Origin: a bacterium
Lineage (GTDB): Bacteria; SAR324; NAC60-12
NCBI GenBank assembly: GCA_965205865.1
Contig: CBDBHR010000030.1
Span: 288,001 to 352,000, forward strand
Direction of reading: 5' to 3'
DNA: 64,000 nt
How positions within the stretch are numbered: position 1 is the first letter of the stretch; each line of letters opens with the position of its first letter. Below are positions 1 to 64,000 of the stretch, piece by piece. A model generated the notes under the pieces. That model saw only the letters and a program-made list of their open reading frames with translations. It made no database searches and had not been told where the DNA came from. A program made the position numbers and the translations under genes.

Positions 1-537
1 TTCAAAAAACGTGTAAAATAGCACCGCATCCAGAGCCAGGAAAGAACCCAGAATTCCCACTTGCAGAAACATGATCTGAACCTGGAACGGCCAACTCCTC
101 TCCTTGGTGTACCAAGTCGCCACCAAGGCGGGAGGCAACAGAAAGACTGCCGCTAAAACCAATCCCAGGCTGAATCCATCGATGCCCAGGTAATAGTGAA
201 TCCCGAAACGCTCAATCCAGGGGATTTTTTCAACAAACTGGAATCCGTAAAAGGAGGGATTGAATTCGAGTGTCAAGTAGCCACAGAATCCCAGGGTCAA
301 TAGACTGCTGAGAAAGGTGGCTACATCGGCAGATAGCCCTCCATATCCATTGCGTAAGAGAACAGCAAACAAGGCGCCGAGCAAGGGAGAAAAAATAATG
401 ATGGTCAGAATGGGAAATCCGACACTGGCGGATGCGGTAATCTGGTTTGTTTCTGCAGCATGGACTGGGAGAGTAATGCCAAATACAACAAAAAGGGTGC
501 TAAAAACAATGCTCCAACGGATGGATGTGCGTTTCAT
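1..537 (-). CDS. nuoM: NADH-quinone oxidoreductase subunit M / antiporter-like subunit, 5' part (runs off window start)
   Basis: Own translation from ATG at 537: MKRTSIRWSIVF...FQFVEKIPWIERFGIHYYLGIDGFS...LALDAVLFYTFFE. These are NuoM/ND4-type motifs. Not in the supplied ORF track because no stop lies in the window. Confidence 0.75.
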   Translation of the reverse strand, partial: MKRTSIRWSIVFSTLFVVFGITLPVHAAETNQITASASVGFPILTIIIFSPLLGALFAVLLRNGYGGLSADVATFLSSLLTLGFCGYLTLEFNPSFYGFQFVEKIPWIERFGIHYYLGIDGFSLGLVLAAVFLLPPALVATWYTKERSWPFQVQIMFLQVGILGSFLALDAVLFYTFFE

Positions 538-1034
538 GAAAGTCCTTATCAAGTTTTTTAAAAAAATAGTGACCCAACAAAAGTATCAATTGGCTATTTG
601 AGGATTTGGCTTAGTTGCCATCAGCGGGACGGTGTTAGATAACACTATGCGAATCTCTTACTATAATCTATTGTCAAGACGTTTAAAATACAATCCATTG
701 AACAATTTTCAATAGCAAAATAGTAGCCTGCGACTTTCTGTTTTTTTTATTTCTGGCTCGACTGGGAATCCAGTGGCATTCCACGCCATGCAGTTTATTG
801 ATTCAAGATCGGTTTCTGGATTACAAATCATTGAAATTATTAATTATTCTAAAAAATACAGAGAAAATCACACCCAACTAGATTGTTGCAGCATGAAAAT
901 ATGACGAACGGACAGTAAAATGTCCAGTTTTCTATGAGAAATCCGGAGAAAAGGAAATTGTAGCGGAATCTACCCCATTTCCCAATGTACAGGTACTGTC
1001 AGACGCATTTGGGTTCCCGTTTGATGTGATTGGT

Positions 1035-4000
1035 TTAACCATAAGAAGCATGGGGATTAAAACAGACCACTGCAGCGGTCGTACTGGTGGGAAAAAACTC
1101 ATGAGCATCAGTCAGTGAAATCCCCAATTCTTCGGCGCGTAATAAATCATAGATTACTTTGTTGATAAACACGTTCCGCAATCCCGGATAGGCGGGGCTG
1201 TAACGGGTACCAACGAGAGGGTTGGTCTCTGTTTTGTGACGTAGGCAATCGTGCAGGTAGGATGCCATATCTTCCGCGACCCGGTCTGAAAGCCCTTGCA
1301 GAAAGAGTGACGATTCGCTGTCCCCGTCTTCCTTGAATTTTTCAACTGCTTGCGGGCTTTCTTGTCCACCTGTTGAAATTTGCAAAGCAATGACATCCAT
1401 TTTGCCACTGGAACGAGGAAGAAAAAATTGAGCGGCTGAAAAGATATCCCGGTTCCCTTTTCCCACTACAACCGTGAAATCGATGGCGGCAATTTCTTTT
1501 TCCAAGTTAGCAGGATCATATACAATCACCTCATCGCCTTCTGCTTGACAAGGAAAAAGACCGATTTTCCCCTGAGGTACAATCCACTGATTACGATGGG
1601 CGTCTTGGACCCACTTTTCTTTGAGTTTTTCCACGTCCTGAACCGTGAAACCTTTTTTTTCCCAAGCACTTTTTCGTCCAAGCTTCCAATTGAGAGCATA
1701 GAGCGTTTTCGTATCCAGGGAAAGCTCAGGAAGAGGAAGGTAGATGCTTTCGAGGCAATAAGTGACAGCAGGGGCCTGATAATCCTCAAATGGCACTTTT
1801 CGTCGGGGTAATGTCGCCAACAGCGATTCCAACTTTTCGTTTTGCTGTTTGGCGCGCAAATAATACTTTTTCAGCTCCTCGGCATTTCTTTGAGTGAACG
1901 TTTCCCGATTCTCCGACTGCAAGAGTTTCATGACATTCACTCCGTCCATCCCGGATTGACAATAAAAAACATCCTCCTTGATTTCATCCAGGTCTTCTTG
2001 TCCTGCCATCGCTACATACCCGGCATGCCTTTTACTGACAGGTGCGCCTCCAATGAGAACAGGAATGGTCATGTCGGCATCTTTCATCATCTTCACCACC
2101 GTGATCATGTGATTGGATGTTTGCACAAGCAAGGCACTCAAACCGATGGCATCGGCTTTTTCAGCCTGTGCCGTGGTCAGGTATTTTTCCAGTGGAACCT
2201 GTACACCCAAATCAATAACACGGTAACCATAATTCTCAAAAAGGGTCTTGGCTAAATCTTTTCCTATACTGTGTACATCTTGGTAGACGGTCCCAAGCAC
2301 GATGGTTCCCTGTGAGTTAATCCCTTCCGTGATATCCACCCCCGCCTTTTTTTTCATGTAAGTTTCCAAGAAACTCATGACCTGCTTCATCACGTCTGCA
2401 GACTTGAGCAAATGAGGGAGTGAGACCTCCCCGCGACCAAAACCATCTCCCAGATCCTGCATGGCCACCATCAGGTAATCATTGATCAAATCCAGCGGAG
2501 CAATATCCTGAATGATTTCTCTGACTTGAAGGACAATTTTATCCTGATAATCAAATGTCATTCCCTCCACTTCCAATTTTCCGGGAATCCGTTCTTTAAA
2601 TCCATCCTTTATTTTTTCAGAGACTGCAGTGATTAAGGGCAAATCCTTGTAATTGCTGCGACGCGCCTTAATTTTCCCCCGTTTGGCTTGTGCGATCTCC
2701 TCCAATGTCTCAAAAGCCTCCATGTCGCGTTCCAGAATAATTTTCAATCCCAATTGATAGTCAGGGGCATCGAGGCTTTCCACAGGAACATAGTGATTGG
2801 GATTGACAATGGCTGCGTCCAGCCCCTTTCTGCGAGCTTCATCAAGAAACACGGAGGTGAGGACCACTCGCATGTAAGGCTTTTTGGCCAATCCATTGGT
2901 CAAGTTTCCCACGCCGATGGTAGTCCGCAGATCGGGATGGATAGATTTGATGCGGGGAATCGCGTTCAAAGACTCAACAGCAAAATTTGCGCCTTCCACC
3001 GACTCTGCTCCGATGGGGAAGGCATTGATGTCAACGAGCAATTGATCGGGTGTCACTCCATGTTTGGCGCAACTCTCCACAATCTGTTGGGCCAAATCAC
3101 ATTTGTCTTCAACAGTCAAACCAGGTCCTTTAGGACCCGTTGCCAGACAAATGTAGAGCGGATGGTGGAATTTTGTAAGCGGTACCAAGGCATCCACTTT
3201 GCTCAGCCCCGTTTGATATTCTTCCATGGAAATGGAATTGATGATTGGTCTGCCAGGATAGACTTTGATGGCTTCCGTCAATGCAGCCACATCGAACGAG
3301 TCCAGACAAAATACTCCGGAAAAATCCGTCGTCAAATGCTGAATCACTCGCGGAAGGGTTTCCACAGTATCCACCAGATTGGAATCCATACAAATGTCAA
3401 CGATCGATACGCCCAATTCCTTGACTTGCTCATTGACCACCTCTTCCAATACATCGTAATTGATTGCCTGGTTTTCATTTTCAACCGCTTCCCTCACTTT
3501 TTGGGACCCTCGCACATTGAGACGCTCTCCAATTCGAATCAAATTCTCCGTTCCGTCCACTAAGATCGCGTTTTGGGCCCCGGAAACATAGTCACCTTGC
3601 TCAATTATTCGGTTGGCAGGCTGTTTGCCATCAACGGCATCCGCTATTGCTCGAATGTGTTCCGGCGTCGTACCGCAACATCCACCGATGAGGTTGACGC
3701 CATGTTTTTCAACAAACATTCGTAACTGTTCAGCAATGGATTGAGGGCCCACTTTGTATACGGTTTGGCCATTTTCAGAGACGGGCAGTCCTGCATTGGG
3801 TACGACTGAAATCGGTAATTTGCAGTAACGAGAGATTTTTTCCACAGTGGGAATCATCAAGTCCGGACCAATGGAGCAATTGATGCCAAAAACATCGATG
3901 CCGATGTCTTGAACGGTGGTAAGCGCAGCATGAATATCCGTGTTGAAAATTTGCATTTTACAAAATTCGTCAACAGTCACCTGAACCATGATAGGGAGCC

Positions 4001-4640
4001 GAATCCCTTTTTCCGCCATCGCCCTCAACCCTCCGGCCACTGCTGCTTTAACTTCTAAAATGTCCTGCTGCGTTTCGAAGAGGAGCGCATCCACCCCACC
4101 TGCCAGCAATCCCCGTATTTGGTGATAAAAATTTGCCTCAACTTGATCCCAATTCCCTTTGTTCAAGTTGGCCGTCGTGCTTGACAACACCCAATTGGAA
4201 GGACCAATGGAACCCAGAACAAACAATGGCCGGCTGTCATATTCCTCAGAGTCCTGATGCTCTTCCAATGCCATGCGCGCTATCTGGGCGCCAATGAGGC
4301 TGGAATAGTACGCGAGCTCTTCGAAAGACAATTTGACCAGATCCAGATCATAGGGGATGCGTTGAAAGGCGCTTGTATCGATCTTTTTAAAGTCGAAATC
4401 TCCCAGCCTCAAGGGACTTGAGCCAAAAGTGTTGGTTTCCACAGCATTGGCTCCTGCTCGAAAATAGTCTAGATGGATGTTTTTTACAGCATCAGGCTGC
4501 GAAAAATTCAACAGATCGGTCAACATGCGAAATGCAGAACCGCCAAAATCCGCATCATGGAGCCCCAAGTTCTGGATCATTGTGCCCATAGCGCCATCCA
4601 GCACAATGACCTGGGATTTTAATGCGTCTAAAAATTGCAT
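1035..4640 (-). CDS. metH: Cobalamin-dependent methionine synthase
   Basis: 1201 aa. LDGAMGT start, GINCS and GGCCGTTP Zn ligands, pterin domain (IGERLN), B12 motif DVHSIG, activation domain RYSPAYP. Confidence 0.95.
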   Translation of the reverse strand: MQFLDALKSQVIVLDGAMGTMIQNLGLHDADFGGSAFRMLTDLLNFSQPDAVKNIHLDYFRAGANAVETNTFGSSPLRLGDFDFKKIDTSAFQRIPYDLDLVKLSFEELAYYSSLIGAQIARMALEEHQDSEEYDSRPLFVLGSIGPSNWVLSSTTANLNKGNWDQVEANFYHQIRGLLAGGVDALLFETQQDILEVKAAVAGGLRAMAEKGIRLPIMVQVTVDEFCKMQIFNTDIHAALTTVQDIGIDVFGINCSIGPDLMIPTVEKISRYCKLPISVVPNAGLPVSENGQTVYKVGPQSIAEQLRMFVEKHGVNLIGGCCGTTPEHIRAIADAVDGKQPANRIIEQGDYVSGAQNAILVDGTENLIRIGERLNVRGSQKVREAVENENQAINYDVLEEVVNEQVKELGVSIVDICMDSNLVDTVETLPRVIQHLTTDFSGVFCLDSFDVAALTEAIKVYPGRPIINSISMEEYQTGLSKVDALVPLTKFHHPLYICLATGPKGPGLTVEDKCDLAQQIVESCAKHGVTPDQLLVDINAFPIGAESVEGANFAVESLNAIPRIKSIHPDLRTTIGVGNLTNGLAKKPYMRVVLTSVFLDEARRKGLDAAIVNPNHYVPVESLDAPDYQLGLKIILERDMEAFETLEEIAQAKRGKIKARRSNYKDLPLITAVSEKIKDGFKERIPGKLEVEGMTFDYQDKIVLQVREIIQDIAPLDLINDYLMVAMQDLGDGFGRGEVSLPHLLKSADVMKQVMSFLETYMKKKAGVDITEGINSQGTIVLGTVYQDVHSIGKDLAKTLFENYGYRVIDLGVQVPLEKYLTTAQAEKADAIGLSALLVQTSNHMITVVKMMKDADMTIPVLIGGAPVSKRHAGYVAMAGQEDLDEIKEDVFYCQSGMDGVNVMKLLQSENRETFTQRNAEELKKYYLRAKQQNEKLESLLATLPRRKVPFEDYQAPAVTYCLESIYLPLPELSLDTKTLYALNWKLGRKSAWEKKGFTVQDVEKLKEKWVQDAHRNQWIVPQGKIGLFPCQAEGDEVIVYDPANLEKEIAAIDFTVVVGKGNRDIFSAAQFFLPRSSGKMDVIALQISTGGQESPQAVEKFKEDGDSESSLFLQGLSDRVAEDMASYLHDCLRHKTETNPLVGTRYSPAYPGLRNVFINKVIYDLLRAEELGISLTDAHEFFPTSTTAAVVCFNPHASYG

Positions 4641-4647
4641 GATATTT

Positions 4648-5571
4648 TTATGTTTGATAGTGTTTCACCCCGCTGGCCAAAATAACTCGGAATACTTCTC
4701 CCCACCGTTGGGGATTGCTTTCCACGACAATAGACTGTAAATTCGATCCGGTCATCATCTCACGTAATACATCCTGCTCAAACCCCAGCCAGACGTGTCC
4801 TAGTTTTTCACGGACCCATTCCTCCTGATGTGGAGCCAACTCCATCACCGCCAAACGCCCTCCCGGTTTTAATATGCGCACTGCTTCAGCCAATCCAATC
4901 CGAGGTTCTTGCAGGTGATGTAGGGACTGGGCAAACAGGGCGAAATCAACGGAGTCGGAAGGAATGGATAAGGCTTCGATTCGTTCTTCCAGAAACTTGA
5001 CTGCTTTGAGATTTTGACGGTTCATCCGCTCTCGGGCTTCTGCCAAGACCCTGGCATTGTTGTCTACCGCAATCACCGAATGGGCAAATCGCGCCATTTC
5101 CGCAGTTATCGTACCATCGCCGCATCCCAGATCGACCACATCCAGGCCGGGCATGAAAAAACCCAATGTTCGTGACCAAGTCAACCAAGACTGTCCTGGT
5201 TCCAACAACCGTTCGTTTAAGCCAGAAATACTGTCTTCCCGCTGGCGTAATATTTCTTTCAGTCGAACTTCATCCCGAAACGGATCTTGCAATGCCAATA
5301 ATTGTTCTTGCAGAAAATTCCAAAGTAGCTTCAACTCAGGATCAAGACCTTTGGCATCAATCAATTGATAGTAACTCCACACGCCATTTTTCCGCTCCGT
5401 CAACAATCCCTGTTGTTTTAAATGACTCAAGTGCCTGGAAACCCCGGATTGCGCCAGTCCTAAGATGGATGTCAATTCACTCACATTCAGTGGTACCCGG
5501 GCTGTCAGATTGAGAATTCTCAATCGTGTTTCATCCCCGATAACTCGAATCGCTTGGCTTACTCTTTCCAC
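4648..5571 (-). CDS. sahR: ArsR-HTH / SAM-dependent methyltransferase fusion regulator (SahR-like)
   Basis: N-terminal ArsR HTH (DETRLRIL...QSGVSRHL) and C-terminal VVDLGCGDG methyltransferase fold. Lies 7 bp upstream of metH. Confidence 0.75.
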   Translation of the reverse strand: MERVSQAIRVIGDETRLRILNLTARVPLNVSELTSILGLAQSGVSRHLSHLKQQGLLTERKNGVWSYYQLIDAKGLDPELKLLWNFLQEQLLALQDPFRDEVRLKEILRQREDSISGLNERLLEPGQSWLTWSRTLGFFMPGLDVVDLGCGDGTITAEMARFAHSVIAVDNNARVLAEARERMNRQNLKAVKFLEERIEALSIPSDSVDFALFAQSLHHLQEPRIGLAEAVRILKPGGRLAVMELAPHQEEWVREKLGHVWLGFEQDVLREMMTGSNLQSIVVESNPQRWGEVFRVILASGVKHYQT

Positions 5572-5629
5572 GGTGACGGCCTGGTCGTGTTATAGTTTTA
5601 TCCTTCAAAGCACTGAATATATCTATTGT

Positions 5630-5653
5630 ATCACTAAATGTAAATATAGTGAT
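5630..5653. promoter_or_regulatory. Palindrome ATCACTA-N10-TAGTGAT, candidate operator for sahR-metH
   Basis: Perfect 7-bp inverted repeat in the AT-rich gap upstream of the regulator. Confidence 0.3.
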
Positions 5654-5732
5654 TTATGCTTAAATTTTACCCAATGATTTTTCCAGAAAAAAGGAAAAGG
5701 GTTGTGAGTGTGTTTAGTTTTCCGATGTACAC

Positions 5733-7505
5733 TTACAAGGCTTGATCCAATGACTCAATGACCGGCTTAATCTGCTGCTCGCATCCTACGGAGAGCCGGA
5801 TCAAATAACGAGGGAGTCCAATTGCATCCAAGCTTTCATCAGACTCATGAAAGTGGGCTAACAGAGTATATGGACAGAGGATCGTTTTATTTGATCCCAG
5901 ACTGGGGGCTTTTAAAATATGGGGAAGCGGAGCATCATAAAAATGGCGCAGTCCTTCCAACCCAGAACGTTTCAAAGTAAAGCTCATCACACTGCCGGGA
6001 CCTTTTAGCAAACGTTGTGAAACGTGATAGCTGCGATGCGAGGGCAATTTGTGAAAGTATAACCTGGCTATGCCGGGATGTTGCTGAAGAAAATCCGCCA
6101 CTTGCATTGCATTTTTCCGGAAGCGTCGCATCCGTTCCTCAAAATCCTGCATCCGCTCCCACAAAACAGCACTCTCCAGGGAAGAAAGCTCATTACCCCA
6201 TTGCTGCTGGTATTTTCTGATTCGAGTTGCCATTTCCGCATCATTCAGCAAGACCACTCCGCCTGCATGATCGTTCATTCCGTTGAAAAATTTAGTGGTG
6301 CTGTGTAACACTAAATCTACTCCCAGATTGAGTGGCTTACAGTTGCTGGGAGTTGCAAAAGTATTGTCGACAATCACCGGAATTTGACGCGGTCGGGCCC
6401 TATCGAGAATCGCTTCCAAGTCCGGCACGTCATTGAGTGGATTTGTAATGGTTTCGGTTATGATGGCTGCGGTTTGGTCGCTCATGGCGTCTGGAAATCG
6501 GGCCATATCATCCACTCCGATAAAATGATTCTCTACAGGTACCCGCTGCTTGGCATGAGTCAAGATCGCATAAGTGTCGGTATAAAGATGGCCGACTGCA
6601 ATGATTTGCGCTTTTCCCGGACGCCTCAACAGATTCAAAAGGGTGCTGATCGCTTGCATACCGGAAGGAAACAAAAAGCCATAACGCGCGTTTTCCATTT
6701 CACAAAATTGTTGAATCAATTCCTCTTTATGAGAATGCGACGTCGCTTCCAATTCCCCCAAAAAATGAGCAGCATCCCGGATCGAAAGGACTGGTCCCCG
6801 CTGAATACGAAATGTTTTCAACTCTTCCATCTGACGATCCAGATTGCTGAGAAGGACTCCCGCATTGATCGCTTGGTTCGCTTGGTTTAATGGAAAAACC
6901 CAATAGTTGACCAGACTGGAGGGCCATTGTTTTTCAGGAAATCCTCCTGAAAGCATTAGGATGGGGATTCGGTAGGATTTTACTTCCTGTAAAAAACATT
7001 CATGAGTTTCCATAAAAACAAAAGGATCCCGGACATTGACGAGCAACAGTTCGTCTTTTTCTTTGGAGAAAGGATGCAGTGATTTAAGTTGGGCAGGCGT
7101 TACCGGGAAAATCTTGGTATTCAATGCGGAGAGAGAGGCCTTGATGGAAAAAGGCGCTCCGGCTGCCAAGTCTGTAACCACTTTGAGCCTCATCTGAGGT
7201 TTCGCGAGAAGCAGATAGTCCAACAATTCCAATGCGGCAGATTTAAAAGACGTATAAAGCAAACAATGACGAATCTGATAATGAAATTGCAAACCCTCTT
7301 GAATCCTGCGCAATTGGGGATTGTCGATTATCCGGTAATACCCGAAGTTAAAATTGCAATGACCCTCTTGCCAATCGATGATTTCGTCAAGTGTGGGGAT
7401 GGTGGCCGTGATTGAAAAAGGTCCGCTGACTGGCTCTGCTTGACGTCTTGATTTGTCGGGAAATGGATTTCGCGGAAGAGGAAAAGGAAAGCGGGTCTTG
7501 TTCAT
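5733..7505 (-). CDS. PLP-dependent Cys/Met metabolism enzyme (cystathionine gamma-synthase-like) with an extra N-terminal degenerate domain
   Basis: C-terminal FPSGMQAIS, ETITNP, VDNTF, HSTTK (PLP Lys), SLG and LIRLSVG motifs. 590 aa versus ~390 aa typical. Confidence 0.8.
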   Translation of the reverse strand: MNKTRFPFPLPRNPFPDKSRRQAEPVSGPFSITATIPTLDEIIDWQEGHCNFNFGYYRIIDNPQLRRIQEGLQFHYQIRHCLLYTSFKSAALELLDYLLLAKPQMRLKVVTDLAAGAPFSIKASLSALNTKIFPVTPAQLKSLHPFSKEKDELLLVNVRDPFVFMETHECFLQEVKSYRIPILMLSGGFPEKQWPSSLVNYWVFPLNQANQAINAGVLLSNLDRQMEELKTFRIQRGPVLSIRDAAHFLGELEATSHSHKEELIQQFCEMENARYGFLFPSGMQAISTLLNLLRRPGKAQIIAVGHLYTDTYAILTHAKQRVPVENHFIGVDDMARFPDAMSDQTAAIITETITNPLNDVPDLEAILDRARPRQIPVIVDNTFATPSNCKPLNLGVDLVLHSTTKFFNGMNDHAGGVVLLNDAEMATRIRKYQQQWGNELSSLESAVLWERMQDFEERMRRFRKNAMQVADFLQQHPGIARLYFHKLPSHRSYHVSQRLLKGPGSVMSFTLKRSGLEGLRHFYDAPLPHILKAPSLGSNKTILCPYTLLAHFHESDESLDAIGLPRYLIRLSVGCEQQIKPVIESLDQAL

Positions 7506-7526
7506 ATAAGGTCTGGAATGAGGTGA

Positions 7527-7994
7527 TCAATCAATTCGAGTGATGTCAAAGTTTTTTGTTTTCAGATTGAACATGACGAGAACAGCGCCGTCTCGTTTGC
7601 CATTCTTGATGCCGCAGATCAGGTAATGGAGATCAGGATGTCTTGGTTCTCCATTCCACAAGGCATCTTCCTTGTCTTTGTCGGAGAAATAAGCCCCCAC
7701 GTCGGGATGCGTATGGAAGATGATTTTGACGCGGCATTGCTGCTTTTTTAAATCACGTTCCAGTTTGATTTGTTGTAGCGGATCGATCATATAGGCATTG
7801 CGGTTGGTACGGGGGTACAAGTCAGGATTTTCTGCGTGATAATCATTCATGACATTTTTCATGGAATGCACTTGGTCGAGATGATTATCAATGTCCACTT
7901 TTCCGCTGATCATGCCACATGCTTCTTCCGGATATGCTGCGCAACCAAACGTATAGCACTTTTCCAGGATATGTAGGTTGAATGGAATCATCAT
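7527..7994 (-). CDS. Mov34/MPN/JAB (M67) metallopeptidase
   Basis: EACG and the JAMM motif HTHPDVGAYFSDKD (HxH-x7-S-x2-D). Confidence 0.85.
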   Translation of the reverse strand: MMIPFNLHILEKCYTFGCAAYPEEACGMISGKVDIDNHLDQVHSMKNVMNDYHAENPDLYPRTNRNAYMIDPLQQIKLERDLKKQQCRVKIIFHTHPDVGAYFSDKDKEDALWNGEPRHPDLHYLICGIKNGKRDGAVLVMFNLKTKNFDITRID

Positions 7995-8046
7995 ATTTCT
8001 GATTCTCGGAATTTTTTCAAGGATACGGCAATGGCCCCGTCAACTT

Positions 8047-8964
8047 TCATTTCTGCAGAAAGACCGGCATTACTTCTTCAATATAGCTCTCAAATGCATC
8101 CCAGTTTATTGGCGGACGAAACGCAATATTTAGCCCATTAATGCCGGTCTCGGCGTATTGACCAATGCGATCGATTGCTTGTTGGGGAGAGCCTGAAATC
8201 ACGCCGGAGGCAATGTTTGCCGGAATCTCAACGAGTGGAGTGGCATCTCCTTTACCGGAATTCATGAAAAACCCGACATTGGTGCTTGTTTCCAATTCAG
8301 CCGGATCTCTTCCTATTTTCTCACAGGCTCTCCCAAGCCTTTGCAGTCGATCCTTGACAGTCTCGGGTGAGACGTACGGAATATTGAAGCCACCTGCATA
8401 CTTTGCCGCAAATTGAGGAGTTCTTACTTTACCTTTTCCTCCTACCCACAACCGTATTTTTGGGTTGTAGGGCTTGGGACTGGCGACAGCGTCGGTGATG
8501 TTATAATAATTGCCTTTGAAGTTGGTGACGGGATCATGCCACAATGAATGGATGATCCGCAGCACCTCCTCTAACTGATCCAGGCGCTTGCCCACACGCG
8601 GGAAACTATATCCAAAATCCTGAAATTCTTCCTCAAACCAACCAGCTCCTATGCCAATTTCAGCACGTCCTCGAGAAATATGGTCGATGGTGATTGCGGC
8701 TTTTGCCAAAAGCCCCGGATTGCGAAACAAGGCGCAAAAAACCAGACAACCTACTCTCACTTTTTGAGTTGATGCCGCAAGTGCCGCCATCGCCGCAACA
8801 GCTTCGAAACAAGGATTTTCTCGTGATTGGAGTGGATTGGCATAAAAGTGATCCCAAACTGAGACCCAGTGAAAACCTGCTTCCTCCGCGCGGCGCCAAA
8901 TTCGTTGAAGTTCCTCCATGGAGAGATCCTGTGGACCTGTGTGAATTCCAAGTTTCAGTTTCAT
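8047..8964 (-). CDS. LLM-class flavin/F420-dependent oxidoreductase
   Basis: WDHFY, RNPGLLAKAAITIDHISRGR, GIGAGW and WVGG motifs. Confidence 0.85.
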   Translation of the reverse strand: MKLKLGIHTGPQDLSMEELQRIWRRAEEAGFHWVSVWDHFYANPLQSRENPCFEAVAAMAALAASTQKVRVGCLVFCALFRNPGLLAKAAITIDHISRGRAEIGIGAGWFEEEFQDFGYSFPRVGKRLDQLEEVLRIIHSLWHDPVTNFKGNYYNITDAVASPKPYNPKIRLWVGGKGKVRTPQFAAKYAGGFNIPYVSPETVKDRLQRLGRACEKIGRDPAELETSTNVGFFMNSGKGDATPLVEIPANIASGVISGSPQQAIDRIGQYAETGINGLNIAFRPPINWDAFESYIEEVMPVFLQK

Positions 8965-9021
8965 ATCGTTCCTTTTGTCAGTATGGTTGGAAAAAGGCTT
9001 ATTCTGGCTGCCAGGGGGAGA

Positions 9022-9915
9022 TCAGGTTTTAGAAGCTTGATATATGCTTTCAATAGAGGCGCCCAGCATCGCATTGAATTCCTCATCGGATTGTTGAGCA
9101 GTCAAGCCTTCCGTTAACGCACGTGAGAAACTCGCAATCATCCGATTTTGTCGCGCCAGCCTCGCATTGGCTTCTTCTCGACTGTAACCGCCGGATAGGG
9201 CGACCACTCTCAGAACATTTGGATGGTCGATACAGTCTAAATAAAAATTGTCTTCTTCAGGCAATGTCAACTTGAACATCACGAGTTGTCCCTCGCCCAA
9301 TTGATCCAGTCCGTTGAGAATCTCTTTTTTCAGTAACATCTCCGCTTTTGCCTTGTTCGGACAGTGAATATCTATTTCCGGCTCGAGAATGGGTACCAGA
9401 CCGCTATTGAGGATACGTCGGCCGATTTCGAATTGCTGCTTGGCGACGGCAGTCACTCCTGCCGGGTCAGCCTGTTTGATGACGGAGCGCATCTTCGTAC
9501 CAAAAATTCCTTTCGACTTCGCTTTTTCCAACAGTGCGTCCAGAGTCGGCATGGGTTTCATCACTTGGCTCCCGTCTTGATCTTCTGCCAACCCTTTGTC
9601 AATTTTGAGAATCGGCGCCACCTGTTTCACATTCCATAAATAATCTGCCGAGGCCATACCTCCGATGTCCCGGTCCATTGTATTTTCGAACAGTATGGAA
9701 CCCAGAATTCTTTCACCCGTGAATTGCGGACTGCTGATGATGCGTGTTCTCATTTGGTGGACGAGGGTGTACATATCTCCTTCGCCGGACCATGCATTTT
9801 CGTTAACGCCATAGAGGCGGAGCGCCTTGGGAGTGCTGCCACCGCTTTGGTCGAGTGCCGCAATGAATCCAGCTTTATTTTTAAATTGTTCGAGTTGTTG
9901 TTCGTGATTGCTCAT
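9022..9915 (-). CDS. fda: Fructose-1,6-bisphosphate aldolase class I
   Basis: GFIAALDQSGGSTPKAL, GTKMRSVI, VALSGGY and ASFSRAL motifs. Confidence 0.92.
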   Translation of the reverse strand: MSNHEQQLEQFKNKAGFIAALDQSGGSTPKALRLYGVNENAWSGEGDMYTLVHQMRTRIISSPQFTGERILGSILFENTMDRDIGGMASADYLWNVKQVAPILKIDKGLAEDQDGSQVMKPMPTLDALLEKAKSKGIFGTKMRSVIKQADPAGVTAVAKQQFEIGRRILNSGLVPILEPEIDIHCPNKAKAEMLLKKEILNGLDQLGEGQLVMFKLTLPEEDNFYLDCIDHPNVLRVVALSGGYSREEANARLARQNRMIASFSRALTEGLTAQQSDEEFNAMLGASIESIYQASKT

Positions 9916-10370
9916 GATACTCCTTATAATTGAGATTTTTTGATACGCTCATATAGTCATTAATAGCATCAATCCCAGGGTTGTCAAGCGTGCCGTCGAA
10001 CTCTTCGGAAACAGTACCAATCCTGCCCTGGCAAAATTTGATTGCCTTTTTTCCGGCAAGCTCTTATTGGAGATTTGCCTTGTTGTTTGGCAGTTGAAAT
10101 GTATCTGCGCTTGCCAATTCATGATACTTTGATCTTGTCGAAAATGTTTCCCCGCGGTTTGCCGCGCGCCTAATCGTTCCGTCGCTTTTCTGCAGAATGC
10201 ATATGCAGACGCCTTGCGTTTCTTCAGACTGCGAAGCGATCGAATCGGCGTTCCCTTGAAAATCGTGGGAATAATCTGAATACCCCTTAATTTGTTGCAC
10301 TGGTGTTTTTTTCAATCTCCTGCGGTAGATTTTCAATCTTCAGGCGATTCCTTCCTTTCCCGTAAAACAG

Positions 10371-13229
10371 ATGAAAGAGAGAGTAGAGTTCAAAAGAAAT
10401 TTGGGATTGTTCATGGCAGTGATGATTGGTATTGGCGCGATGATTGGTCCCGGGGTTTTCGCGTTACCTGGTGAATTGGCTCATATGGTGGGCCCTTTGG
10501 GAATTTTTGTTTACCTGGCCATGGGGGGATTGGCTCTCGTTATTGCTCTGAATTATAGTGTACTCGGCGCGGCAATTCCGATTGCTGGTGGCGGCTATTC
10601 TTTTGCCAGTCGAACTCTTCCCAAACCGATTTCATTTTTTACTGGATGGTTCCTTTGGGTAGGAAACACAGCCGCCTGCGCAATGTATGTCATCATTTTT
10701 GCTCTGACCATCCGGGCTTATTTCTGGCCGGAAGCCAACATCATTCTGTTGACTTCTCTGACCACCCTGATCTTCACCGCCGTTAACTTACGTGGCATGT
10801 CGGAATCGATCAAAGTCATCATCCTCATGAACCTGGTAGAATTGGCTGTACTTTTAGTGATTGCCTTGCTGGGTATTTCCAAAGTGGAACTTCCCAACCT
10901 GCAACCATTAGCCCCGTTGGGATTCGAGGGATTCATTCCTGCTATGGCCTTGATTTACATTTCCTATGCAGGTTTCGATCTCATTGCGGATGCTTCTGAA
11001 GAAATTATCAATCCTGGTAAAACGATCCCACGCGCCATCCTCATCACGGTTGCGGTCGGGATAGGGATATATGTGTTTGTAGTGGGGATCATGATGGCGA
11101 CCGTCCATTATACGGAGTTGGCAGAAAGCGAAGTCCCTTTTATTTATGCTGCCGAGCGCATTGTGGGCGCCTGGGGACGTTGGGCAGCCATTGTAGCAAC
11201 AATAATGGCCAGTCTTTCCGCTTTCTCCGTCACTTTGGGCGCCAGTGGTCGAGTATTGTACGCTTTGGGGCGAGATCGCCATTTCCCCCTTTTTTTTGCA
11301 GCCCTTCATCCACGTTATCAAACCCCTTACATTGCTCTTTTCATTTGCGCACTGATGATCATGTTGGTCAGTGCCACAGGAATCATCAAATTTGTTGCAT
11401 CCGTCGCTGACTTCGGCTATCTGATGGGAGTGGGCATTGTTAACTGTACAGTGATTGCGCTTCATAAAAAAATGCCCAATTTGAGACGTCCGTTCAAAAC
11501 TTTTTTTTTCCCATGGATTCCCCTCTTGGGTGCGGTTTCATGCTGGCTTTTTGTGCTGGCCCTGGAGCAGAGAAGCCTCATTCTGGGAGGGATCATGACG
11601 CTGGTCGGGGCAGGCGTTTACTTGCTGCAGCCTGCCAACCGCAGTGAACTCCGTAAATTGTACGATCATGTTTATGCCCGCTTGAAAAGGTGGGTTGTTT
11701 CAAGAAGGAGAAAACGTATGCGAGTGCTTATTATCGGAGGTGGAAGGCTTGGTAAAAGTGTTGCCAATCAGCTCTTAATGAAGGACGAGCAACGTGCTAT
11801 TTTTCGCTCAGCAGAACATCAAGTAACCTTTGTTGAAAAAGATGAGCGGCGTTGTCATGAGTTGGAACAGCATTACAATGTTCCCATATACCAGGGAGAC
11901 GGAACCGACAAAGGATTGCTGGAACAAATAGAGCTGAAGCAGATGGACGTGGTGATTGCCGCATTGAATAATGACAACCAAAATGTGGTGGCTTCCCTGC
12001 AAGCCAAACGCCTGGGCGCTTCCTTGGTGATATCCCTTGTCATTGATTCGGATTATGTTCCTCTCTTGGAAGAAAACAATGTAGTGGCCATCAGTACCCC
12101 CAAAGCCAGCGCAATCATGGTGGAAAATTACCTGGAACGCCCTGGAATCGCTGAACTCTTCGAATTGGGTGGGGGTGAAGGCAGTCTTGCCGGGGTTTTC
12201 GTTGAAAAAAATGCGGAGGTGATTGGAAAAGTTCTAAAAAATATTCAGCTTCCCATGGAATGTATTGCCGCGGCCGTCATCCGTGAAAAAAAATTCCTGG
12301 TTCCGCGAGGGGATACTATCATCTATGAAAAAGACTATGTGCTTTTTGTAGGCTTGACACCCGCGATCAAAAAAGCCCGCGAGGTGTTTATGGTGGCAGC
12401 CCGTCGTAAAGCCATTCAGGGAGGTTCAATATTTCAATTGGTAGAACGCATGCGACGAAGAAAAACCGATGAGTTGGATCGCGAATTACGAGGAATTATT
12501 AAGAAAAGAGCAACGACGGAGAAAGACCCCTTTGACACACTTGTCGATCAAGCCCTCGTGCTTGATCTTACCACCGCAATGAGTTTTGAGACGGTTGCGC
12601 AAAAAGTCTCGGCCGAAATGTCGAAGCGATTGTCCATCCGTCCTGAAGATCTGGAAGCGGGTTTCCTGGAAGGCAATGAAGTCGGGATGACTCCCGCAGC
12701 AGATGGAGTGGCACTGCCCCATTTGCGTTTTTCTGACATTGACCGTTCTGAATTGGCGCTGGTGCGTTCTATTTCGGGCAATGCTTCTGCCGAGGATGAA
12801 CCTGCGATGAAAAAAATTTCAGATCAGCCCATCCATGCGTTTTTCTTTCTGGTCAGTCCTGAGGAAGACCCGGCGCAACACTTGAGGATTCTGGCTCGCA
12901 TTGCTGAATGTGTGAACCATGCCCACTTCATGCAAGAGTGGCTGACAGCCCGCAACGAACAGGAATTGAAAGAAACTTTGATACAGAAAGAACTCTTCTT
13001 TTCCCTGCGGTTGCACAAGGATTCAAAAACCGCCAACCTGATTGGCCACAAAATCAGTGAATTGCAACTGCCCGATGAGATCATGGTGGCACTGATTCAC
13101 CGCAACAACCGAATCGTCGTCCCACGTAGACATATTGTACTCGAGGAAGAAGATCGCTTGACCATTGTGGGAGAAGCCGAAGGGATTCAACAATTTCGTG
13201 AACAATATGACGACAAAAAAGGAGACTGA
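10371..13229 (+). CDS. APC-family amino acid permease fused to RCK_N/RCK_C (TrkA), PTS EIIA type-2 and a second RCK_C domain
   Basis: ~430 aa multi-TM APC domain (GAMIGPG, AGGGYSF, EEIINP), Rossmann IIGGGRLG/GDGTD, VPRGDT, EIIA GVALPH and HLRILARIA. Confidence 0.85.
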   Translation: MKERVEFKRNLGLFMAVMIGIGAMIGPGVFALPGELAHMVGPLGIFVYLAMGGLALVIALNYSVLGAAIPIAGGGYSFASRTLPKPISFFTGWFLWVGNTAACAMYVIIFALTIRAYFWPEANIILLTSLTTLIFTAVNLRGMSESIKVIILMNLVELAVLLVIALLGISKVELPNLQPLAPLGFEGFIPAMALIYISYAGFDLIADASEEIINPGKTIPRAILITVAVGIGIYVFVVGIMMATVHYTELAESEVPFIYAAERIVGAWGRWAAIVATIMASLSAFSVTLGASGRVLYALGRDRHFPLFFAALHPRYQTPYIALFICALMIMLVSATGIIKFVASVADFGYLMGVGIVNCTVIALHKKMPNLRRPFKTFFFPWIPLLGAVSCWLFVLALEQRSLILGGIMTLVGAGVYLLQPANRSELRKLYDHVYARLKRWVVSRRRKRMRVLIIGGGRLGKSVANQLLMKDEQRAIFRSAEHQVTFVEKDERRCHELEQHYNVPIYQGDGTDKGLLEQIELKQMDVVIAALNNDNQNVVASLQAKRLGASLVISLVIDSDYVPLLEENNVVAISTPKASAIMVENYLERPGIAELFELGGGEGSLAGVFVEKNAEVIGKVLKNIQLPMECIAAAVIREKKFLVPRGDTIIYEKDYVLFVGLTPAIKKAREVFMVAARRKAIQGGSIFQLVERMRRRKTDELDRELRGIIKKRATTEKDPFDTLVDQALVLDLTTAMSFETVAQKVSAEMSKRLSIRPEDLEAGFLEGNEVGMTPAADGVALPHLRFSDIDRSELALVRSISGNASAEDEPAMKKISDQPIHAFFFLVSPEEDPAQHLRILARIAECVNHAHFMQEWLTARNEQELKETLIQKELFFSLRLHKDSKTANLIGHKISELQLPDEIMVALIHRNNRIVVPRRHIVLEEEDRLTIVGEAEGIQQFREQYDDKKGD

Positions 13230-13470
13230 ATCAGGTTTCAGATGAGTGGCAGAAAAAAGCAATCCATGAGATCGGGTCCACCTGGTCGCGTGATTTGACG
13301 AAAAGGTTGTATATTCCGATTTTAATTGCAAAAAGAAGGAATTTGTTATAAATCACACGGATGATCCCTTGAGTTTGCCTAATCTGGTTAAGAACGACGG
13401 GTTATGTAGGATTCCGCATCCATTCGGTTTTATGCCAGACCTTTGATGTTTACGTTTATGAGGAGGAGAT

Positions 13471-14373
13471 ATGAGTATCAAACAAAATATTGAAATTAAA
13501 GGCAGTGATCTGGACAAAGCGATTTTTGAATTATTTGACGAGTACGTCCATAGCGACATCAACCGACGGGAGTTTATGGATAAGCTCTCTAAATATGCAG
13601 TTGCCGGTCTCACGGCTTCTGCAATCTTTGAATTTCTGGCGCCACGCTATGCGGAGGCGGTACAAATCGAAAAAAATGACCCGCGATTGAGTTCCGAAAC
13701 CATCGAGTACGCTTCACACAAGGGAGCGGGAACCATGCGCGGTCTGCTTTCCCGTCCTGCCAATAATAATAAAAAACTGCCGGGGATTGTGGTTGTTCAT
13801 GAAAACAGAGGTTTGAATCCCTATGTCGAAGACGTGGCGCGGCGGGTAGGTATTGCGGATTTCATAGCCCTGGCTCCCGATGCCCTGACCCCCTTTGGTG
13901 GCTATCCCGGAACCGACGATGAAGGTAGAACCTTACAGCGAAAACGAACGGGGGATGAAATGCTGGAGGATTTTATTGCTGCCTTTGACACTTTGAAAGC
14001 TCACCCGGAATGCAGTGGCAAAATTGGTGTTGTTGGGTTTTGCTTTGGTGGATTTATTGCCAACATGATGGCCGTCCGCATCCCTGATTTGGCAGCTTCG
14101 GTTCCTTTTTACGGAAGACAGCCCTCCGAAGAAGACGTGCCCGGGATTCGAGCTCCTCTTTTGCTGCACTATGCCGAATTGGACAAGCGAGTCAACGAAG
14201 GCTGGCCGTCATATGAAGCAGCATTGAAAAAAAACAATAAGGAATATACCGCCTACATCTACCCCGATGTCAATCACGGATTCCACAATGACACCACCCC
14301 TCGCTATGACGAATCTGCGGCTGATCTAGCTTGGCGGCGCACTATTGATTTTTTTAAAGCGAAGCTCAGGTAG
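13471..14373 (+). CDS. yghX: Dienelactone hydrolase family protein (YghX-like)
   Basis: [14 protein letters not shown] nucleophile, [11 protein letters not shown], and N-terminal INRREFM. Confidence 0.85.
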
Positions 14374-14449
14374 GATTTTATAAAGTTGAGCACCCCGTTA
14401 CCGGAAAACAGCAACTGGATCGGAAATCGTAATAATTTGGAGTTTATTA

Positions 14450-14716
14450 ATGAAATTTACGATATGGAGACGGAACCCGGAAGTCTATTTACGTTTTTTA
14501 GAAAAACATGGTCGTGAGCCTCAGTTTCTTTATGGACAACAGGGAAAATTCAATGAACACATTGCTACCTTCGATACGGAAAACAAAGCAGGCCTCGAAT
14601 CCATATTCTTCGAGTATGTCAACGAATATCCTCCACAGGATGCAGGGGACTTCATCATTGTTCAAGTGGACACAATGCGAATTCAAGAAGTGACTTTCGA
14701 AAACAACCTCCGTTAA
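14450..14716 (+). CDS. Hypothetical protein
   Basis: 88 aa ORF with GGAG RBS and protein-like composition; no family recognised. Confidence 0.5.
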   Translation: MKFTIWRRNPEVYLRFLEKHGREPQFLYGQQGKFNEHIATFDTENKAGLESIFFEYVNEYPPQDAGDFIIVQVDTMRIQEVTFENNLR

Positions 14717-14977
14717 CACCAATTTTAGAGACTCGTTAGACGACTCTTGTTTCGAGGTATGCATACTAAGGAACAAACCTTAAATAACCTGTAATTCTTC
14801 CAATGGTGTGAGCAAAATTGGGGGACATGTACACCGCTGCGCATCCCAACTCTACTGTTTTCCTGCTGTTACCTGTCCCCTAATTTTGCGTATCCATACT
14901 TCTAACTTATTTAAATTTCATTCCTAATCTCTTTTATTGTATAATACGGGGGACTGATCTTTTTTTGGAATTGAAGC

Positions 14978-15062
<85 letters not shown>

Positions 15063-15250
15063 AGAGGGTAGAAAGAGATGATAGCAACTTGTCCTTGGAT
15101 TGTCGACTCTTTCGCGGCGATCATAAAAGGGTCAACGCGCGGATCGCTCCTCCAGTCCCTCTGGAGATCACCCAGACGGCCGGGCAATAAGAGCTGCTCG
15201 TTGTTGTTAGCGTTATCTTGCGTAGACATGATTGCTCCCCGGATTTTCGG

Positions 15251-16162
15251 CTACTCGCGCTCGCCAGTCAGGGTCGGAACGATGTCTCCCAGAGTGATAC
15301 CGAAGTCGTTTTCCTGGGTGGCTTGAAAAACCGGGGAAAACAACTTGTTGGGACCCGTCCGCCCCTTAAAGCCCCCGAGGTATTGCATCATACGAGGCGT
15401 GGGACTGCCGGCCACCCGATGCCAGTCGATTGGCGTCTCCGGATCGCAAGTGCGTAACGAAATCGCAAGGCGCCGATCGTCGGTCGTCTGCGTAGCGTGG
15501 ATTGTGTTGACGCGCAGCAGCAGCAGGTCGCCGGGCCCCACCTCCGGAGTCTCCATGACCTCCTCGATTTCGAGGTTCTCCTCGTGGTAGTGAACCCCGC
15601 TCCAGTCAGAAAAGTACAAGGTCCCCCCGTCACGAAGTGAGTACAGGCTACTCGCGCCCGAGCGCCGACAGAGGTTAAAGAGTCGTGGCGACTTTTCGCC
15701 AAGCCGATCCCAGGGAATCAGGCGCAGTCCCGTCTCGGTGCGCGAAGGCTTGACCAACGGAATCCAGAAATTGAGATGAGTCCGATTGTACTCCGTCAGG
15801 AAAAAGTGATCGTGATCCTGATGAAAGGTAAGATTGATTACCGGGGTCTGGAGATAGAGGATCTGATAGAGCGCGGCCTTGGCTCCGGTGATTCCCTGGG
15901 CGAAGGCTTCCATGCGCGGACGTATTCTTTGGAAGGTTTCTTTTCGTCCCATTATACTAGAACGCAGCGCTCCCGTTTGACCGGCAACCGGCTTGTCGCC
16001 AAGGTGCCGCGCCGCATGCTTGGTTTTCGCTGGGAGGGAATAGTCTGGGCTGGCATCGAATTCTGCCACGAGGAAGTCGATCTCTTCACGGCTGAGGAAT
16101 TCCGGGATAACGCAGAAGCCCCGTTCCTTGAGCGAGGAGGCGATTGCTTTGTAATCAGTCAT
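15251..16162 (-). CDS. Phytanoyl-CoA dioxygenase (PhyH)-like 2OG-Fe(II) oxygenase
   Basis: GFCVIPEFLS start, HQD motif, NFWIPL, GDLLL...HAT, RLAISLR. Confidence 0.75.
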   Translation of the reverse strand: MTDYKAIASSLKERGFCVIPEFLSREEIDFLVAEFDASPDYSLPAKTKHAARHLGDKPVAGQTGALRSSIMGRKETFQRIRPRMEAFAQGITGAKAALYQILYLQTPVINLTFHQDHDHFFLTEYNRTHLNFWIPLVKPSRTETGLRLIPWDRLGEKSPRLFNLCRRSGASSLYSLRDGGTLYFSDWSGVHYHEENLEIEEVMETPEVGPGDLLLLRVNTIHATQTTDDRRLAISLRTCDPETPIDWHRVAGSPTPRMMQYLGGFKGRTGPNKLFSPVFQATQENDFGITLGDIVPTLTGERE

Positions 16163-16249
16163 GAGTAACCCTTTCTAATTAATTGGAATAAACCCCACCT
16201 CTGGTGGAGAACTTCTATAGGTTTGACCGTTCGCAGCGGTCCTATTTTA

Positions 16250-16440
16250 GTCCTGGAGTGACAAAAGGTAATAGCCCAGCCATTTATGGCTGGGGATAGA
16301 TTTTGATGCTGGATCCAGTCCCGGAGGGACGACACTGAAAGCGCACTGAAGAAAAAGTGTCGTCCCTCTGGGACTAAAAACGTTTTGTGGCATGACCCAG
16401 CCATAAATGGCTGGGCTATGCTCTGTCACCCCTCCAGGGT
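16250..16440. repeat. Large palindromic REP/REPIN-like element
   Basis: Nested inverted repeats gcccagccatttatggctggg / cccagccataaatggctgggc and agtcccggagggacgacact / agtgtcgtccctctgggact. Confidence 0.65.
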
Positions 16441-16564
16441 TTTCTCACCTTCACCTGTGTGAGATCGAACCGGACCCCTTGGGGGGACCTGATAAATAGC
16501 CTTTGAGGTGTTCACCTGACTAAGCTACCGACTTTAGCTGATGGTCACTTTAACTTTTATGATT

Positions 16565-17497
16565 TTAACCCTTTTTCACTTTCGCGGCTCCATAGCGACC
16601 CACACCGCCTCGCAACCGGGGGTCGAACAGGTCGCGCAGCGCGTCGCCGAACATATTCAGACTGTAGACAACAACTGTCAGGCAGACACCCGGCCAGAGC
16701 GCCAGCCACGGGGCAGATTCCATGTACTGCATCCCTTCCTGGCTGAGCATGCTGCCCCAGTCCGGTGTACTCGGGGGCAGGCCGTATCCGAGGAATCCGA
16801 GTGCCGCAGCCGAGAGGATGTTGCTGCCGATACTCACTGAAAACACAATCAGCATCGGTGCCATGATGTTCGGCAAGACATGGAGAAAAAGCATTCTGCC
16901 CATGGGTGTACCAACAGCCCGAGCTGCCTGGAAGTAGTCGTTCTCCTTGATTGCGACAACTGCTCCCCGCGGCACGCGAGAACCGCCAATGCCACCGGAG
17001 ACTCCAAGAACCACAATGATTTGCAGTAAGCCGGGGCCTGTCAGCGACATGATCGTCAGCAGCAGCAGCAGGGAAGGAAAAGCCATCCACGCATCAACGA
17101 ATCTCTGCGTCACCAGGTCGAACTTGCCACCGATGAAACCTGAAATGCCGCCGACCAAAATGGCAAAGACGATGTTAAGTGTGGTCGCGGCGAAACCGAC
17201 GAGTAACGAAATGCGGCCGCCGTCGATGAGGCGACTCAACAAATCCCGCCCCACCTGATCGGTGCCGAGCAGGTATTTCATCGAAGGTCCCTGCAGTCTG
17301 TCAAGGACGTGCAACTCGTTGGGGGGGTAAGGGGCAATTATGTCCGCAAAGATGGCGATGAAGATCAGGGTCAGTATGACTCCGCCGCATGCGGTTCCTA
17401 ACGGTTTGGTCTTGACCAGCCGGATCAGGAAATTGTTGAAACCCATCTGCCGTTTTGCCTGAGGTTGGGTTACTGATGTTGTAGTGGCCTCACTCAT
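16565..17497 (-). CDS. dppC: Peptide/nickel ABC transporter permease (DppC/OppC type)
   Basis: LGTDQVGRD, AARAVG...HVLPN EAA loop, GDALRDLFDP. Confidence 0.9.
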   Translation of the reverse strand: MSEATTTSVTQPQAKRQMGFNNFLIRLVKTKPLGTACGGVILTLIFIAIFADIIAPYPPNELHVLDRLQGPSMKYLLGTDQVGRDLLSRLIDGGRISLLVGFAATTLNIVFAILVGGISGFIGGKFDLVTQRFVDAWMAFPSLLLLLTIMSLTGPGLLQIIVVLGVSGGIGGSRVPRGAVVAIKENDYFQAARAVGTPMGRMLFLHVLPNIMAPMLIVFSVSIGSNILSAAALGFLGYGLPPSTPDWGSMLSQEGMQYMESAPWLALWPGVCLTVVVYSLNMFGDALRDLFDPRLRGGVGRYGAAKVKKG

Positions 17498-17513
17498 GAT
17501 GTCGCTGACCCCT

Positions 17514-18479
17514 CTAACGGTACCTGATTCTCGGGTCCAAGTATGCGTAGACCAAATCGATGAAGAGATTGTTCAAGAGTACAACTGTCCCGAACACCAG
17601 ATTCACCCCGGAAACCACCGTGTAATCACGGTCTGAAAGTGCAATGAGCAGCAGTCGACCGAGCCCGGGTAGGTTGAAGATGTTTTCCATGATCACCGAG
17701 CCCCCGACCAAAATCGGCAGCTGCAAGCCAATGAGGGTTACGACGGGGATGAGGGCATTCTTGATGCTGTGCCTTAGAACGATGACCTTTTCCTCGAGTC
17801 CCTTGGACCAGGCGGTCCGGATATAGTCCTGCCGGAGTACCTCCAGCATCATGGTGCGTGTCATGCGCATGACAGCGGCGGCCCCGGCCGTGCCAAGGAT
17901 CAGACTGGGAATGAACAAACCCGAGAGGTTCGCTATCGGATCCTCGAAGAAGGGAACCATCTTGAGTGGTGGGGTCCAGCCCCACCAGATCGCAGGGTAG
18001 ACCATCACCATAATGCCCAACCAGAAGTTGGGCGTCGCCAGTCCGATAATGGCAACCGAGCGTCCGACATAGTCGCCGAGTCTGTCCTGCCGAATTGCCG
18101 AGTAGATGCCGACCGGCAGTGCGATGACAAGTCCAATCAAAATCGCGAGGAGTCCGAGTTCAATCGTCACCGGCAACCGTCCGAGAATCCGCTCTCCTAT
18201 CTCCCATTCATGCAAAAGCGACTTCCCAAGGCTGCCGCGCAGGAGCATGTCGCCCAGCCAGCGCCCGTACTGGACGTAGACCGGCTGGTCGAGCCCGAGC
18301 TTGCGCTCGAGCGCCTCGCGATCTGCGTTGGGATCGATGCCACCGCTCTCCATCATCTGCTCCATCAGAACGTCGATGATGTCGCCGGGAATGAAGCGAA
18401 CTGACAGGAAGACCAGGATCGACAGAATGAACAGGGTCGGAATCGTCAGCAGCAGGCGCCTGATCATGTAAGCCCTCAT
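17514..18479 (-). CDS. dppB: Peptide/nickel ABC transporter permease (DppB/OppB type)
   Basis: IPGD, RLPVTIEL, LEVLRQDYIRTAWSKG, YAYLDPRIRY. Confidence 0.9.
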   Translation of the reverse strand: MRAYMIRRLLLTIPTLFILSILVFLSVRFIPGDIIDVLMEQMMESGGIDPNADREALERKLGLDQPVYVQYGRWLGDMLLRGSLGKSLLHEWEIGERILGRLPVTIELGLLAILIGLVIALPVGIYSAIRQDRLGDYVGRSVAIIGLATPNFWLGIMVMVYPAIWWGWTPPLKMVPFFEDPIANLSGLFIPSLILGTAGAAAVMRMTRTMMLEVLRQDYIRTAWSKGLEEKVIVLRHSIKNALIPVVTLIGLQLPILVGGSVIMENIFNLPGLGRLLLIALSDRDYTVVSGVNLVFGTVVLLNNLFIDLVYAYLDPRIRYR

Positions 18480-18585
18480 GGCACCATCCCCATCCTGACA
18501 ATAAAAGTGGGATGGCGGGCCGATGCCGCCACCCCACGGGTATCAGTGAGAACCCCATCTCCCGCTAAGGACTCGAAAGGCTCCA

Positions 18586-20358
18586 CTAGAATCCCATCTC
18601 CCGCTTCAAATCCTGGTCGATCCACAGGCGCGAATAGACCAGGATACGGTCCATATCGCCGGGGTCGCTTTCGCCATTGTAGCCCTTCACCCACGGCCAG
18701 TGGACCGTGAAGTACGGCACGCGCGCTCCCCAGATGAACCAGTGCTGCCGGTTTATGTAGTCTGATGCCTCTCTGGCGAGCCTGTGGCGCTCGTCCATGT
18801 CGGCTTCGGCCACCACGCGCGCCACCATTTGTTTGTAGACCTCGTCATTTTTGCCAATGGTGCCCCATACGCCGGACTGGACGTTAATGAGTTCGCCGAC
18901 CGGATTCCATTCGTAGCCTGAAATGAAAGATATTACGTCGTAGTCATCCCCTGAGCGGCGAGCGCCCATCGTGGGGCCGTCTACAACCGTAAGAGTTACA
19001 TCGATGCCGATCGCCTCCCAAAATGCGGCGATGATCTCTTTCCAACCGCGATCATCCCTTGCGGTGATCAGAAATTCCAGCTCGAACCGGGTGCCGTCCG
19101 AACCCCGAGGCAATCCGGCCTCGTCGAGCAGCTTCTCAGCTCCTTCCGGGTTGTAGGCATAGTAGCCTTTGACCTCGTCCGACCAGTCCTCGTAGCGATT
19201 AATGAAGGGATACAAAGCGTTTCCCAACAACCCCTGCGGTTGGGTACTTGCATAGCCCTTGAAATACTTTGAGCCCGCTCCCTCGACGTCGAGTGCCATC
19301 TGTAGGGCGCGGCGTACCCGAACGTCATCGAAGGGCGGCCTGGTTGCGTTCACCATGGGAGACGTCTCGGAGCGAAACGAGGCACCCTGCGCGACGATGT
19401 CGGGGTTGGTGCGCTTGAGGCTTTCCACCTGGTCGATTGACGTTATCTGCGAGATCCCATGGAAGCCGAAGAAATCGACCTTGCCCGAGCGCAGAGCCGC
19501 CAGACGCGTCTGCGGCTCCGGCATCACCAGCGCGTTTATAGTGTCGATGTAGGGCAGCCGGTTCTCTGGAAACTTCTCGTCGAATCCCCAGTAGTTGGGA
19601 GCCTTCTCCCACGTCACGGAGCTGCCTTCGACCCAATCGGTAAGCTCGTACGGTCCGGTGCCAACGAGGTTGCGCCAGTCGGTGATCTCACCGTGCTCCC
19701 GAATCACCTCCGGTGGGTAGATGAACGCGACATTCACCATGAGGAGGGTCTTGAGCGCGTCCAGGTTTGGCTGCGCCAGCCGGAAGACAACGGTATTCTC
19801 CTCGGCAGTTATCGAGGTCAGGCCGATGTTATCCAGCGTAGTTACCGACGCCGCCCCTTCCGGCGGCTTGGTGTAGCCGCTGCCGAGCCCGGTGAAGCGA
19901 TGGAAGCTGAACTCCACGTCCTTGGCGGTTAGCGCGCGACTGTTCATAGGCGCTTTATCGTGCCAGTTCACGCCCTGGCGGATGTGCATGACGATGGTAG
20001 TTGGGTCGGGTTGCTCCCAGCGCTCGGCCAGGCGGCCGACGATGATGTCATCGGGCAGGTAGGTGGAGCGGAAGTCGAACTTGTCGCGACTCACGCCCCA
20101 GTCGCCGATACCGAGTTTCTCCAGCACGAGGCCTGTGACGAGGGCCGGGAGGTGGTTGAAGACCGTGTCAGCAGTCGGCGGGTCGTCGCGCAGCGTGACG
20201 TTGAGCGTGCCGCCATACTCCGGAGCGGTCACCATCTTGCCAGTGGACGGGTCTTTGACCATCTCTTGGGCTATAGTAACCGAGCCCATCCCCAGAGCAA
20301 TCGCCCCCGACACACCAACCAACATCCATTTTTTCATTTTTTGCTTAATCTTTTTCAT
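18586..20358 (-). CDS. ABC transporter substrate-binding protein, family 5 (DppA-like)
   Basis: Likely start at 20358 (MKKIKQKMKK signal peptide), then PEYGG, VGTGPY, PFDDVRVRRAL and YNPEGAEKLLDEAG. The longer ORF call reads through an upstream tandem duplication. Confidence 0.9.
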   Translation of the reverse strand: MKKIKQKMKKWMLVGVSGAIALGMGSVTIAQEMVKDPSTGKMVTAPEYGGTLNVTLRDDPPTADTVFNHLPALVTGLVLEKLGIGDWGVSRDKFDFRSTYLPDDIIVGRLAERWEQPDPTTIVMHIRQGVNWHDKAPMNSRALTAKDVEFSFHRFTGLGSGYTKPPEGAASVTTLDNIGLTSITAEENTVVFRLAQPNLDALKTLLMVNVAFIYPPEVIREHGEITDWRNLVGTGPYELTDWVEGSSVTWEKAPNYWGFDEKFPENRLPYIDTINALVMPEPQTRLAALRSGKVDFFGFHGISQITSIDQVESLKRTNPDIVAQGASFRSETSPMVNATRPPFDDVRVRRALQMALDVEGAGSKYFKGYASTQPQGLLGNALYPFINRYEDWSDEVKGYYAYNPEGAEKLLDEAGLPRGSDGTRFELEFLITARDDRGWKEIIAAFWEAIGIDVTLTVVDGPTMGARRSGDDYDVISFISGYEWNPVGELINVQSGVWGTIGKNDEVYKQMVARVVAEADMDERHRLAREASDYINRQHWFIWGARVPYFTVHWPWVKGYNGESDPGDMDRILVYSRLWIDQDLKREMGF

Positions 20359-20380
20359 GATAATTTCCTTTCCAAATACT

Positions 20381-20554
20381 ATTGAATTAAAAAGGGATTT
20401 CCTCCCCATACCATTGCTCCTCTTATTTTTGACAGCATCCATCATTTTTCCTTTCTTGTTATTACAAATTGAATTAAAAAGGGATTTCCTCCCCATACCA
20501 TTGCTCCTCTTATTTTTGACAGCATCCATCATTTTTCCTTTCTTGTTATTACAA
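20381..20554. repeat. Exact 87-bp tandem duplication in the SBP leader
   Basis: 20381-20467 equals 20468-20554, encoding CNNKKGKMMDAVKNKRSNGMGRKSLFNSI twice on the minus strand. Confidence 0.9.
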
Positions 20555-20821
20555 GTTGAAGGACGCACTCAGGCGTCCATGATATTCCAAATTCCCCTTG
20601 CCTTTCCGTTCCTGGAGCTTGGAACGTAGGATTTGAGGTTTGGCATTTGAAACGAGAAATCTTAAGGATCTTTCCCCTTCGGACTGGGCGCCGCTTCCGT
20701 GTCGCTTCCGATACGCCGATGCGCCGTATGCGGGGGGCAGCCTCCGGACCAGGCACAACAAAGACCCCGTCGAGGGAATATAAGGGGGTAGAACTTGGGA
20801 TGGGGAACCGGTTGCTTGTTG

Positions 20822-20906
20822 CTTGGAACTGAGAACTTGAGACTGGGAACTTGGAACTAGGTTCTTGGTGCGCGGGTGCCGGGTGCCGGGTGCCGGGTGC
20901 CGGGTG
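20822..20906. repeat. Heptamer tandem repeats (GAACTNG-like and CCGGGTG)
   Basis: gaactga gaacttg agactgg gaacttg gaactag, then about five copies of ccgggtg. Confidence 0.7.
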
Positions 20907-20909
20907 GGA

Positions 20910-20938
20910 ATTGTACTATCATTTTAACCTCTTGTCAA
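20910..20938 (-). promoter_or_regulatory. Sigma70 promoter of the first dpp locus
   Basis: TTGACA-17 bp-TACAAT on the minus strand. Confidence 0.65.
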
Positions 20939-21184
20939 GTTTTTTTTAAAAAGTGACGCATTGTTAATTTCGGTATATGATGGCTTTTTACATTATTTTG
21001 GCAACTCTTTTCTGCTGATTCCCCTCAAAAACCACCAATTTTCCTTAAATCAATATTGAACGCTCTCGCTTTCCGTCCTAGGAAAGATAAAAATTTTACT
21101 CACGCTGCAAATGAGATTATCACGGCCCTTTCTGAAATTCAACAATAAGTCGGAATCGTCCATATATTCTACGGAATTGTCCCC

Positions 21185-21466
21185 TTATTCAGTGTTCACT
21201 TGAATGCGAGCGTATAACTTTCTAAACTCTCGTGAGCTCATAATTTCATATCGTTTGAATATTCGACTGAAATATCCGGGATCCGTGTAACCCACTTCTT
21301 CCGAAATTTGATCGATATTGTCAGATCGATCCAAAAGCAGATTACGAGCATACATCAAGCGTGTGGTGTGGATCGCGTCGGTTATCGTTTTTCCAAAAAC
21401 CTGCTTAAATATTCATCCTAAATGATCCGGATTACAAAGTAAACTTGCGGCAACGTCAGAGGCATT
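21185..21466 (-). pseudogene. AraC-family HTH C-terminal remnant
   Basis: DVAASLLCNPDHLG*IFKQVFG...EEVGYTDPGYFSRIFKR. In-frame TGA and 5' end replaced by an IS remnant. Confidence 0.75.
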
Positions 21467-22304
21467 CAGGGTTTTATGAAAATGGGTGTTGATATACTTT
21501 GGACAAGAAGGAGATCTGCCAGTACACGGAGTTTAAGAGCAAGCAGGGGACATGGAAGAAGGCTCGTCGCACGATCTACAGCCGCTTGATTGAACACGAT
21601 AGCCAACTCTCTTTGCCGGGTTTGGATCATGATGGCGTGATCATTACGAACCTTGGTATGGGAGAGGCCATTGATGGCCAACTCAGCCAAGCCGCTGAAG
21701 AAAAGCGCATCGATGCTCATAGCATCCTTGGCTCGTACCACGGACGGGGAAAGGATGAACTGGCCAACCGGGCGCTGAAAAACTTTGGTCATCAACAACT
21801 ACCCTTCAAGAACTTCATTTCCAATGCCGCATGGTACTATCTGATGCTGCTTGGCAACAACCTCTTCGAAGCCTTCAAAGAAGATGTCAGCAAGCCAGTG
21901 ATTGCGGTAACGATGTATGCTGATACCTTCCGGCGCCAGTTTCTTGATACGGCAGGCAAACTGGTTCGTCATGCCGGAAAACTGATCTTGAAAATACCCA
22001 AAACGACCTTTGAGCGCTTGCAATTGGACCAACTATTTGCCACCTGCCAGCATGCATAGGCGCTAATCTGATCAACGGGTTTCGCTTCAATTAAAAAACA
22101 AAAACATTAAAGTTTAAGGGGATGAGTGCGTCCATGACATGAGAAACGAAGACTTTCCACATCTGAAAACAGCATATTGATGCTCATTCTCACTCAAACA
22201 TCCATGGATTTGATGATCAAAATCTGATTTCAGAATGATTGCCTTTCTCAGACAAAAAAATCATCTTGAAAATCTGATCCTTTTTTAGAATCGCTCAATT
22301 TAGG
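21465..22304 (+). mobile_element. IS1380-family remnant (3' part of transposase 21499-22059 plus right end)
   Basis: YHGRGKDE, NAAWYYLMLLGNNL, FRRQFLDTAGKLVRHAG. The element appears to end at ...gctcaatttagg. Confidence 0.7.
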
Positions 22305-22434
22305 GTTTCATAAATTCTGATAAATGCCTCAGAAAAATTGAAGGAGGTATCGGATTTTCAACCCTTTGGTGAGATGAGTATCGCAGGGATTTACTGGGGG
22401 GAAGGACGGCTGTCAGAGAAAAAAAGGGGCGTAT

Positions 22435-22779
22435 TTATGGAGTAAACCATTTTGCAAGCATGTTGTAGAGACGTTGTAGGCGGTCTTGATCAATATTCCC
22501 AAGCTCGGCTTTAAATCGCTGCTGACTGACCGTAAGGAGTCTATCCAGGCGAATGACGCTGGTAATCTTTAATCGTGATGTTGGAAAATCGGAGTCATCT
22601 TTATTGATTATTTCTCCAAAACCCTCAATATGCTGGTGAATCTGAGAAGACACCATGCATACCAACCAATCATCAAATCTGCTTGGGGTTTCTTTCAGTA
22701 ATAAAACCGGACGGATTGAAAAGGTCTGCAAATCTGCCTGGGGGAAATTGAGGAGGATTATAGTACCTGGAGTAATCAT
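22435..22779 (-). CDS. PemK/MazF-family toxin
   Basis: GTIILLNFPQADL...RPVLLL...SVIRLDRLLTV. Confidence 0.8.
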   Translation of the reverse strand: MITPGTIILLNFPQADLQTFSIRPVLLLKETPSRFDDWLVCMVSSQIHQHIEGFGEIINKDDSDFPTSRLKITSVIRLDRLLTVSQQRFKAELGNIDQDRLQRLYNMLAKWFTP

Positions 22780-22991
22780 CGGTACACTTCTTTTGCGTCT
22801 TCTAAAGTATATTGGATCTCATCCGCTATATCCATTCCCTTTTGTGCCTCAAGCATGGCCAGTTGTTCAAAATTAGTATCTTCCTCTAATGCTTCTTGTA
22901 GTAAGGTGCTGGCGAAATCATCAATATCAGCAACTCTTTCAAGCTGTGGTCTTAACCTATCGTCGAGTGTTGCAGTAATATGCACTTTCAT
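22776..22991 (-). CDS. Putative antitoxin
   Basis: 71 aa acidic protein with a 4-bp ATGA overlap to the toxin. Confidence 0.65.
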   Translation of the reverse strand: MKVHITATLDDRLRPQLERVADIDDFASTLLQEALEEDTNFEQLAMLEAQKGMDIADEIQYTLEDAKEVYR

Positions 22992-23039
22992 GGCATCCCG
23001 CTTTCTTGTTAGCTGTATTGATCGGTGGCATATAATAGG

Positions 23040-23609
23040 TCAGTCTTTATTAGTATACCGATTTGAAGGGAGAGCACAAATCAGAAAGAGGGCTATCTTT
23101 TTGAGTGAGGTGCTTTTTATAGGGTCCAATATCGTCAATACCAGGCAGTTTGCAACAACGATGGTATAATATAAAAATTCCTTTTGCCGTTCTAGGATTC
23201 TATTCATCGAGAGGGCTACTTCAACAGAACCAAGCCTCGAAACGAGCATCATTATCGGTTTTTTGGCAATAATATGAGGTTCTTGGATTTCCTTACCTAC
23301 AAAGTAGGTTAGATTGGTTTCATCTAAAATGGAAACAGAAACAACATTGAGCCCTTTCTGGTATTCCCCTCGGGCCGATCTCATCATTGCAAAGTTTTTA
23401 TCGATGGAGGCTGGCGCAGCGATTCTAGCCAGATTTTCCGCGGTTTGATCGGCCTCTTCTTGTAAAATACGGACTTCTCTTTTAGTCATAATTAAAAAAT
23501 TTATTGACCCCATCCCCAAGGCAACGATGACGACAATCGGCATGAGACCGAGAAGAAAATCTCGACCGATGGAGCGCGTTAAAAATATATCGAGGATGGC
23601 ATTTTTCAT
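23040..23609 (-). pseudogene. Truncated membrane sensor (TM-periplasmic-TM, histidine kinase-like N-terminus)
   Basis: Two hydrophobic segments flank a ~100 aa soluble part (LGSVEVALS). The ORF runs into the TA leader with no output domain. Confidence 0.45.
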
Positions 23610-23871
23610 TTTTTTGCTAGAGTGATCCGCCTTCGCCGAAGAACACGGGCTACCCCGTGGAGGAGTGCCTAAAATTTTTGTGCGACGGGGGATTGATCCG
23701 CATTCCCTTTATTGAGGAAAGAGCGTAGAGAAAACCCCATTGTGTGTCAAGAATAAATAGAGTTGACCCGCTAGACATTCTTTTCCAGTTATTTGAGATA
23801 GTATATATTATTTGCTGCCTCTAAGGTAGGTCACGATCTTTTCTTATTTCACGTTGCCAAATGGCATCCAG

Positions 23872-24133
23872 TTACAAGCGATTCACAAGCTTGTTATAGG
23901 CTTCATGACTGCCAATCCAGAACCATGCCATGTACTCTTCTTTATGTAGGCCGAGTGCACGCCAACCTAAACCAACCCGAACTGAATAAATGTTGTTACG
24001 GATATTTTTGTACTAGAGAGGGGTGCTGGGAATCCTGTTTCCACAGTTCATAGGTTTTCTTCGCCTGCTCCTGAATATGCTGGGGAAGGCTGGCATATAG
24101 TTTCCGAAAAGCAGGCCTTGTCTTTGATTTCAC
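23872..24133 (-). pseudogene. RelE/HigB-like toxin, frameshifted
   Basis: MKSKTRPAFRKLYASLP...QHPSL / YSVRVGLGWRALG...WFWIGSHEAYNKL. Frameshift near 24012; GTG start overlaps the antitoxin stop. Confidence 0.75.
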
Positions 24134-24357
24134 TTCCAGAGGTTTTCAAGAGGTTCAGTCGAGTCTTCATGTATCGACTGTTCTGCTTCTGCGGCAAGTT
24201 GGTCCAACACTTCAGGAGATTCTGCAAAACTCTGAGCCCATTGCACCTCGTCAAGAATATCCGAGAAATGTTCCAGAAGATTTTGAGCAAGCGATTCCTG
24301 CTCGGCTTCTGGCAATTCTGCGACTTTTTTGACGACTTGTTCTAGTGTTTTGGTCAT
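24130..24357 (-). CDS. Putative antitoxin
   Basis: MTKTLEQVVKKVAELPEAEQESLA...WAQSFAESPEVLDQLAAEA, coupled to the toxin. Confidence 0.7.
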   Translation of the reverse strand: MTKTLEQVVKKVAELPEAEQESLAQNLLEHFSDILDEVQWAQSFAESPEVLDQLAAEAEQSIHEDSTEPLENLWK

Positions 24358-24556
24358 GGTATCCCTCTTTCTTGTTAGGTGTATTGATCGGTGGCATATA
24401 AGGGATCAGTCTTTATTAGCATACTAATTTGAAGATGGTCTCCCTCTTGAGTGTTGTTATCCTGAAAACCGGGGAAACGCACCGGAAAACGAAGAGTTCA
24501 TTATTTATTAGAGTTGGTTCGCTATCTTCACCTCAATTGGAAGAGGTAGGAAAAAT

Positions 24557-25027
24557 TTAGACTGTCCAATATTCGTGTTGGAATTGCTGGTTGATTTCGA
24601 CAAGTGTTGGATAGATTTGGTCAAGACTGACGAGAATTGCACTTTCAGTGATAGCGGTACTGGCAAGCATAAGGTCTATGTTATACCGCCGCATGTTTTA
24701 TGGAGTGATATGACGTGTTTGTTTCAATTTTCCTTTCAATTCTGCGTATAAGGAAGAGGAGTTTTGACGTAATGGAAAAACAACAAATCCTTGTGAAATT
24801 TGATTGATGATATGTCTGATAATGGGCTTTTTTTCGTCAGAAGCAAGAAAATAACTATATTCAAGCTCATAGAAATTGAGAACTGAAACCGTCAGGACAT
24901 CTTCTTCTGAGAGTTCAGTGATTTTCTTGAGAATAGATTTTGTTATTGGGTCCTGCGGGTTTCCATATAAAAAACTAATGGAATCTGTGGGAACATCGGT
25001 GAGTGCTTTGTGGGTGACGGAATTCAT
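24557..25027 (-). pseudogene. PIN-domain toxin with premature stop
   Basis: VSVLNFYELEYS, then in frame after TAA 24698-24700: YNIDLMLASTAITESAILVSLD. The N-terminus is damaged. Confidence 0.7.
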
Positions 25028-25032
25028 GTGCT

Positions 25033-25338
25033 TTATGTCGAAATGGACCAGGTCGAGATGCTCAAGAATCCCCTAGAAAGCGTAATTGCTTGAGCCTCGC
25101 ATATTTCAACACAGTCTCCGCTTTGCAGGCATTTATTCTGATCATGAAGAATTTCGAAACCCCTTAGTTGCGAGTGAGGGGTGGAACACCACAAACACCT
25201 TAATGGACATCCCTTCATGTAGACCAGCGTTCGAATTCCTGGACCATCATGCATCGCATATCGTTGCATGTTGATCACGGTGCCCTTTAACTCTTCGGCC
25301 GGCCCACCTTTGGCATAAAAAAACTTGGGGTTCCTCAT
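25033..25338 (-). pseudogene. Glycyl-radical enzyme activating enzyme, N-terminal fragment
   Basis: HDGPGIRTLVYMKGCPLRCLWCSTP radical-SAM motif plus the start of a ferredoxin insert; truncated. Confidence 0.8.
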
Positions 25339-25564
25339 AAAGATCTCTCACATCCGTTAAAAAATTCTCAATTAAGTACCTAGACAAAATTATTCCATGA
25401 TTTTGAATGAAGATTTGTAAGTATATCTTACATTCATGATGATTGTGTCATATTGTGTCATACTGGACTTGATCCGGTATCCAGGGGGCTTTAATTGATT
25501 CCCTGGATTCCCGGGCAAGCCAGGAATGACAAAACAAAATACCAGTTTAATTTTGTCCTATTAC

Positions 25565-27283
25565 TTAATGGTCGGTTCGGTCTATAATATCTTGCTGGGT
25601 TTTTTCTCCAAGCCCCGTGAAAAAGGCGCTGTAACCTGTAACGCGGACTTCAAGATCCAGGTGTTCTTCAGGGCTTTCAACGGCTGCCTTGAGGGTATCG
25701 AAATCTGTCAGGGAAACACCGAGATGCTGTCCTCCCAGATCGAAGAAGGTTTCTGCCAAAGCCATAAACCGTTCCGGGTCCAGCTTTCCCACTAAGCGGA
25801 GATTCAAGCCACTTGCCACGGTGCGCCAGTAAGGAATACCGCTTTTCCTCAAAGCCCAGCTGATTGATTGCCGTCAGAGAATCGGCAACGGTGGCCATTC
25901 CCATAACAAAGATGGATGTTCGTAGGATAGCGCATCCCACCTTGAGAAATATCCAGGCATTTTTCCAGGGAATCATGCATCAAGACCGAATCAAAATGAA
26001 ATATTTCCAGGGGCTCCAACTTTATCTGATGCTCTTCGGTCGCGCCGGGATATTTACCTGGAAAGGGACCTCCCGCTTTACCCGCCAATGTATTCTTGTG
26101 CGCATGGGCGACTCCAACCTCGGCCAGAAGACGGAAATTGCTCAGGATGTCCTCCATAGAGCTAATCTGATCCAAGGGGATTATTCCTTCGACTGGTTGG
26201 ACTTTTGAATGGTTGTGACCACTTTCAAAAAGTCCGGTGTAGCTGTCTTCAACCGCTTGGCCGTCGTTCAAAGCAGCCAGGAGCCATGTTGGCAGGACGT
26301 GCCAGTTCTCACCACCAGTTATAAAGACTGACATGAAGCCCGGAAGGTCAATACGGTTACAGGCGGTAAAGCTGTAATTACAAGCGTCTTCCTTGCTGAT
26401 CTTGGGAAAAAAGGTCTCAAAAGCATTTAAAATTTGGCTTTCATTCCAAAGCTGAATCTGTTGCGCGCATGTCTTCATTGCTGTGGCGACGGCTAATTTA
26501 AATTCAGCAGGGCTTTGGGAATCTATTCTGATGTTTATTTCCGGCTTGCGCATCTTGACCAAAGGGGCGGCCTCTAGGAACAAATAGGAAAGCTCATTTT
26601 CCATGGAATCCCCATTTTCAGAGCGTCCGCCAAGCGTAATGTATATATGTGACGCTACGCTGGGAACCGGTTTGATATCACTCTTACCGACGATCTCGTT
26701 TGTTTTAATGTAGAGATGCGCCAGCAGCAATTTCACTTCATCCCGATCAAGAACTCCCTGCTTGAGGTCTGCTTGATAGTAGGGGAAGAGATACTAATCC
26801 ATGCGGCCAAAGGCAAAATCCCGTGCTCCGAGAATGCAACCGAAAACCAAATTGACCAGACAGATCCCTTGCAGGGCCTCGAAAAAGTTCCTTGCGGGAC
26901 GTCCAGGGACATGCTCCAGCGCATCAGCGATGCGGAGGAGATGCTGCTGATATTGAGGATCATCGACTGATTCTGATTTCTGTCGGGCCGCTGCGGCGTA
27001 ACGTTTGGCAAATCTGTCTACGGCCTGACAGCATCGTTCAGCGTTAGCGGCGAAACGAAGGGCCTGCTCCGTGTCAAGATCGTCTGCATTTTTCTTGACC
27101 TCCTCGGCAATGCTCAAAAGGCCTTTCTTCAGCATTAAAGGCCAATCCAAGGTGGTATGTCCCGCAATGAAAAAAGGCCGCGCTTGACAATAAACCCCTG
27201 CGACTTGAAATGCTCGATTTCTGCTTTTGATAATTTGACTTGGTTGGCCCCTTCGAGACGGTCTTCATAAGGTATGGGTTCAT
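25565..27283 (-). pseudogene. Glycyl radical enzyme (PFL-like), multiple frameshifts
   Basis: Pieces PARNFFEALQ, FGRMD, ITLGG...ENELSYLFLEA, GMATVADSL and C-terminal LEVRVTGYSAFF lie in different frames. The 5' boundary is approximate. Confidence 0.8.
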
Positions 27284-27515
27284 GGGGTGTGAGGGGCGCT
27301 TTCTTAAATTTTTAAGTTGTGGATTGGATGAGTTTCAATCTTTCCCCCGTAATCAGCTGGTGGGGGATCGCTTACTTTTTCTATCACTTCAGCTTGTCCG
27401 GAGCGAGTCGTCTCTTGGTAATTGATGGGTGGGTAGGAAAATTTACGGTCTTCCATTGGGTTGTCTTTGCCTTGAAATCAGTCATGAGTATCCCTTTCTA
27501 ATTTTTATGAATTTT

Positions 27516-28448
27516 TTAACCTTTTTTCCCTTTGAATCCTCCATAGCGCCCGCCACCGCCTCTCAGGCTGGGGTCAAGCAGGTCTCTGAGCGCGTCTCCG
27601 AACATGTTGGTGCCCCAGACGACGATGAACAGGGAAAACCCGGGCCAGAGCGCCAGCGCCGGCACCCTCTCCATGTAGCGGCGTCCTTCCCAACTGAGCA
27701 TCCCTCCCCAGCTGGCGACATCAGGGGGCAGCCCAAGACCGAGGAAGCTCAGGGAGGCCTCGGCAATGATCACGTCGCCAATGGTCACGGTGAAGATGAC
27801 GATCATGGGCGCCATGATGTTGGGCAGCACATGCCGGAAGAGGATTTGGCGCGTGGGGACGCCCACGGCCCTGGCTGCCAGAAAATACACATTTTCCTTG
27901 ATGCCGATGACAGCGCTTCGCGCGATTCTCGAACCGCTGATGCCGCCGACAATGCCCAGCACCAGGATGATCTGCAGCTGCCCCTGTCCGACCAGCGACA
28001 TCACTGTGATCAGAATGAGCAGCCCCGGGAAGGCCATCCAGGCGTCCACAAACCGCTGCACCACCATGTCGAACTTGCCGCCGAAGAACCCGGTCGTCGC
28101 GCCGATCAGCAGCGCGACCACCAGGTTGATGCTGGTTGCGGAGAGGCCAATGATCACCGAAATGCGTGCCCCATGGATGATTCGGCTGAGGATGTCTCGC
28201 CCCAGCTGGTCGGCACCCAGCGGGTATTGCCAGGAAGGCGGGGCATACCTGTCCAGCAGGTGAATCTCGTTCATCCCGTAGGGGGCCAGCATATCGGCGA
28301 AGATGCCGCAGAAAAGCAGCAGCAGCACGATGATGCCGCCCACGGTGCCCAGCGGCTGTTCGCGGACAAGCCTCCGGATGAATTCTACTAAGCGCGAGCG
28401 CCTTTTTCGCTCCACCAGGGGAGTTGCTCTCTCTGTTATTTCCGTCAT
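27516..28448 (-). CDS. dppC: Peptide/nickel ABC permease (DppC type)
   Basis: [29 protein letters not shown]. Confidence 0.9.
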   Translation of the reverse strand: MTEITERATPLVERKRRSRLVEFIRRLVREQPLGTVGGIIVLLLLFCGIFADMLAPYGMNEIHLLDRYAPPSWQYPLGADQLGRDILSRIIHGARISVIIGLSATSINLVVALLIGATTGFFGGKFDMVVQRFVDAWMAFPGLLILITVMSLVGQGQLQIILVLGIVGGISGSRIARSAVIGIKENVYFLAARAVGVPTRQILFRHVLPNIMAPMIVIFTVTIGDVIIAEASLSFLGLGLPPDVASWGGMLSWEGRRYMERVPALALWPGFSLFIVVWGTNMFGDALRDLLDPSLRGGGGRYGGFKGKKG

Positions 28449-28462
28449 GGTTTTTCTGTTTC

Positions 28463-29419
28463 TTAGCGGTAGCGCACCCTGGGATCAAGGTAGGCGTAGG
28501 TCAGGTCGATCAGGAGATTGATGAGCACCACGGCAGTTGCGATAAACAGGTTAATGCCAGAGACAATGGGGTAGTCTCGCTTTGAAATGGAGTCCAGCAG
28601 GAGACTGCCTAAGCCGGGGAGGACAAAGATCTGCTCGATGATGACCGAACCCCCGATGAGGATGGGCAGCTGAAAGCCGACGATGGTCACCACCGGAATG
28701 AGGGCATTCTTCAAGACATGCCGCATCACGACGATCTTCTCCTCGAGTCCCTTCGACCAGGCAGTCCGGATGTAGTCCTGCCGCAGCACCTCCAGGGCCA
28801 TGGTGCGTATCATGCGCATGGTGGTTCCCGAAAGGACCGATCCCAGGATCGCGGCTGGGAGGAGAAACATTCCCAGATTCCCGAGCGGGTCCTCCGTGAA
28901 AGGAATCAGTTCCATCGAGGGGGACCACCCCCACCAGATAGCGGGGTAAAGCATGACCATGGTCGCTGTCCAGAAGGTCGGGACTGAGATGAAGGTCACG
29001 GCGATGCCGCGCCCAGCGTAATCGCTGATGGTATTCTGGCGAATGGCCGAGTAGATGCCGATCGGCAGCGATATCAGCAGTCCGATCATAACGGCAAACA
29101 CTCCCAGCTCAAACGTCACCGGCAACCTGGCTAATATCTTCGGGGTAATAGGTAGCTCTCCCCTGAGTGTCGTCCCCAGGTCGCCTTGAAGGACTCCTCC
29201 AATCCAACGAGCATACTGGACATGTACCGGCAGATCCAGCCCGAGCTTATGCCTGATGAGTTCACGGTCCACGGAGGTGCTCGACGCCGCGGGCATTTCG
29301 GACACCATAGCGTCGATAACATCACCGGGGATCATGCGAACGACAGCAAAGACGATGATAGTCACCAGAAACAGGGTGGGGACTAATAGCAGTATTCTTC
29401 TGATGATGTAGGTGCGCAT
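28463..29419 (-). CDS. dppB: Peptide/nickel ABC permease (DppB type)
   Basis: RLPVTFEL, QDYIRTAWSKG, YAYLDPRVRY. Confidence 0.9.
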   Translation of the reverse strand: MRTYIIRRILLLVPTLFLVTIIVFAVVRMIPGDVIDAMVSEMPAASSTSVDRELIRHKLGLDLPVHVQYARWIGGVLQGDLGTTLRGELPITPKILARLPVTFELGVFAVMIGLLISLPIGIYSAIRQNTISDYAGRGIAVTFISVPTFWTATMVMLYPAIWWGWSPSMELIPFTEDPLGNLGMFLLPAAILGSVLSGTTMRMIRTMALEVLRQDYIRTAWSKGLEEKIVVMRHVLKNALIPVVTIVGFQLPILIGGSVIIEQIFVLPGLGSLLLDSISKRDYPIVSGINLFIATAVVLINLLIDLTYAYLDPRVRYR

Positions 29420-30533
29420 ATTATGGATTCATCTGCATCGACAACACCCCCTCGACACGAAGGAGCTGAGGGACTAAGCCCCCAGCACCCTCTTTGTATC
29501 AGGTCAGCTTAAGGCGTGAACCCCTAGTGCCCCATCGATTCCTTCAGCTCCTGGTCAACCCAGAGCCGGGAATAGATGGTATGGTTCTGGCCGCCTCCTA
29601 TGGTATACTCACCGTTGTAACCTCCGAGCCACGGCTGGCTAAAGTGATACACAGGCGATCGCGGACCCCATACTTCCCACTGCTTCTTTATGTAGTACAT
29701 ATCGGCCTTTCTCACCAGCCTCTGCATCTCCTCGTAGGTGGAGGCGCTTTCGGCGGCTTCCACGATGGCGTCATACTCAGGGTCCTGGACCCCGGACAAG
29801 TTCCAGTTTTCATTCGAGTAAGCCATGATTCGTATGTATACGAGGGCGTTATAATCGGTGCCCCTTTCTCCCAGGGCCATACCTTCATAAGTATGGGCAT
29901 TCCAATGAGAGCTCAGAGTCGGCACGTTGGTCAGGTTAATCTCGACATCGACGCCAATCTTCGCCCAGTAGTCCTTAGCTACTTGTGTATACTCTGGATC
30001 CCCACGAGTGTCATCAATGAGGAGGGTGGTCTTGAATCTAGTGCCGTCAGCGCCGCGCGGATACCCAGCCTCATCAAGCAGCTTCTCGGCCCTTTCCGGG
30101 TCATAGCCATAGTTTGCCTTGACCTCTTCCGGCCACTCCTCAAATGGGACGTAGAACCCGATGACGCCTCTCCCAACCATCCCCATCGGTTTCGTCACTC
30201 CCAAACCATCATAGAGGCTCTGGTTGATTGTCTCTATGTCTATTGCCAACTGCATCGCCTGACGCACCCGGATGTCACTAAAGGGCGGCTTGCGCACATC
30301 CATGGCATAAGAAGTTTTCGATTTACCGTATATGCTGTGTGTCATCACGAGTTCAGGGTTGGTCCGCTGGAGGCTCTCTGCGTCGTCTATGCTTAAATCC
30401 CTCACCAGAGTAAGCTTACCGGTCCGTAGTGCCGCCAGTCGTGTCGCTAAATCTGGCATGAATAACATCTTGATCTCGTCAGCGTAGGGCAGGCGGTTCC
30501 CCGGGAACTTCTCATCGTCTTTCCAGTAGTTAG

Positions 30534-32516
30534 AAAAATACTCCTAAATGACATTTCTTCAATTTCACAGGAAAATTTGTTTGATACAGTTTCAGATGGC
30601 CAGAATCAGCAAAAAAGATTTTTGATAAGTTTTAAAATCTTCCGATAGGTGAATACCATTAAATATCATGAGTTTCTAATTTCAGCCAAGCACTATAGAC
30701 CCTCTCGAAAATAGTAAATATAACCGATTGGATTCTATTTGATTCTCTATGATTCAATATGACGAGAAAACGATTTATTTTTGTTTTTTATTCGCCCACA
30801 GCACAGTTTTTATAGGGAAAAAATCTTTTTTGGACATACTTTCCTCGCCCCTGCTCATATTTCACACTCCCCCATTGAATATTCAGGCCGCTTGTTTGAG
30901 TTGTCTTTTTTTCAACTCAATCATTTTGCAAAAATTATAGGTTAATGCTTTTTCCAGCAACTCTGCCCGAACGTTTTCAATCCCTCTGCGCATAACTTGT
31001 CCGAAATGGAAACGATGCTTAAGATGAAACATCAACGACTCTGCAGCAGATCTTCCATTTCGTGATTCCAAATAGATTTCACTTTCCCATTCTTCAATCG
31101 GGGTCATCTTTTTTCCCTTTGCCCCACTAATACTAAAAACCTTAACGCCTTTGCCCATCCACTTTTCTCTGATCGCCTGATTGGCATATCCATCATCAAG
31201 GCTCACTTCAGAGGGAATGGTGATGGTGCATCTCAAATGTTCAACAAGGGCAGGGTCGAGTTGCCCTGAATCAGCAGCATTGCCCTCCGGAGTAATTAAC
31301 ACGGAAATAAAACCATTTCCGCTCCTTCCTAATTGAGGCTTATATCCGATAAGCGCTTCTCGATCTCCCTTTTGAATATAAGCCGAACTCTGATCGGAAA
31401 GACTCAATACTTTCTCAGTAGAAGGAACCTTCTTTTCTTCAAAAACTCTTTGATGACAGTAGATGATTACCCGTTGCAAATTAGAAATATCTTCATTCAT
31501 CATTTCAATGAGGCGAATCAAACGCGTTTTCCGAGAAGGGGGGAGAAGAGCTTTTTGGGCACGGATATCCACCTTTGCCATTTCTTTTAAAAATTTCCCA
31601 TGAGCGCTTTGAGCTTTCTTCAATAGGGTTTTGTAATGTTTTTTTCGCTTCGTTTTACTGTCCTTTTTACCTGTCTCAAAAGCAATCATCTTAGAGAGCT
31701 TATTCATCTCCTTGATGAGGAAATCAAAATTTCTTTCACTGATCTCAGCGATTCCAAATGTATCAAGGGAACGCCCTCGATGGTAGCTTCGCTCCACGAG
31801 ACGAGTCAATATCGACGAATCAGTAGGCCAAGCTGTATTTCCTTTTACAGAGGTGCTATCCAGTTTTAAAATATCAAAATCGTCCAACTCTTCATTGAGA
31901 ACCATTCGAATTTGAGCATCGAAAATAAACTGTCTGGTCTCGTTGCTGACAGCATTGACATTATCAAGGATTGTACTCGCTCCCGGCATTTTCAATCCAC
32001 GGTTGAGCAGAAGCAGATGCAGTGTGATTGACTCTGAAAGAAATATTTGGGCCGTTTGGGATTTGATACTTCCTAAGTATCCCCGAATCATCATAAAAAG
32101 GTAGACTAAAAAAGCCGACATCCGAGGACACCCTATTTCCAGCCTCAGTTCTTCCGGCTTCAATTCCTCATCTTCTACGGGAAGATGAGGAAGCCATGGA
32201 TTCCGGGCTTCCTGCCATCGTTTATCCTCTAAACGCTCTTTCTTTTTATTTCTTGCGTATTTCTCCAAATCCTGTTCAATTTTGTCCAATATCTCCGGCT
32301 CTCGCTCAGACAATTGATCAAGTTCTGATAAGAAATTTTCAAATTCTGTATCAGGAGCGCTTAAAAAAAGATGTTTTTCTGCTCGAATGAATGGTTTCAT
32401 TTTGGGTGCCATAATTCTTAATATTGAAGTTATTCACAGTTATTTCAATGAATTATGGCACTTTTTAACCTCAAGTTAAAGATATAATTCTAAAAAATAC
32501 CTTTTCGGCTAGGATC
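30534..32516 (-). mobile_element. IS element (ISNCY/IS5-like DDE), ~1.98 kb
   Basis: AT-rich insertion flanked by direct repeat TAGTTAG (30527-30533 and 32517-32523). Confidence 0.85.
30883..32412 (-). CDS. Transposase (ISNCY-like)
   Basis: 509 aa; KLDSTSV, EKVLSLSD, GNAADS, SLDDGY, RSAAES DDE-type motifs. Confidence 0.8.
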   Translation of the reverse strand: MAPKMKPFIRAEKHLFLSAPDTEFENFLSELDQLSEREPEILDKIEQDLEKYARNKKKERLEDKRWQEARNPWLPHLPVEDEELKPEELRLEIGCPRMSAFLVYLFMMIRGYLGSIKSQTAQIFLSESITLHLLLLNRGLKMPGASTILDNVNAVSNETRQFIFDAQIRMVLNEELDDFDILKLDSTSVKGNTAWPTDSSILTRLVERSYHRGRSLDTFGIAEISERNFDFLIKEMNKLSKMIAFETGKKDSKTKRKKHYKTLLKKAQSAHGKFLKEMAKVDIRAQKALLPPSRKTRLIRLIEMMNEDISNLQRVIIYCHQRVFEEKKVPSTEKVLSLSDQSSAYIQKGDREALIGYKPQLGRSGNGFISVLITPEGNAADSGQLDPALVEHLRCTITIPSEVSLDDGYANQAIREKWMGKGVKVFSISGAKGKKMTPIEEWESEIYLESRNGRSAAESLMFHLKHRFHFGQVMRRGIENVRAELLEKALTYNFCKMIELKKRQLKQAA

Positions 32517-33820
32517 TAGTTAGGATTCTTCGTATAGGTGATAGCGCTGCCCCCTACCCAGTCGGTCAGCTCATAGGGTCCGGTGCCGACCAGGTTCCTC
32601 CAATCCTGAGCGTTGCCATGCTCCTTGATTACCTCGGGGGGATATATCCAGCCTGTCGGGTGGCTATTGTAGTAAATCTGATCCCGCGCATTGAAGTTTA
32701 CCTGCTTCAGCTTGAAGACAACGGTGTACTTGTCGGGCGCCGTTATCGATTCAATTGGCAAGTTGGTGATACTGGCGTCGCCCGGGCTCTTCTCGGTGAA
32801 ACCGCTGCCCAGGCCCGTTACCCGGTGGTAGGTAAACACGACATCATCGGCAACCAGCTCACGCCCGTTCATCGGCGCCTTATTGTGCCAGTGAATGCCC
32901 TTGCGGATTTTGAAGATTATGGTCAGGGGGTCTGGCATTTCGTAACTCTCCGCCAGATGTGGTTTAACAACCTCGATAGGAGTATGCCACCCCATATAGC
33001 CCCATTTGTCCCTGGGTATTGCCCAGTCCACCATGCCCAGCTTATCTAAAACGAGATTAATGGATTTATACGGGAGCGTGCCCCACCAGGTGTCAGTGTG
33101 CGGCGGCTCGTCAAGGTCTGCGGCGAAAACAATTTGCCCACCGTATTGAGGCGCTTTTATCATCTTGCTAGTGGATGGGTCTTTGACCATTTCCTGGGCA
33201 AAAGCCACCGAGCCCATCGCCAGAGCAATCGCCCCCGACACACCAAACCACATCCATTTTTTTATTCTTTGCTTAATCTTTTTCATAATAATTTCTCCAA
33301 ATACGATTGAATTAAAAAGGGATTTCGAAAGGGATTTCGTACTCCCACCATTGCTTCTTTTTTTCATTCTATTCCTGATCTTTTTCATGATTATCTCCTT
33401 TCAAATACTATTGAATTAACAAGGGATTTCGAAAGTGAATTCGTACTCCCACCATTGCTCCTCTTATTTTTAGTAGCATCCATCATTTCTCCTTTCTTGT
33501 GATTTAGGGTGAAGGACGCACTCAGGCGTCCATGATTTTCCAAATACCCCATTTTCCTTCGGTTCCTGGAGCTTGGAACGTAGGACTTGGGGCTTGGAAT
33601 TTGAAACGAGAAATCTTAAGGATCTTTCCCCTTCGGACTGGGCGCCACATCCGCGTCGCTTCCGGTACGCCGATGCACCGTATGCGGGGGGCCGCCTCCG
33701 GACCACCGAGCGCGGATCGCCGTGTGCAGACCAACCGTACCAACGGTCCCGTCGAGATGACACTAGTATCGTAAGGCAAAAGTTCGTACATGTTTTTCTC
33801 CTTCTGGCTATTCGTAGCGT

Positions 33821-33895
33821 TGTCATTCCGGGCGAAGACCCGGAATCCAGGGTCCGTTTCGATACCCTGGATTCCGAGTCTTCGCGGGAATGACA
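33821..33895. repeat. REP-like palindrome (TGTCATTCC...GGAATGACA); related copy at ~25455-25531
   Basis: tgtcattccgggcgaagacccggaatccaggg...ccctggattccgagtcttcgcgggaatgaca. Confidence 0.65.
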
Positions 33896-33994
33896 CGGAG
33901 AGTGTGTACGAACTTTCGCCACAGTGTACTAGGGATAGAACTTGGGACTGGGAACTTAGAAATTGGGAACGGGAAACTAGGAACTGATAACTTA

Positions 33995-34920
33995 GAACTT
34001 ATCCTTAAATAACATTAACTTTCCTGTAAGTTATGATAGCTGCAGCCAATTGAAGCAGTGCGAGATAAGTTTGATTATATTTTTCGAATCGGACCATTAT
34101 CTTGCGAAATCTGTTGAACCATGAATGGCTCACCTCGACGACCCATCTTCTGGGTCTGTATTGGGGATTTGCTTTTTTTTCTTGAATCTCTTCACCCCGT
34201 TTTTTCACATGTGGCACATAATCATTGGATCGAATGATCTGTGATGCTGGCTCACCGTGGTAGCCTTTGTCTGCGCACAGATGTTGTTCAATGCCCTCAG
34301 GCCGCGCAATGACGATTTCCTCCAAGACCAATTCCAACTGTGTCACATCATGCCGGTTCGCCCCGGTTACGACGAGGGACAGCGGGACACCACGGCCGTC
34401 AACCAGCAAATGACGCTTGCTCCCTTTTTTTTCCCCTGTCAGTCGGGTTTCGACCAACGGTTTCCTGAGCCAGTGGGGCTTTGACAGTCGTGCCGTCTAT
34501 GCTTTGCCATTTCCAGGAGATCCCTTCCATCTCATCATATTCGGCAAGTCCGGCTTGCCAAAGCGACAAAAAGAAACCCGCTTCATTCCAACGCATGAAA
34601 TGAGCATGGATGGCACTAGGACTCCCATATTTTTCCTTGGGAAGGGCTCTCCATTGACAACCGGTGCGCAAAACATATACAATTCCCTCGAAAATTTGGC
34701 GCGCAGGCATTGGCTTTCTACCACCACCGGGTTTGCGCTTGTAGGTCTTGTTCGGGTCACGTTTGGGTTTTGGTATCAGTGGCTCCACTCTGGCCCAAAA
34801 TGAATCAGATACTTCCCACGACTGTACTTTTGCCATATAGCCTCCATGCGTTTATGGTTGAACATGATGACAAAAATAATGCAGGAAATACCAATTTTCA
34901 AGTTATTAAAGGATAAGTTC
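33995..34920 (-). mobile_element. IS5-family element with two-ORF frameshifted transposase (34836-34005)
   Basis: TIR GAACTTATCCTT/AAGGATAAGTTC and TTA target duplication. Motifs LRTGCQWRALP, IDG, ADKGY, RWVVE. Slippery GGGGAAAAAAAAGGG at the ORF overlap. Confidence 0.92.
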
Positions 34921-34949
34921 TTAATAATTAATTGGGAATTGGGAATTGG

Positions 34950-35061
34950 GATTTTGGATTTTGGATTTTGGATTTTGGATTTTGGATTTTGGATTTTGGA
35001 TTTTGGATTTTGGATTTTGGATTTTGGATTTTGGATTTTGGATTTTGGATTTTGGATTTTG
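34950..35061. repeat. Heptamer microsatellite (GATTTTG)x16
   Basis: Perfect tandem array, preceded by AATTGGG variants. Confidence 0.95.
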
Positions 35062-35919
35062 AGTTTACTCTCATAACTACCTTATTGGCAATATCTTTAA
35101 TTTATACTTGAAACGGGTTAATTTCAGACTTTCATGTCATCCTGAGCAATACGAGGGAACGCATTTTTGCCTTTTCGTCCCTAGAATAAAATATTATATA
35201 AGGCTCTGCAAATGTTTATCAAGCCTTTTTTTATATAAATACCGCGACTCACTGAATTGCCATTCCGTCTTCGGATATTGGAAAAATATGTTTACTCGAT
35301 CTGGAAATGTTTGTCAACTTTTTTTAAACGGCGACTATTGCCCTTTCTTTCCTGGAATAAAATATTGTATAATCACTCTGCAAATGGTTGTCAAGCATTC
35401 AAGGCTATCTGTTCTCAGCTACAGCGGCCCGCGTAGGGTTTTCACTTACAAAAATAACCTGTATATCAATATGATTCAAAAACTGATAGCTGACAGCAGA
35501 GGGCTAAAAGCTAATTTCAGATGCAAAAATACAGAGATGAAAATGGAAAGTCAAACATTTTTCTTAAAAAAATTAAAGGTAACTTTCAGGTCTCTGAAAA
35601 ACCCGTTTAGTTCAATATCGGTGAAAAAAGATTCCCGAGGAGGATCCATCACTTCACTTCCTCCCGCACCTATTTTGAATCGAACGGGCGGGAACCCTCC
35701 CAAGATTTTGTTCAATCGATCGAGCGGGAACCCTCCCACAGCTAATTTTGAATCAAACAAGCGGAAATCCTCTCCTTGCCTAAAACAACAAGGCATGATT
35801 TCAGCACTACTACGCGGCGCAAAGCCTATAGCAAGTTTGGATCAGGAGAATTGCGCAATAATGGAGGTCAGCTATAAAAAGATTTATTGCGTCCATCTTC
35901 GGCATGAGCCAAAAAGCGA

Positions 35920-36414
35920 ATGAAGGATTATGTTTATTATGGAAAGACGGAATTTCGTGGCATCCATAGCAATGATCTCTTAAAAATCCGTGAGAAAGTC
36001 AAAGGCCCCGATCATCTCACTCACCTTCAAGCAAAAAAGAACATCTTCCCTGAATACTACTTGATCCGTGTGGAGAACTTCCAGGATATGATCGAAGCAG
36101 ACTTGGATGAATGGATCTATCTGTTAAAACACGAATCCATCAAGTCGGAATTTAAATCGAAGCACATTCGTGAAGCCGGGAAAAAATTAGACCTTGTGAC
36201 AATGGGTTCTGAAGAACGCAAACACTATGAAAGGTATCTTATGCATTTGGTTTCGGAACGAGGAATCATCGAAACGGCAAAAGCAGAGGGGAGAGAAGAA
36301 GGAATCGAAAAAGGAATCACTGACATGGCAAGAGAAATGAAACAAAAAGGGATTGATTTAAAAATGATCAGTGAAATTTCCGGATTGTCTCCGGAGAAAA
36401 TTGAAAAATTATAA
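35920..36414 (+). pseudogene. Rpn / PD-(D/E)XK nuclease-family (putative transposase) C-terminal fragment
   Basis: IFPEYYLI, LDEWIYLLK, AKAEGREEGIEKG...ISGLSPEKIEKL. The catalytic N-terminus is missing. Confidence 0.7.
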
Positions 36415-36579
36415 GATCCTCTTATGCTTCCCTGAAACGAGCTGACCAACGGATCAACGTTGACTTGTGACCCCGCGCTTTTCTCAAAAGTTTCTGCAAG
36501 ATTACAAGTCCATCTCATTTTCAAAGTTCAGTGAAATGTCACAAGCATGTTATCCAAGGCGTTAGAATGACAACATATT

Positions 36580-36773
36580 CTGGACTTTGGACATTCGATT
36601 TATTCTTTTAATTTTCATTATTCAATAATATCAGTTGGTTGAAATTCTGTAAAAAATTAATACAGGTTGCTGTTTTCCGTTTTTGATGATACGACCTGTA
36701 TTAATTCCAATACAGGTTCGTAAGATGTTGATTTTATTAAACCCAAAAGTTGGATAAAATGTTCAAAGTCGAG
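36580..36773. mobile_element. 194-bp MITE, copy 1
   Basis: TIR CTGGACTTTGGACATT / AATGTTCAAAGTCGAG; 8-bp TSD AACATATT. Confidence 0.85.
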
Positions 36774-36797
36774 AACATATTGTGAGTAGATCAATTT

Positions 36798-37052
36798 ATG
36801 GGAAAATACGATAAGTTGATTCTCCGAATATTGCGGGGAAACTCCGATGAAAACATTGCTTTTGAAGACTTGTGTGAGTTGTTGAAGCGACTTGAGTTCG
36901 AAGAGAGAACAAAAGGCAGTCATCATATTTTTCGAAAGACCGGTGTGGAGGAAAAAATCAATCTACAGCGTGATGGTAGTAAGGCAAAATCTTATCAGGT
37001 TCGTCAAGTTCGGACTATTATTGCAAAGCATAAGCTTGCTGGAGACGAATAA
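36798..37052 (+). CDS. hicA: HicA-family toxin
   Basis: FEDLCELLKRLEFEERTKGSHHIF...AKSYQVRQVR. Confidence 0.85.
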   Translation: MGKYDKLILRILRGNSDENIAFEDLCELLKRLEFEERTKGSHHIFRKTGVEEKINLQRDGSKAKSYQVRQVRTIIAKHKLAGDE

Positions 37053-37264
37053 TGTTTAAATATGAAACAATAATTTATTGGAGTGAAGAAGATCAAGTGT
37101 ACATAGCAGAAGTTCCTGAATTACCGGGATGTATGGCACATGGCAATTCATACGAATTGGCTTTAAGCAGTGCAAAAGAAGCCATTCAATTGTGGCTCGA
37201 TACTGCCAATGAGTTTAGTGATCCCATTCCAGTGCCTAAAGGGCATCGGCTCATGTACGCTTAG
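37052..37264 (+). CDS. hicB: HicB-family antitoxin
   Basis: YIAEVPELPGCMAHG...EAIQLWL...PIPVPK. Confidence 0.88.
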   Translation: MFKYETIIYWSEEDQVYIAEVPELPGCMAHGNSYELALSSAKEAIQLWLDTANEFSDPIPVPKGHRLMYA

Positions 37265-37462
37265 GAGCATATTCAAGAAATCGCTCAAAAAGAAGGAGTA
37301 TCCATCAACCAATTTATCTCTTCGGCAGTCTCTGAGAAAATCTCAGCAATCATGACAGAGGAATATTTGGAGCGAAGAGCTAAGAGAGCGGATAGAAAAG
37401 AATTTGGAAAAATTCCAGATCAAGTCCCTCACCGTCCTCCAATAGCAGGAGTTGAGCTGTGA
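37265..37462 (+). pseudogene. Startless remnant of an RHH (HicB-like) antitoxin
   Basis: EIAQKEGVSINQFISSAVSEKISAIMTEEYLERRAKR. Confidence 0.55.
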
Positions 37463-37960
37463 CCTGTCCAACAATGGCATCCGGACGGACCTTGACCACA
37501 GCGCTTTGATTATGGCAATGTCGGAGGTTACCCCGAGCACAACGATGATCTGCAGACAGATCATTTTTGAGGAAGCAAATAACCGGTGGGACGGCAAGCA
37601 CGCCGCCGTCCCACGGGGTTTAGGGGATTCCTGGAGCAAGGCGAGACTAGTGCCCCATCTCTGGCTTCACTCTTTGTCGACCCGGAGGTACGCGAAGATG
37701 TCACTCCGGTTCATGGGGCCGAGCTCCTCTTCGCTGTTGTAGCCCTTGATCCATGGTTGGGTGACACCGAACAGGGGAGTTATTGGCCCCCTGATCGTCC
37801 ACAGTTGCTCGGCGACGCGCAGGTCGGCCTTCCGCAGCCACTCCTTCTGCTCCTCTATCGTGATAGCGGCCCGCGCATTCTCGAAGTACTCGTCAAAAAC
37901 GGGGTCGCTGTTGTTCGAGGGATGCCAGGAGTTCTTCGAATAGTATGCCGCGATCGACAC
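37463..37960 (-). pseudogene. Remnants of a further dpp locus (SBP C-terminus 37647-37960; dppC scrap ~37465-37560)
   Basis: DPVFDEYFENARAA...QPWIKGYNSE...EMGH*, and LQIIVVLGV. Confidence 0.75.
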
Positions 37961-38313
37961 CGGGGCACTTCAAGCGCGCGGATGCCATGGAGTACCTCGC
38001 AAATGCGCAGGATGCGTGGTTTCCGCCAGATGAGCCTGACGAGACCGAGTCGATTGAAAGCTTGATCGAACGGCTCGACGCAGCGGTCCTCGGGCTAATC
38101 GAGGCATTGGACGATGACAGCGCTGATCTGCAGCGGCTACTCGACGAAGCGCGTCGTTCTCATGATGACACTCATTGGATGTGAATCTCCCGATCAACAT
38201 GTACGATTCAATACTGATCTTGAAACCCGCTGGAGTTGAGCGATTACTAATTCGAGACACGCATCAGGGTACAGCGAGAACAATAGGGTCACCGAAGTTA
38301 GCAGCTGAAAAGG

Positions 38314-38389
<76 letters not shown>

Positions 38390-38542
38390 GTGTCTTGGAC
38401 AGGTAGATCGCAAGCCTATCGAAAAAATAGATTTATTTCAAGAAAAAACTACGCCTTTTTAACAGTTCCGTATAAAAGCCATGAAAATTAACCTTGCACG
38501 CCTCTTCGGTCTTCTCTTGTATAGGCCGGGTCCACTTGCCAT

Positions 38543-38990
38543 TCAAGAATCATAGCTATTGTCTTGCAAAAGCCGGATCAATTTCCCATGTGCGGCAGGG
38601 AAAGAAAACTGAGCGATTTGATGCAAGGCCACCCATTTGACGGAAACAGATTCATTTTGCGGGTCATGCTCGTTACAAGAACGTAAAAAGCAGTGCAGGG
38701 TCACTTTGAAGGAGGTGTAACCGTGTTTGATGGTCGACAAATGTTGCTTGATCGTAATGCGAACATGGTGCTGCTTTCGCATTCCGGTGACCAATTCCTT
38801 CTGCATGTCTCGGTCTCCATTTAAATGGATATTGGGAAATTCCCACAATCCTGCCATCAATCCCTCTGCAGGACGTTTGCGAATTAAAAACCGGTCCTTC
38901 TTTTGAATGACTGCCAGGATGGTGGTGATGGATTGCAAAGGACGACGTTGTACTTTGGCGGAGACCTGCTCCGTGGAACCTGCCTTAAGA
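38543..38990 (-). pseudogene. mutY: MutY C-terminal NUDIX-like domain only
   Basis: FLIRKRPAEGLMAGLWEFP, IKHGYTSFKVTL, FSFPAAHGKL. The glycosylase and Fe-S domains are absent. Confidence 0.7.
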
Positions 38991-39018
38991 AGAATAAAAA
39001 ATCCATTCGAGTTTCAGG

Positions 39019-39212
39019 CTGGACTTTGGACATTCGATTTATTCTTTTAATTTTCATTATTCAATAATATCAGTTGGTTAAAATTCTATAAAAAATTAAT
39101 ACAGGTTGCTGTTTTCCGTTTTTGATGATACGACCTGTATTAATTCCAATACAAATTCGTAAGACATTGATTTTATTAAACCCAAAAGTTGGATAAAATG
39201 TTCAAAGTCGAG
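39019..39212. mobile_element. 194-bp MITE, copy 2
   Basis: Near-identical to 36580-36773; TSD TTTCAGG. Confidence 0.85.
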
Positions 39213-39313
39213 TTTCAGGAAGACGTGAAAAATTTGAATTTACATGAGTTCTGATATCCCGTAGAATTTGATTCGGGGATTTCACTCAGTATATACGTAG
39301 GAGCCTTCAAGTC

Positions 39314-40693
39314 ATGCGTTTGGATGATACAATTGCGGCCATTGCCACGGCAACAGGACCGGCAGGCATCGGTGTGATTCGGATTAGCGGAAATAGAGCC
39401 ATTCGTGTTGCCTGCGCAATTTTTTCCCCTTCCCATTCCGAACAGAATTTCGAGGAGGCGCAATCGCATCGTCTCTACCATGGCTGGATCCACGATCAAG
39501 GGCGATCTCTGGACGAAGTGCTGGTTGCGGTGATGCGAGCTCCGCATTCCTACACCACGGAGGACGTCGTAGAAATCCAGTGCCATGGCAGTGTTGCTGT
39601 CTTACAAACTATGCTGGAACTGATATTGAAGCATGACGTGCGTTTGGCCGAACCCGGAGAGTTCACCCAACGCGCCTTTTTGCACGGAAGACTGGATTTG
39701 ACGCAGGTTGAAGCCGTATCCGACCTGATTCATGCCCGTTCTCGTCTGGGAATTTATACGGCTGTCAATCAACTGAAGGGAAAGTTGTATGAGGCGATTG
39801 CTGCGATCCGGGAAGACGTAGCCCATGTTGCGGCCTTGATTGAAGCCACTATTGATTTTTCTGATGAAGACGAAGAATTCACGCAGCATGAGGAATGCGT
39901 GACACGTCTGGAGCAGACCCGTAAGGATTTGGAAGCGCTTCTCTCCTTTGCAGAACAAGGGAAGATCCTGCGGTCCGGTTTGGGGGTGGCGCTGATTGGC
40001 CGTCCCAATGTTGGAAAATCAAGCTTGCTCAATGCCTTGCTGCAGGAACAGCGCGCGATTGTGACGGAAATCCCCGGAACCACCCGAGATGTCATTGAAG
40101 AATCCATCCATTTTAAAGGACTGGCCATTCGCTTGATCGATACGGCAGGGATCCGCATGACAAAAGACATTGTTGAAAGCGAAGGTGTGCAGCGTAGTAG
40201 AAATGCCTGGGAAACTGCAGATATGGCGCTCCTGCTCCTCGACAGTTCCACCTCGTTGTTTCCAGAGGACAAGCAACTCCTGGAGCAAGCAGATCCGGAG
40301 GAAACCATAGTGGTGCTGAACAAAAAGGATTTACTCTCTGGTGATCAACCTGCCTGGATCGAGCAGTGTCATCCGTTCAAGACGGTATTGGTTTCGGCAA
40401 AGCATGCGGCGGGACTGCAGGAATTGGAAGAATCCTTGTTTGAAAAAGGGACCCGAGATGGGTTTTTGATGGAAGAACAAGCCCTCATCACCAACGTACG
40501 ACAGCAACAATCAGCCAAGAAAGCATTATTCGCCTTGCAGGTTGCTCTGGAAGACTTGCGCAATAGGGTGGGAGAAGAATGCCTGGCGGTGGATCTCGCC
40601 GGTTGCTTGCGCGCCCTGGGTGAAATCGTCGGAGACACGACGGCGGATGATTTATTGAATCGGATTTTTTCGCAGTTTTGTATTGGGAAATGA
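39314..40693 (+). CDS. mnmE: tRNA modification GTPase
   Basis: DTIAAIAT, GRPNVGKSSLLN, PGTTRD, DTAG, NKKD, FCIGK C-terminus. Confidence 0.96.
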   Translation: MRLDDTIAAIATATGPAGIGVIRISGNRAIRVACAIFSPSHSEQNFEEAQSHRLYHGWIHDQGRSLDEVLVAVMRAPHSYTTEDVVEIQCHGSVAVLQTMLELILKHDVRLAEPGEFTQRAFLHGRLDLTQVEAVSDLIHARSRLGIYTAVNQLKGKLYEAIAAIREDVAHVAALIEATIDFSDEDEEFTQHEECVTRLEQTRKDLEALLSFAEQGKILRSGLGVALIGRPNVGKSSLLNALLQEQRAIVTEIPGTTRDVIEESIHFKGLAIRLIDTAGIRMTKDIVESEGVQRSRNAWETADMALLLLDSSTSLFPEDKQLLEQADPEETIVVLNKKDLLSGDQPAWIEQCHPFKTVLVSAKHAAGLQELEESLFEKGTRDGFLMEEQALITNVRQQQSAKKALFALQVALEDLRNRVGEECLAVDLAGCLRALGEIVGDTTADDLLNRIFSQFCIGK

Positions 40694-40717
40694 ACCCCGA
40701 CTTTCCGGTTTATTCCA

Positions 40718-43700
40718 TTAACTGCATCCGGATGTGGCCCCACACGAGACGCATTTGAGGCAAGAGCCGTTGCGGACCATGGTCAACTGCCCGCATGTTT
40801 CACAATACTCTCCCTCATACCCTTTCATTTTTGCTTCCTGTAGTCGCGATTCCTGCGAACGCTGCAAAGTCCATGCTTCTTTCTTTCCTGCAGTGTACGC
40901 GTCGGAGCGGGAGGCGCTATTGGAATGTCCGCTTCCCGGGGACAATGAAGCACGCTCCGAAAAGTCAGCAAAAGAATGTTCCACTTCCATGAAACGTCTT
41001 TCCGTCTCGGCATTGGGTCGTTGTCCGGTCATTCCATCGCCTTTCGATTCTTCAGCAGGGGTGGCGAGACTGTCCAAGGTACGCTCCACCACGATTTCTT
41101 CCCCTTCGAATTCGGGTTCCGTCTGTTTGCGAGAGTACAGTTCACTGGCTTGCAGATCTTCCTGATTGACGTGCGCCAAATCATTCCGTGCCAGATAAGT
41201 GATGGCCAATTCCCGGAAAATGTAGTCGATGATCGAAGTGCTCATCTTGATGGCATCGTGTCCGGCAACCAGACCATTGGGCTCGAAACGCGTGAAGACA
41301 AACGCTTCCACGTATTCTTCCAAAGGCACGCCATGTTGCAATCCCAGAGAGATGGCAATGGCGAAACAGTTCATCATGCTACGAAAAGCGGCGCCCTCCT
41401 TGTGCATGTCCAGGAAAATTTCTCCTATGGTGCCATCCGGATATTCGCCGGTTCTCAAATAGACTTTATGTCCTCCTACAATTGCTTTTTGAGTGTATCC
41501 TGTCCGTCTTTGAGGCAGTCGGCGCCGTTTTGCCAAATAGCGATGGATAATGCGCTCCGCAATGCGTACTTCCGGTGATTGCGCCTCTTCGACTTCCTCA
41601 GAATCTTCCCTCGCCAAGGACCTCCCGTCCTCCTCATCCACATTGGTATTGAGGGGTTGACTCAATTTGCTGCCATCTCGATAAAACGCGTTGCATTTCA
41701 AACCCAATTCCCAAGAGCGATTGCAGGCGTCTTTGATGTCGGAGATGGAAGCATGTTCAGGCAAATTGATAGTTTTGGAAATGGAGCCGGAAATAAAAGG
41801 TTGCGCAGCTGCCATCATGTGGATGTGGGCTCGAGGGGCGATGTAACGTTTGCCTTTTTTCCCGCACTTGTTGGCACAGTCGAAGACGGCATAGTGTTCT
41901 TTTTTCAGATGTGGCGCCCCTTCAATCGTCATGGTACCACAAATGTAATCATTGGCGGCTTCAATTTCCTTTTCGGAAAACCCCAAGGCTTTGAGGACGT
42001 GGCGATCGTCGAGTTGCTCATCACTGAATCCCAGGGTTTGTTTACAAAATTCTTCTCCCAGTATCCATTTGTTGAAGACGAAGGTGATATCAAAAGCAGA
42101 GGACAACTGAGATTCGACGCCTTCCAGCACGTCTTCGGTGAATCCTTTCAGTTTCAAAGTCTCCGGGTTGATGCATGGACTCCCCTGCAGGGTGCCCTGA
42201 CCTTTGACGTAAAAAACGATATCAGCACTTTGCGATTCGTTATATCCCAGTCTCTTCAAAGCAGGGGGGATGGATTGATTGATGATTTTAAAATAGCCTC
42301 CTCCCGCCAACTTCTTGAATTTGACCAGAGAGAAGTCGGGTTCGATCCCGGTCGTGTCACAGTCCATTACCAGTCCGATGGTCCCGGTGGGCGCAATGAC
42401 GGTCACCTGCGCATTGCGGAATCCGTGTTTTTCTCCCAATTCCAATGCCTGATCGGAAGCTTGCCGGGCCGCCTTGAGCAAATCAGGGGGACAGTATTGA
42501 CTGTCGATGCCCACCGGTTTGATCGTCAGTTCCTCATATTCGGTTTCGGGCACACGGTAAGTTGCCCGTTGATGGTTGCGCACTACCCGTAAAACGTGTT
42601 GCCGGTTGTTTTCATATTCAGGAAAGGGACCCAATTCCCTGGCCATTTCCGCAGAGGCAGTATAGGCCGTCATGTGCATGATGGCGGTGATGGCGCCACA
42701 GATGGCAGTGGCTTTGTTCGAATCATAAGGGATTCCCGAGGTCATCAGGTAAGTGCCCAGATTCGCATATCCCAATCCCAGCGTGCGGTAATTGTAGGAC
42801 AGTTCCGCAATCCGTTGACTGGGAAATTGGGCCATCAACACGCTGATTTCCAAAACAACCGTCCACAAGCGCACGGCATGACGGAAACTCTTGATATCGA
42901 ATTCTTTGTTTAGGGAATCCTGAAACTTGATCAGATTGAGGGATGCCAGATTGCAGGCGGTATCATCCAGAAACATGTATTCACTGCATGGATTCGAGGC
43001 CCGGATTGCGCCACCTTGCGGACAGGTGTGCCATTCATTGATGGTGGTGTCGAATTGAATCCCCGGATCGGCGGAAGACCAGGCAGTGTAGGCAATTTGT
43101 TCCCACAATTCGGAGGCTTTCAGGGTTTTACAGGGTTGAGGAACCCGACCTTCCGCAGCCGCGTTTACCTTTTCAGTGCGCCAGTATAGATTCCAGTCAC
43201 CTTCTTGCTGCAGGGTTTGCATGAAATCATTGGCGATACGGACGGAGTTGTTGGCGTTTTGTCCGGAGACCGTGCCATAGGCTTCCGCATTCCAGTCAGT
43301 GTCATATTCTTCAAACTCGATACCCCTGTATCCCTGCCGGGCCAGTTGAATGATCCTTTCTATGTAATTGGCGGGGACATGAAATTGACGGGCTTTTCGA
43401 ATGGTTTGGCTTAGCGCGTAATTTTTTTTACGGTCGAATTTTTCTTCCGGGAGTACCTCCCCTTCTCCCTGCCAACCATGAATGGCATCAAACAATTCAT
43501 TGAGAATATTTGAAATTGTCATTGAACCGGCAACCATAGCGGCTACCTTTTGTTCTTCCACGACCTTCCAATTGATAAAGGATTCGATATCAGGATGATC
43601 CATGTCCAGACAGATCATCTTGGCGGCCCGCCGAGTGGTTCCCCCCGACTTGATGGCGCCGGCGGCAGTATCTCCTATCTTGAGAAACGACATCAACCCT

Positions 43701-44449
43701 GAAGAAACACCACCGCCGGATAGTGGTTCCCTACCTCCACGGATATACGAAAAATTGGTGCCGGTTCCCGAACCATATTTGAACAGGCGCGCCTCCCGCG
43801 TCCACAAATCCATGATGCCTCCCTCCTGCACCAGATCATCGGTGACGGACTGGATAAAACACGCATGCGGTTGCGGATGAGTGTAGGCGTCTTTGGATTT
43901 GGTCATCTGTTTAGTATCGGGATCGATGTAATGGTGCCCCTGCGACGGCCCCGTGATGCCATAAGCCCAGTTGAGACCCGTATTGAACCATTGAGGTGAA
44001 TTGGGAGCCGCCATCTGCTTGGCCAGCATGTAGCGCATCTCATCATAAAACGCCCTGGCATCCTTTTCGCTGTCGAAATAACTATAACCCCAGTAGGTCC
44101 AGCACCCTGCCAATCTGCGAAAGAGTTGGCGCGAATCTGTTTCAATGGTGGTTTGTTCTGATTCAGGCAGGTTGCTCAGTTTTGCTTTGTCTGCCACGGA
44201 AGGCTGCAACCAGGAGGGGATGTTTTTTTCTTTTGCAGGTTTCAAATACCGGGGTATACCGGCTTTACGAAAATACTTCTGGGCGAGGATGTCCGTCGCC
44301 ACCTGAGACCAGTTCCGGGGGACAATCACTTCCTTCCACTCGAAAACAATGGAACCATCCGGATTACGTATCACCGAAGATCTGGTAGTGAACTCTATGG
44401 ACTCGAAAGGGTCCTGACCTTCCCTGGTGTACAATCGTTCTATTTTCAT
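40718..44449 (-). CDS. nrdJ: Class II (B12-dependent) ribonucleotide reductase
   Basis: NSPQWFN, HACFI, SNPCSEY, IAPTGT, ISKTIN, C-terminal CxxC...[11 protein letters not shown]. Confidence 0.95.
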
Positions 44450-44761
44450 GAAATCCTCTCTTTCAGAAGTTGGAATATTCCAAATTTTCTCTAAGGTTAC
44501 CAGATCATTATCGCATCAAGATTATTTTCACAATATTTTTTACTGACGTTCTTGCCGATCTTGTGCTACGATTGTTTTTCATGGAAATGGTGATCTCTCA
44601 AAATGTTGATTCTGGTGTTAACTATTTGAATATATTACCATTTCCATGTTTGATTGTCATCTAATTGCAGGATTCAGGTCTGTTTTAAACACTCATATTG
44701 CACCTATTTGTCGGACAAATTCTTTTAAACGCCGGCAAAGCCGTTCAACAAAAAGACATTT

Positions 44762-46195
44762 ATGGAGTTTGAGCCCGTCATTGGTTTAGAAATTCATGCC
44801 CAGTTGGCCACCGAGTCCAAAATTTTCTGCCGTTGTTCTACGGAATACGGGGTGTCTGCGAACAAAAACACCTGTCCGGTCTGTATGGGATTGCCTGGCG
44901 TTTTGCCGGTATTGAATAAAAAAGTACTGGAATTCGCGGTGCGTTTGGGATTGGTAACCCATTGCGCGATTCGACTCGATTCTCAATTCGCGCGCAAAAA
45001 TTATTTTTATCCGGATTTGCCCAAAGCCTACCAGATTTCGCAATTTGACCGCCCCATTTGTGAAAATGGTTGGCTCGACGTCGAAGTCGACGGGCGTGCC
45101 AAACGGATCGGCATCACGCGCATCCACATGGAAGAAGATGCCGGCAAACTGCTCCATGAGGAGGGAAACGGTTCCAGCAGTTATGTCGATTTGAATCGAG
45201 CTGGAGTGCCCTTGTTGGAAATCGTCAGCGAACCGGATTTACGTTCTCCGCAGGAAGCAAAAGCCTACATGGAAAAAATTCACGCCCTGGTGACCTATCT
45301 TCAGATTTCCGATGGGGATATGGAAAAAGGCAATCTGCGCTGTGACGCCAATGTTTCCATCCGTCCGAAAGGACAGCAAAGTTTCGGCACCCGCACTGAA
45401 ACAAAAAATATCAACTCGTTTCGTTTTGTACAACAAGCCATCGATTATGAAATCGAACGTCAAACCTGGGAAATCCTGGATGGACACGAAATCACTCAGG
45501 AAACACGTCAGTGGGATGCCGGGAAAAAAGTGACTTATAGCATGCGCAGCAAAGAGGAGGCACACGATTATCGCTATTTCCCCGATCCCGATCTGCCAAT
45601 TGTCCATATTTCTCGAGCATGGATCGATAACATCGCACTGCAGTTACCGGAACTGGCGGATGCTAAACAAAAACGTTTTGTCGCCGAATATCAATTACGT
45701 GAGGAAGACGCAAAACGGTTGGTCGCCGATCGCGCAGTGGCCGATTACTATGAGGCGGTGATGGCCAACAATACGCATGCCAAACTGGCCTTCAGTTGGG
45801 TGATGATGGAGTTGGGACGGGTGATGAACGAAACAAAAACCGGCATTGATGAAATCGGCATTCCTCCCCGCCAGTTGGCAGAATTGATCAAAATGATTGC
45901 AGACAACTCCATCAGTGGAAAAATCGCCAAGAAGGTTTTCGAGGAGATGCTCTGCAGGGATCAATCTCCTCGCGCTATCGTGGAAGCCAAAGGCTTGAAA
46001 CAAATCTCCGATTCCGGCGCACTGGAAAACTTGGTCGTGGAGACCATCCGCAAAAACCCCGTTCAGGCGCAGCAATACCGGGACGGAAAAACCAAAGTTT
46101 TCGGCTTTTTTGTAGGACAAATCATGAAAGCGTCCAAAGAACAAGCCAATCCTCGAATCGTCAACCAAATATTGAAAGAAAAACTCGATGGATAA
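44762..46195 (+). CDS. gatB: Asp/Glu-tRNA amidotransferase subunit B
   Basis: VIGLEIHAQL, RKNYFYPDLPKAYQISQ, DYRYFPDPDL. Confidence 0.97.
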   Translation: MEFEPVIGLEIHAQLATESKIFCRCSTEYGVSANKNTCPVCMGLPGVLPVLNKKVLEFAVRLGLVTHCAIRLDSQFARKNYFYPDLPKAYQISQFDRPICENGWLDVEVDGRAKRIGITRIHMEEDAGKLLHEEGNGSSSYVDLNRAGVPLLEIVSEPDLRSPQEAKAYMEKIHALVTYLQISDGDMEKGNLRCDANVSIRPKGQQSFGTRTETKNINSFRFVQQAIDYEIERQTWEILDGHEITQETRQWDAGKKVTYSMRSKEEAHDYRYFPDPDLPIVHISRAWIDNIALQLPELADAKQKRFVAEYQLREEDAKRLVADRAVADYYEAVMANNTHAKLAFSWVMMELGRVMNETKTGIDEIGIPPRQLAELIKMIADNSISGKIAKKVFEEMLCRDQSPRAIVEAKGLKQISDSGALENLVVETIRKNPVQAQQYRDGKTKVFGFFVGQIMKASKEQANPRIVNQILKEKLDG

Positions 46196-46928
46196 GCAAC
46201 GTTTTGAAAATCCATGGATGATGCGTGGAATCAAAATTCTGGAACCCCTTTCCCTCATGTGTCTTCTTGGATGCGGGATATGGATTTTCTCCGGCACTCC
46301 CACAGAAAAAGAAATGGGATTCGTACAAAAAATCATGTACCTTCACGTTCCCACGGTTATCGTGACTTATACCGCATTTTTCGTGGTGTTTGCCTTTGGT
46401 ATCGCTTATTTGTGGAAACAAGACTTGTTTTTTGACCAGGTGGCCAAATCATCTGCTCAAATAGGGTTGATTTTCTGCGGGCTTGTGTTGATCACCGGGG
46501 CTATCTGGGGCAAACCGACTTGGGGAACTTATTGGGTTTGGGATGCCCGCCTGACTACCACTCTATTACTCTTTCTCATTTTTGCGGGATATTTTTTGCT
46601 GCGCGCCTTTTCGAAAGAAAGAGAAAGGGAAGCGCGATTTGCTTCTGTTTTGGGCATCATTGGATTTTTGGACATTCCCATTATCCACAAGTCCGTGGAA
46701 TGGTGGCGCACGCTTCACCAGCCTACCACTTTGTTGAAAGTGGGGACGGCAGGAGAAGCCAATCCGGCCATGCCTTCCGAGTTGCTCCTGCCACTGTTGG
46801 CCGCCATGGGGGCCATGTTGATTTTTTATCTCTATCTTCTCTTGTTGCGTCTCCACCTGGAACGTCAACATCACACCTTGCAAGAGAGGATTGTCGAATA
46901 CGAAGGAGAGTCGCAGCCATGCCAATGA
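46188..46928 (+). CDS. ccmC: Cytochrome c maturation protein C
   Basis: YLHVP, WGKPTWGTYWVWDARLT (WWD motif), WWRTLHQ. Confidence 0.93.
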   Translation: MDKQRFENPWMMRGIKILEPLSLMCLLGCGIWIFSGTPTEKEMGFVQKIMYLHVPTVIVTYTAFFVVFAFGIAYLWKQDLFFDQVAKSSAQIGLIFCGLVLITGAIWGKPTWGTYWVWDARLTTTLLLFLIFAGYFLLRAFSKEREREARFASVLGIIGFLDIPIIHKSVEWWRTLHQPTTLLKVGTAGEANPAMPSELLLPLLAAMGAMLIFYLYLLLLRLHLERQHHTLQERIVEYEGESQPCQ

Positions 46929-47059
46929 ATTTGGAATTTGTTATCAGCACCTACGGGATTTGGATGGCTACCATGATCATTTATGTTTGGCTCATGAGAC
47001 GCAAATTGAAAAACTGCAACCATGCTTTGGAAAACCTGGATCAAGAGCAAAAATCGTGA
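46925..47059 (+). CDS. ccmD: Heme exporter protein D
   Basis: 44 aa MNLEFVISTYGIWMATMIIYVWLMRRK..., overlapping the ccmC stop and ccmE start. Confidence 0.7.
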   Translation: MNLEFVISTYGIWMATMIIYVWLMRRKLKNCNHALENLDQEQKS

Positions 47060-47493
47060 AAAGCACCTATAAATTTTTAATCGGTGGCTTGGTCATTTTT
47101 GCCATGCTGGCTGCCATATCGATTCAAGGCTTGCAGGAAATGACCGTGTTTTTTCATACGCCTGAGGAAATTCTCGCCGCTCCTGCCGATTTCGAAAACA
47201 AAACAATTCGCATCGGCGCCCTGGTGCAGCCCGGCAGTGTGGAATGGGATGCCAAAACCCTCATCCTTTCCTTCAACGTGACGGAAGATTCCAAGCAATT
47301 CATTCCGGTGGTCTATGTAGGGGTGAAACCGGATATGTTTCGTGAAGGACAAGGGGTGGTCGTGGAGGGAAAAATGCAAGGCCAGGTATTCACAGCGCAT
47401 CAACTGCTCGTAAAACACAGTGAAGAGTACAAACTGGACCCGGAAACTCATAAAAGTAAAAAAGATTATTATAAAACCCTCAGTGAGTCCTGA
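47056..47493 (+). CDS. ccmE: Cytochrome c maturation heme chaperone
   Basis: GTG start, N-terminal TM, PDMFREGQGVVVEG, KHSEEY (HxxxY heme motif). Confidence 0.92.
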   Translation: MKSTYKFLIGGLVIFAMLAAISIQGLQEMTVFFHTPEEILAAPADFENKTIRIGALVQPGSVEWDAKTLILSFNVTEDSKQFIPVVYVGVKPDMFREGQGVVVEGKMQGQVFTAHQLLVKHSEEYKLDPETHKSKKDYYKTLSES

Positions 47494-47900
47494 AACAATC
47501 TCGAAATTCCGAATCACTCTTGATTCCTGAAAACAGTTTTCAAAAAAAAGAGCGATTCTCCTGCAAAAACAGCAAAATCTCTATATTTTCAAACACTCAC
47601 CGGACTGATGTTCGATCTCTGGAATGGAAACGATTACCTGACCAGTGACGGCACGTATGCATTCATGGCAACCAGGGAAGGATCATCCCAGGCAAAAGCT
47701 TTTGATTGCATCGGCGTGAGCATGCGGATCTGAATCATATGATCCAGCCTGATCAGACCATTTTTTGGCTCATGCCGAAGATGGACCGCTAAAGATTTTC
47801 TGAAAGCGTATCGTTGCGAAGGATTTAATGGGGTTTGGGAAATTGTCAGTTCTCACCGAACAGATACTTACCGGACGGCGTATGCGATCAAACTAGAAAA

Positions 47901-48152
47901 TCATACCAGGTGGTCGGTCCCCAGCAGGTATTTTCCTGACGCTGGGCTCAGCCTGTCTATCAGGTGAATCTCGCTCACCCCGTAGGGGGCCAGAACCTCG
48001 GCAAAGATCGCCACCAGAATCAAGAACAAGGTGACCATCCCGCCAAACGTCCCGAGGGGCTTCTCCTTGAGAAGCCTGATGAAGAAATCCACAAACCGAC
48101 CTCGTCGCTTGGGTTCACTGACTTTGGATGGGAATTCTATGGTGTCACTCAT
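47901..48152 (-). pseudogene. dppC 5' fragment
   Basis: KEKPLG...LAPYG...KYLLGTDHL, then truncated. Confidence 0.8.
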
Positions 48153-48171
48153 GTTCTCGATTTCTCTATAG

Positions 48172-48256
48172 GTAGGGCCGGTGGTCCGGCATTCCGGTGA
48201 CGTCCCGGCCTGAAAAACGCATCGCTCGCATTGACCGGGACGTCACCCGGCCCTAC
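48172..48256. repeat. GTAGGG...CCCTAC REP-like palindrome
   Basis: gtagggccgg...gtgacgtcccgg...ccgggacgtcacccggccctac. Confidence 0.6.
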
Positions 48257-48278
48257 CGTATAGCTTTCGCGCCAGCGA

Positions 48279-48603
48279 CTATTCATACCGCACCCTCGGG
48301 TCCAGATAGGGATAAATCAGGTCGATGAGGAGATTGAGCAGCACCACCCCGGTGGCGAAAAAGAGGTTGATTCCGGAGACCATCGGGTAGTCTCTCTCAT
48401 TGAGGGCATTCACCAAGAGACGGCCGATCGCCGGCAGGTTGAAGATGTTTCCCATGATCACCGCGCCCCCAACCAGGATCGGCAACTGCAGGCCGCAGAG
48501 AGGCTGGGCGGCCGCAGCGCGGCCAATAAGCCCAGCTGAACGCGTCACCACCGGGATGAGGGCATTTTTGAGGGTGTGCCGGATCACCACGGCCCGCTCC
48601 TTC
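48279..48603 (-). pseudogene. dppB 3' fragment with a 42-bp hairpin insertion
   Basis: RHTLKNALIPVVT-RSAGLIGRAAAAQPLC-GLQLP...YLDPRVRYE. Confidence 0.85.
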
Positions 48604-48815
48604 ATTTCAATCGAGAAAATAAAAGACAATTTAATATTTGACCCCTTTCCGCCACTCGGTCCTGACCGCCTCTTCTTTTTGAAGCTCAAAAGGACACTTT
48701 CAGAGACACCGTAAGAGGGCGAGAGCAAAATCTATGAGGAGCAACTATTTCTCATGGCACTTGCCCCCTTTGAAGATTACACAATAGCAAAGATAAGACG
48801 TGGTTTCATGACATG

Positions 48816-49021
48816 GAAGGAAGCAAACAGGGGACCGCCGCAGTCCCCCATCCCGGAGGCAAGTATGCTACGAAAAATAGCGAGTGTTTTGAAGGCGCCG
48901 CCCGCTGGTCTTGAGGAAAAGTAAGTTTGAATGACCCCCATATTGGATCGCGCTATTGCAGGAAAGGAAGAACAGTGGTAAATTGCAAAGAGTTATTTCA
49001 GATTGAGGAAAAAAGGAAGTT
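48816..49021 (+). promoter_or_regulatory. Repeated ~200-bp leader/promoter element, copy 1
   Basis: Two hairpins, TTGCAG-17-TAAATT (48956-48984) and RBS. Homologous to 53466, 55541 and 58265. Confidence 0.7.
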
Positions 49022-49696
49022 ATGAAAAGATTTTGGATCATTTGGTTGATGGGAGGCGTGAGCTGGTTGCTGAGCCATGGGGCGGTTTATGGGCAACCAA
49101 CGCTGGGATTTACCCAGGAAGATCGAGAGCGCATCATTCGGCTGGAAACCACCTTAACGCTCTTTATGGAAGCTACTGATCAGCGGTTTATCGAATTACG
49201 GGAAGACATAAACAAACGCTTTGAACAGGTAGATAAACGCTTTGAACAGGTAGATCAGCGGTTTATCGAATTACGGGAAGATATGAATATCCGCTTTATC
49301 GAATTACGGGAAGACATGAATAAACGCTTTGAACAAGCAGATAAGCGCTTTGCGCAGGTGGATCAACGCTTTGAAGACATGAACAACCGCTTTGAACAGA
49401 TGATGAATACCTTGCAGCTGATTGCCGGCATTTTTACCGTCCTGACTCTGGGTGTCATCGGATTTGCCTATTGGGACCGACGCACTATTATTCGCAAAGC
49501 AAAACAAGAGACCCTGGAAACGCTGGAGCGGGACGCCGCTCCTAAAGAAGAAGCGATCATTGACCGAGCTGTAGCGCAAGCGGTTCAAGAGATCAAAAAA
49601 GACAATCGTCTGCAAGACTTGATCGCTGCCTTACGCATATTGGCCGCCACTGACCCACCTCTGGCAAACGTTCTCAAAGAATTTCATTTATTATAG
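49022..49696 (+). CDS. Signal-peptide, heptad/hendecad coiled-coil membrane protein, copy 1
   Basis: FTQEDRERIIRLETTL, repeats FEQVDKR / FIELREDMNKR, TM IAGIFTVLTLGVIGFAYW. Confidence 0.85.
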   Translation: MKRFWIIWLMGGVSWLLSHGAVYGQPTLGFTQEDRERIIRLETTLTLFMEATDQRFIELREDINKRFEQVDKRFEQVDQRFIELREDMNIRFIELREDMNKRFEQADKRFAQVDQRFEDMNNRFEQMMNTLQLIAGIFTVLTLGVIGFAYWDRRTIIRKAKQETLETLERDAAPKEEAIIDRAVAQAVQEIKKDNRLQDLIAALRILAATDPPLANVLKEFHLL

Positions 49697-49949
49697 ACTC
49701 CCTCACAACCCAGGGCGTTATCCTGGGCTAATATGTTAAGCCTTTTCAGGGCCACTTTGAGCAATTTTGCACTTATAATTAAGATAAGTCCCGCATAGGG
49801 TGGGGTTGGGGGTGAGATGTCGCGGAAAGGGGTGAAGAAAAGTTTCTGTCCTTTTTCTTTCGCCCCTTGATATCTACTAGCCCCTTGATATCTACTATGA
49901 TATAAAAAAAGTAGCGACTTTCCCATTAAGAGTTTCACCGGAGGATAAG

Positions 49950-50215
49950 ATGCCTTTTCCAGAATATTTAACCTTAGCAGAGTTCAAAAAACTCCCGGTT
50001 GAGCACATTTTACTATCAATATCGTCAGAGCAGCAAAGTGTGACGGTGCAATTGCCGGATGGGAATGAAATTATTATACGCCCTGAGTCTCCATTGAAAC
50101 CTTTACCTGTATTAAAAGGGCATATTCCAAAAGGTTAGAAAGAAGCCATTTATCATGAGTCAGAGTGATTTGATCTTATTTGATGCAGGAATGTTCATTG
50201 GCGCATTATTACAGG
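49950..50215 (+). pseudogene. Decayed antitoxin plus PIN toxin N-terminus
   Basis: ...LKPLPVLKGHIPKG*KEAIYHE, overlapped by MSQSDLILFDAGMFIGALL (from 50155), which is truncated. Confidence 0.5.
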
Positions 50216-50677
50216 AAAGAGATTGGAGTCAATTGCGTCAAAGCCATTTGGCATTTGGTCGTTTCATTCGGATTTTTCCTCGTCATCGCTTTATCCGTCA
50301 AGAGTGGAAAATCTCCGTTGCTCAATTGTGACAACATATTCATCACCTTCGTCCCTTGGCTGATACCATTGAGCGTTTAGCTCCAGCACTTTCCAGAGAA
50401 AGACCCAATGTAGAATATCCATGGAAATCTCCAGATAATCAACTCTATATCCTTGTCATTATGAATTTAATGAAATACTGGAAGAACTAGAGAGTGTTCG
50501 AGGAAGGAATTTGCTAAAATTGATGAACAGGATCATTTCAGATGAGAAATGGTCTGTGGCTTTTGGAATAGGATAATAATATATTTCATTATAACTGTAT
50601 TTCAGGAATTCTGAGATGAGGTGTCCCCATTGTGATTATGAGGAAGCTCAAGAAGTTTTCACAACAAAAGCTCTTAT

Positions 50678-50837
50678 CCCTGAGCCCCTTGGATCAGGAG
50701 GCGCGAATATAGTCCTGCCGGAGAACCTCCAGCATCATGGTGCGCATCATCCGCACGGTGGCGGCCGCCGAGACCGTTCCTAGAATCACGCTGGGGATGA
50801 GGAACGCCGCGAGATTCCCCAGCGGGTCCACGGTGAA
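50678..50837 (-). pseudogene. dppB internal fragment
   Basis: DPLGNLAAFLIPSVILGT...RMMRTMMLEVLRQDYIR. Confidence 0.75.
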
Positions 50838-50962
50838 ATTAGTGCTTTAAGATTCACTCCATCGGCACTAATTCTGCACGTTTCCAAACTAAACCAAATT
50901 AGAGTTGAGGAGAGTCCTCACCGTCATTCAGGAAAACCGAGAGGAATTTATCAGGAGATGGG

Positions 50963-51202
50963 ATGAAATTGTTACGCGGAACGAAAGTTGAACTCGATCA
51001 GAAATACCTCCATGTCACGCTAGCGGATGGGCGCATAATTTCGACGCCTCTTTCCTGGTATGAAGAACTGACTCATGCCACAGAAGACCAGCTCCATCAC
51101 TATAAATTTCTTGGCAACGGATTGGTCATCGAGTGGCATGATTTGGATTTCCATCTGGATGTTCAAGAGATGAGTATGGAAATTCAAGAAAAAGCGGCCT
51201 GA
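50963..51202 (+). CDS. DUF2442-type protein, preceded by a DUF4160-like 3' remnant
   Basis: LHVTLADGRIISTPLSWY...IEWHDLDFHL. Upstream overlapping scrap ELRRVLTVIQENREEFIRRWDE. Confidence 0.75.
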   Translation: MKLLRGTKVELDQKYLHVTLADGRIISTPLSWYEELTHATEDQLHHYKFLGNGLVIEWHDLDFHLDVQEMSMEIQEKAA

Positions 51203-51369
51203 TTGGCAGAAGTAAGGATAGGCGTTTTTGACAAACTTCGGTAGCAGGGTATGCCATGCGGTGGTCCCCTCGTAGGCTTGGCGGAGCTGGCAAAGGAAGG
51301 GTCCCCTGGAGAGGGGCTCCGACTTACCCGGGCGGAGTGCCGCAATATAGGTTTCCTCTTCTTTCCTGG

Positions 51370-51913
51370 CTGCCAGAAAATAGTCATTCTCTTTAATGCC
51401 CACCACAGCGCCACGGATGACTCGGGAGCCGCCGACACCTCCGTCAACCCCCAGGACCACGATGATCTGGAGGAGCCCTTGTCACACAATGGACATGATG
51501 GTTAACTAGAGCAGCAGCCCCTGGAAGGCCATCCAGGTATCGACAAAGCGCTGCACCGCCAGGTCCACTTTCCCTCCAAGGTATCCGGAAGTGCCGCCGA
51601 TCAGGACCGCGATGAGTACGTTGAGCGCCGTCGCAGCCAAACCGACGGATAAGGAAATACGAGCTCCGTAGAGCAGGCGGTTAAATAAGTCCCCTCCCAA
51701 GTGGTTGGTCCCCAACAGATATTGGACGGATGGGGCTTGCAGTATGTCGGCCAGGTGCATTTCCCGATAGGGATAAGGCGCCAGAACATCGGCAAAAAGC
51801 GCCACCACAATAAAGAGCAAGACGATCATCCCGCAGGCCTTCCCCAGGGGCTTCTCCCGCCACAGCCGGATGAAGAAATCCGCAAACCGGCCCCGTCGCT
51901 TGGATTCACTCAT
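51370..51913 (-). pseudogene. dppC 5' half, frameshifted and truncated
   Basis: REKPLG...QRFVDTWMAF, then GGSRVIRGAVVGIKENDYFLAAR in another frame. Confidence 0.8.
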
Positions 51914-52410
51914 ACCGTACTCTCGGGTCCAGATAGGGAAAAATCAGGTCGATGAGGAGATTGAGCAGCGCTACCCCGGTGGCGAAAAACAGATTGATTC
52001 CGGAGACCATCAGGTAGTCTCGCTCATTGAGGGCATTCACCAGGAAACGACCGAGCTCCGGCAGGTTGAAGATGTTCTCCATGATCACCGCGCCCCCGAC
52101 CAGGATAGGCAACTGCAGGCCGATCGGAGCACCACCGGGATGATGGCATTTTTGAGGGTGTGCCGGATAATCACGACCCGCTCCCTGTGTCTTTTGGACC
52201 AGGCGGTTCGGATATAATCCTGCCGGATCACCTCCAGCATCATGGTCCGGGTCAAGCACATAGTCGTCTCCGAGACCCACATGCCCAAAATTATGGCGGG
52301 AATGGCGAACATTTGAAGGTTCCCCAGGGGGGCATCGGTAAATCGAATCAGTTCCATTGAAGGTGATCACTACCACCAGACGGAGGGGTAAATGATGACG
52401 ACAGTCCCGA
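51906..52410 (-). pseudogene. dppB 3' half, frameshifted (no hairpin insertion)
   Basis: LEVIRQDYIRTAWSK / IGLQLPILVGG...YLDPRVRYE. Confidence 0.8.
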
Positions 52411-52620
52411 TGAACTTTGTCATTCTCTGCCCAATAAGCTAAATGAGGTCCTTTGCTTGACGAAAAGTTAATCATAAACTGTTACGTGTCCCCAGTTTTC
52501 ACTTACCTCAGTTAAAAATTGAAATAAATCTGGTCCGTTGAAGTTCGTTGAGCAACTTGTCTCTCTGCCAAATCTTTGCTACACTTTTATTCAGTGGAAT
52601 GACTCATCCTGAGAAGAAAG

Positions 52621-52875
52621 ATGGAATCAAAAATGACGATTGAATATCCGGCAAATTTGCCTGATATTTTGCAAGCCACTCGTTTGCAGTTTGAGCAGGA
52701 AGCACGAATGGCGATGGCTGTGAAACTGTTTGAAATGAAGCGCATCTCTTCAGGAATAGCGGCTGCTTTGGCTGGGATGGATCGTGTTTCATTTTTACTC
52801 CAGTTGCACCGATATGGAACCACAATGATCGATTTAGAAGAAGAAGAGTTGATCTCGGATATGGAAAATGCCTGA
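52621..52875 (+). CDS. UPF0175-family antitoxin-like protein
   Basis: AMAVKLFEMKRISSGIAAALAGMDRVSFL. Confidence 0.8.
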   Translation: MESKMTIEYPANLPDILQATRLQFEQEARMAMAVKLFEMKRISSGIAAALAGMDRVSFLLQLHRYGTTMIDLEEEELISDMENA

Positions 52876-53368
52876 AGCTGCTAAAATTGTCGTCAATACG
52901 GGTCCGATTTTGGCGCTTGTCGCAGCATTAGGTGATTTGAAAGTGTTACGCGCTCTCTACCAAGAGGTTTGGGTTCCTTTTGAAGTCTGCCAGGAAATAG
53001 AAGCAGGAGGTTCTCCAGGTTTTGCAGTCGAGGCATTTTTAGCAGAGCGCTGGTTCACCAAAACTTCCACCTCCCTTGAAATACCTTCTTTACTCCTCAA
53101 TTCTCTGGATCGTGGAGAGGCTTCCGTTATTCAACTGGCCCTGGAAAAAGAGATTCCCACAGTCTGTATTGATGAAGCAGCGGGTAGGCGTGTTGCCCGG
53201 TTAAGCGGATTAAACCTCACAGGATCAATCGGAATTTTACTACGCGCTCATCACGAAGTGTACCCATTTTCCATAGAAGACGCCATTCAAGGCATGCAGG
53301 ATAAAGGAGTTTGGCTCAGCCAGAGCATCATTGATTTCGTGCTGACTCAAATACAAGAAAATCACTAG
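52868..53368 (+). CDS. DUF3368 PIN-domain protein
   Basis: IVVNTGPIL, LDRGEASVI, IDEAAGRRVA, TGSIGILLRA. Confidence 0.85.
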   Translation: MPEAAKIVVNTGPILALVAALGDLKVLRALYQEVWVPFEVCQEIEAGGSPGFAVEAFLAERWFTKTSTSLEIPSLLLNSLDRGEASVIQLALEKEIPTVCIDEAAGRRVARLSGLNLTGSIGILLRAHHEVYPFSIEDAIQGMQDKGVWLSQSIIDFVLTQIQENH

Positions 53369-53465
53369 CGTATGCGAATCAAAACCAATTATGGTTGAAG
53401 TTCAAGAGCATGCGCAATGACTTCTGTTTCACCACAATCAAAGGTTGAATCATTTTGTTAAGGTA

Positions 53466-53674
53466 GAAGGAAGAAGACAGGAGACCACTAAAGCAGTCCC
53501 CCATCCCGGAGAATATTATGTTACAAAAATTGGCGGGTGTTTTGAAGGCGCCGCCCGCTGGTCTTGAGGAAAAGTGAGCTTGAATGACCCCAATATTGGA
53601 TCGCACTATTGCAGGAAAGGAAGAACAGTGGTAAACTGCAAATAGTTATTTCAAATTGAGGAAAAAAGGAAGTT
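53466..53674 (+). promoter_or_regulatory. Repeated leader/promoter element, copy 2
   Basis: TTGCAG-17-TAAACT at 53609-53637; same hairpins. Confidence 0.7.
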
Positions 53675-54232
53675 ATGAGAAGATTTTGGATCACTTTGTT
53701 TCTGGGAGCAATGAGCTTTTTGCTGAGCCATGTAGTGGTTTATGGGCAACAAACGCTCGGATTTACCCAGGATGATCGAGAGCGTATCATTCGGCTGGAA
53801 ACCACCTTAACGCTCTTTATGGAAGCTACTGATAAGCGGTTTATCGAATTACGGGAAGATATGAACAACCGCTCGAAGCAGGTTGACAAGCGCTTTGTCG
53901 AATTACGAGAAGACATGAACAAGCGCTTTGAACAAATGATGAATACCTTACAACTGATTGCCGGCATTTTTACCGTCCTGACTCTGGGTGTCATCGGATT
54001 TGCTTATTGGGACCGACGCACCATCATTCGCAAAGCCAAAGAAGAGACTCTGGAAACGCTGGCAGGGGAGGCCGCCCCTAAAGAACAAGCGACAATCGAC
54101 CAGGCTGTGGCGCAAGCGGTGCAGGAAATCAAAAAAGACCAGCGTCTGCCAGACTTGCTCTCGGCTTTACGAAAACTGGCCGCCACCGACCCGCCTCTGG
54201 CGAACGTGCTCAAAGAATTTCATTTATTGTAG
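53675..54232 (+). CDS. Coiled-coil membrane protein, copy 2 (185 aa)
   Basis: Paralog of 49022 with fewer repeats. Confidence 0.85.
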   Translation: MRRFWITLFLGAMSFLLSHVVVYGQQTLGFTQDDRERIIRLETTLTLFMEATDKRFIELREDMNNRSKQVDKRFVELREDMNKRFEQMMNTLQLIAGIFTVLTLGVIGFAYWDRRTIIRKAKEETLETLAGEAAPKEQATIDQAVAQAVQEIKKDQRLPDLLSALRKLAATDPPLANVLKEFHLL

Positions 54233-54290
54233 CTTCAATCACGCTCCTCACTACTTAGAGGGAGGGGAAGCGCTTATCCGGAAAACCCCT

Positions 54291-54692
54291 TTATTCATAC
54301 CGCACTCTCGGGTCCAAATAGGGATAAATCAGGTCGATCATGAGATTGAGCAGCACCACCGCGGTGGCGAAAAAGAGGTTGACTCCGGAGACCATCGGGT
54401 AGTCTCGGTCATTGAGAGCACTCAGCAAGAGACGGCCGAGGCCCGGCAGGTTGAAGATGTTCTCCATGATCACGGCGCCTCCCACCAGGATCGGCAACTG
54501 CAGGCCGCAGAGAAGCTGGGCGGGCGCAGCGCGGCCAATAAGCCCAGCTGAACGCGTCACCACCGGGATGAGAGCATTTTTGTGGGTGTGCCGGATCACC
54601 ACGGCCCGCTCCTTGAGCCCCTTACCAGGCGGTGCGGATATAGTCCTGTCTTAAGACCTCCAGCATCATGGTGCGCATCATTCGCAGGGTGA
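54291..54692 (-). pseudogene. dppB 3' fragment with hairpin insertion
   Basis: RMMRTMMLEVLRQDYIRTAW...VVT-RSAGLIGRAAPAQLLC-GLQLP...YE. Confidence 0.85.
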
Positions 54693-54768
54693 CTTTACAT
54701 TCCATGTTCTGGTTCCTTCATAGCAATTTCTTATGATAAAGACCGAAGCTCAATTAAGGGAAGAAAAG

Positions 54769-55164
54769 TTAGGCAGCTAGGGTTTTTACATGAGAGTATT
54801 CCAATATATTTTGATCGACTGTCATTAAAGGATAATCATAAACTCTCGCAGTGGCCACTATGATCTGATCGGCTGGGTCCCGATGGAAATCTCCGGGAAG
54901 TTGGGTGGATTCTACCACAATCCGTGGCGTGAGTTCTATCGAATGGACACATGGATAGACCAAGGCTATATTTAACCACTCTTCGAGGGGATCTGACAAA
55001 TGCAACCGGCCATATTTTACCAGTCTGGCAACCTCCCAACACGAGATTGTGCTGATGGCCAGACCTTCTTCGGCTTGTTCACCCAGCCATTTGAGTTTTT
55101 CCGGGCTCAGCCGATCACTGCCATGAACCCACCAGACCCAGATATGGGTATCCAGAAGAATCAT
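54769..55164 (-). CDS. VapC/PIN toxin
   Basis: LLDTHIWVW, STISCWEV, HRDPADQIIVATA, LMTVD. Confidence 0.88.
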   Translation of the reverse strand: MILLDTHIWVWWVHGSDRLSPEKLKWLGEQAEEGLAISTISCWEVARLVKYGRLHLSDPLEEWLNIALVYPCVHSIELTPRIVVESTQLPGDFHRDPADQIIVATARVYDYPLMTVDQNILEYSHVKTLAA

Positions 55165-55376
55165 TTCAGCGCCTCCCAGTCTTCCAAAGCAACGGGAGCG
55201 GTAGGATCTTCGTAGGAGAAAGGTTTCCCACGTAAAGGATAGCGTGGAGCGGGCTGAGGTTTGGGAATAGTTTTGAGCACAATGACTTCCACCATTTCTC
55301 CTGCTTGAAAGGGTAGATGATTTAGCACCAAAGTGCCATCTTCGGAGAGAGTGGTTTCAATACGATGGGCTTGCAT
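55161..55376 (-). CDS. Putative antitoxin
   Basis: MQAHRIETTLSEDGTLVLNHLPFQAGEMVEVIV...DPTAPVALEDWE; ATGA overlap with the toxin. Confidence 0.75.
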   Translation of the reverse strand: MQAHRIETTLSEDGTLVLNHLPFQAGEMVEVIVLKTIPKPQPAPRYPLRGKPFSYEDPTAPVALEDWEALK

Positions 55377-55540
55377 GTTTGCCTTTCCTGAAAATGCAGT
55401 TTTTTTTCCAATGCATGGTCTTATTTTGGATTTGTTCAATCGCTTTTATTTTTATACAGCATTCCCTTGAATTTCTACAGAAAAAAATTTTACATCAGCT
55501 CCCCTGTAACGCTCTGATAGGGAATCCAATTGAGTAGCAC

Positions 55541-55732
55541 GAAAGGCAGAAGACAGGGGACCCCTAAAGCAGTCCCCTATCCTGGAGGTAAGTCTGTTAT
55601 AAAAAAATGGCGGGTGTTATGTAGGCACCCCCCGCTGGCCTTGAGGAAAAGTGAGTTTGAATGACCCCCATATTGGATCACACGATTGCATGAAAGGAAA
55701 AACAGTGGTAAACCAAGCCGTTATTTCAAATT
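55541..55732 (+). promoter_or_regulatory. Repeated leader/promoter element, copy 3, upstream of a TA pair
   Basis: TTGCAT-17-TAAACC at 55686-55714; same hairpins. Confidence 0.65.
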
Positions 55733-55869
55733 TCCCATCAAGAGATTAACCATCGGACTCACTGAATAAGGATGGGCGCTCAGTTGGGATGTGTAGGGAT
55801 CACACACTGAAAAATTCCTCTTCTCTTCCCAATCATTATGGCTCAATGAACCTTAGAAAAAAAAGCAGC

Positions 55870-56115
55870 ATGAACACAGCAGCAACCCAGAAAGTAGAAC
55901 TCCATCAAGCAATCAATCGCATCCCTGAGAATAAGCTGGAAGCCGCAAAAGTCTACTTGCATTCGCTGGCCCAAGAAGGGGCAAGCAACGAAGCTAAAAA
56001 AGGGAGCTTAGAAGGGATATGGGAAGGGACAGGACTTGAAAACCTCGACTTTGAAGCTGAATTGAAAAAACTGAGAAAAGAAATGAGTGAGGCGATCTTA
56101 TCCAGGAAATTTTAA
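55870..56115 (+). CDS. Putative antitoxin
   Basis: KVELHQAINRIPENKL...SLEGIWEG; TAATG coupling to the PIN gene. Confidence 0.7.
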   Translation: MNTAATQKVELHQAINRIPENKLEAAKVYLHSLAQEGASNEAKKGSLEGIWEGTGLENLDFEAELKKLRKEMSEAILSRKF

Positions 56116-56498
56116 TGAAATACCTTGTAGATACCGTTGCCCTAAATCGTCATTTCACGAGAAATAAAAATATCGGGAAACAAGCCCGTGAGATCCTTTC
56201 CAATCCTGACGAAAACGTGTTTTATATCTCCATTGTGAGCCTCATGGAGATTTTGTATTTATCAGAAAAAAACAGGATAGATATTTCATTGAAAGAAACA
56301 CTAAGACGGATCAATGCCAAAGAAAGCTATCAGATTGTCGAACTTGATGCAGAAATTCTCCAAGTAGCCGAAACTGTCCCATTTCCTGAGCTTCATGACC
56401 GATTAATACTTGCGACGGCAAAATGGCTTGAGGTTCCCATCATTTCAAGTGATAAGGATTTCCAAAATGTTGAAGGTATCACGACCATTTGGAAATAA
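56115..56498 (+). CDS. PIN-domain toxin
   Basis: YLVDTVAL, SIVSLMEI, ELHDRLILATA, IISSD. Confidence 0.87.
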   Translation: MKYLVDTVALNRHFTRNKNIGKQAREILSNPDENVFYISIVSLMEILYLSEKNRIDISLKETLRRINAKESYQIVELDAEILQVAETVPFPELHDRLILATAKWLEVPIISSDKDFQNVEGITTIWK

Positions 56499-56693
56499 TC
56501 CATCTTATCCTGTTTTGCTCTCCAATGTTCTCATTTCAAGTACCCTTCCCAGGAACAAGAAAGGCAACGGTTTTCCCAGGAGAGCCTTTCGTAGCACGGA
56601 AGGCAGAAGACGGGGGACCACCGCAGTAGTCCCCTATCCTGGAGGTAAAGCAGTGGAAACTCTGGAATTGTGAGAACAACCCCTTTTGCGTGC

Positions 56694-56997
56694 TTACCCA
56701 TTGAAAGGATTGATCAGTCTGGCCAGGAGGCTTCTTTTGCGTTTCCCCGTGGTGCCGTAACTACCCTCACCTCCGCGCAGTCTGGGATCGAGCAGGTCTT
56801 CCATCGCGTCACCGAACATGTTGAGGGAATAGACGGTAATCGTCAGGAAAAGCCCCGGCCAGAGCGCCAGCCAAGGGGCCGCCTCCATGTACTGACGCCC
56901 TTCGCGGCTGAGCAGTCCCCCCCAACTGGGAATCTCGACGGGCAGCCCGAATCCGAGGAAGCTCAGCGAAGCCTCGGCAATGATGACGCCGCCAATT
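56694..56997 (-). pseudogene. dppC 3' fragment
   Basis: [14 protein letters not shown]...APWLALWPG...DLLDPRLRGG. Confidence 0.8.
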
Positions 56998-57105
56998 TCG
57001 GGCAGAAGCGTGGGAACGCTTAAGGCTCTTGCCTTTCCTCATCCGTTTCGATATTTTTCCATATATTATTCTATATTGGAAGTTTTCCTGAAACTGGAAG
57101 ACAGT

Positions 57106-57648
57106 ATGGATAAAAAAAGTAGCGTTCCCATTCAACAGCACATCCACTTGATCCGAGGAAAGGAGGTGATTATCGATTCAGATTTAGCGGAACTCTATGG
57201 CGTACCAACAAAGCGGCTCAATGAACAAGTTAAGCGTAACATAGAACGTTTTCCAGAGGACTTTATGTTTCAGATGACGAAAGAGGAGCTAGCTTATTGG
57301 AGGTCGCAAATTGCGACCTCCAATCCATCCAAAGCCAAAATGGGTCTACGCAGAAAACCCCACGTATTTACAGAACAGGGAGTGGCAATGTTATCCAGTG
57401 TGCTGAACAGCCCGATAGCAGTCCAGGTTAATATCCAGATCATGCGTGCTTTTGTCCAATTCCGCAGGATGCTGGCCTCTAATCAAGAACTTCTTGCCAA
57501 AATTACGGCAATGGAGGCAAAGTATGATGAGCAGTTCAAGATGATCTTTGAAGCGATCCGCTCCATGATCGAACAAAAAACTACAAAACGACAAATAGGA
57601 TTTGCAGTTCCTTCTAATAACCAAGGAATAATATCAAATGGAGGATAA
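57106..57648 (+). CDS. ORF6N-domain (phage-type DNA-binding) protein
   Basis: [55 protein letters not shown]. Confidence 0.88.
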
Positions 57649-57713
57649 TTTGCCTGTACCTTTTCTTATATTACATAAAATGGTGGGTGTTTGGAAGGCA
57701 CCGTCCGCTGGCC

Positions 57714-58040
57714 TTATTCGTACCGCACCCGCGGGTCCAGATAGGGATAAATCAGGTCGATGAGGAGATTGAGCAGCACCACCCCGCTGGCGAAAAACAG
57801 GTTGACTCCGGAGACCATCGGGTAGTCTCTCTCATTGAGGGCATTCACCAAGAGACGACCTATCCCCGGCAGGTTGAAGATGTTCTCCATGATCACGGCG
57901 CCCCCGACCAGGATCGGCAACTGCAGGCCGCAGAGAGGCTAGGCGGCCGCAGCGCGGCCAATAAGCCCAGCTGAACGCGTGACCACCGGGATGAGGGCAT
58001 TTTTGAGGGTGTGCCGGATCACCACGATCCGCTCCTTCAT
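57714..58040 (-). pseudogene. dppB 3' fragment with hairpin insertion
   Basis: Same as 48279-48603, with a stop inside the insertion. Confidence 0.85.
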
Positions 58041-58264
58041 TTCAATCGAGAAAATAAAAGACAATTTAATATTTGACCCCATTCTAATATTTGACCCCTT
58101 TCCGCCACTCGGTCCTGACCACCTCTTCTTTTTGAAGCTCAAAAGGACACTTTCAGAGACACCGTAAGAGGGCGAGAGCAAAATCTATGAGGAGCAACTA
58201 TTTCTCATGGCACTTGCCCCCTTTGAAGATTACACAATAGCAAAGATAAGACGTGGTTTCATGA

Positions 58265-58478
58265 CACGGAAGGAAGCAAACAGGGGACCACCGCAGTAGT
58301 CCCCCATCCTAGAGGACATTATGTTACAAAAAATGGCGGGTGTTTGGAAAGCACCGCCTGCTGGCCTTGAGGAAAAGGGAGCTTGAATGACCCCCATATT
58401 GGATCGCACTATTGCAGGAAAGGAAGAACAGTGGTAAACTGCAAATAGTTATTTCAAATTGAGGAAAAAAAGGAGGTT
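58265..58478 (+). promoter_or_regulatory. Repeated leader/promoter element, copy 4
   Basis: TTGCAG-17-TAAACT at 58412-58440; GGAGG RBS. Confidence 0.7.
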
Positions 58479-59090
58479 ATGAGAAGATTTTGGATCACTT
58501 TGTTTCTGGGAGCAATGAGCTTTTTGCTGAGCCATGTAGTGGTTTATGGGCAACAAATGCTCGGATTTACCCAGGATGATCGAGAGCGTATCATTCGGCT
58601 GGAAACCACCTTAACGCTCTTTATGGAAGCTACTGATAAGCGGTTTATCGAATTACGGGAAGATATGAACAACCGCTTTGAACAGGTAGATCAGCGGTTT
58701 ATCGAATTACGGGAAGATATGAACAACCGCTCGAAGCAGGTTGACAAGCGCTTTGTCGAATTACGAGAAGATATGAACAACCGCTTTGAACAGATGATGA
58801 ATACCTTGCAACTGATTGCCGGCATTTTTACCGTCCTGACTCTGGGTGTCATCGGATTTGCTTATTGGGACCGACGCACCATCATTCGCAAAGCCAAAGA
58901 AGAGACTCTGGAAACGCTGGCAGGGGAGGCCGCCCCTAAAGAACAAGCGACAATCGACCGGGCTGTGGCGCAAGCGGTGCAGGAAATCAAAAAAGACCAG
59001 CGTCTGCCAGACTTGCTCTCGGCTTTACGAAAACTGGCCGCCAACGACCCGCCTCTGGCGAACGTGCTCAAAGAATTTCATTTATTGTAG
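58479..59090 (+). CDS. Coiled-coil membrane protein, copy 3 (203 aa)
   Basis: Near-identical to copy 2 plus one 18-aa repeat block. Confidence 0.85.
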   Translation: MRRFWITLFLGAMSFLLSHVVVYGQQMLGFTQDDRERIIRLETTLTLFMEATDKRFIELREDMNNRFEQVDQRFIELREDMNNRSKQVDKRFVELREDMNNRFEQMMNTLQLIAGIFTVLTLGVIGFAYWDRRTIIRKAKEETLETLAGEAAPKEQATIDRAVAQAVQEIKKDQRLPDLLSALRKLAANDPPLANVLKEFHLL

Positions 59091-59147
59091 CTTCAATCAC
59101 GCTCCTCACTACTAGAGGGAGGGGAATCGCTTATCCGGAAAACCCCT

Positions 59148-60110
59148 TCACTCATACCGCACTCTCGGGTCCAGATAGGGATAAATCAGGTCGATGAGGA
59201 GATTGAGCAGCACCACCCCGCTGGCGAAAAACAGGTTGACTCCGGAGACCATCGGGTAGTCTCGGTCATTGAGGGCATTCACCAAGAGACGCCCGATCCC
59301 TGGCAGGTTGAAGATGTTCTCCATGATCACCGCGCCCCCGACCAGGATCGGCAACTGCAGGCCGATCAGGGTGATAACCGGGATGAGGGCATTTTTGATG
59401 GTGTGCCGGATAATCACTACCCGCTCCCTGAGTCCCTTGGACCAGGCGGTCCGGATATAGTCCTGCCGGAGCACCTCCAGCATCATGGTGCGCATCATCC
59501 GCATGGTGGCGGCAGAGGAGGCCGTTCCCAGAATCAGGCTGGGAATGAGGAACACCGCCAGATTCCCCAGCGGGTCTTCGGTGAAAGAAACCAGCTCCAG
59601 CGGCGGCGCCCAACCCCACCAGATGGCCGGGTAGATCATGACCATAATGCCCAGCCAGAAGTTCGGCGTGGCCAGGCCGATGACGGCGAGGGAGCGCCCC
59701 ACGTAGTCGGCGGCCGTATCCTGGCGAATCGCCGAGTAGATGCCGATTGGCAGCGCGATCACGAGCCCGATGAGGATTGCCATCAAACCGAGCTCAATGG
59801 TGACCGGCAGTCTCTCTAATATCGCCTCCTCCACCGAGTTTCTCGTAAACAGGGATTCGCCAAGGCTGCCGTGCAGGAAAATATCTCCTATCCATCGTCC
59901 ATACTGCACGTAAACAGGCACGTCCAATCCCAGCATACGCTCAAGAGCTTCACGGTCTACATCCCATTGCACATTGAACATTCCCATCCTGCCCACGATG
60001 ACGTCTATGACATCGCCGGGGATGAAGCGCACCGAGAGGAAGACCAGGATGCTCAAGATAAACAGGGTGGGGATTATCAGCAATAACCGCCTGATGATAT
60101 AGGCTCTCAT
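59148..60110 (-). CDS. dppB: Peptide/nickel ABC permease (DppB type), intact
   Basis: Start MRAYIIRRLL at 60110; all motifs intact. Confidence 0.9.
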   Translation of the reverse strand: MRAYIIRRLLLIIPTLFILSILVFLSVRFIPGDVIDVIVGRMGMFNVQWDVDREALERMLGLDVPVYVQYGRWIGDIFLHGSLGESLFTRNSVEEAILERLPVTIELGLMAILIGLVIALPIGIYSAIRQDTAADYVGRSLAVIGLATPNFWLGIMVMIYPAIWWGWAPPLELVSFTEDPLGNLAVFLIPSLILGTASSAATMRMMRTMMLEVLRQDYIRTAWSKGLRERVVIIRHTIKNALIPVITLIGLQLPILVGGAVIMENIFNLPGIGRLLVNALNDRDYPMVSGVNLFFASGVVLLNLLIDLIYPYLDPRVRYE

Positions 60111-60239
60111 GTGACACACCTTATCAGTCGTTGGATGAGGACAGAATCTCCTCTTCGATGATTCAATGAGTAAAGGAGCCGGGAAGCTTGAGCCTCCCAG
60201 CTCCCTTTTCCCCGAGCTAAGCCACAAGGGATGAAACCC

Positions 60240-61484
60240 CTAATAACCCATTGCTTCCTTCAGCTCACTATCAATCCAGAGGCGGGTCAAAACCTGGTTA
60301 AATTGACCGTTTCCCATGTACACTTCATTGTTAAAACCTATGAGCCACGGTTGGACCGCGGTAAAAGCTGGAAAATTAGGAGTCCATATCGACCAGAACT
60401 CCTCTATCCCATACTGATTCAACTCTCCAGCTAACCTGTACTGCTCGTCGAGAGTGGTAGCGGCTAAGGCGGCTTCAAACTTGGCTGTATAAACCGGGTC
60501 GTTGACATTGGAGCTGTTCCAATGTGCGCCCGGCGTATAACGTTTTTGGGTGCCCACTGGATCCCCATAGTTAGCCATTTCCGCATTGATCATTTCGAAA
60601 TCCCTCTCACCTCTTTTAGCGGAAAATTCAGCTCCTGGCTGTACATCAATCTCTGCTACATCAATGCCAATCTTATTCCAGTATGAAAAGACTAATTGTA
60701 CATAGTTCAAATCGTAGCGGTCGATATGCAAGAACTTGGTCTTGAATCTAATGCCGTCCGCGCCGCGCTTGTACCCGGCCTCATCAAGGAGCTTTTCGGC
60801 ACCTTCCGGGTCGTAGTCAAAGACTTTCTTGACGTCTTCGGGCCAATCTTCAAATTGGGTGACAACCTCTGTATAAGACCGGTTTAGCTGCCCCTGGGGT
60901 ATCGTATCGGCATAACCCCCAAAGTAGGTATTGTTAATTTCTTCGAGGTTTATTGCCATTTGCATGGCCTTGCGCACCCGGATGTCGGAAAAATACGGCA
61001 ACTGAACGTTGATGCCAAAACCATTATCCGACCGACCGGTCCACGGCCATATCACGATTTCGGGGTTGGTCCGCTTAAGGCTCTCTACCTGATCGAGACT
61101 CCTGATTTGAGTGTTGCCGAGCACACCCATGTAATCAAGCTTACCCGTGCGCAGTGCCGCCAGCTGTGTTGCCACTTCGGGCATAATCAGGTTCCTTAAC
61201 TGGTCAATATAGGGCAGGCGGTTCTCCGCGTATTTTTCGTCGTAGGCCCAGTAGTCAGGATTCTTGTCCCAGGTGATAGAGCTGCCCTCGGTCCAGTCAG
61301 TCAGCATCATGGGTCCGGTGCCGACCAGGTTCCTCCAATCCGAAATGTCGCCGTGTTCCTTGATTACCTCGGGCGGGTATATCCAGGCAGACCAGTCGCC
61401 GAGGATAGAAGTCAGCGCACCGAGGTATGGCTCCTTCAGCTTAAAAACAACCGTCCATTTGTCAGTGACCTCTATCGATTCCAA
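60240..61484 (-). CDS. C-terminal part of a family 5 SBP (continuation of the M56-SBP fusion across a 1-nt frameshift)
   Basis: VGTGP, NRLPYID, FSDIRVRKAMQMAI, YDPEGAEKLLDEAG; no signal peptide of its own. Confidence 0.85.
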   Translation of the reverse strand: MESIEVTDKWTVVFKLKEPYLGALTSILGDWSAWIYPPEVIKEHGDISDWRNLVGTGPMMLTDWTEGSSITWDKNPDYWAYDEKYAENRLPYIDQLRNLIMPEVATQLAALRTGKLDYMGVLGNTQIRSLDQVESLKRTNPEIVIWPWTGRSDNGFGINVQLPYFSDIRVRKAMQMAINLEEINNTYFGGYADTIPQGQLNRSYTEVVTQFEDWPEDVKKVFDYDPEGAEKLLDEAGYKRGADGIRFKTKFLHIDRYDLNYVQLVFSYWNKIGIDVAEIDVQPGAEFSAKRGERDFEMINAEMANYGDPVGTQKRYTPGAHWNSSNVNDPVYTAKFEAALAATTLDEQYRLAGELNQYGIEEFWSIWTPNFPAFTAVQPWLIGFNNEVYMGNGQFNQVLTRLWIDSELKEAMGY

Positions 61485-61500
61485 ATCCCAACTTTGGAAA

Positions 61501-63060
61501 CTATAAGCTGTTTGGGCTTTTTTCGGTGAAACCGCTACCCATACCCAACAGACGATGATAGTTAAACTCGATATCCTGGGCCGTCAGCTCACGACCGTTC
61601 ATCGGAGGCTTATCATGCCAGTGAACGCCCTGGCGGACTTTGATGATAATAGTTAGTGGGTCGGGCTGCGACCAGCTTTCCGCCAGCGCCCCTCTCGAGT
61701 AGGCTGGAGGGACGTTGAGATATTTGAAGGCAAATTTGTCCCTATCTATTCCCCAGTCCGCGATGGCCAGCTTCTCTGTAACGACCCCGGTGGATACATT
61801 CGACCCTCCACCAGACAGCAAGGAGTCAGGACCCGGCCACTCTGCTTTCAGGGCAAAGGTTAATGTCCCGCCATACTCTGGCGCGGACACCATCTTGCCG
61901 GTGGAGGGGTCTTTGACCATGTCCGAGGCGGCAAAGGTCAAGGTCGTGAAACCAAGTACAATCATGCTGAGGAGGGCCAGCATGGAACGCCCTTTTGAGT
62001 TTCGATGATGATTTATCATAATAATCCTTTCTTTCATTTGAGAAAAAGTAAACCAAAAGCACCCCGCCTGGAAATTTTCAAGCATCATTTCCGGCTGGGA
62101 TACCGTTTTGAGTATGGTCAATCCATACGATTTCCGTTCCCTTTGAGGAACGGAAGCTAAAACCCATTGATCACAGGCCAGTTCCTGATCCAAGCGGAAC
62201 AGCCGATAGGCCAGATAGATCAACGGGTTGAACCAATAAACACACTTGAGCGCTAAAGCCCAGGTGATGAAGAGAGAATCTTTGCGTTGTAGATGGGCCA
62301 GTTCATGAGCGAGAATGAATTCCGTTTCCCGTGGGGAAAAGCGTTCGGCAAACCGGAGGGGCAGCACCAGATTGGGATGCAACCATCCGATCACTGCAGG
62401 CCCCTGAATCCGTGCGGAGACGAACACGTCCCCCTGGAACTTCAGGCCCATTGTGAGGCACAGTTTTTCGAGCAACCTTCTCATTTCCAGGGAAGGTTTC
62501 CGCTTCTCTCGCAGCAGTTGCTTCTGAAAATGCGCATGCCGGTGTAATGTGAAAAGTCCCATCATCACGAATCCCCCAAGCCACACGAAGAAAATGATCG
62601 TCATGCCGTCTATTTCCGAAAAAACAGGCCACCCGCCAACCGAGGCGGAGGATGGGGAATCTCGAGGGGGGAAGCTGGGCTCACTCAAACGCTCCGCGGG
62701 AAAGGGAGAAGCCTTTTCCTGTATCGCCGTTTTCATGGATTCCCACCGAGCCTTATTCTCTACGTTGATCTGTTGGAATAAGGCTTCGGACGCAGTGAGG
62801 GGCTTTTTGTTTTGCAGCAGGGCAAACACCCCTTGCTGCATCTTGAAGTTATAAAGGATGTTTTGCCAGGAAGGGAGGAGACTGAGTTGTGTTTGAGGGG
62901 TGACGATGATCATCATTTTAAGAGCAGGGAGCAGCCAAAGCGCGTGACTCCATTTTGCCCCAAAATAACGAACCACCGGTTTGCGAATCACGAACACGAA
63001 AACGATTAAAAGACTGGACCACAGGGTGGCCTCAGCTAATCCGTACATTAGAGTTGCCAT
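61501..63060 (-). CDS. BlaR1/MecR1-type M56 metallopeptidase fused to the N-terminal part of a family 5 SBP
   Basis: ALWLLPALK, GPAVIG, AHELAHLQRKD, WFNPLIY, DQELACD, MKERIIMI, a TM, then MVKDPSTGKMVSAPEYGG. Confidence 0.88.
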   Translation of the reverse strand: MATLMYGLAEATLWSSLLIVFVFVIRKPVVRYFGAKWSHALWLLPALKMMIIVTPQTQLSLLPSWQNILYNFKMQQGVFALLQNKKPLTASEALFQQINVENKARWESMKTAIQEKASPFPAERLSEPSFPPRDSPSSASVGGWPVFSEIDGMTIIFFVWLGGFVMMGLFTLHRHAHFQKQLLREKRKPSLEMRRLLEKLCLTMGLKFQGDVFVSARIQGPAVIGWLHPNLVLPLRFAERFSPRETEFILAHELAHLQRKDSLFITWALALKCVYWFNPLIYLAYRLFRLDQELACDQWVLASVPQRERKSYGLTILKTVSQPEMMLENFQAGCFWFTFSQMKERIIMINHHRNSKGRSMLALLSMIVLGFTTLTFAASDMVKDPSTGKMVSAPEYGGTLTFALKAEWPGPDSLLSGGGSNVSTGVVTEKLAIADWGIDRDKFAFKYLNVPPAYSRGALAESWSQPDPLTIIIKVRQGVHWHDKPPMNGRELTAQDIEFNYHRLLGMGSGFTEKSPNSL

Positions 63061-63080
63061 TTCAACACCTCCTCAAGGGA

Positions 63081-63455
63081 TCAATCCATTTTTTCTAAAA
63101 GAATCTTCAATTCCTCAATTTCTTGCTTCGTCAATAATTCTTGTTCGGCAAAACTTGTGAGCAGCGGAGAGACTTTTCCGCCAAACCAATTCTGCAAAAA
63201 ATTTCTACTTTCCAAATGCAGATACACTTTTCGACAGACCATGGGAAAATACAGATACTTCCTCTTGTCCTTTTTGAACCCCAAAATCTTTTTCTTTAAC
63301 AAGCGGTTCAACAGAGTCTTTACTGTCTTGGCCTGCCAATCCTTCTGAGGAGCAAGGGTTTCAATCACCTCTTGGGCTGATTGCGGTGATTTTTCCCATA
63401 GCACCTCCATCACTTCACGCTCTGCATTGCTGATCTTCCTTGTCATCTTCGTCAT
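63081..63455 (-). CDS. BlaI/MecI/CopY-family repressor
   Basis: ISNAEREVMEVLW, WQAKTVKTLLNRLLKK, FGGKVSPLLTSF. Start taken at the ATG 63455 behind AAAGGA (ORF track extends to 63497). Confidence 0.9.
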   Translation of the reverse strand: MTKMTRKISNAEREVMEVLWEKSPQSAQEVIETLAPQKDWQAKTVKTLLNRLLKKKILGFKKDKRKYLYFPMVCRKVYLHLESRNFLQNWFGGKVSPLLTSFAEQELLTKQEIEELKILLEKMD

Positions 63456-63477
63456 TTCCTTTTTTCGCTTTCCTTGC

Positions 63478-63837
63478 ATGATTACCTTTGTAATCATTTT
63501 ATAAGAATTACATAGGTAATCTTAGAAATCAAACTTTTTTTACGAGATTGAAAATTTTTACCGGTTTTGATAAAATTTATTATAAGTTATTGAAATATTT
63601 CATTTATATTTCATTTTCATTCTTAAAAGATATGATTACCTTTGTAATCTTTTATAAGAATTACACAGGTAATCTCAGAAATCAAACTTTTTTTACGAGA
63701 TCGAAAATTTTTACCGGTTTTGAAAAAAAATTTTATGAGATATTGAATATTTATTTTCCGTCATTGAGAAATATGATTACCTTTGTAATCATATTATAAG
63801 AATTACACAGGTAATCTTAGAAATCAAACTTTTTTTT
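63478..63837. promoter_or_regulatory. Three tandem ~141-154 bp repeats, each with two BlaI/CopY-type operators
   Basis: GATTACCTTTGTAATC at ~63480, 63634 and 63775; ATTACA(T/C)AGGTAAT at 63507, 63660 and 63802. Each is one mismatch from TACA-NN-TGTA. Confidence 0.8.
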
Positions 63838-63885
63838 GTGCTTGATCTCTTTGTAGATGACAAAAAATTCAGTCAGTGTAATTTT

Positions 63886-64000
63886 TCAGGGGAGTTTCGG
63901 TCCTGCCGCAAGGATTTCCGCACTGGCGCTTTGTTCGTAGGAGCTGAAGTTTTCTTGAAATAAAGTTGCCAATTGCGCAGCTTGCCGGTCATAGGCGTCC
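63886..64000 (-). CDS. pckA: PEP carboxykinase (ATP), C-terminal end (partial)
   Basis: DAYDRQAAQLATLFQENF...EILAAGPKLP*. Confidence 0.75.
   Translation of the reverse strand, partial: DAYDRQAAQLATLFQENFSSYEQSASAEILAAGPKLP

Follow-up and report, generated by a model that had tools for sequence, protein, structure and literature searches.

A BlaR1-type M56 membrane protease fused in frame to an ABC family-5 substrate-binding protein (SBP) is a real design, conserved within a small bacterial group, and adds to the BlaIR family a variant in which an SBP would serve as the sensor. The window analyzed here, 64,000 nucleotides from the 4.74 Mb genome of a sponge-associated bacterium, carries on its minus strand blaI, the M56::SBP fusion and dppB in this order. 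Pfam profile searches and inspection of open reading frames (ORFs) thus recovered all of the co-directional elements that an earlier note had read from the letters alone (Table 1). That note had not known the architecture as described, and our literature search likewise turned up no published description of M56 joined to a family-5 SBP. Of its interpretation, the architecture is upheld and the outward-facing SBP is supported by prediction, while an own permease operon is found only in part. On balance, we lean towards a BlaI/BlaR1-type, ligand-gated and BlaI-cleaving switch, in which a family-5 SBP sensor would replace the penicillin-binding domain.

Table 1. Features of the blaI-M56::SBP-dppB locus, in coordinates of the window.
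Feature	Position	Strand	Basis or remark
M56::SBP5 fusion gene, 939 codons + stop	60240..63060	-	PF05569 + PF00496; frame broken in assembly
Extra frame-breaking base	61509	-	absent from contigs of X1, X3, X4
Peptidase_M56 (BlaR1-type) transducer, aa 8-349	62014..63039	-	PF05569, 8exp alignment
HELAH (H252-H256)	62307..62293	-	zinc-site motif
ELACD (E293-D297)	62184..62170	-	zinc-site motif
TM4, aa 356-378, KGRSMLALLSMIVLGFTTLTFAA	61927..61995	-	column invariance, model helix 356-375
Linker SDMVKDPSTGKMVSAPEYGG, aa 379-398	61867..61926	-	motif shared with free SBPs; pLDDT <50
ABC family-5 (cluster C, DppA/OppA-type) SBP domain, aa 399-939	60243..61866	-	PF00496, Foldseek
blaI, BlaI/MecI-type winged-helix repressor	63081..63455	-	PF03965 1.3e-33
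Three tandem promoter/operator modules (candidate)	63478..63890	-	dyad search, genome-wide
Candidate dyads	63481-63494, 63507-63520, 63635-63648, 63660-63673, 63776-63789, 63802-63815	upstream of blaI	ATTAC-N4-GTAAT matches
dppB, ABC permease, 320 aa, intact (MRAYII...), ATG 60110	59148..60110	-	PF00528, PF19300
dppB 3' fragment (residues 209-333)	58109..57717	-	permease remnant
dppC 3' fragment (residues 222-322)	56999..56700	-	permease remnant
Permease-remnant region	56700..58109	-	profile matches, dppB/dppC comparison

BlaR1 is the membrane protease by which staphylococci sense penicillin, a textbook receptor that turns a chemical event outside the cell into repressor cleavage. It has many relatives, whose signals are, to our knowledge, mostly not known. 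By the count of one study, InterPro holds 254 M56 architectures, and M56 proteins with non-transpeptidase sensors outnumber true BlaR proteins (PMC13492132).

As assembled, the fusion gene is divided between an ORF (63060..61501, 519 aa) that holds PF05569 (9e-57) and the first 55 positions of PF00496, and a second ORF (61484..60240) with the remainder of PF00496 (9.3e-46). The two are one gene split by a +1 shift; read through, it encodes 939 aa, the approximate length that the earlier note had given for the corrected protein. An A6 run at 61518-61523 was rejected as the site of the break, as the surplus base is 61509. In each of three DNA runs, all from different studies, the one covering contig lacks this base (X1, depth 19.6/19.6; X3, 4.94/4.94; X4, 11.4/11.4); it is therefore either a mutation private to the strain or an error of the assembly. 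Its removal leaves a single, terminal stop, and the repaired reading ...GFTEKSPNAYSFQSW... is also found in the near-identical natural protein P0007. The other listed indels in the coding region are net three-base changes (60654+60657; 61716) or an offsetting pair (62141/62148); one more, outside these frame-neutral sets, sits at the fusion start codon (63060). We counted the frameshift in the assembled window copy against the ligand-gated switch.

The M56 half is predicted to comprise TM1, TM2, an outside loop (EL1, aa 56-150), TM3 and a cytoplasmic gluzincin domain. It scores 192.9 bits against PF05569 (cut-off 31), in a match that extends over residues 8-349 and profile positions 3-296 of 296; two host paralogues and three copies in the sister species G001 also exceed the curated cut-off. 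HEXXH/EXXXD is the gluzincin motif named for BlaR1 (PMC9834060). Here, H252ELAH and E293LACD, invariant in 10/10 fusions, align to H201EXXH and E242XXXD of S. aureus BlaR1 (8exp, 6.7e-11), both pairs with the 41-residue spacing also seen in BlaR1/MecR1. Likewise, Cys334-Phe335 aligns to the BlaR1 autocleavage bond Ser283-Phe284, and the Phe at the predicted P1' position, shared with BlaR1/MecR1, is invariant among the fusions. EL1, through whose equivalent BlaR1 signals (PMC9834060), differs from that of BlaR1 in its 95 aa, the first half of which is nearly invariant. Because the penicillin-binding sensor domain PF00905 gave no match in the fusions, in which PF00496 was found instead, domain content marks the fusion as a BlaR-like M56 protein and not a beta-lactam sensor.

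No segment of the protein is better conserved than TM4, at whose end stands A-A-S, a possible signal-peptidase site at which the SBP could be released. A structure model (pTM 0.61; EL1 and linker pLDDT <50) placed helices at 2-33, 35-53, 152-184 and 356-375, with a complete SBP fold C-terminal to them, and contained no confident contact of the SBP with EL1 or the membrane part. Both the possible release site and the lack of a modelled contact were weighed against the ligand-gated switch. Stretches rich in K/R lie on the cytoplasmic sides, in the 27-38 loop and immediately N-terminal of TM4. The 8exp alignment, in which TM4 comes directly ahead of the SBP, this K/R distribution, the model helices and the signal peptides on free paralogues together predict a four-TM, N-out/C-out topology with the protease in the cytoplasm and the SBP outside the cytoplasmic membrane.

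In Foldseek searches, the SBP domain matched DppA, OppA, NikA and others (TM-score 0.7-0.82 by target; DppA 6ofq, E 2e-28), and it shares with E. coli DppABCDF (8z1z) the family-5 fold and an adjacent dppB. The linker motif is also the first part of free SBP paralogues in their mature form; it lies at a recombination joint, where the junction stays in frame across many SBP replacements. While the transducer halves are 86-96% identical, the SBP halves share only 45-67%. Free SBP P0007 is 98.4% identical to the fused SBP of the window over 427 aa, and free SBP P0046 matches a fused body at 551/562 positions; each has its own signal peptide. As these free, signal-peptide-bearing proteins match two fused SBPs almost exactly, the alignments indicate that the sensor body is exchanged by recombination. 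That the same bodies also occur free and secreted agrees with the earlier proposal, in which the sensor derives from the binding protein of the transporter itself.

The host genome contains 113 SBP5 matches of at least 450 residues versus about eight ATPase pairs. Given the recombination of the SBP body with over 100 free paralogues, the ligand sensed through the one transducer probably differs between strains. Extending this, we tentatively consider a plug-and-play receptor, possible but doubtful, in which a constant EL1/TM4/M56 part with its private BlaI and operators would take any of the more than 100 diversifying SBP bodies of the lineage by recombining at the conserved linker DPxTGKxVxAPEYGGT. 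If so, the population would be a library of ligand-specific gene switches whose parts are transport proteins; whether the attached SBP is open or closed would be sensed by the invariant EL1.

All three M56 genes of the host genome are fused to an SBP, and every one of its three full blaI genes (a partial copy is also present) adjoins an M56 gene. In G001, three syntenic blaI-M56::SBP loci have open frames of 936-946 codons; across both species, the frame is intact in five of the six copies (936-949 codons). Moreover, PF05569 and PF00496 occur together in at least 10 proteins among the 120 database proteins listed. The fusion is thus no chance junction, an outcome that the earlier note had allowed for. 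Outside the clade, even the closest relatives share just 32-38% identity with the M56 half. Among 10 fusions, invariant columns number 21/23 in TM4, 37/45 in EL1a, 44/55 in the autocleavage-loop region and 126/541 in the SBP. dN/dS is 0.26-0.38 for the M56 half versus 0.57-0.84 for the SBP half; the fast evolution of the latter could partly reflect relaxed constraint rather than new specificities, a point against the ligand-gated switch.

A PF03965 repressor gene lies directly upstream of the fusion at 6/6 loci, ending 21 nt 5' of the fusion start. A blaI start at 63497, called by the ORF finder, was rejected, as it falls within an operator dyad, while ATG 63455 (124 aa) or ATG 63446 (121 aa) is consistent with the gapless alignment to MecI. 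The PF03965 match spans profile positions 1-114 of 115, from the N-domain through the C-terminal dimerization domain, and residues 3-122 align without gaps to MecI (1sd6/1okr, 7e-23), as do residues 2-121 to BlaI (1sd4). Ser101-Phe102 aligns with the BlaI/MecI cleavage site Asn101-Phe102, so that P1' is the same and P1 of the presumed site is Ser instead of Asn. The S-F-A sequence is unchanged in 6/6 BlaI copies, and the BlaI proteins of the host species and G001 share 97% identity. We counted the Ser at P1 against the ligand-gated switch; the autocleavage site of BlaR1 itself has Ser at P1 (PMC9834060).

Palindromic sites 5' of the repressor gene are a further likeness to BlaI/MecI, besides the gapless alignment and Phe102. 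The three candidate operator modules are about 150 bp each (start-to-start 153 and 142 bp). In every module, ATTAC-N4-GTAAT is followed after 12 nt by GATTAC-N4-GTAATC, and a TATAAT/TATAAA hexamer lies between these two dyads; a search for a sigma-70-like promoter upstream of blaI on the minus strand found none, which we counted against the ligand-gated switch. In the 4.74 Mb genome, ATTAC-N4-GTAAT has seven matches, compared to about 5.7 expected from base composition, and six of these seven fall at 63481-63815, upstream of the window blaI. These six candidate dyads agree with the BlaI-type operators claimed earlier for this region. G001 has two such modules, with the same half-sites and changed spacer letters. 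BlaI operators contain TACA/TGTA, which the present dyads may resemble.

The earlier note had the sensor heading its own permease operon, and this stands for dppB, which follows the fusion at five of six loci and is missing at one, but not for the rest of the importer. Intact dppC is present at two of six loci; in the window, only fragments remain, an ORF6N gene on the opposite strand lies between those of dppB and dppC, and the intact dppB (76% identical to C26 dppB, residues 8-333) is directly followed by a convergent gene. No DppD/F-type ATPase gene was found near any of the three host-genome loci, and of 18 PF08352 matches in the genome none lies in the window, the closest on contig C30 being about 250 kb away. 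Compared to Dpp/Opp importers, which have two permeases and two ATPases, the window locus thus lacks an intact dppC and ATPase genes. Around the fusion loci lie transposases, PIN toxin genes, pieces of permease genes and partly duplicated segments. We counted the eroded transport half against the ligand-gated switch.

In the mechanism we propose, BlaI dimers on the ATTAC-N4-GTAAT dyads would hold the operon repressed. On binding its ligand, for which a peptide-like compound or some other small solute is the likeliest candidate, the SBP would close, and the cytoplasmic zinc protease would receive this change by way of the nearly invariant EL1 and of TM4. It would then cut BlaI at Ser101-Phe102, relieving the repression of blaI, dppB and the sensor gene. 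In addition, ligand may pass from the tethered SBP to a Dpp-type permease, with DppC and the ATPases encoded elsewhere.

A markedly less probable explanation, though the strongest of the rivals, is that TM4 acts as an internal signal peptide, cut after A-A-S to free the SBP for transport, with the M56 part sensor-less or otherwise triggered. The signal-peptidase site of S. aureus BlaR1, Gly331, was mapped to the equivalent place just past TM4 (PMC9834060), and sensor-domain-less BlaR homologues are common (PMC13492132). Furthermore, cleavable-looking signal peptides of free paralogues stop just before KYVTDPTTGK, some fusions read FAAQKYVTDP, resembling VAAQKYVTDP of free P0029, the linker is flexible in prediction, and a 5'-truncated G001 copy begins ...SQMKERIAMINHH..., with TM4 as its sole N-terminal anchor. 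However, TM4 is 21/23 invariant across lineages while signal peptides of free paralogues vary widely, and its hydrophobic stretch of about 17-19 residues is long for a signal peptide. EL1a, which would have no role in shedding, is 37/45 invariant, and co-expression needs only a plain operon, yet the fusion is kept at 6/6 loci. Alternatively, the SBP might report importer flux rather than free ligand, by signaling when it docks on a DppBC permease or cycles with one. Other transporter-coupled sensors likewise measure flux, dppB lies directly 3' of the fusion at five of six loci, and the conserved blocks amid variable SBPs would suit a common docking surface. We consider this improbable: a complete cognate transporter is often absent from the locus, because dppC is missing or broken at four of six loci and ATPases are not nearby.

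Slightly less credible still is that the fusions have no signaling role and are by-products of SBP-cassette recombination at decaying loci of a mobile-element-rich genome. The transposases, toxin genes, permease pieces and duplicated segments around the loci, the frameshift in the assembled window copy and the SBP dN/dS of 0.57-0.84 would all fit decay, but they are set against five of six open frames, the sixth restored by three other samples, an M56 dN/dS of 0.26-0.38 and a BlaI 97% identical in two species. Catalytic and cleavage-site residues are invariant, and the in-frame junction survives many SBP replacements. That the assembly misjoined an M56 gene and an SBP gene at their shared linker repeat is very hard to credit, although the listed short Logan contigs break precisely at the TM4/linker repeat, ending at 61911 and restarting at 61972, with none crossing it. 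Two assemblies, one of which is a single 4.26 Mb contig, each have the same in-frame junction at three loci; it also recurs in at least 10 protein clusters of other assemblies, and flanking synteny on both sides is common to both species.

Sensors of the periplasmic-binding-protein fold are known from BvgS-type kinases and from chemoreceptors that read free SBPs (DppA-Tap, LuxP-LuxQ). These systems likewise use a Venus-flytrap module as the outside input of a membrane transducer, but their output is phosphorylation or methylation rather than repressor proteolysis, and the fusions differ further in that free transport SBPs, at about 98% identity, are interchangeable with their sensor body. OpuA and GlnPQ are importers with an SBP fused to the permease, and thus resemble the fusion in tethering an SBP to the membrane; their tether is a permease and not a protease. 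With S. aureus BlaR1/BlaI and MecR1/MecI (8exp-8ext; PMC9834060), the locus shares the order of a repressor gene and then an M56 zinc protease, which here is predicted to have four TMs and a C-terminal sensor outside. This sensor is a 540-aa family-5 SBP for which reversible binding is expected, in contrast to the acylated penicillin-binding domain of BlaR1, and the gene downstream encodes an ABC permease instead of the beta-lactamase or PBP2a of bla/mec operons. In C. difficile CenIR and other non-canonical BlaIR systems, an M56 protein with a non-transpeptidase sensor likewise stands beside a BlaI-like repressor (PMC13492132). Of the 254 architectures, those compared here (TonB_C, M23, Plug, CarbopepD_reg_2, DUF4825, Amidase_3, no domain) do not include an SBP, and PF00496/SBP_bac_5 is absent from the one supplementary file compared.

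The sensor domain has a well-understood chemistry, reversible Venus-flytrap capture, and also exists as a free, purifiable protein; for these reasons, the signal of a non-canonical BlaIR system becomes directly testable. If the ligand-gated switch is correct, M56 transducers could be driven by non-covalent ligand binding and not only by acylation. Natural sensor swapping on a constant transducer offers a ready-made test of receptor modularity and might be a model for building ligand-inducible switches. It also suggests how a sponge symbiont with more than 100 binding proteins may choose which uptake genes to express.

The locus runs on the minus strand (window 59148-63890) in the order upstream region, blaI, M56/SBP open reading frames (ORFs), dppB. 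Profile matches and motifs on this strand bear out the earlier note's description of a BlaI-type repressor, an M56 protease with HELAH and ELACD, a family-5 ABC substrate-binding protein (SBP) and dppB as co-directional. The 519- and 414-codon ORFs constitute a single fusion gene, split by a +1 shift; read through, it encodes 939 residues, in agreement with the length of about 939 residues proposed for the corrected protein. An Rfam scan of 59000-64000 returned nothing near any gathering score.

Features of the fusion locus and its surroundings (window positions unless another locus is named)
Feature	Position	Strand	Remarks
Upstream region	63478-63890	-	AT-rich; three tandem modules
Corresponding region, L007	6370-6590		two modules
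Also amplified, L005	14185-14700		
blaI		-	PF03965, 1.3e-33
519-codon ORF		-	full PF05569 match, 192.9 bits (cut-off 31); first 55 positions of SBP_bac_5
414-codon ORF		-	after 519-codon ORF; remainder of SBP_bac_5
HELAH	62307..62293	-	
ELACD	62184..62170	-	
dppB	60110..59148	-	PF00528 + PF19300
~200-aa protein gene	58479-59090; 49022-49696	+	also L005 7356-8063; L017 2060-2644; L007 16154-16768
dppB fragments	58109..57717; 54702..54294; 52399..51909; 50840..50655		
Another permease fragment	48728..48279		
dppC fragments	56999..56700; 51937..51365		
ORF6N gene	56980-57648		
PIN-domain gene	56115-56498	+	
PIN-domain gene	55164..54769	-	
DUF3368 gene	52868-53368		
Class II (B12-dependent) ribonucleotide reductase	40718-44449	-	1243 aa; barrel domain matched in two stretches; TSCPD domain present
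Transposase_31 (YhgA-like) gene	L004 9817-10890; L009 11101-12162		between dppB and dppC

Base 61509 is absent, at full local depth, from one contig each of X1, X3 and X4 (three DNA runs from three studies; contigs 99% alike over about 200-560 bases). Without it, the gene reads ...GFTEKSPNAYSFQSW..., identical there to the natural free-standing SBP P0007, and contains one stop only, the terminal one. Among the remaining listed coding indels, 60654+60657 and 61716 amount to a 3-base net and 62141/62148 form an offsetting pair; a further one falls at the start codon, 63060. The frame break accordingly reflects either misassembly or a mutation found in this strain alone; in the population, the fusion gene is intact. 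An A6 run considered as the frameshift site (read-through with AGCG=S nearby) was rejected, as the runs omit base 61509 instead; hence, the read-through protein P0001 contains a four-residue artefact (VSPK for GFTE), with KAQT in place of SPN. Contigs of the RNA-library run X15 match 61333-61496 (one other letter) and 61623-61834 (no other letters, three gaps), which does not in itself prove transcription. Sponge-metagenome runs from two or more studies contain the stretch, as do other coded runs; contigs of X3, a sponge metagenome, are 98-99% alike to it.

The M56 half aligns to Staphylococcus aureus BlaR1 (8exp) with an E value of 6.7e-11 and an offset of 51, such that H252ELAH corresponds to H201EXXH, E293LACD to E242XXXD and Cys334-Phe335 to the autocleavage bond Ser283-Phe284 (motifs and site as described in the available text of PMC9834060). 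None of these residues varies among 10 aligned fusions. The profile match, the metal site, the autocleavage-loop Phe and the repressor partner place the fusion, by sequence, in the BlaR-like M56 family. True BlaR1/MecR1 are defined by a sensor feature that the fusion lacks; it is thus not a beta-lactam sensor, in line with the suggestion that this sensor had been replaced. The BlaI of the window aligns gaplessly to MecI and BlaI, with Ser-Phe at positions 101-102 where those proteins have Asn-Phe, the bond that BlaR1 cuts (PMC9834060, available text); S-F-A is invariant in all six BlaI copies.

An AlphaFold2 model of the intact orthologue from the sister species G001 (82-row alignment; mean pLDDT 83, pTM 0.61) shows helices at residues 2-33, 35-53, 152-184 and 356-375. 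The protease core and SBP fold are confident, while the outside loop of the M56 half (EL1) and the 20-residue linker between the SBP and the preceding helix, TM4, are of low confidence. The SBP part matches DppA, OppA, NikA and AccA structures (TM-score by target 0.7-0.82). Prediction of EL1 and SBP as two chains gave no answer (score 0.00) and speaks neither for nor against binding. Judged from charge distribution, alignment to BlaR1 and the signal peptides carried by free paralogues, the SBP is predicted to lie outside the cytoplasmic membrane, and not in the cytoplasm, a placement that the earlier note had held to be fatal to its proposal.

In each upstream module, 12 nt separate two dyads, ATTAC-N4-GTAAT and GATTAC-N4-GTAATC. 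Composition would predict about 5.7 copies of the ATTAC-N4-GTAAT pattern in the whole genome; seven are present, of which six lie within the 335 bases preceding this blaI on its upstream side, where the earlier note had placed BlaI-type operators. In G001, two modules have the same half-sites and different spacer letters. Given this concentration and the retention of half-sites, this BlaI seems, from sequence, to be dedicated to the control of the operon that encodes it. A perfect 5-N(2-8)-5 search did not find the ATTAC/GTAAT dyad at the other two lineages, and no canonical sigma-70 promoter was found upstream of blaI on the minus strand (TTGATT-TATAAT spacing, 23 nt). The promoter/operator region is tandemly amplified in both species; at C26, one of the two other fusion loci of the genome, the control-region duplication takes in the first 46 profile positions of blaI.

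Exactly three M56 genes are present in the genome (30 contigs, 4.74 Mb). Two of them lie outside the window, at the C23 and C26 loci, and have the same domain pair in open frames (940 and 953 codons). Three full blaI genes each lie directly upstream of an M56 gene, with one partial duplicate besides. In G001, assembled as one contig of 4.26 Mb, the syntenic loci are likewise three, L007, L008 and L009, with fusions of 936-946 codons. Intact open-frame fusions are thus present in relatives, so that a chance recent junction, another doubt raised at the outset, does not apply. In a large protein collection, PF05569 and PF00496 occurred together in 10 of the 120 whole-protein matches listed, the other 110 being plain SBPs. 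We did not find the fusion outside this genus in 59 other genomes of the family, order and class or among the M56 relatives listed in protein searches: the M56 part had matches in none of these genomes, one of which matched at residues 359-400 only, the linker. A library of 1.84 billion proteins held one cluster at 99% identity to the M56 half, the next relatives being at 32-38%. Among 150 matches listed for this half, the 32 long proteins scanned had no SBP family, carrying instead PD40 propellers, CarboxypepD_reg, LRR, TonB_C, a transpeptidase domain and others. In a second search, PF00496 was present in 9 of the 120 long M56 proteins listed, all from this clade, and absent from the other 111, where no accession is one that we take to denote an SBP family. 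An ESM Atlas search with P0002 gave, at 0.85, plain SBP5 clusters only and no fused cluster.

M56 proteins with many other C-terminal domains have been described (254 architectures; PMC13492132). In the available text of that paper and one supplementary file of it, SBP is not among the architectures named, which in the text include TonB_C, transpeptidase, M23, Plug, CarbopepD_reg_2, DUF4825 and Amidase_3. A full-text literature search found no paper on an M56-SBP fusion, consistent with the earlier note, to which the architecture was unfamiliar; it may already be in InterPro, unremarked.

In the window, dppB directly follows the fusion. A gap of 57 nt separates dppB from the next gene, which is convergent and encodes a coiled-coil membrane protein; beyond lie fragments only of dppB and dppC, interspersed with ORF6N and PIN genes. 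Both genes are intact and contiguous at C26; at C23 both are intact, dppC behind a Transposase_31 gene. L007 has intact dppB and no dppC that we could find, L009 intact dppB and broken dppC, and L008 no dppB and only a dppC fragment. The 18 PF08352 (DppD/F-type) matches in the genome, with about eight ATPase gene pairs, all lie away from the fusion loci. The conserved unit is therefore blaI plus fusion (6/6 loci), usually with dppB (5/6), and not a whole importer; of the proposal that the fusion heads its own permease operon, dppB stands, whereas dppC is fragmentary in the window and PF08352 genes are elsewhere. The genome combines an extreme SBP expansion with shared motors.

Downstream of dppB, 47500-59100 forms an 11.5 kb graveyard of ABC permease pieces, also containing two coiled-coil membrane protein genes, and seems to record successive rounds of cassette recombination and of insertion by toxin-antitoxin-like modules. 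In each of the two species, the 3' ends of such cassettes repeatedly carry a convergent gene whose ~200-aa product begins with a signal or TM segment, continues with RFxELREDMNxRFEQ-type repeats and has another TM segment; no Pfam family matches it above cut-off. The Transposase_31 gene occupies the same place in both species, its insertion hence being older than their split. L009 has an IstB-like gene, and the downstream side of L007 contains a Mutator-family transposase together with a fragment of pyruvate phosphate dikinase. An inserted element, for instance an intein, may account for the extra length of the ribonucleotide reductase.

We consider a ligand-gated BlaIR switch the most likely reading, at slightly better than even chances. 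BlaI would repress from the dyads; capture of a ligand by the SBP would be signalled inwards via EL1 and TM4, leading the zinc protease to cut BlaI at Ser101-Phe102 and so inducing the operon. The data show the anatomy of the locus, the conservation of catalytic and cleavage residues, operators specific to the locus and, from homology and prediction, the topology; ligand binding, coupling, cleavage and regulation we infer. Signal peptidase might instead release the SBP, as BlaR1 has such a site after TM4 (PMC9834060, available text) and the fusion has A-A-S at that place, yet we regard this as unlikely. Sensing of the transporter's state, with dppC missing or broken at four of the six loci, seems more doubtful still, and a decaying by-product of recombination, in a gene intact in the population, marginally more so. 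The listed X1, X3 and X4 contigs stop at 61884-61911 and resume at 61972-61973, in the junction region, so that none of those listed spans it. An assembly chimera is nevertheless highly improbable, as the same domain pair recurs at five further loci.

The identities of the N-half (residues 1-380) and C-half (residues 400-939) are strongly discordant across fusion pairs. They are 92% and 67% for the window and its syntenic orthologue L007, 95% and 53% for C26 and L008, and 86% and 60% for C23 and L009; in comparisons with fusion proteins from other assemblies, 95% and 45% (C23, P0008), 96% and 49% (C23, P0012) and 96% and 58% (window, P0011). Synonymous divergence is higher in the SBP half than in the M56 half (0.32 vs 0.15; 0.68 vs 0.10), and dN/dS is 0.57-0.84 and 0.26-0.38, respectively. 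Within fusions, conservation is highest in TM4 (21/23 columns invariant), EL1 (37/45 in its first half) and the autocleavage-loop region (44/55), compared with 126/541 in the SBP. In BlaR1, signalling passes through EL1 (PMC9834060, available text).

Two free SBPs with their own signal peptides, from other assemblies, are nearly identical to fused ones: P0007 is 98.4% identical over 427 aa to that of the window, and P0046 matches that of L007 at 551/562 positions. No near-identical free copy of the window's SBP was found in its own genome (best match 70%), and the signal peptides of P0007 and P0046 had no close match either (best 67%). The joint lies within the motif DPxTGKxVxAPEYGGT, with which the mature free paralogues also start. 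Donors are plentiful: tblastn with a family-5 SBP gives 113 matches of at least 450 residues across the whole genome (25-70% identity), contig C30 accounting for 44. A further SBP gene of G001 begins with ...SQMKERIAMINHHRNSKGRAMLALLSMILLGFTTMTFAASDMVKDP, an M56-gene tail, and is therefore a 5'-truncated fusion. This gene (L017, C1:4036235-4039462) follows the L008 fusion at a distance of about 5 kb on the downstream side; it keeps the last ~40 M56 residues, ...SQMKERIAMINHH... through TM4, and its SBP body resembles that of P0008. The fusion thus appears to be a constant transducer with a swapped sensor, and the apparent exchange of its SBP body with free transport SBPs gives it added interest.
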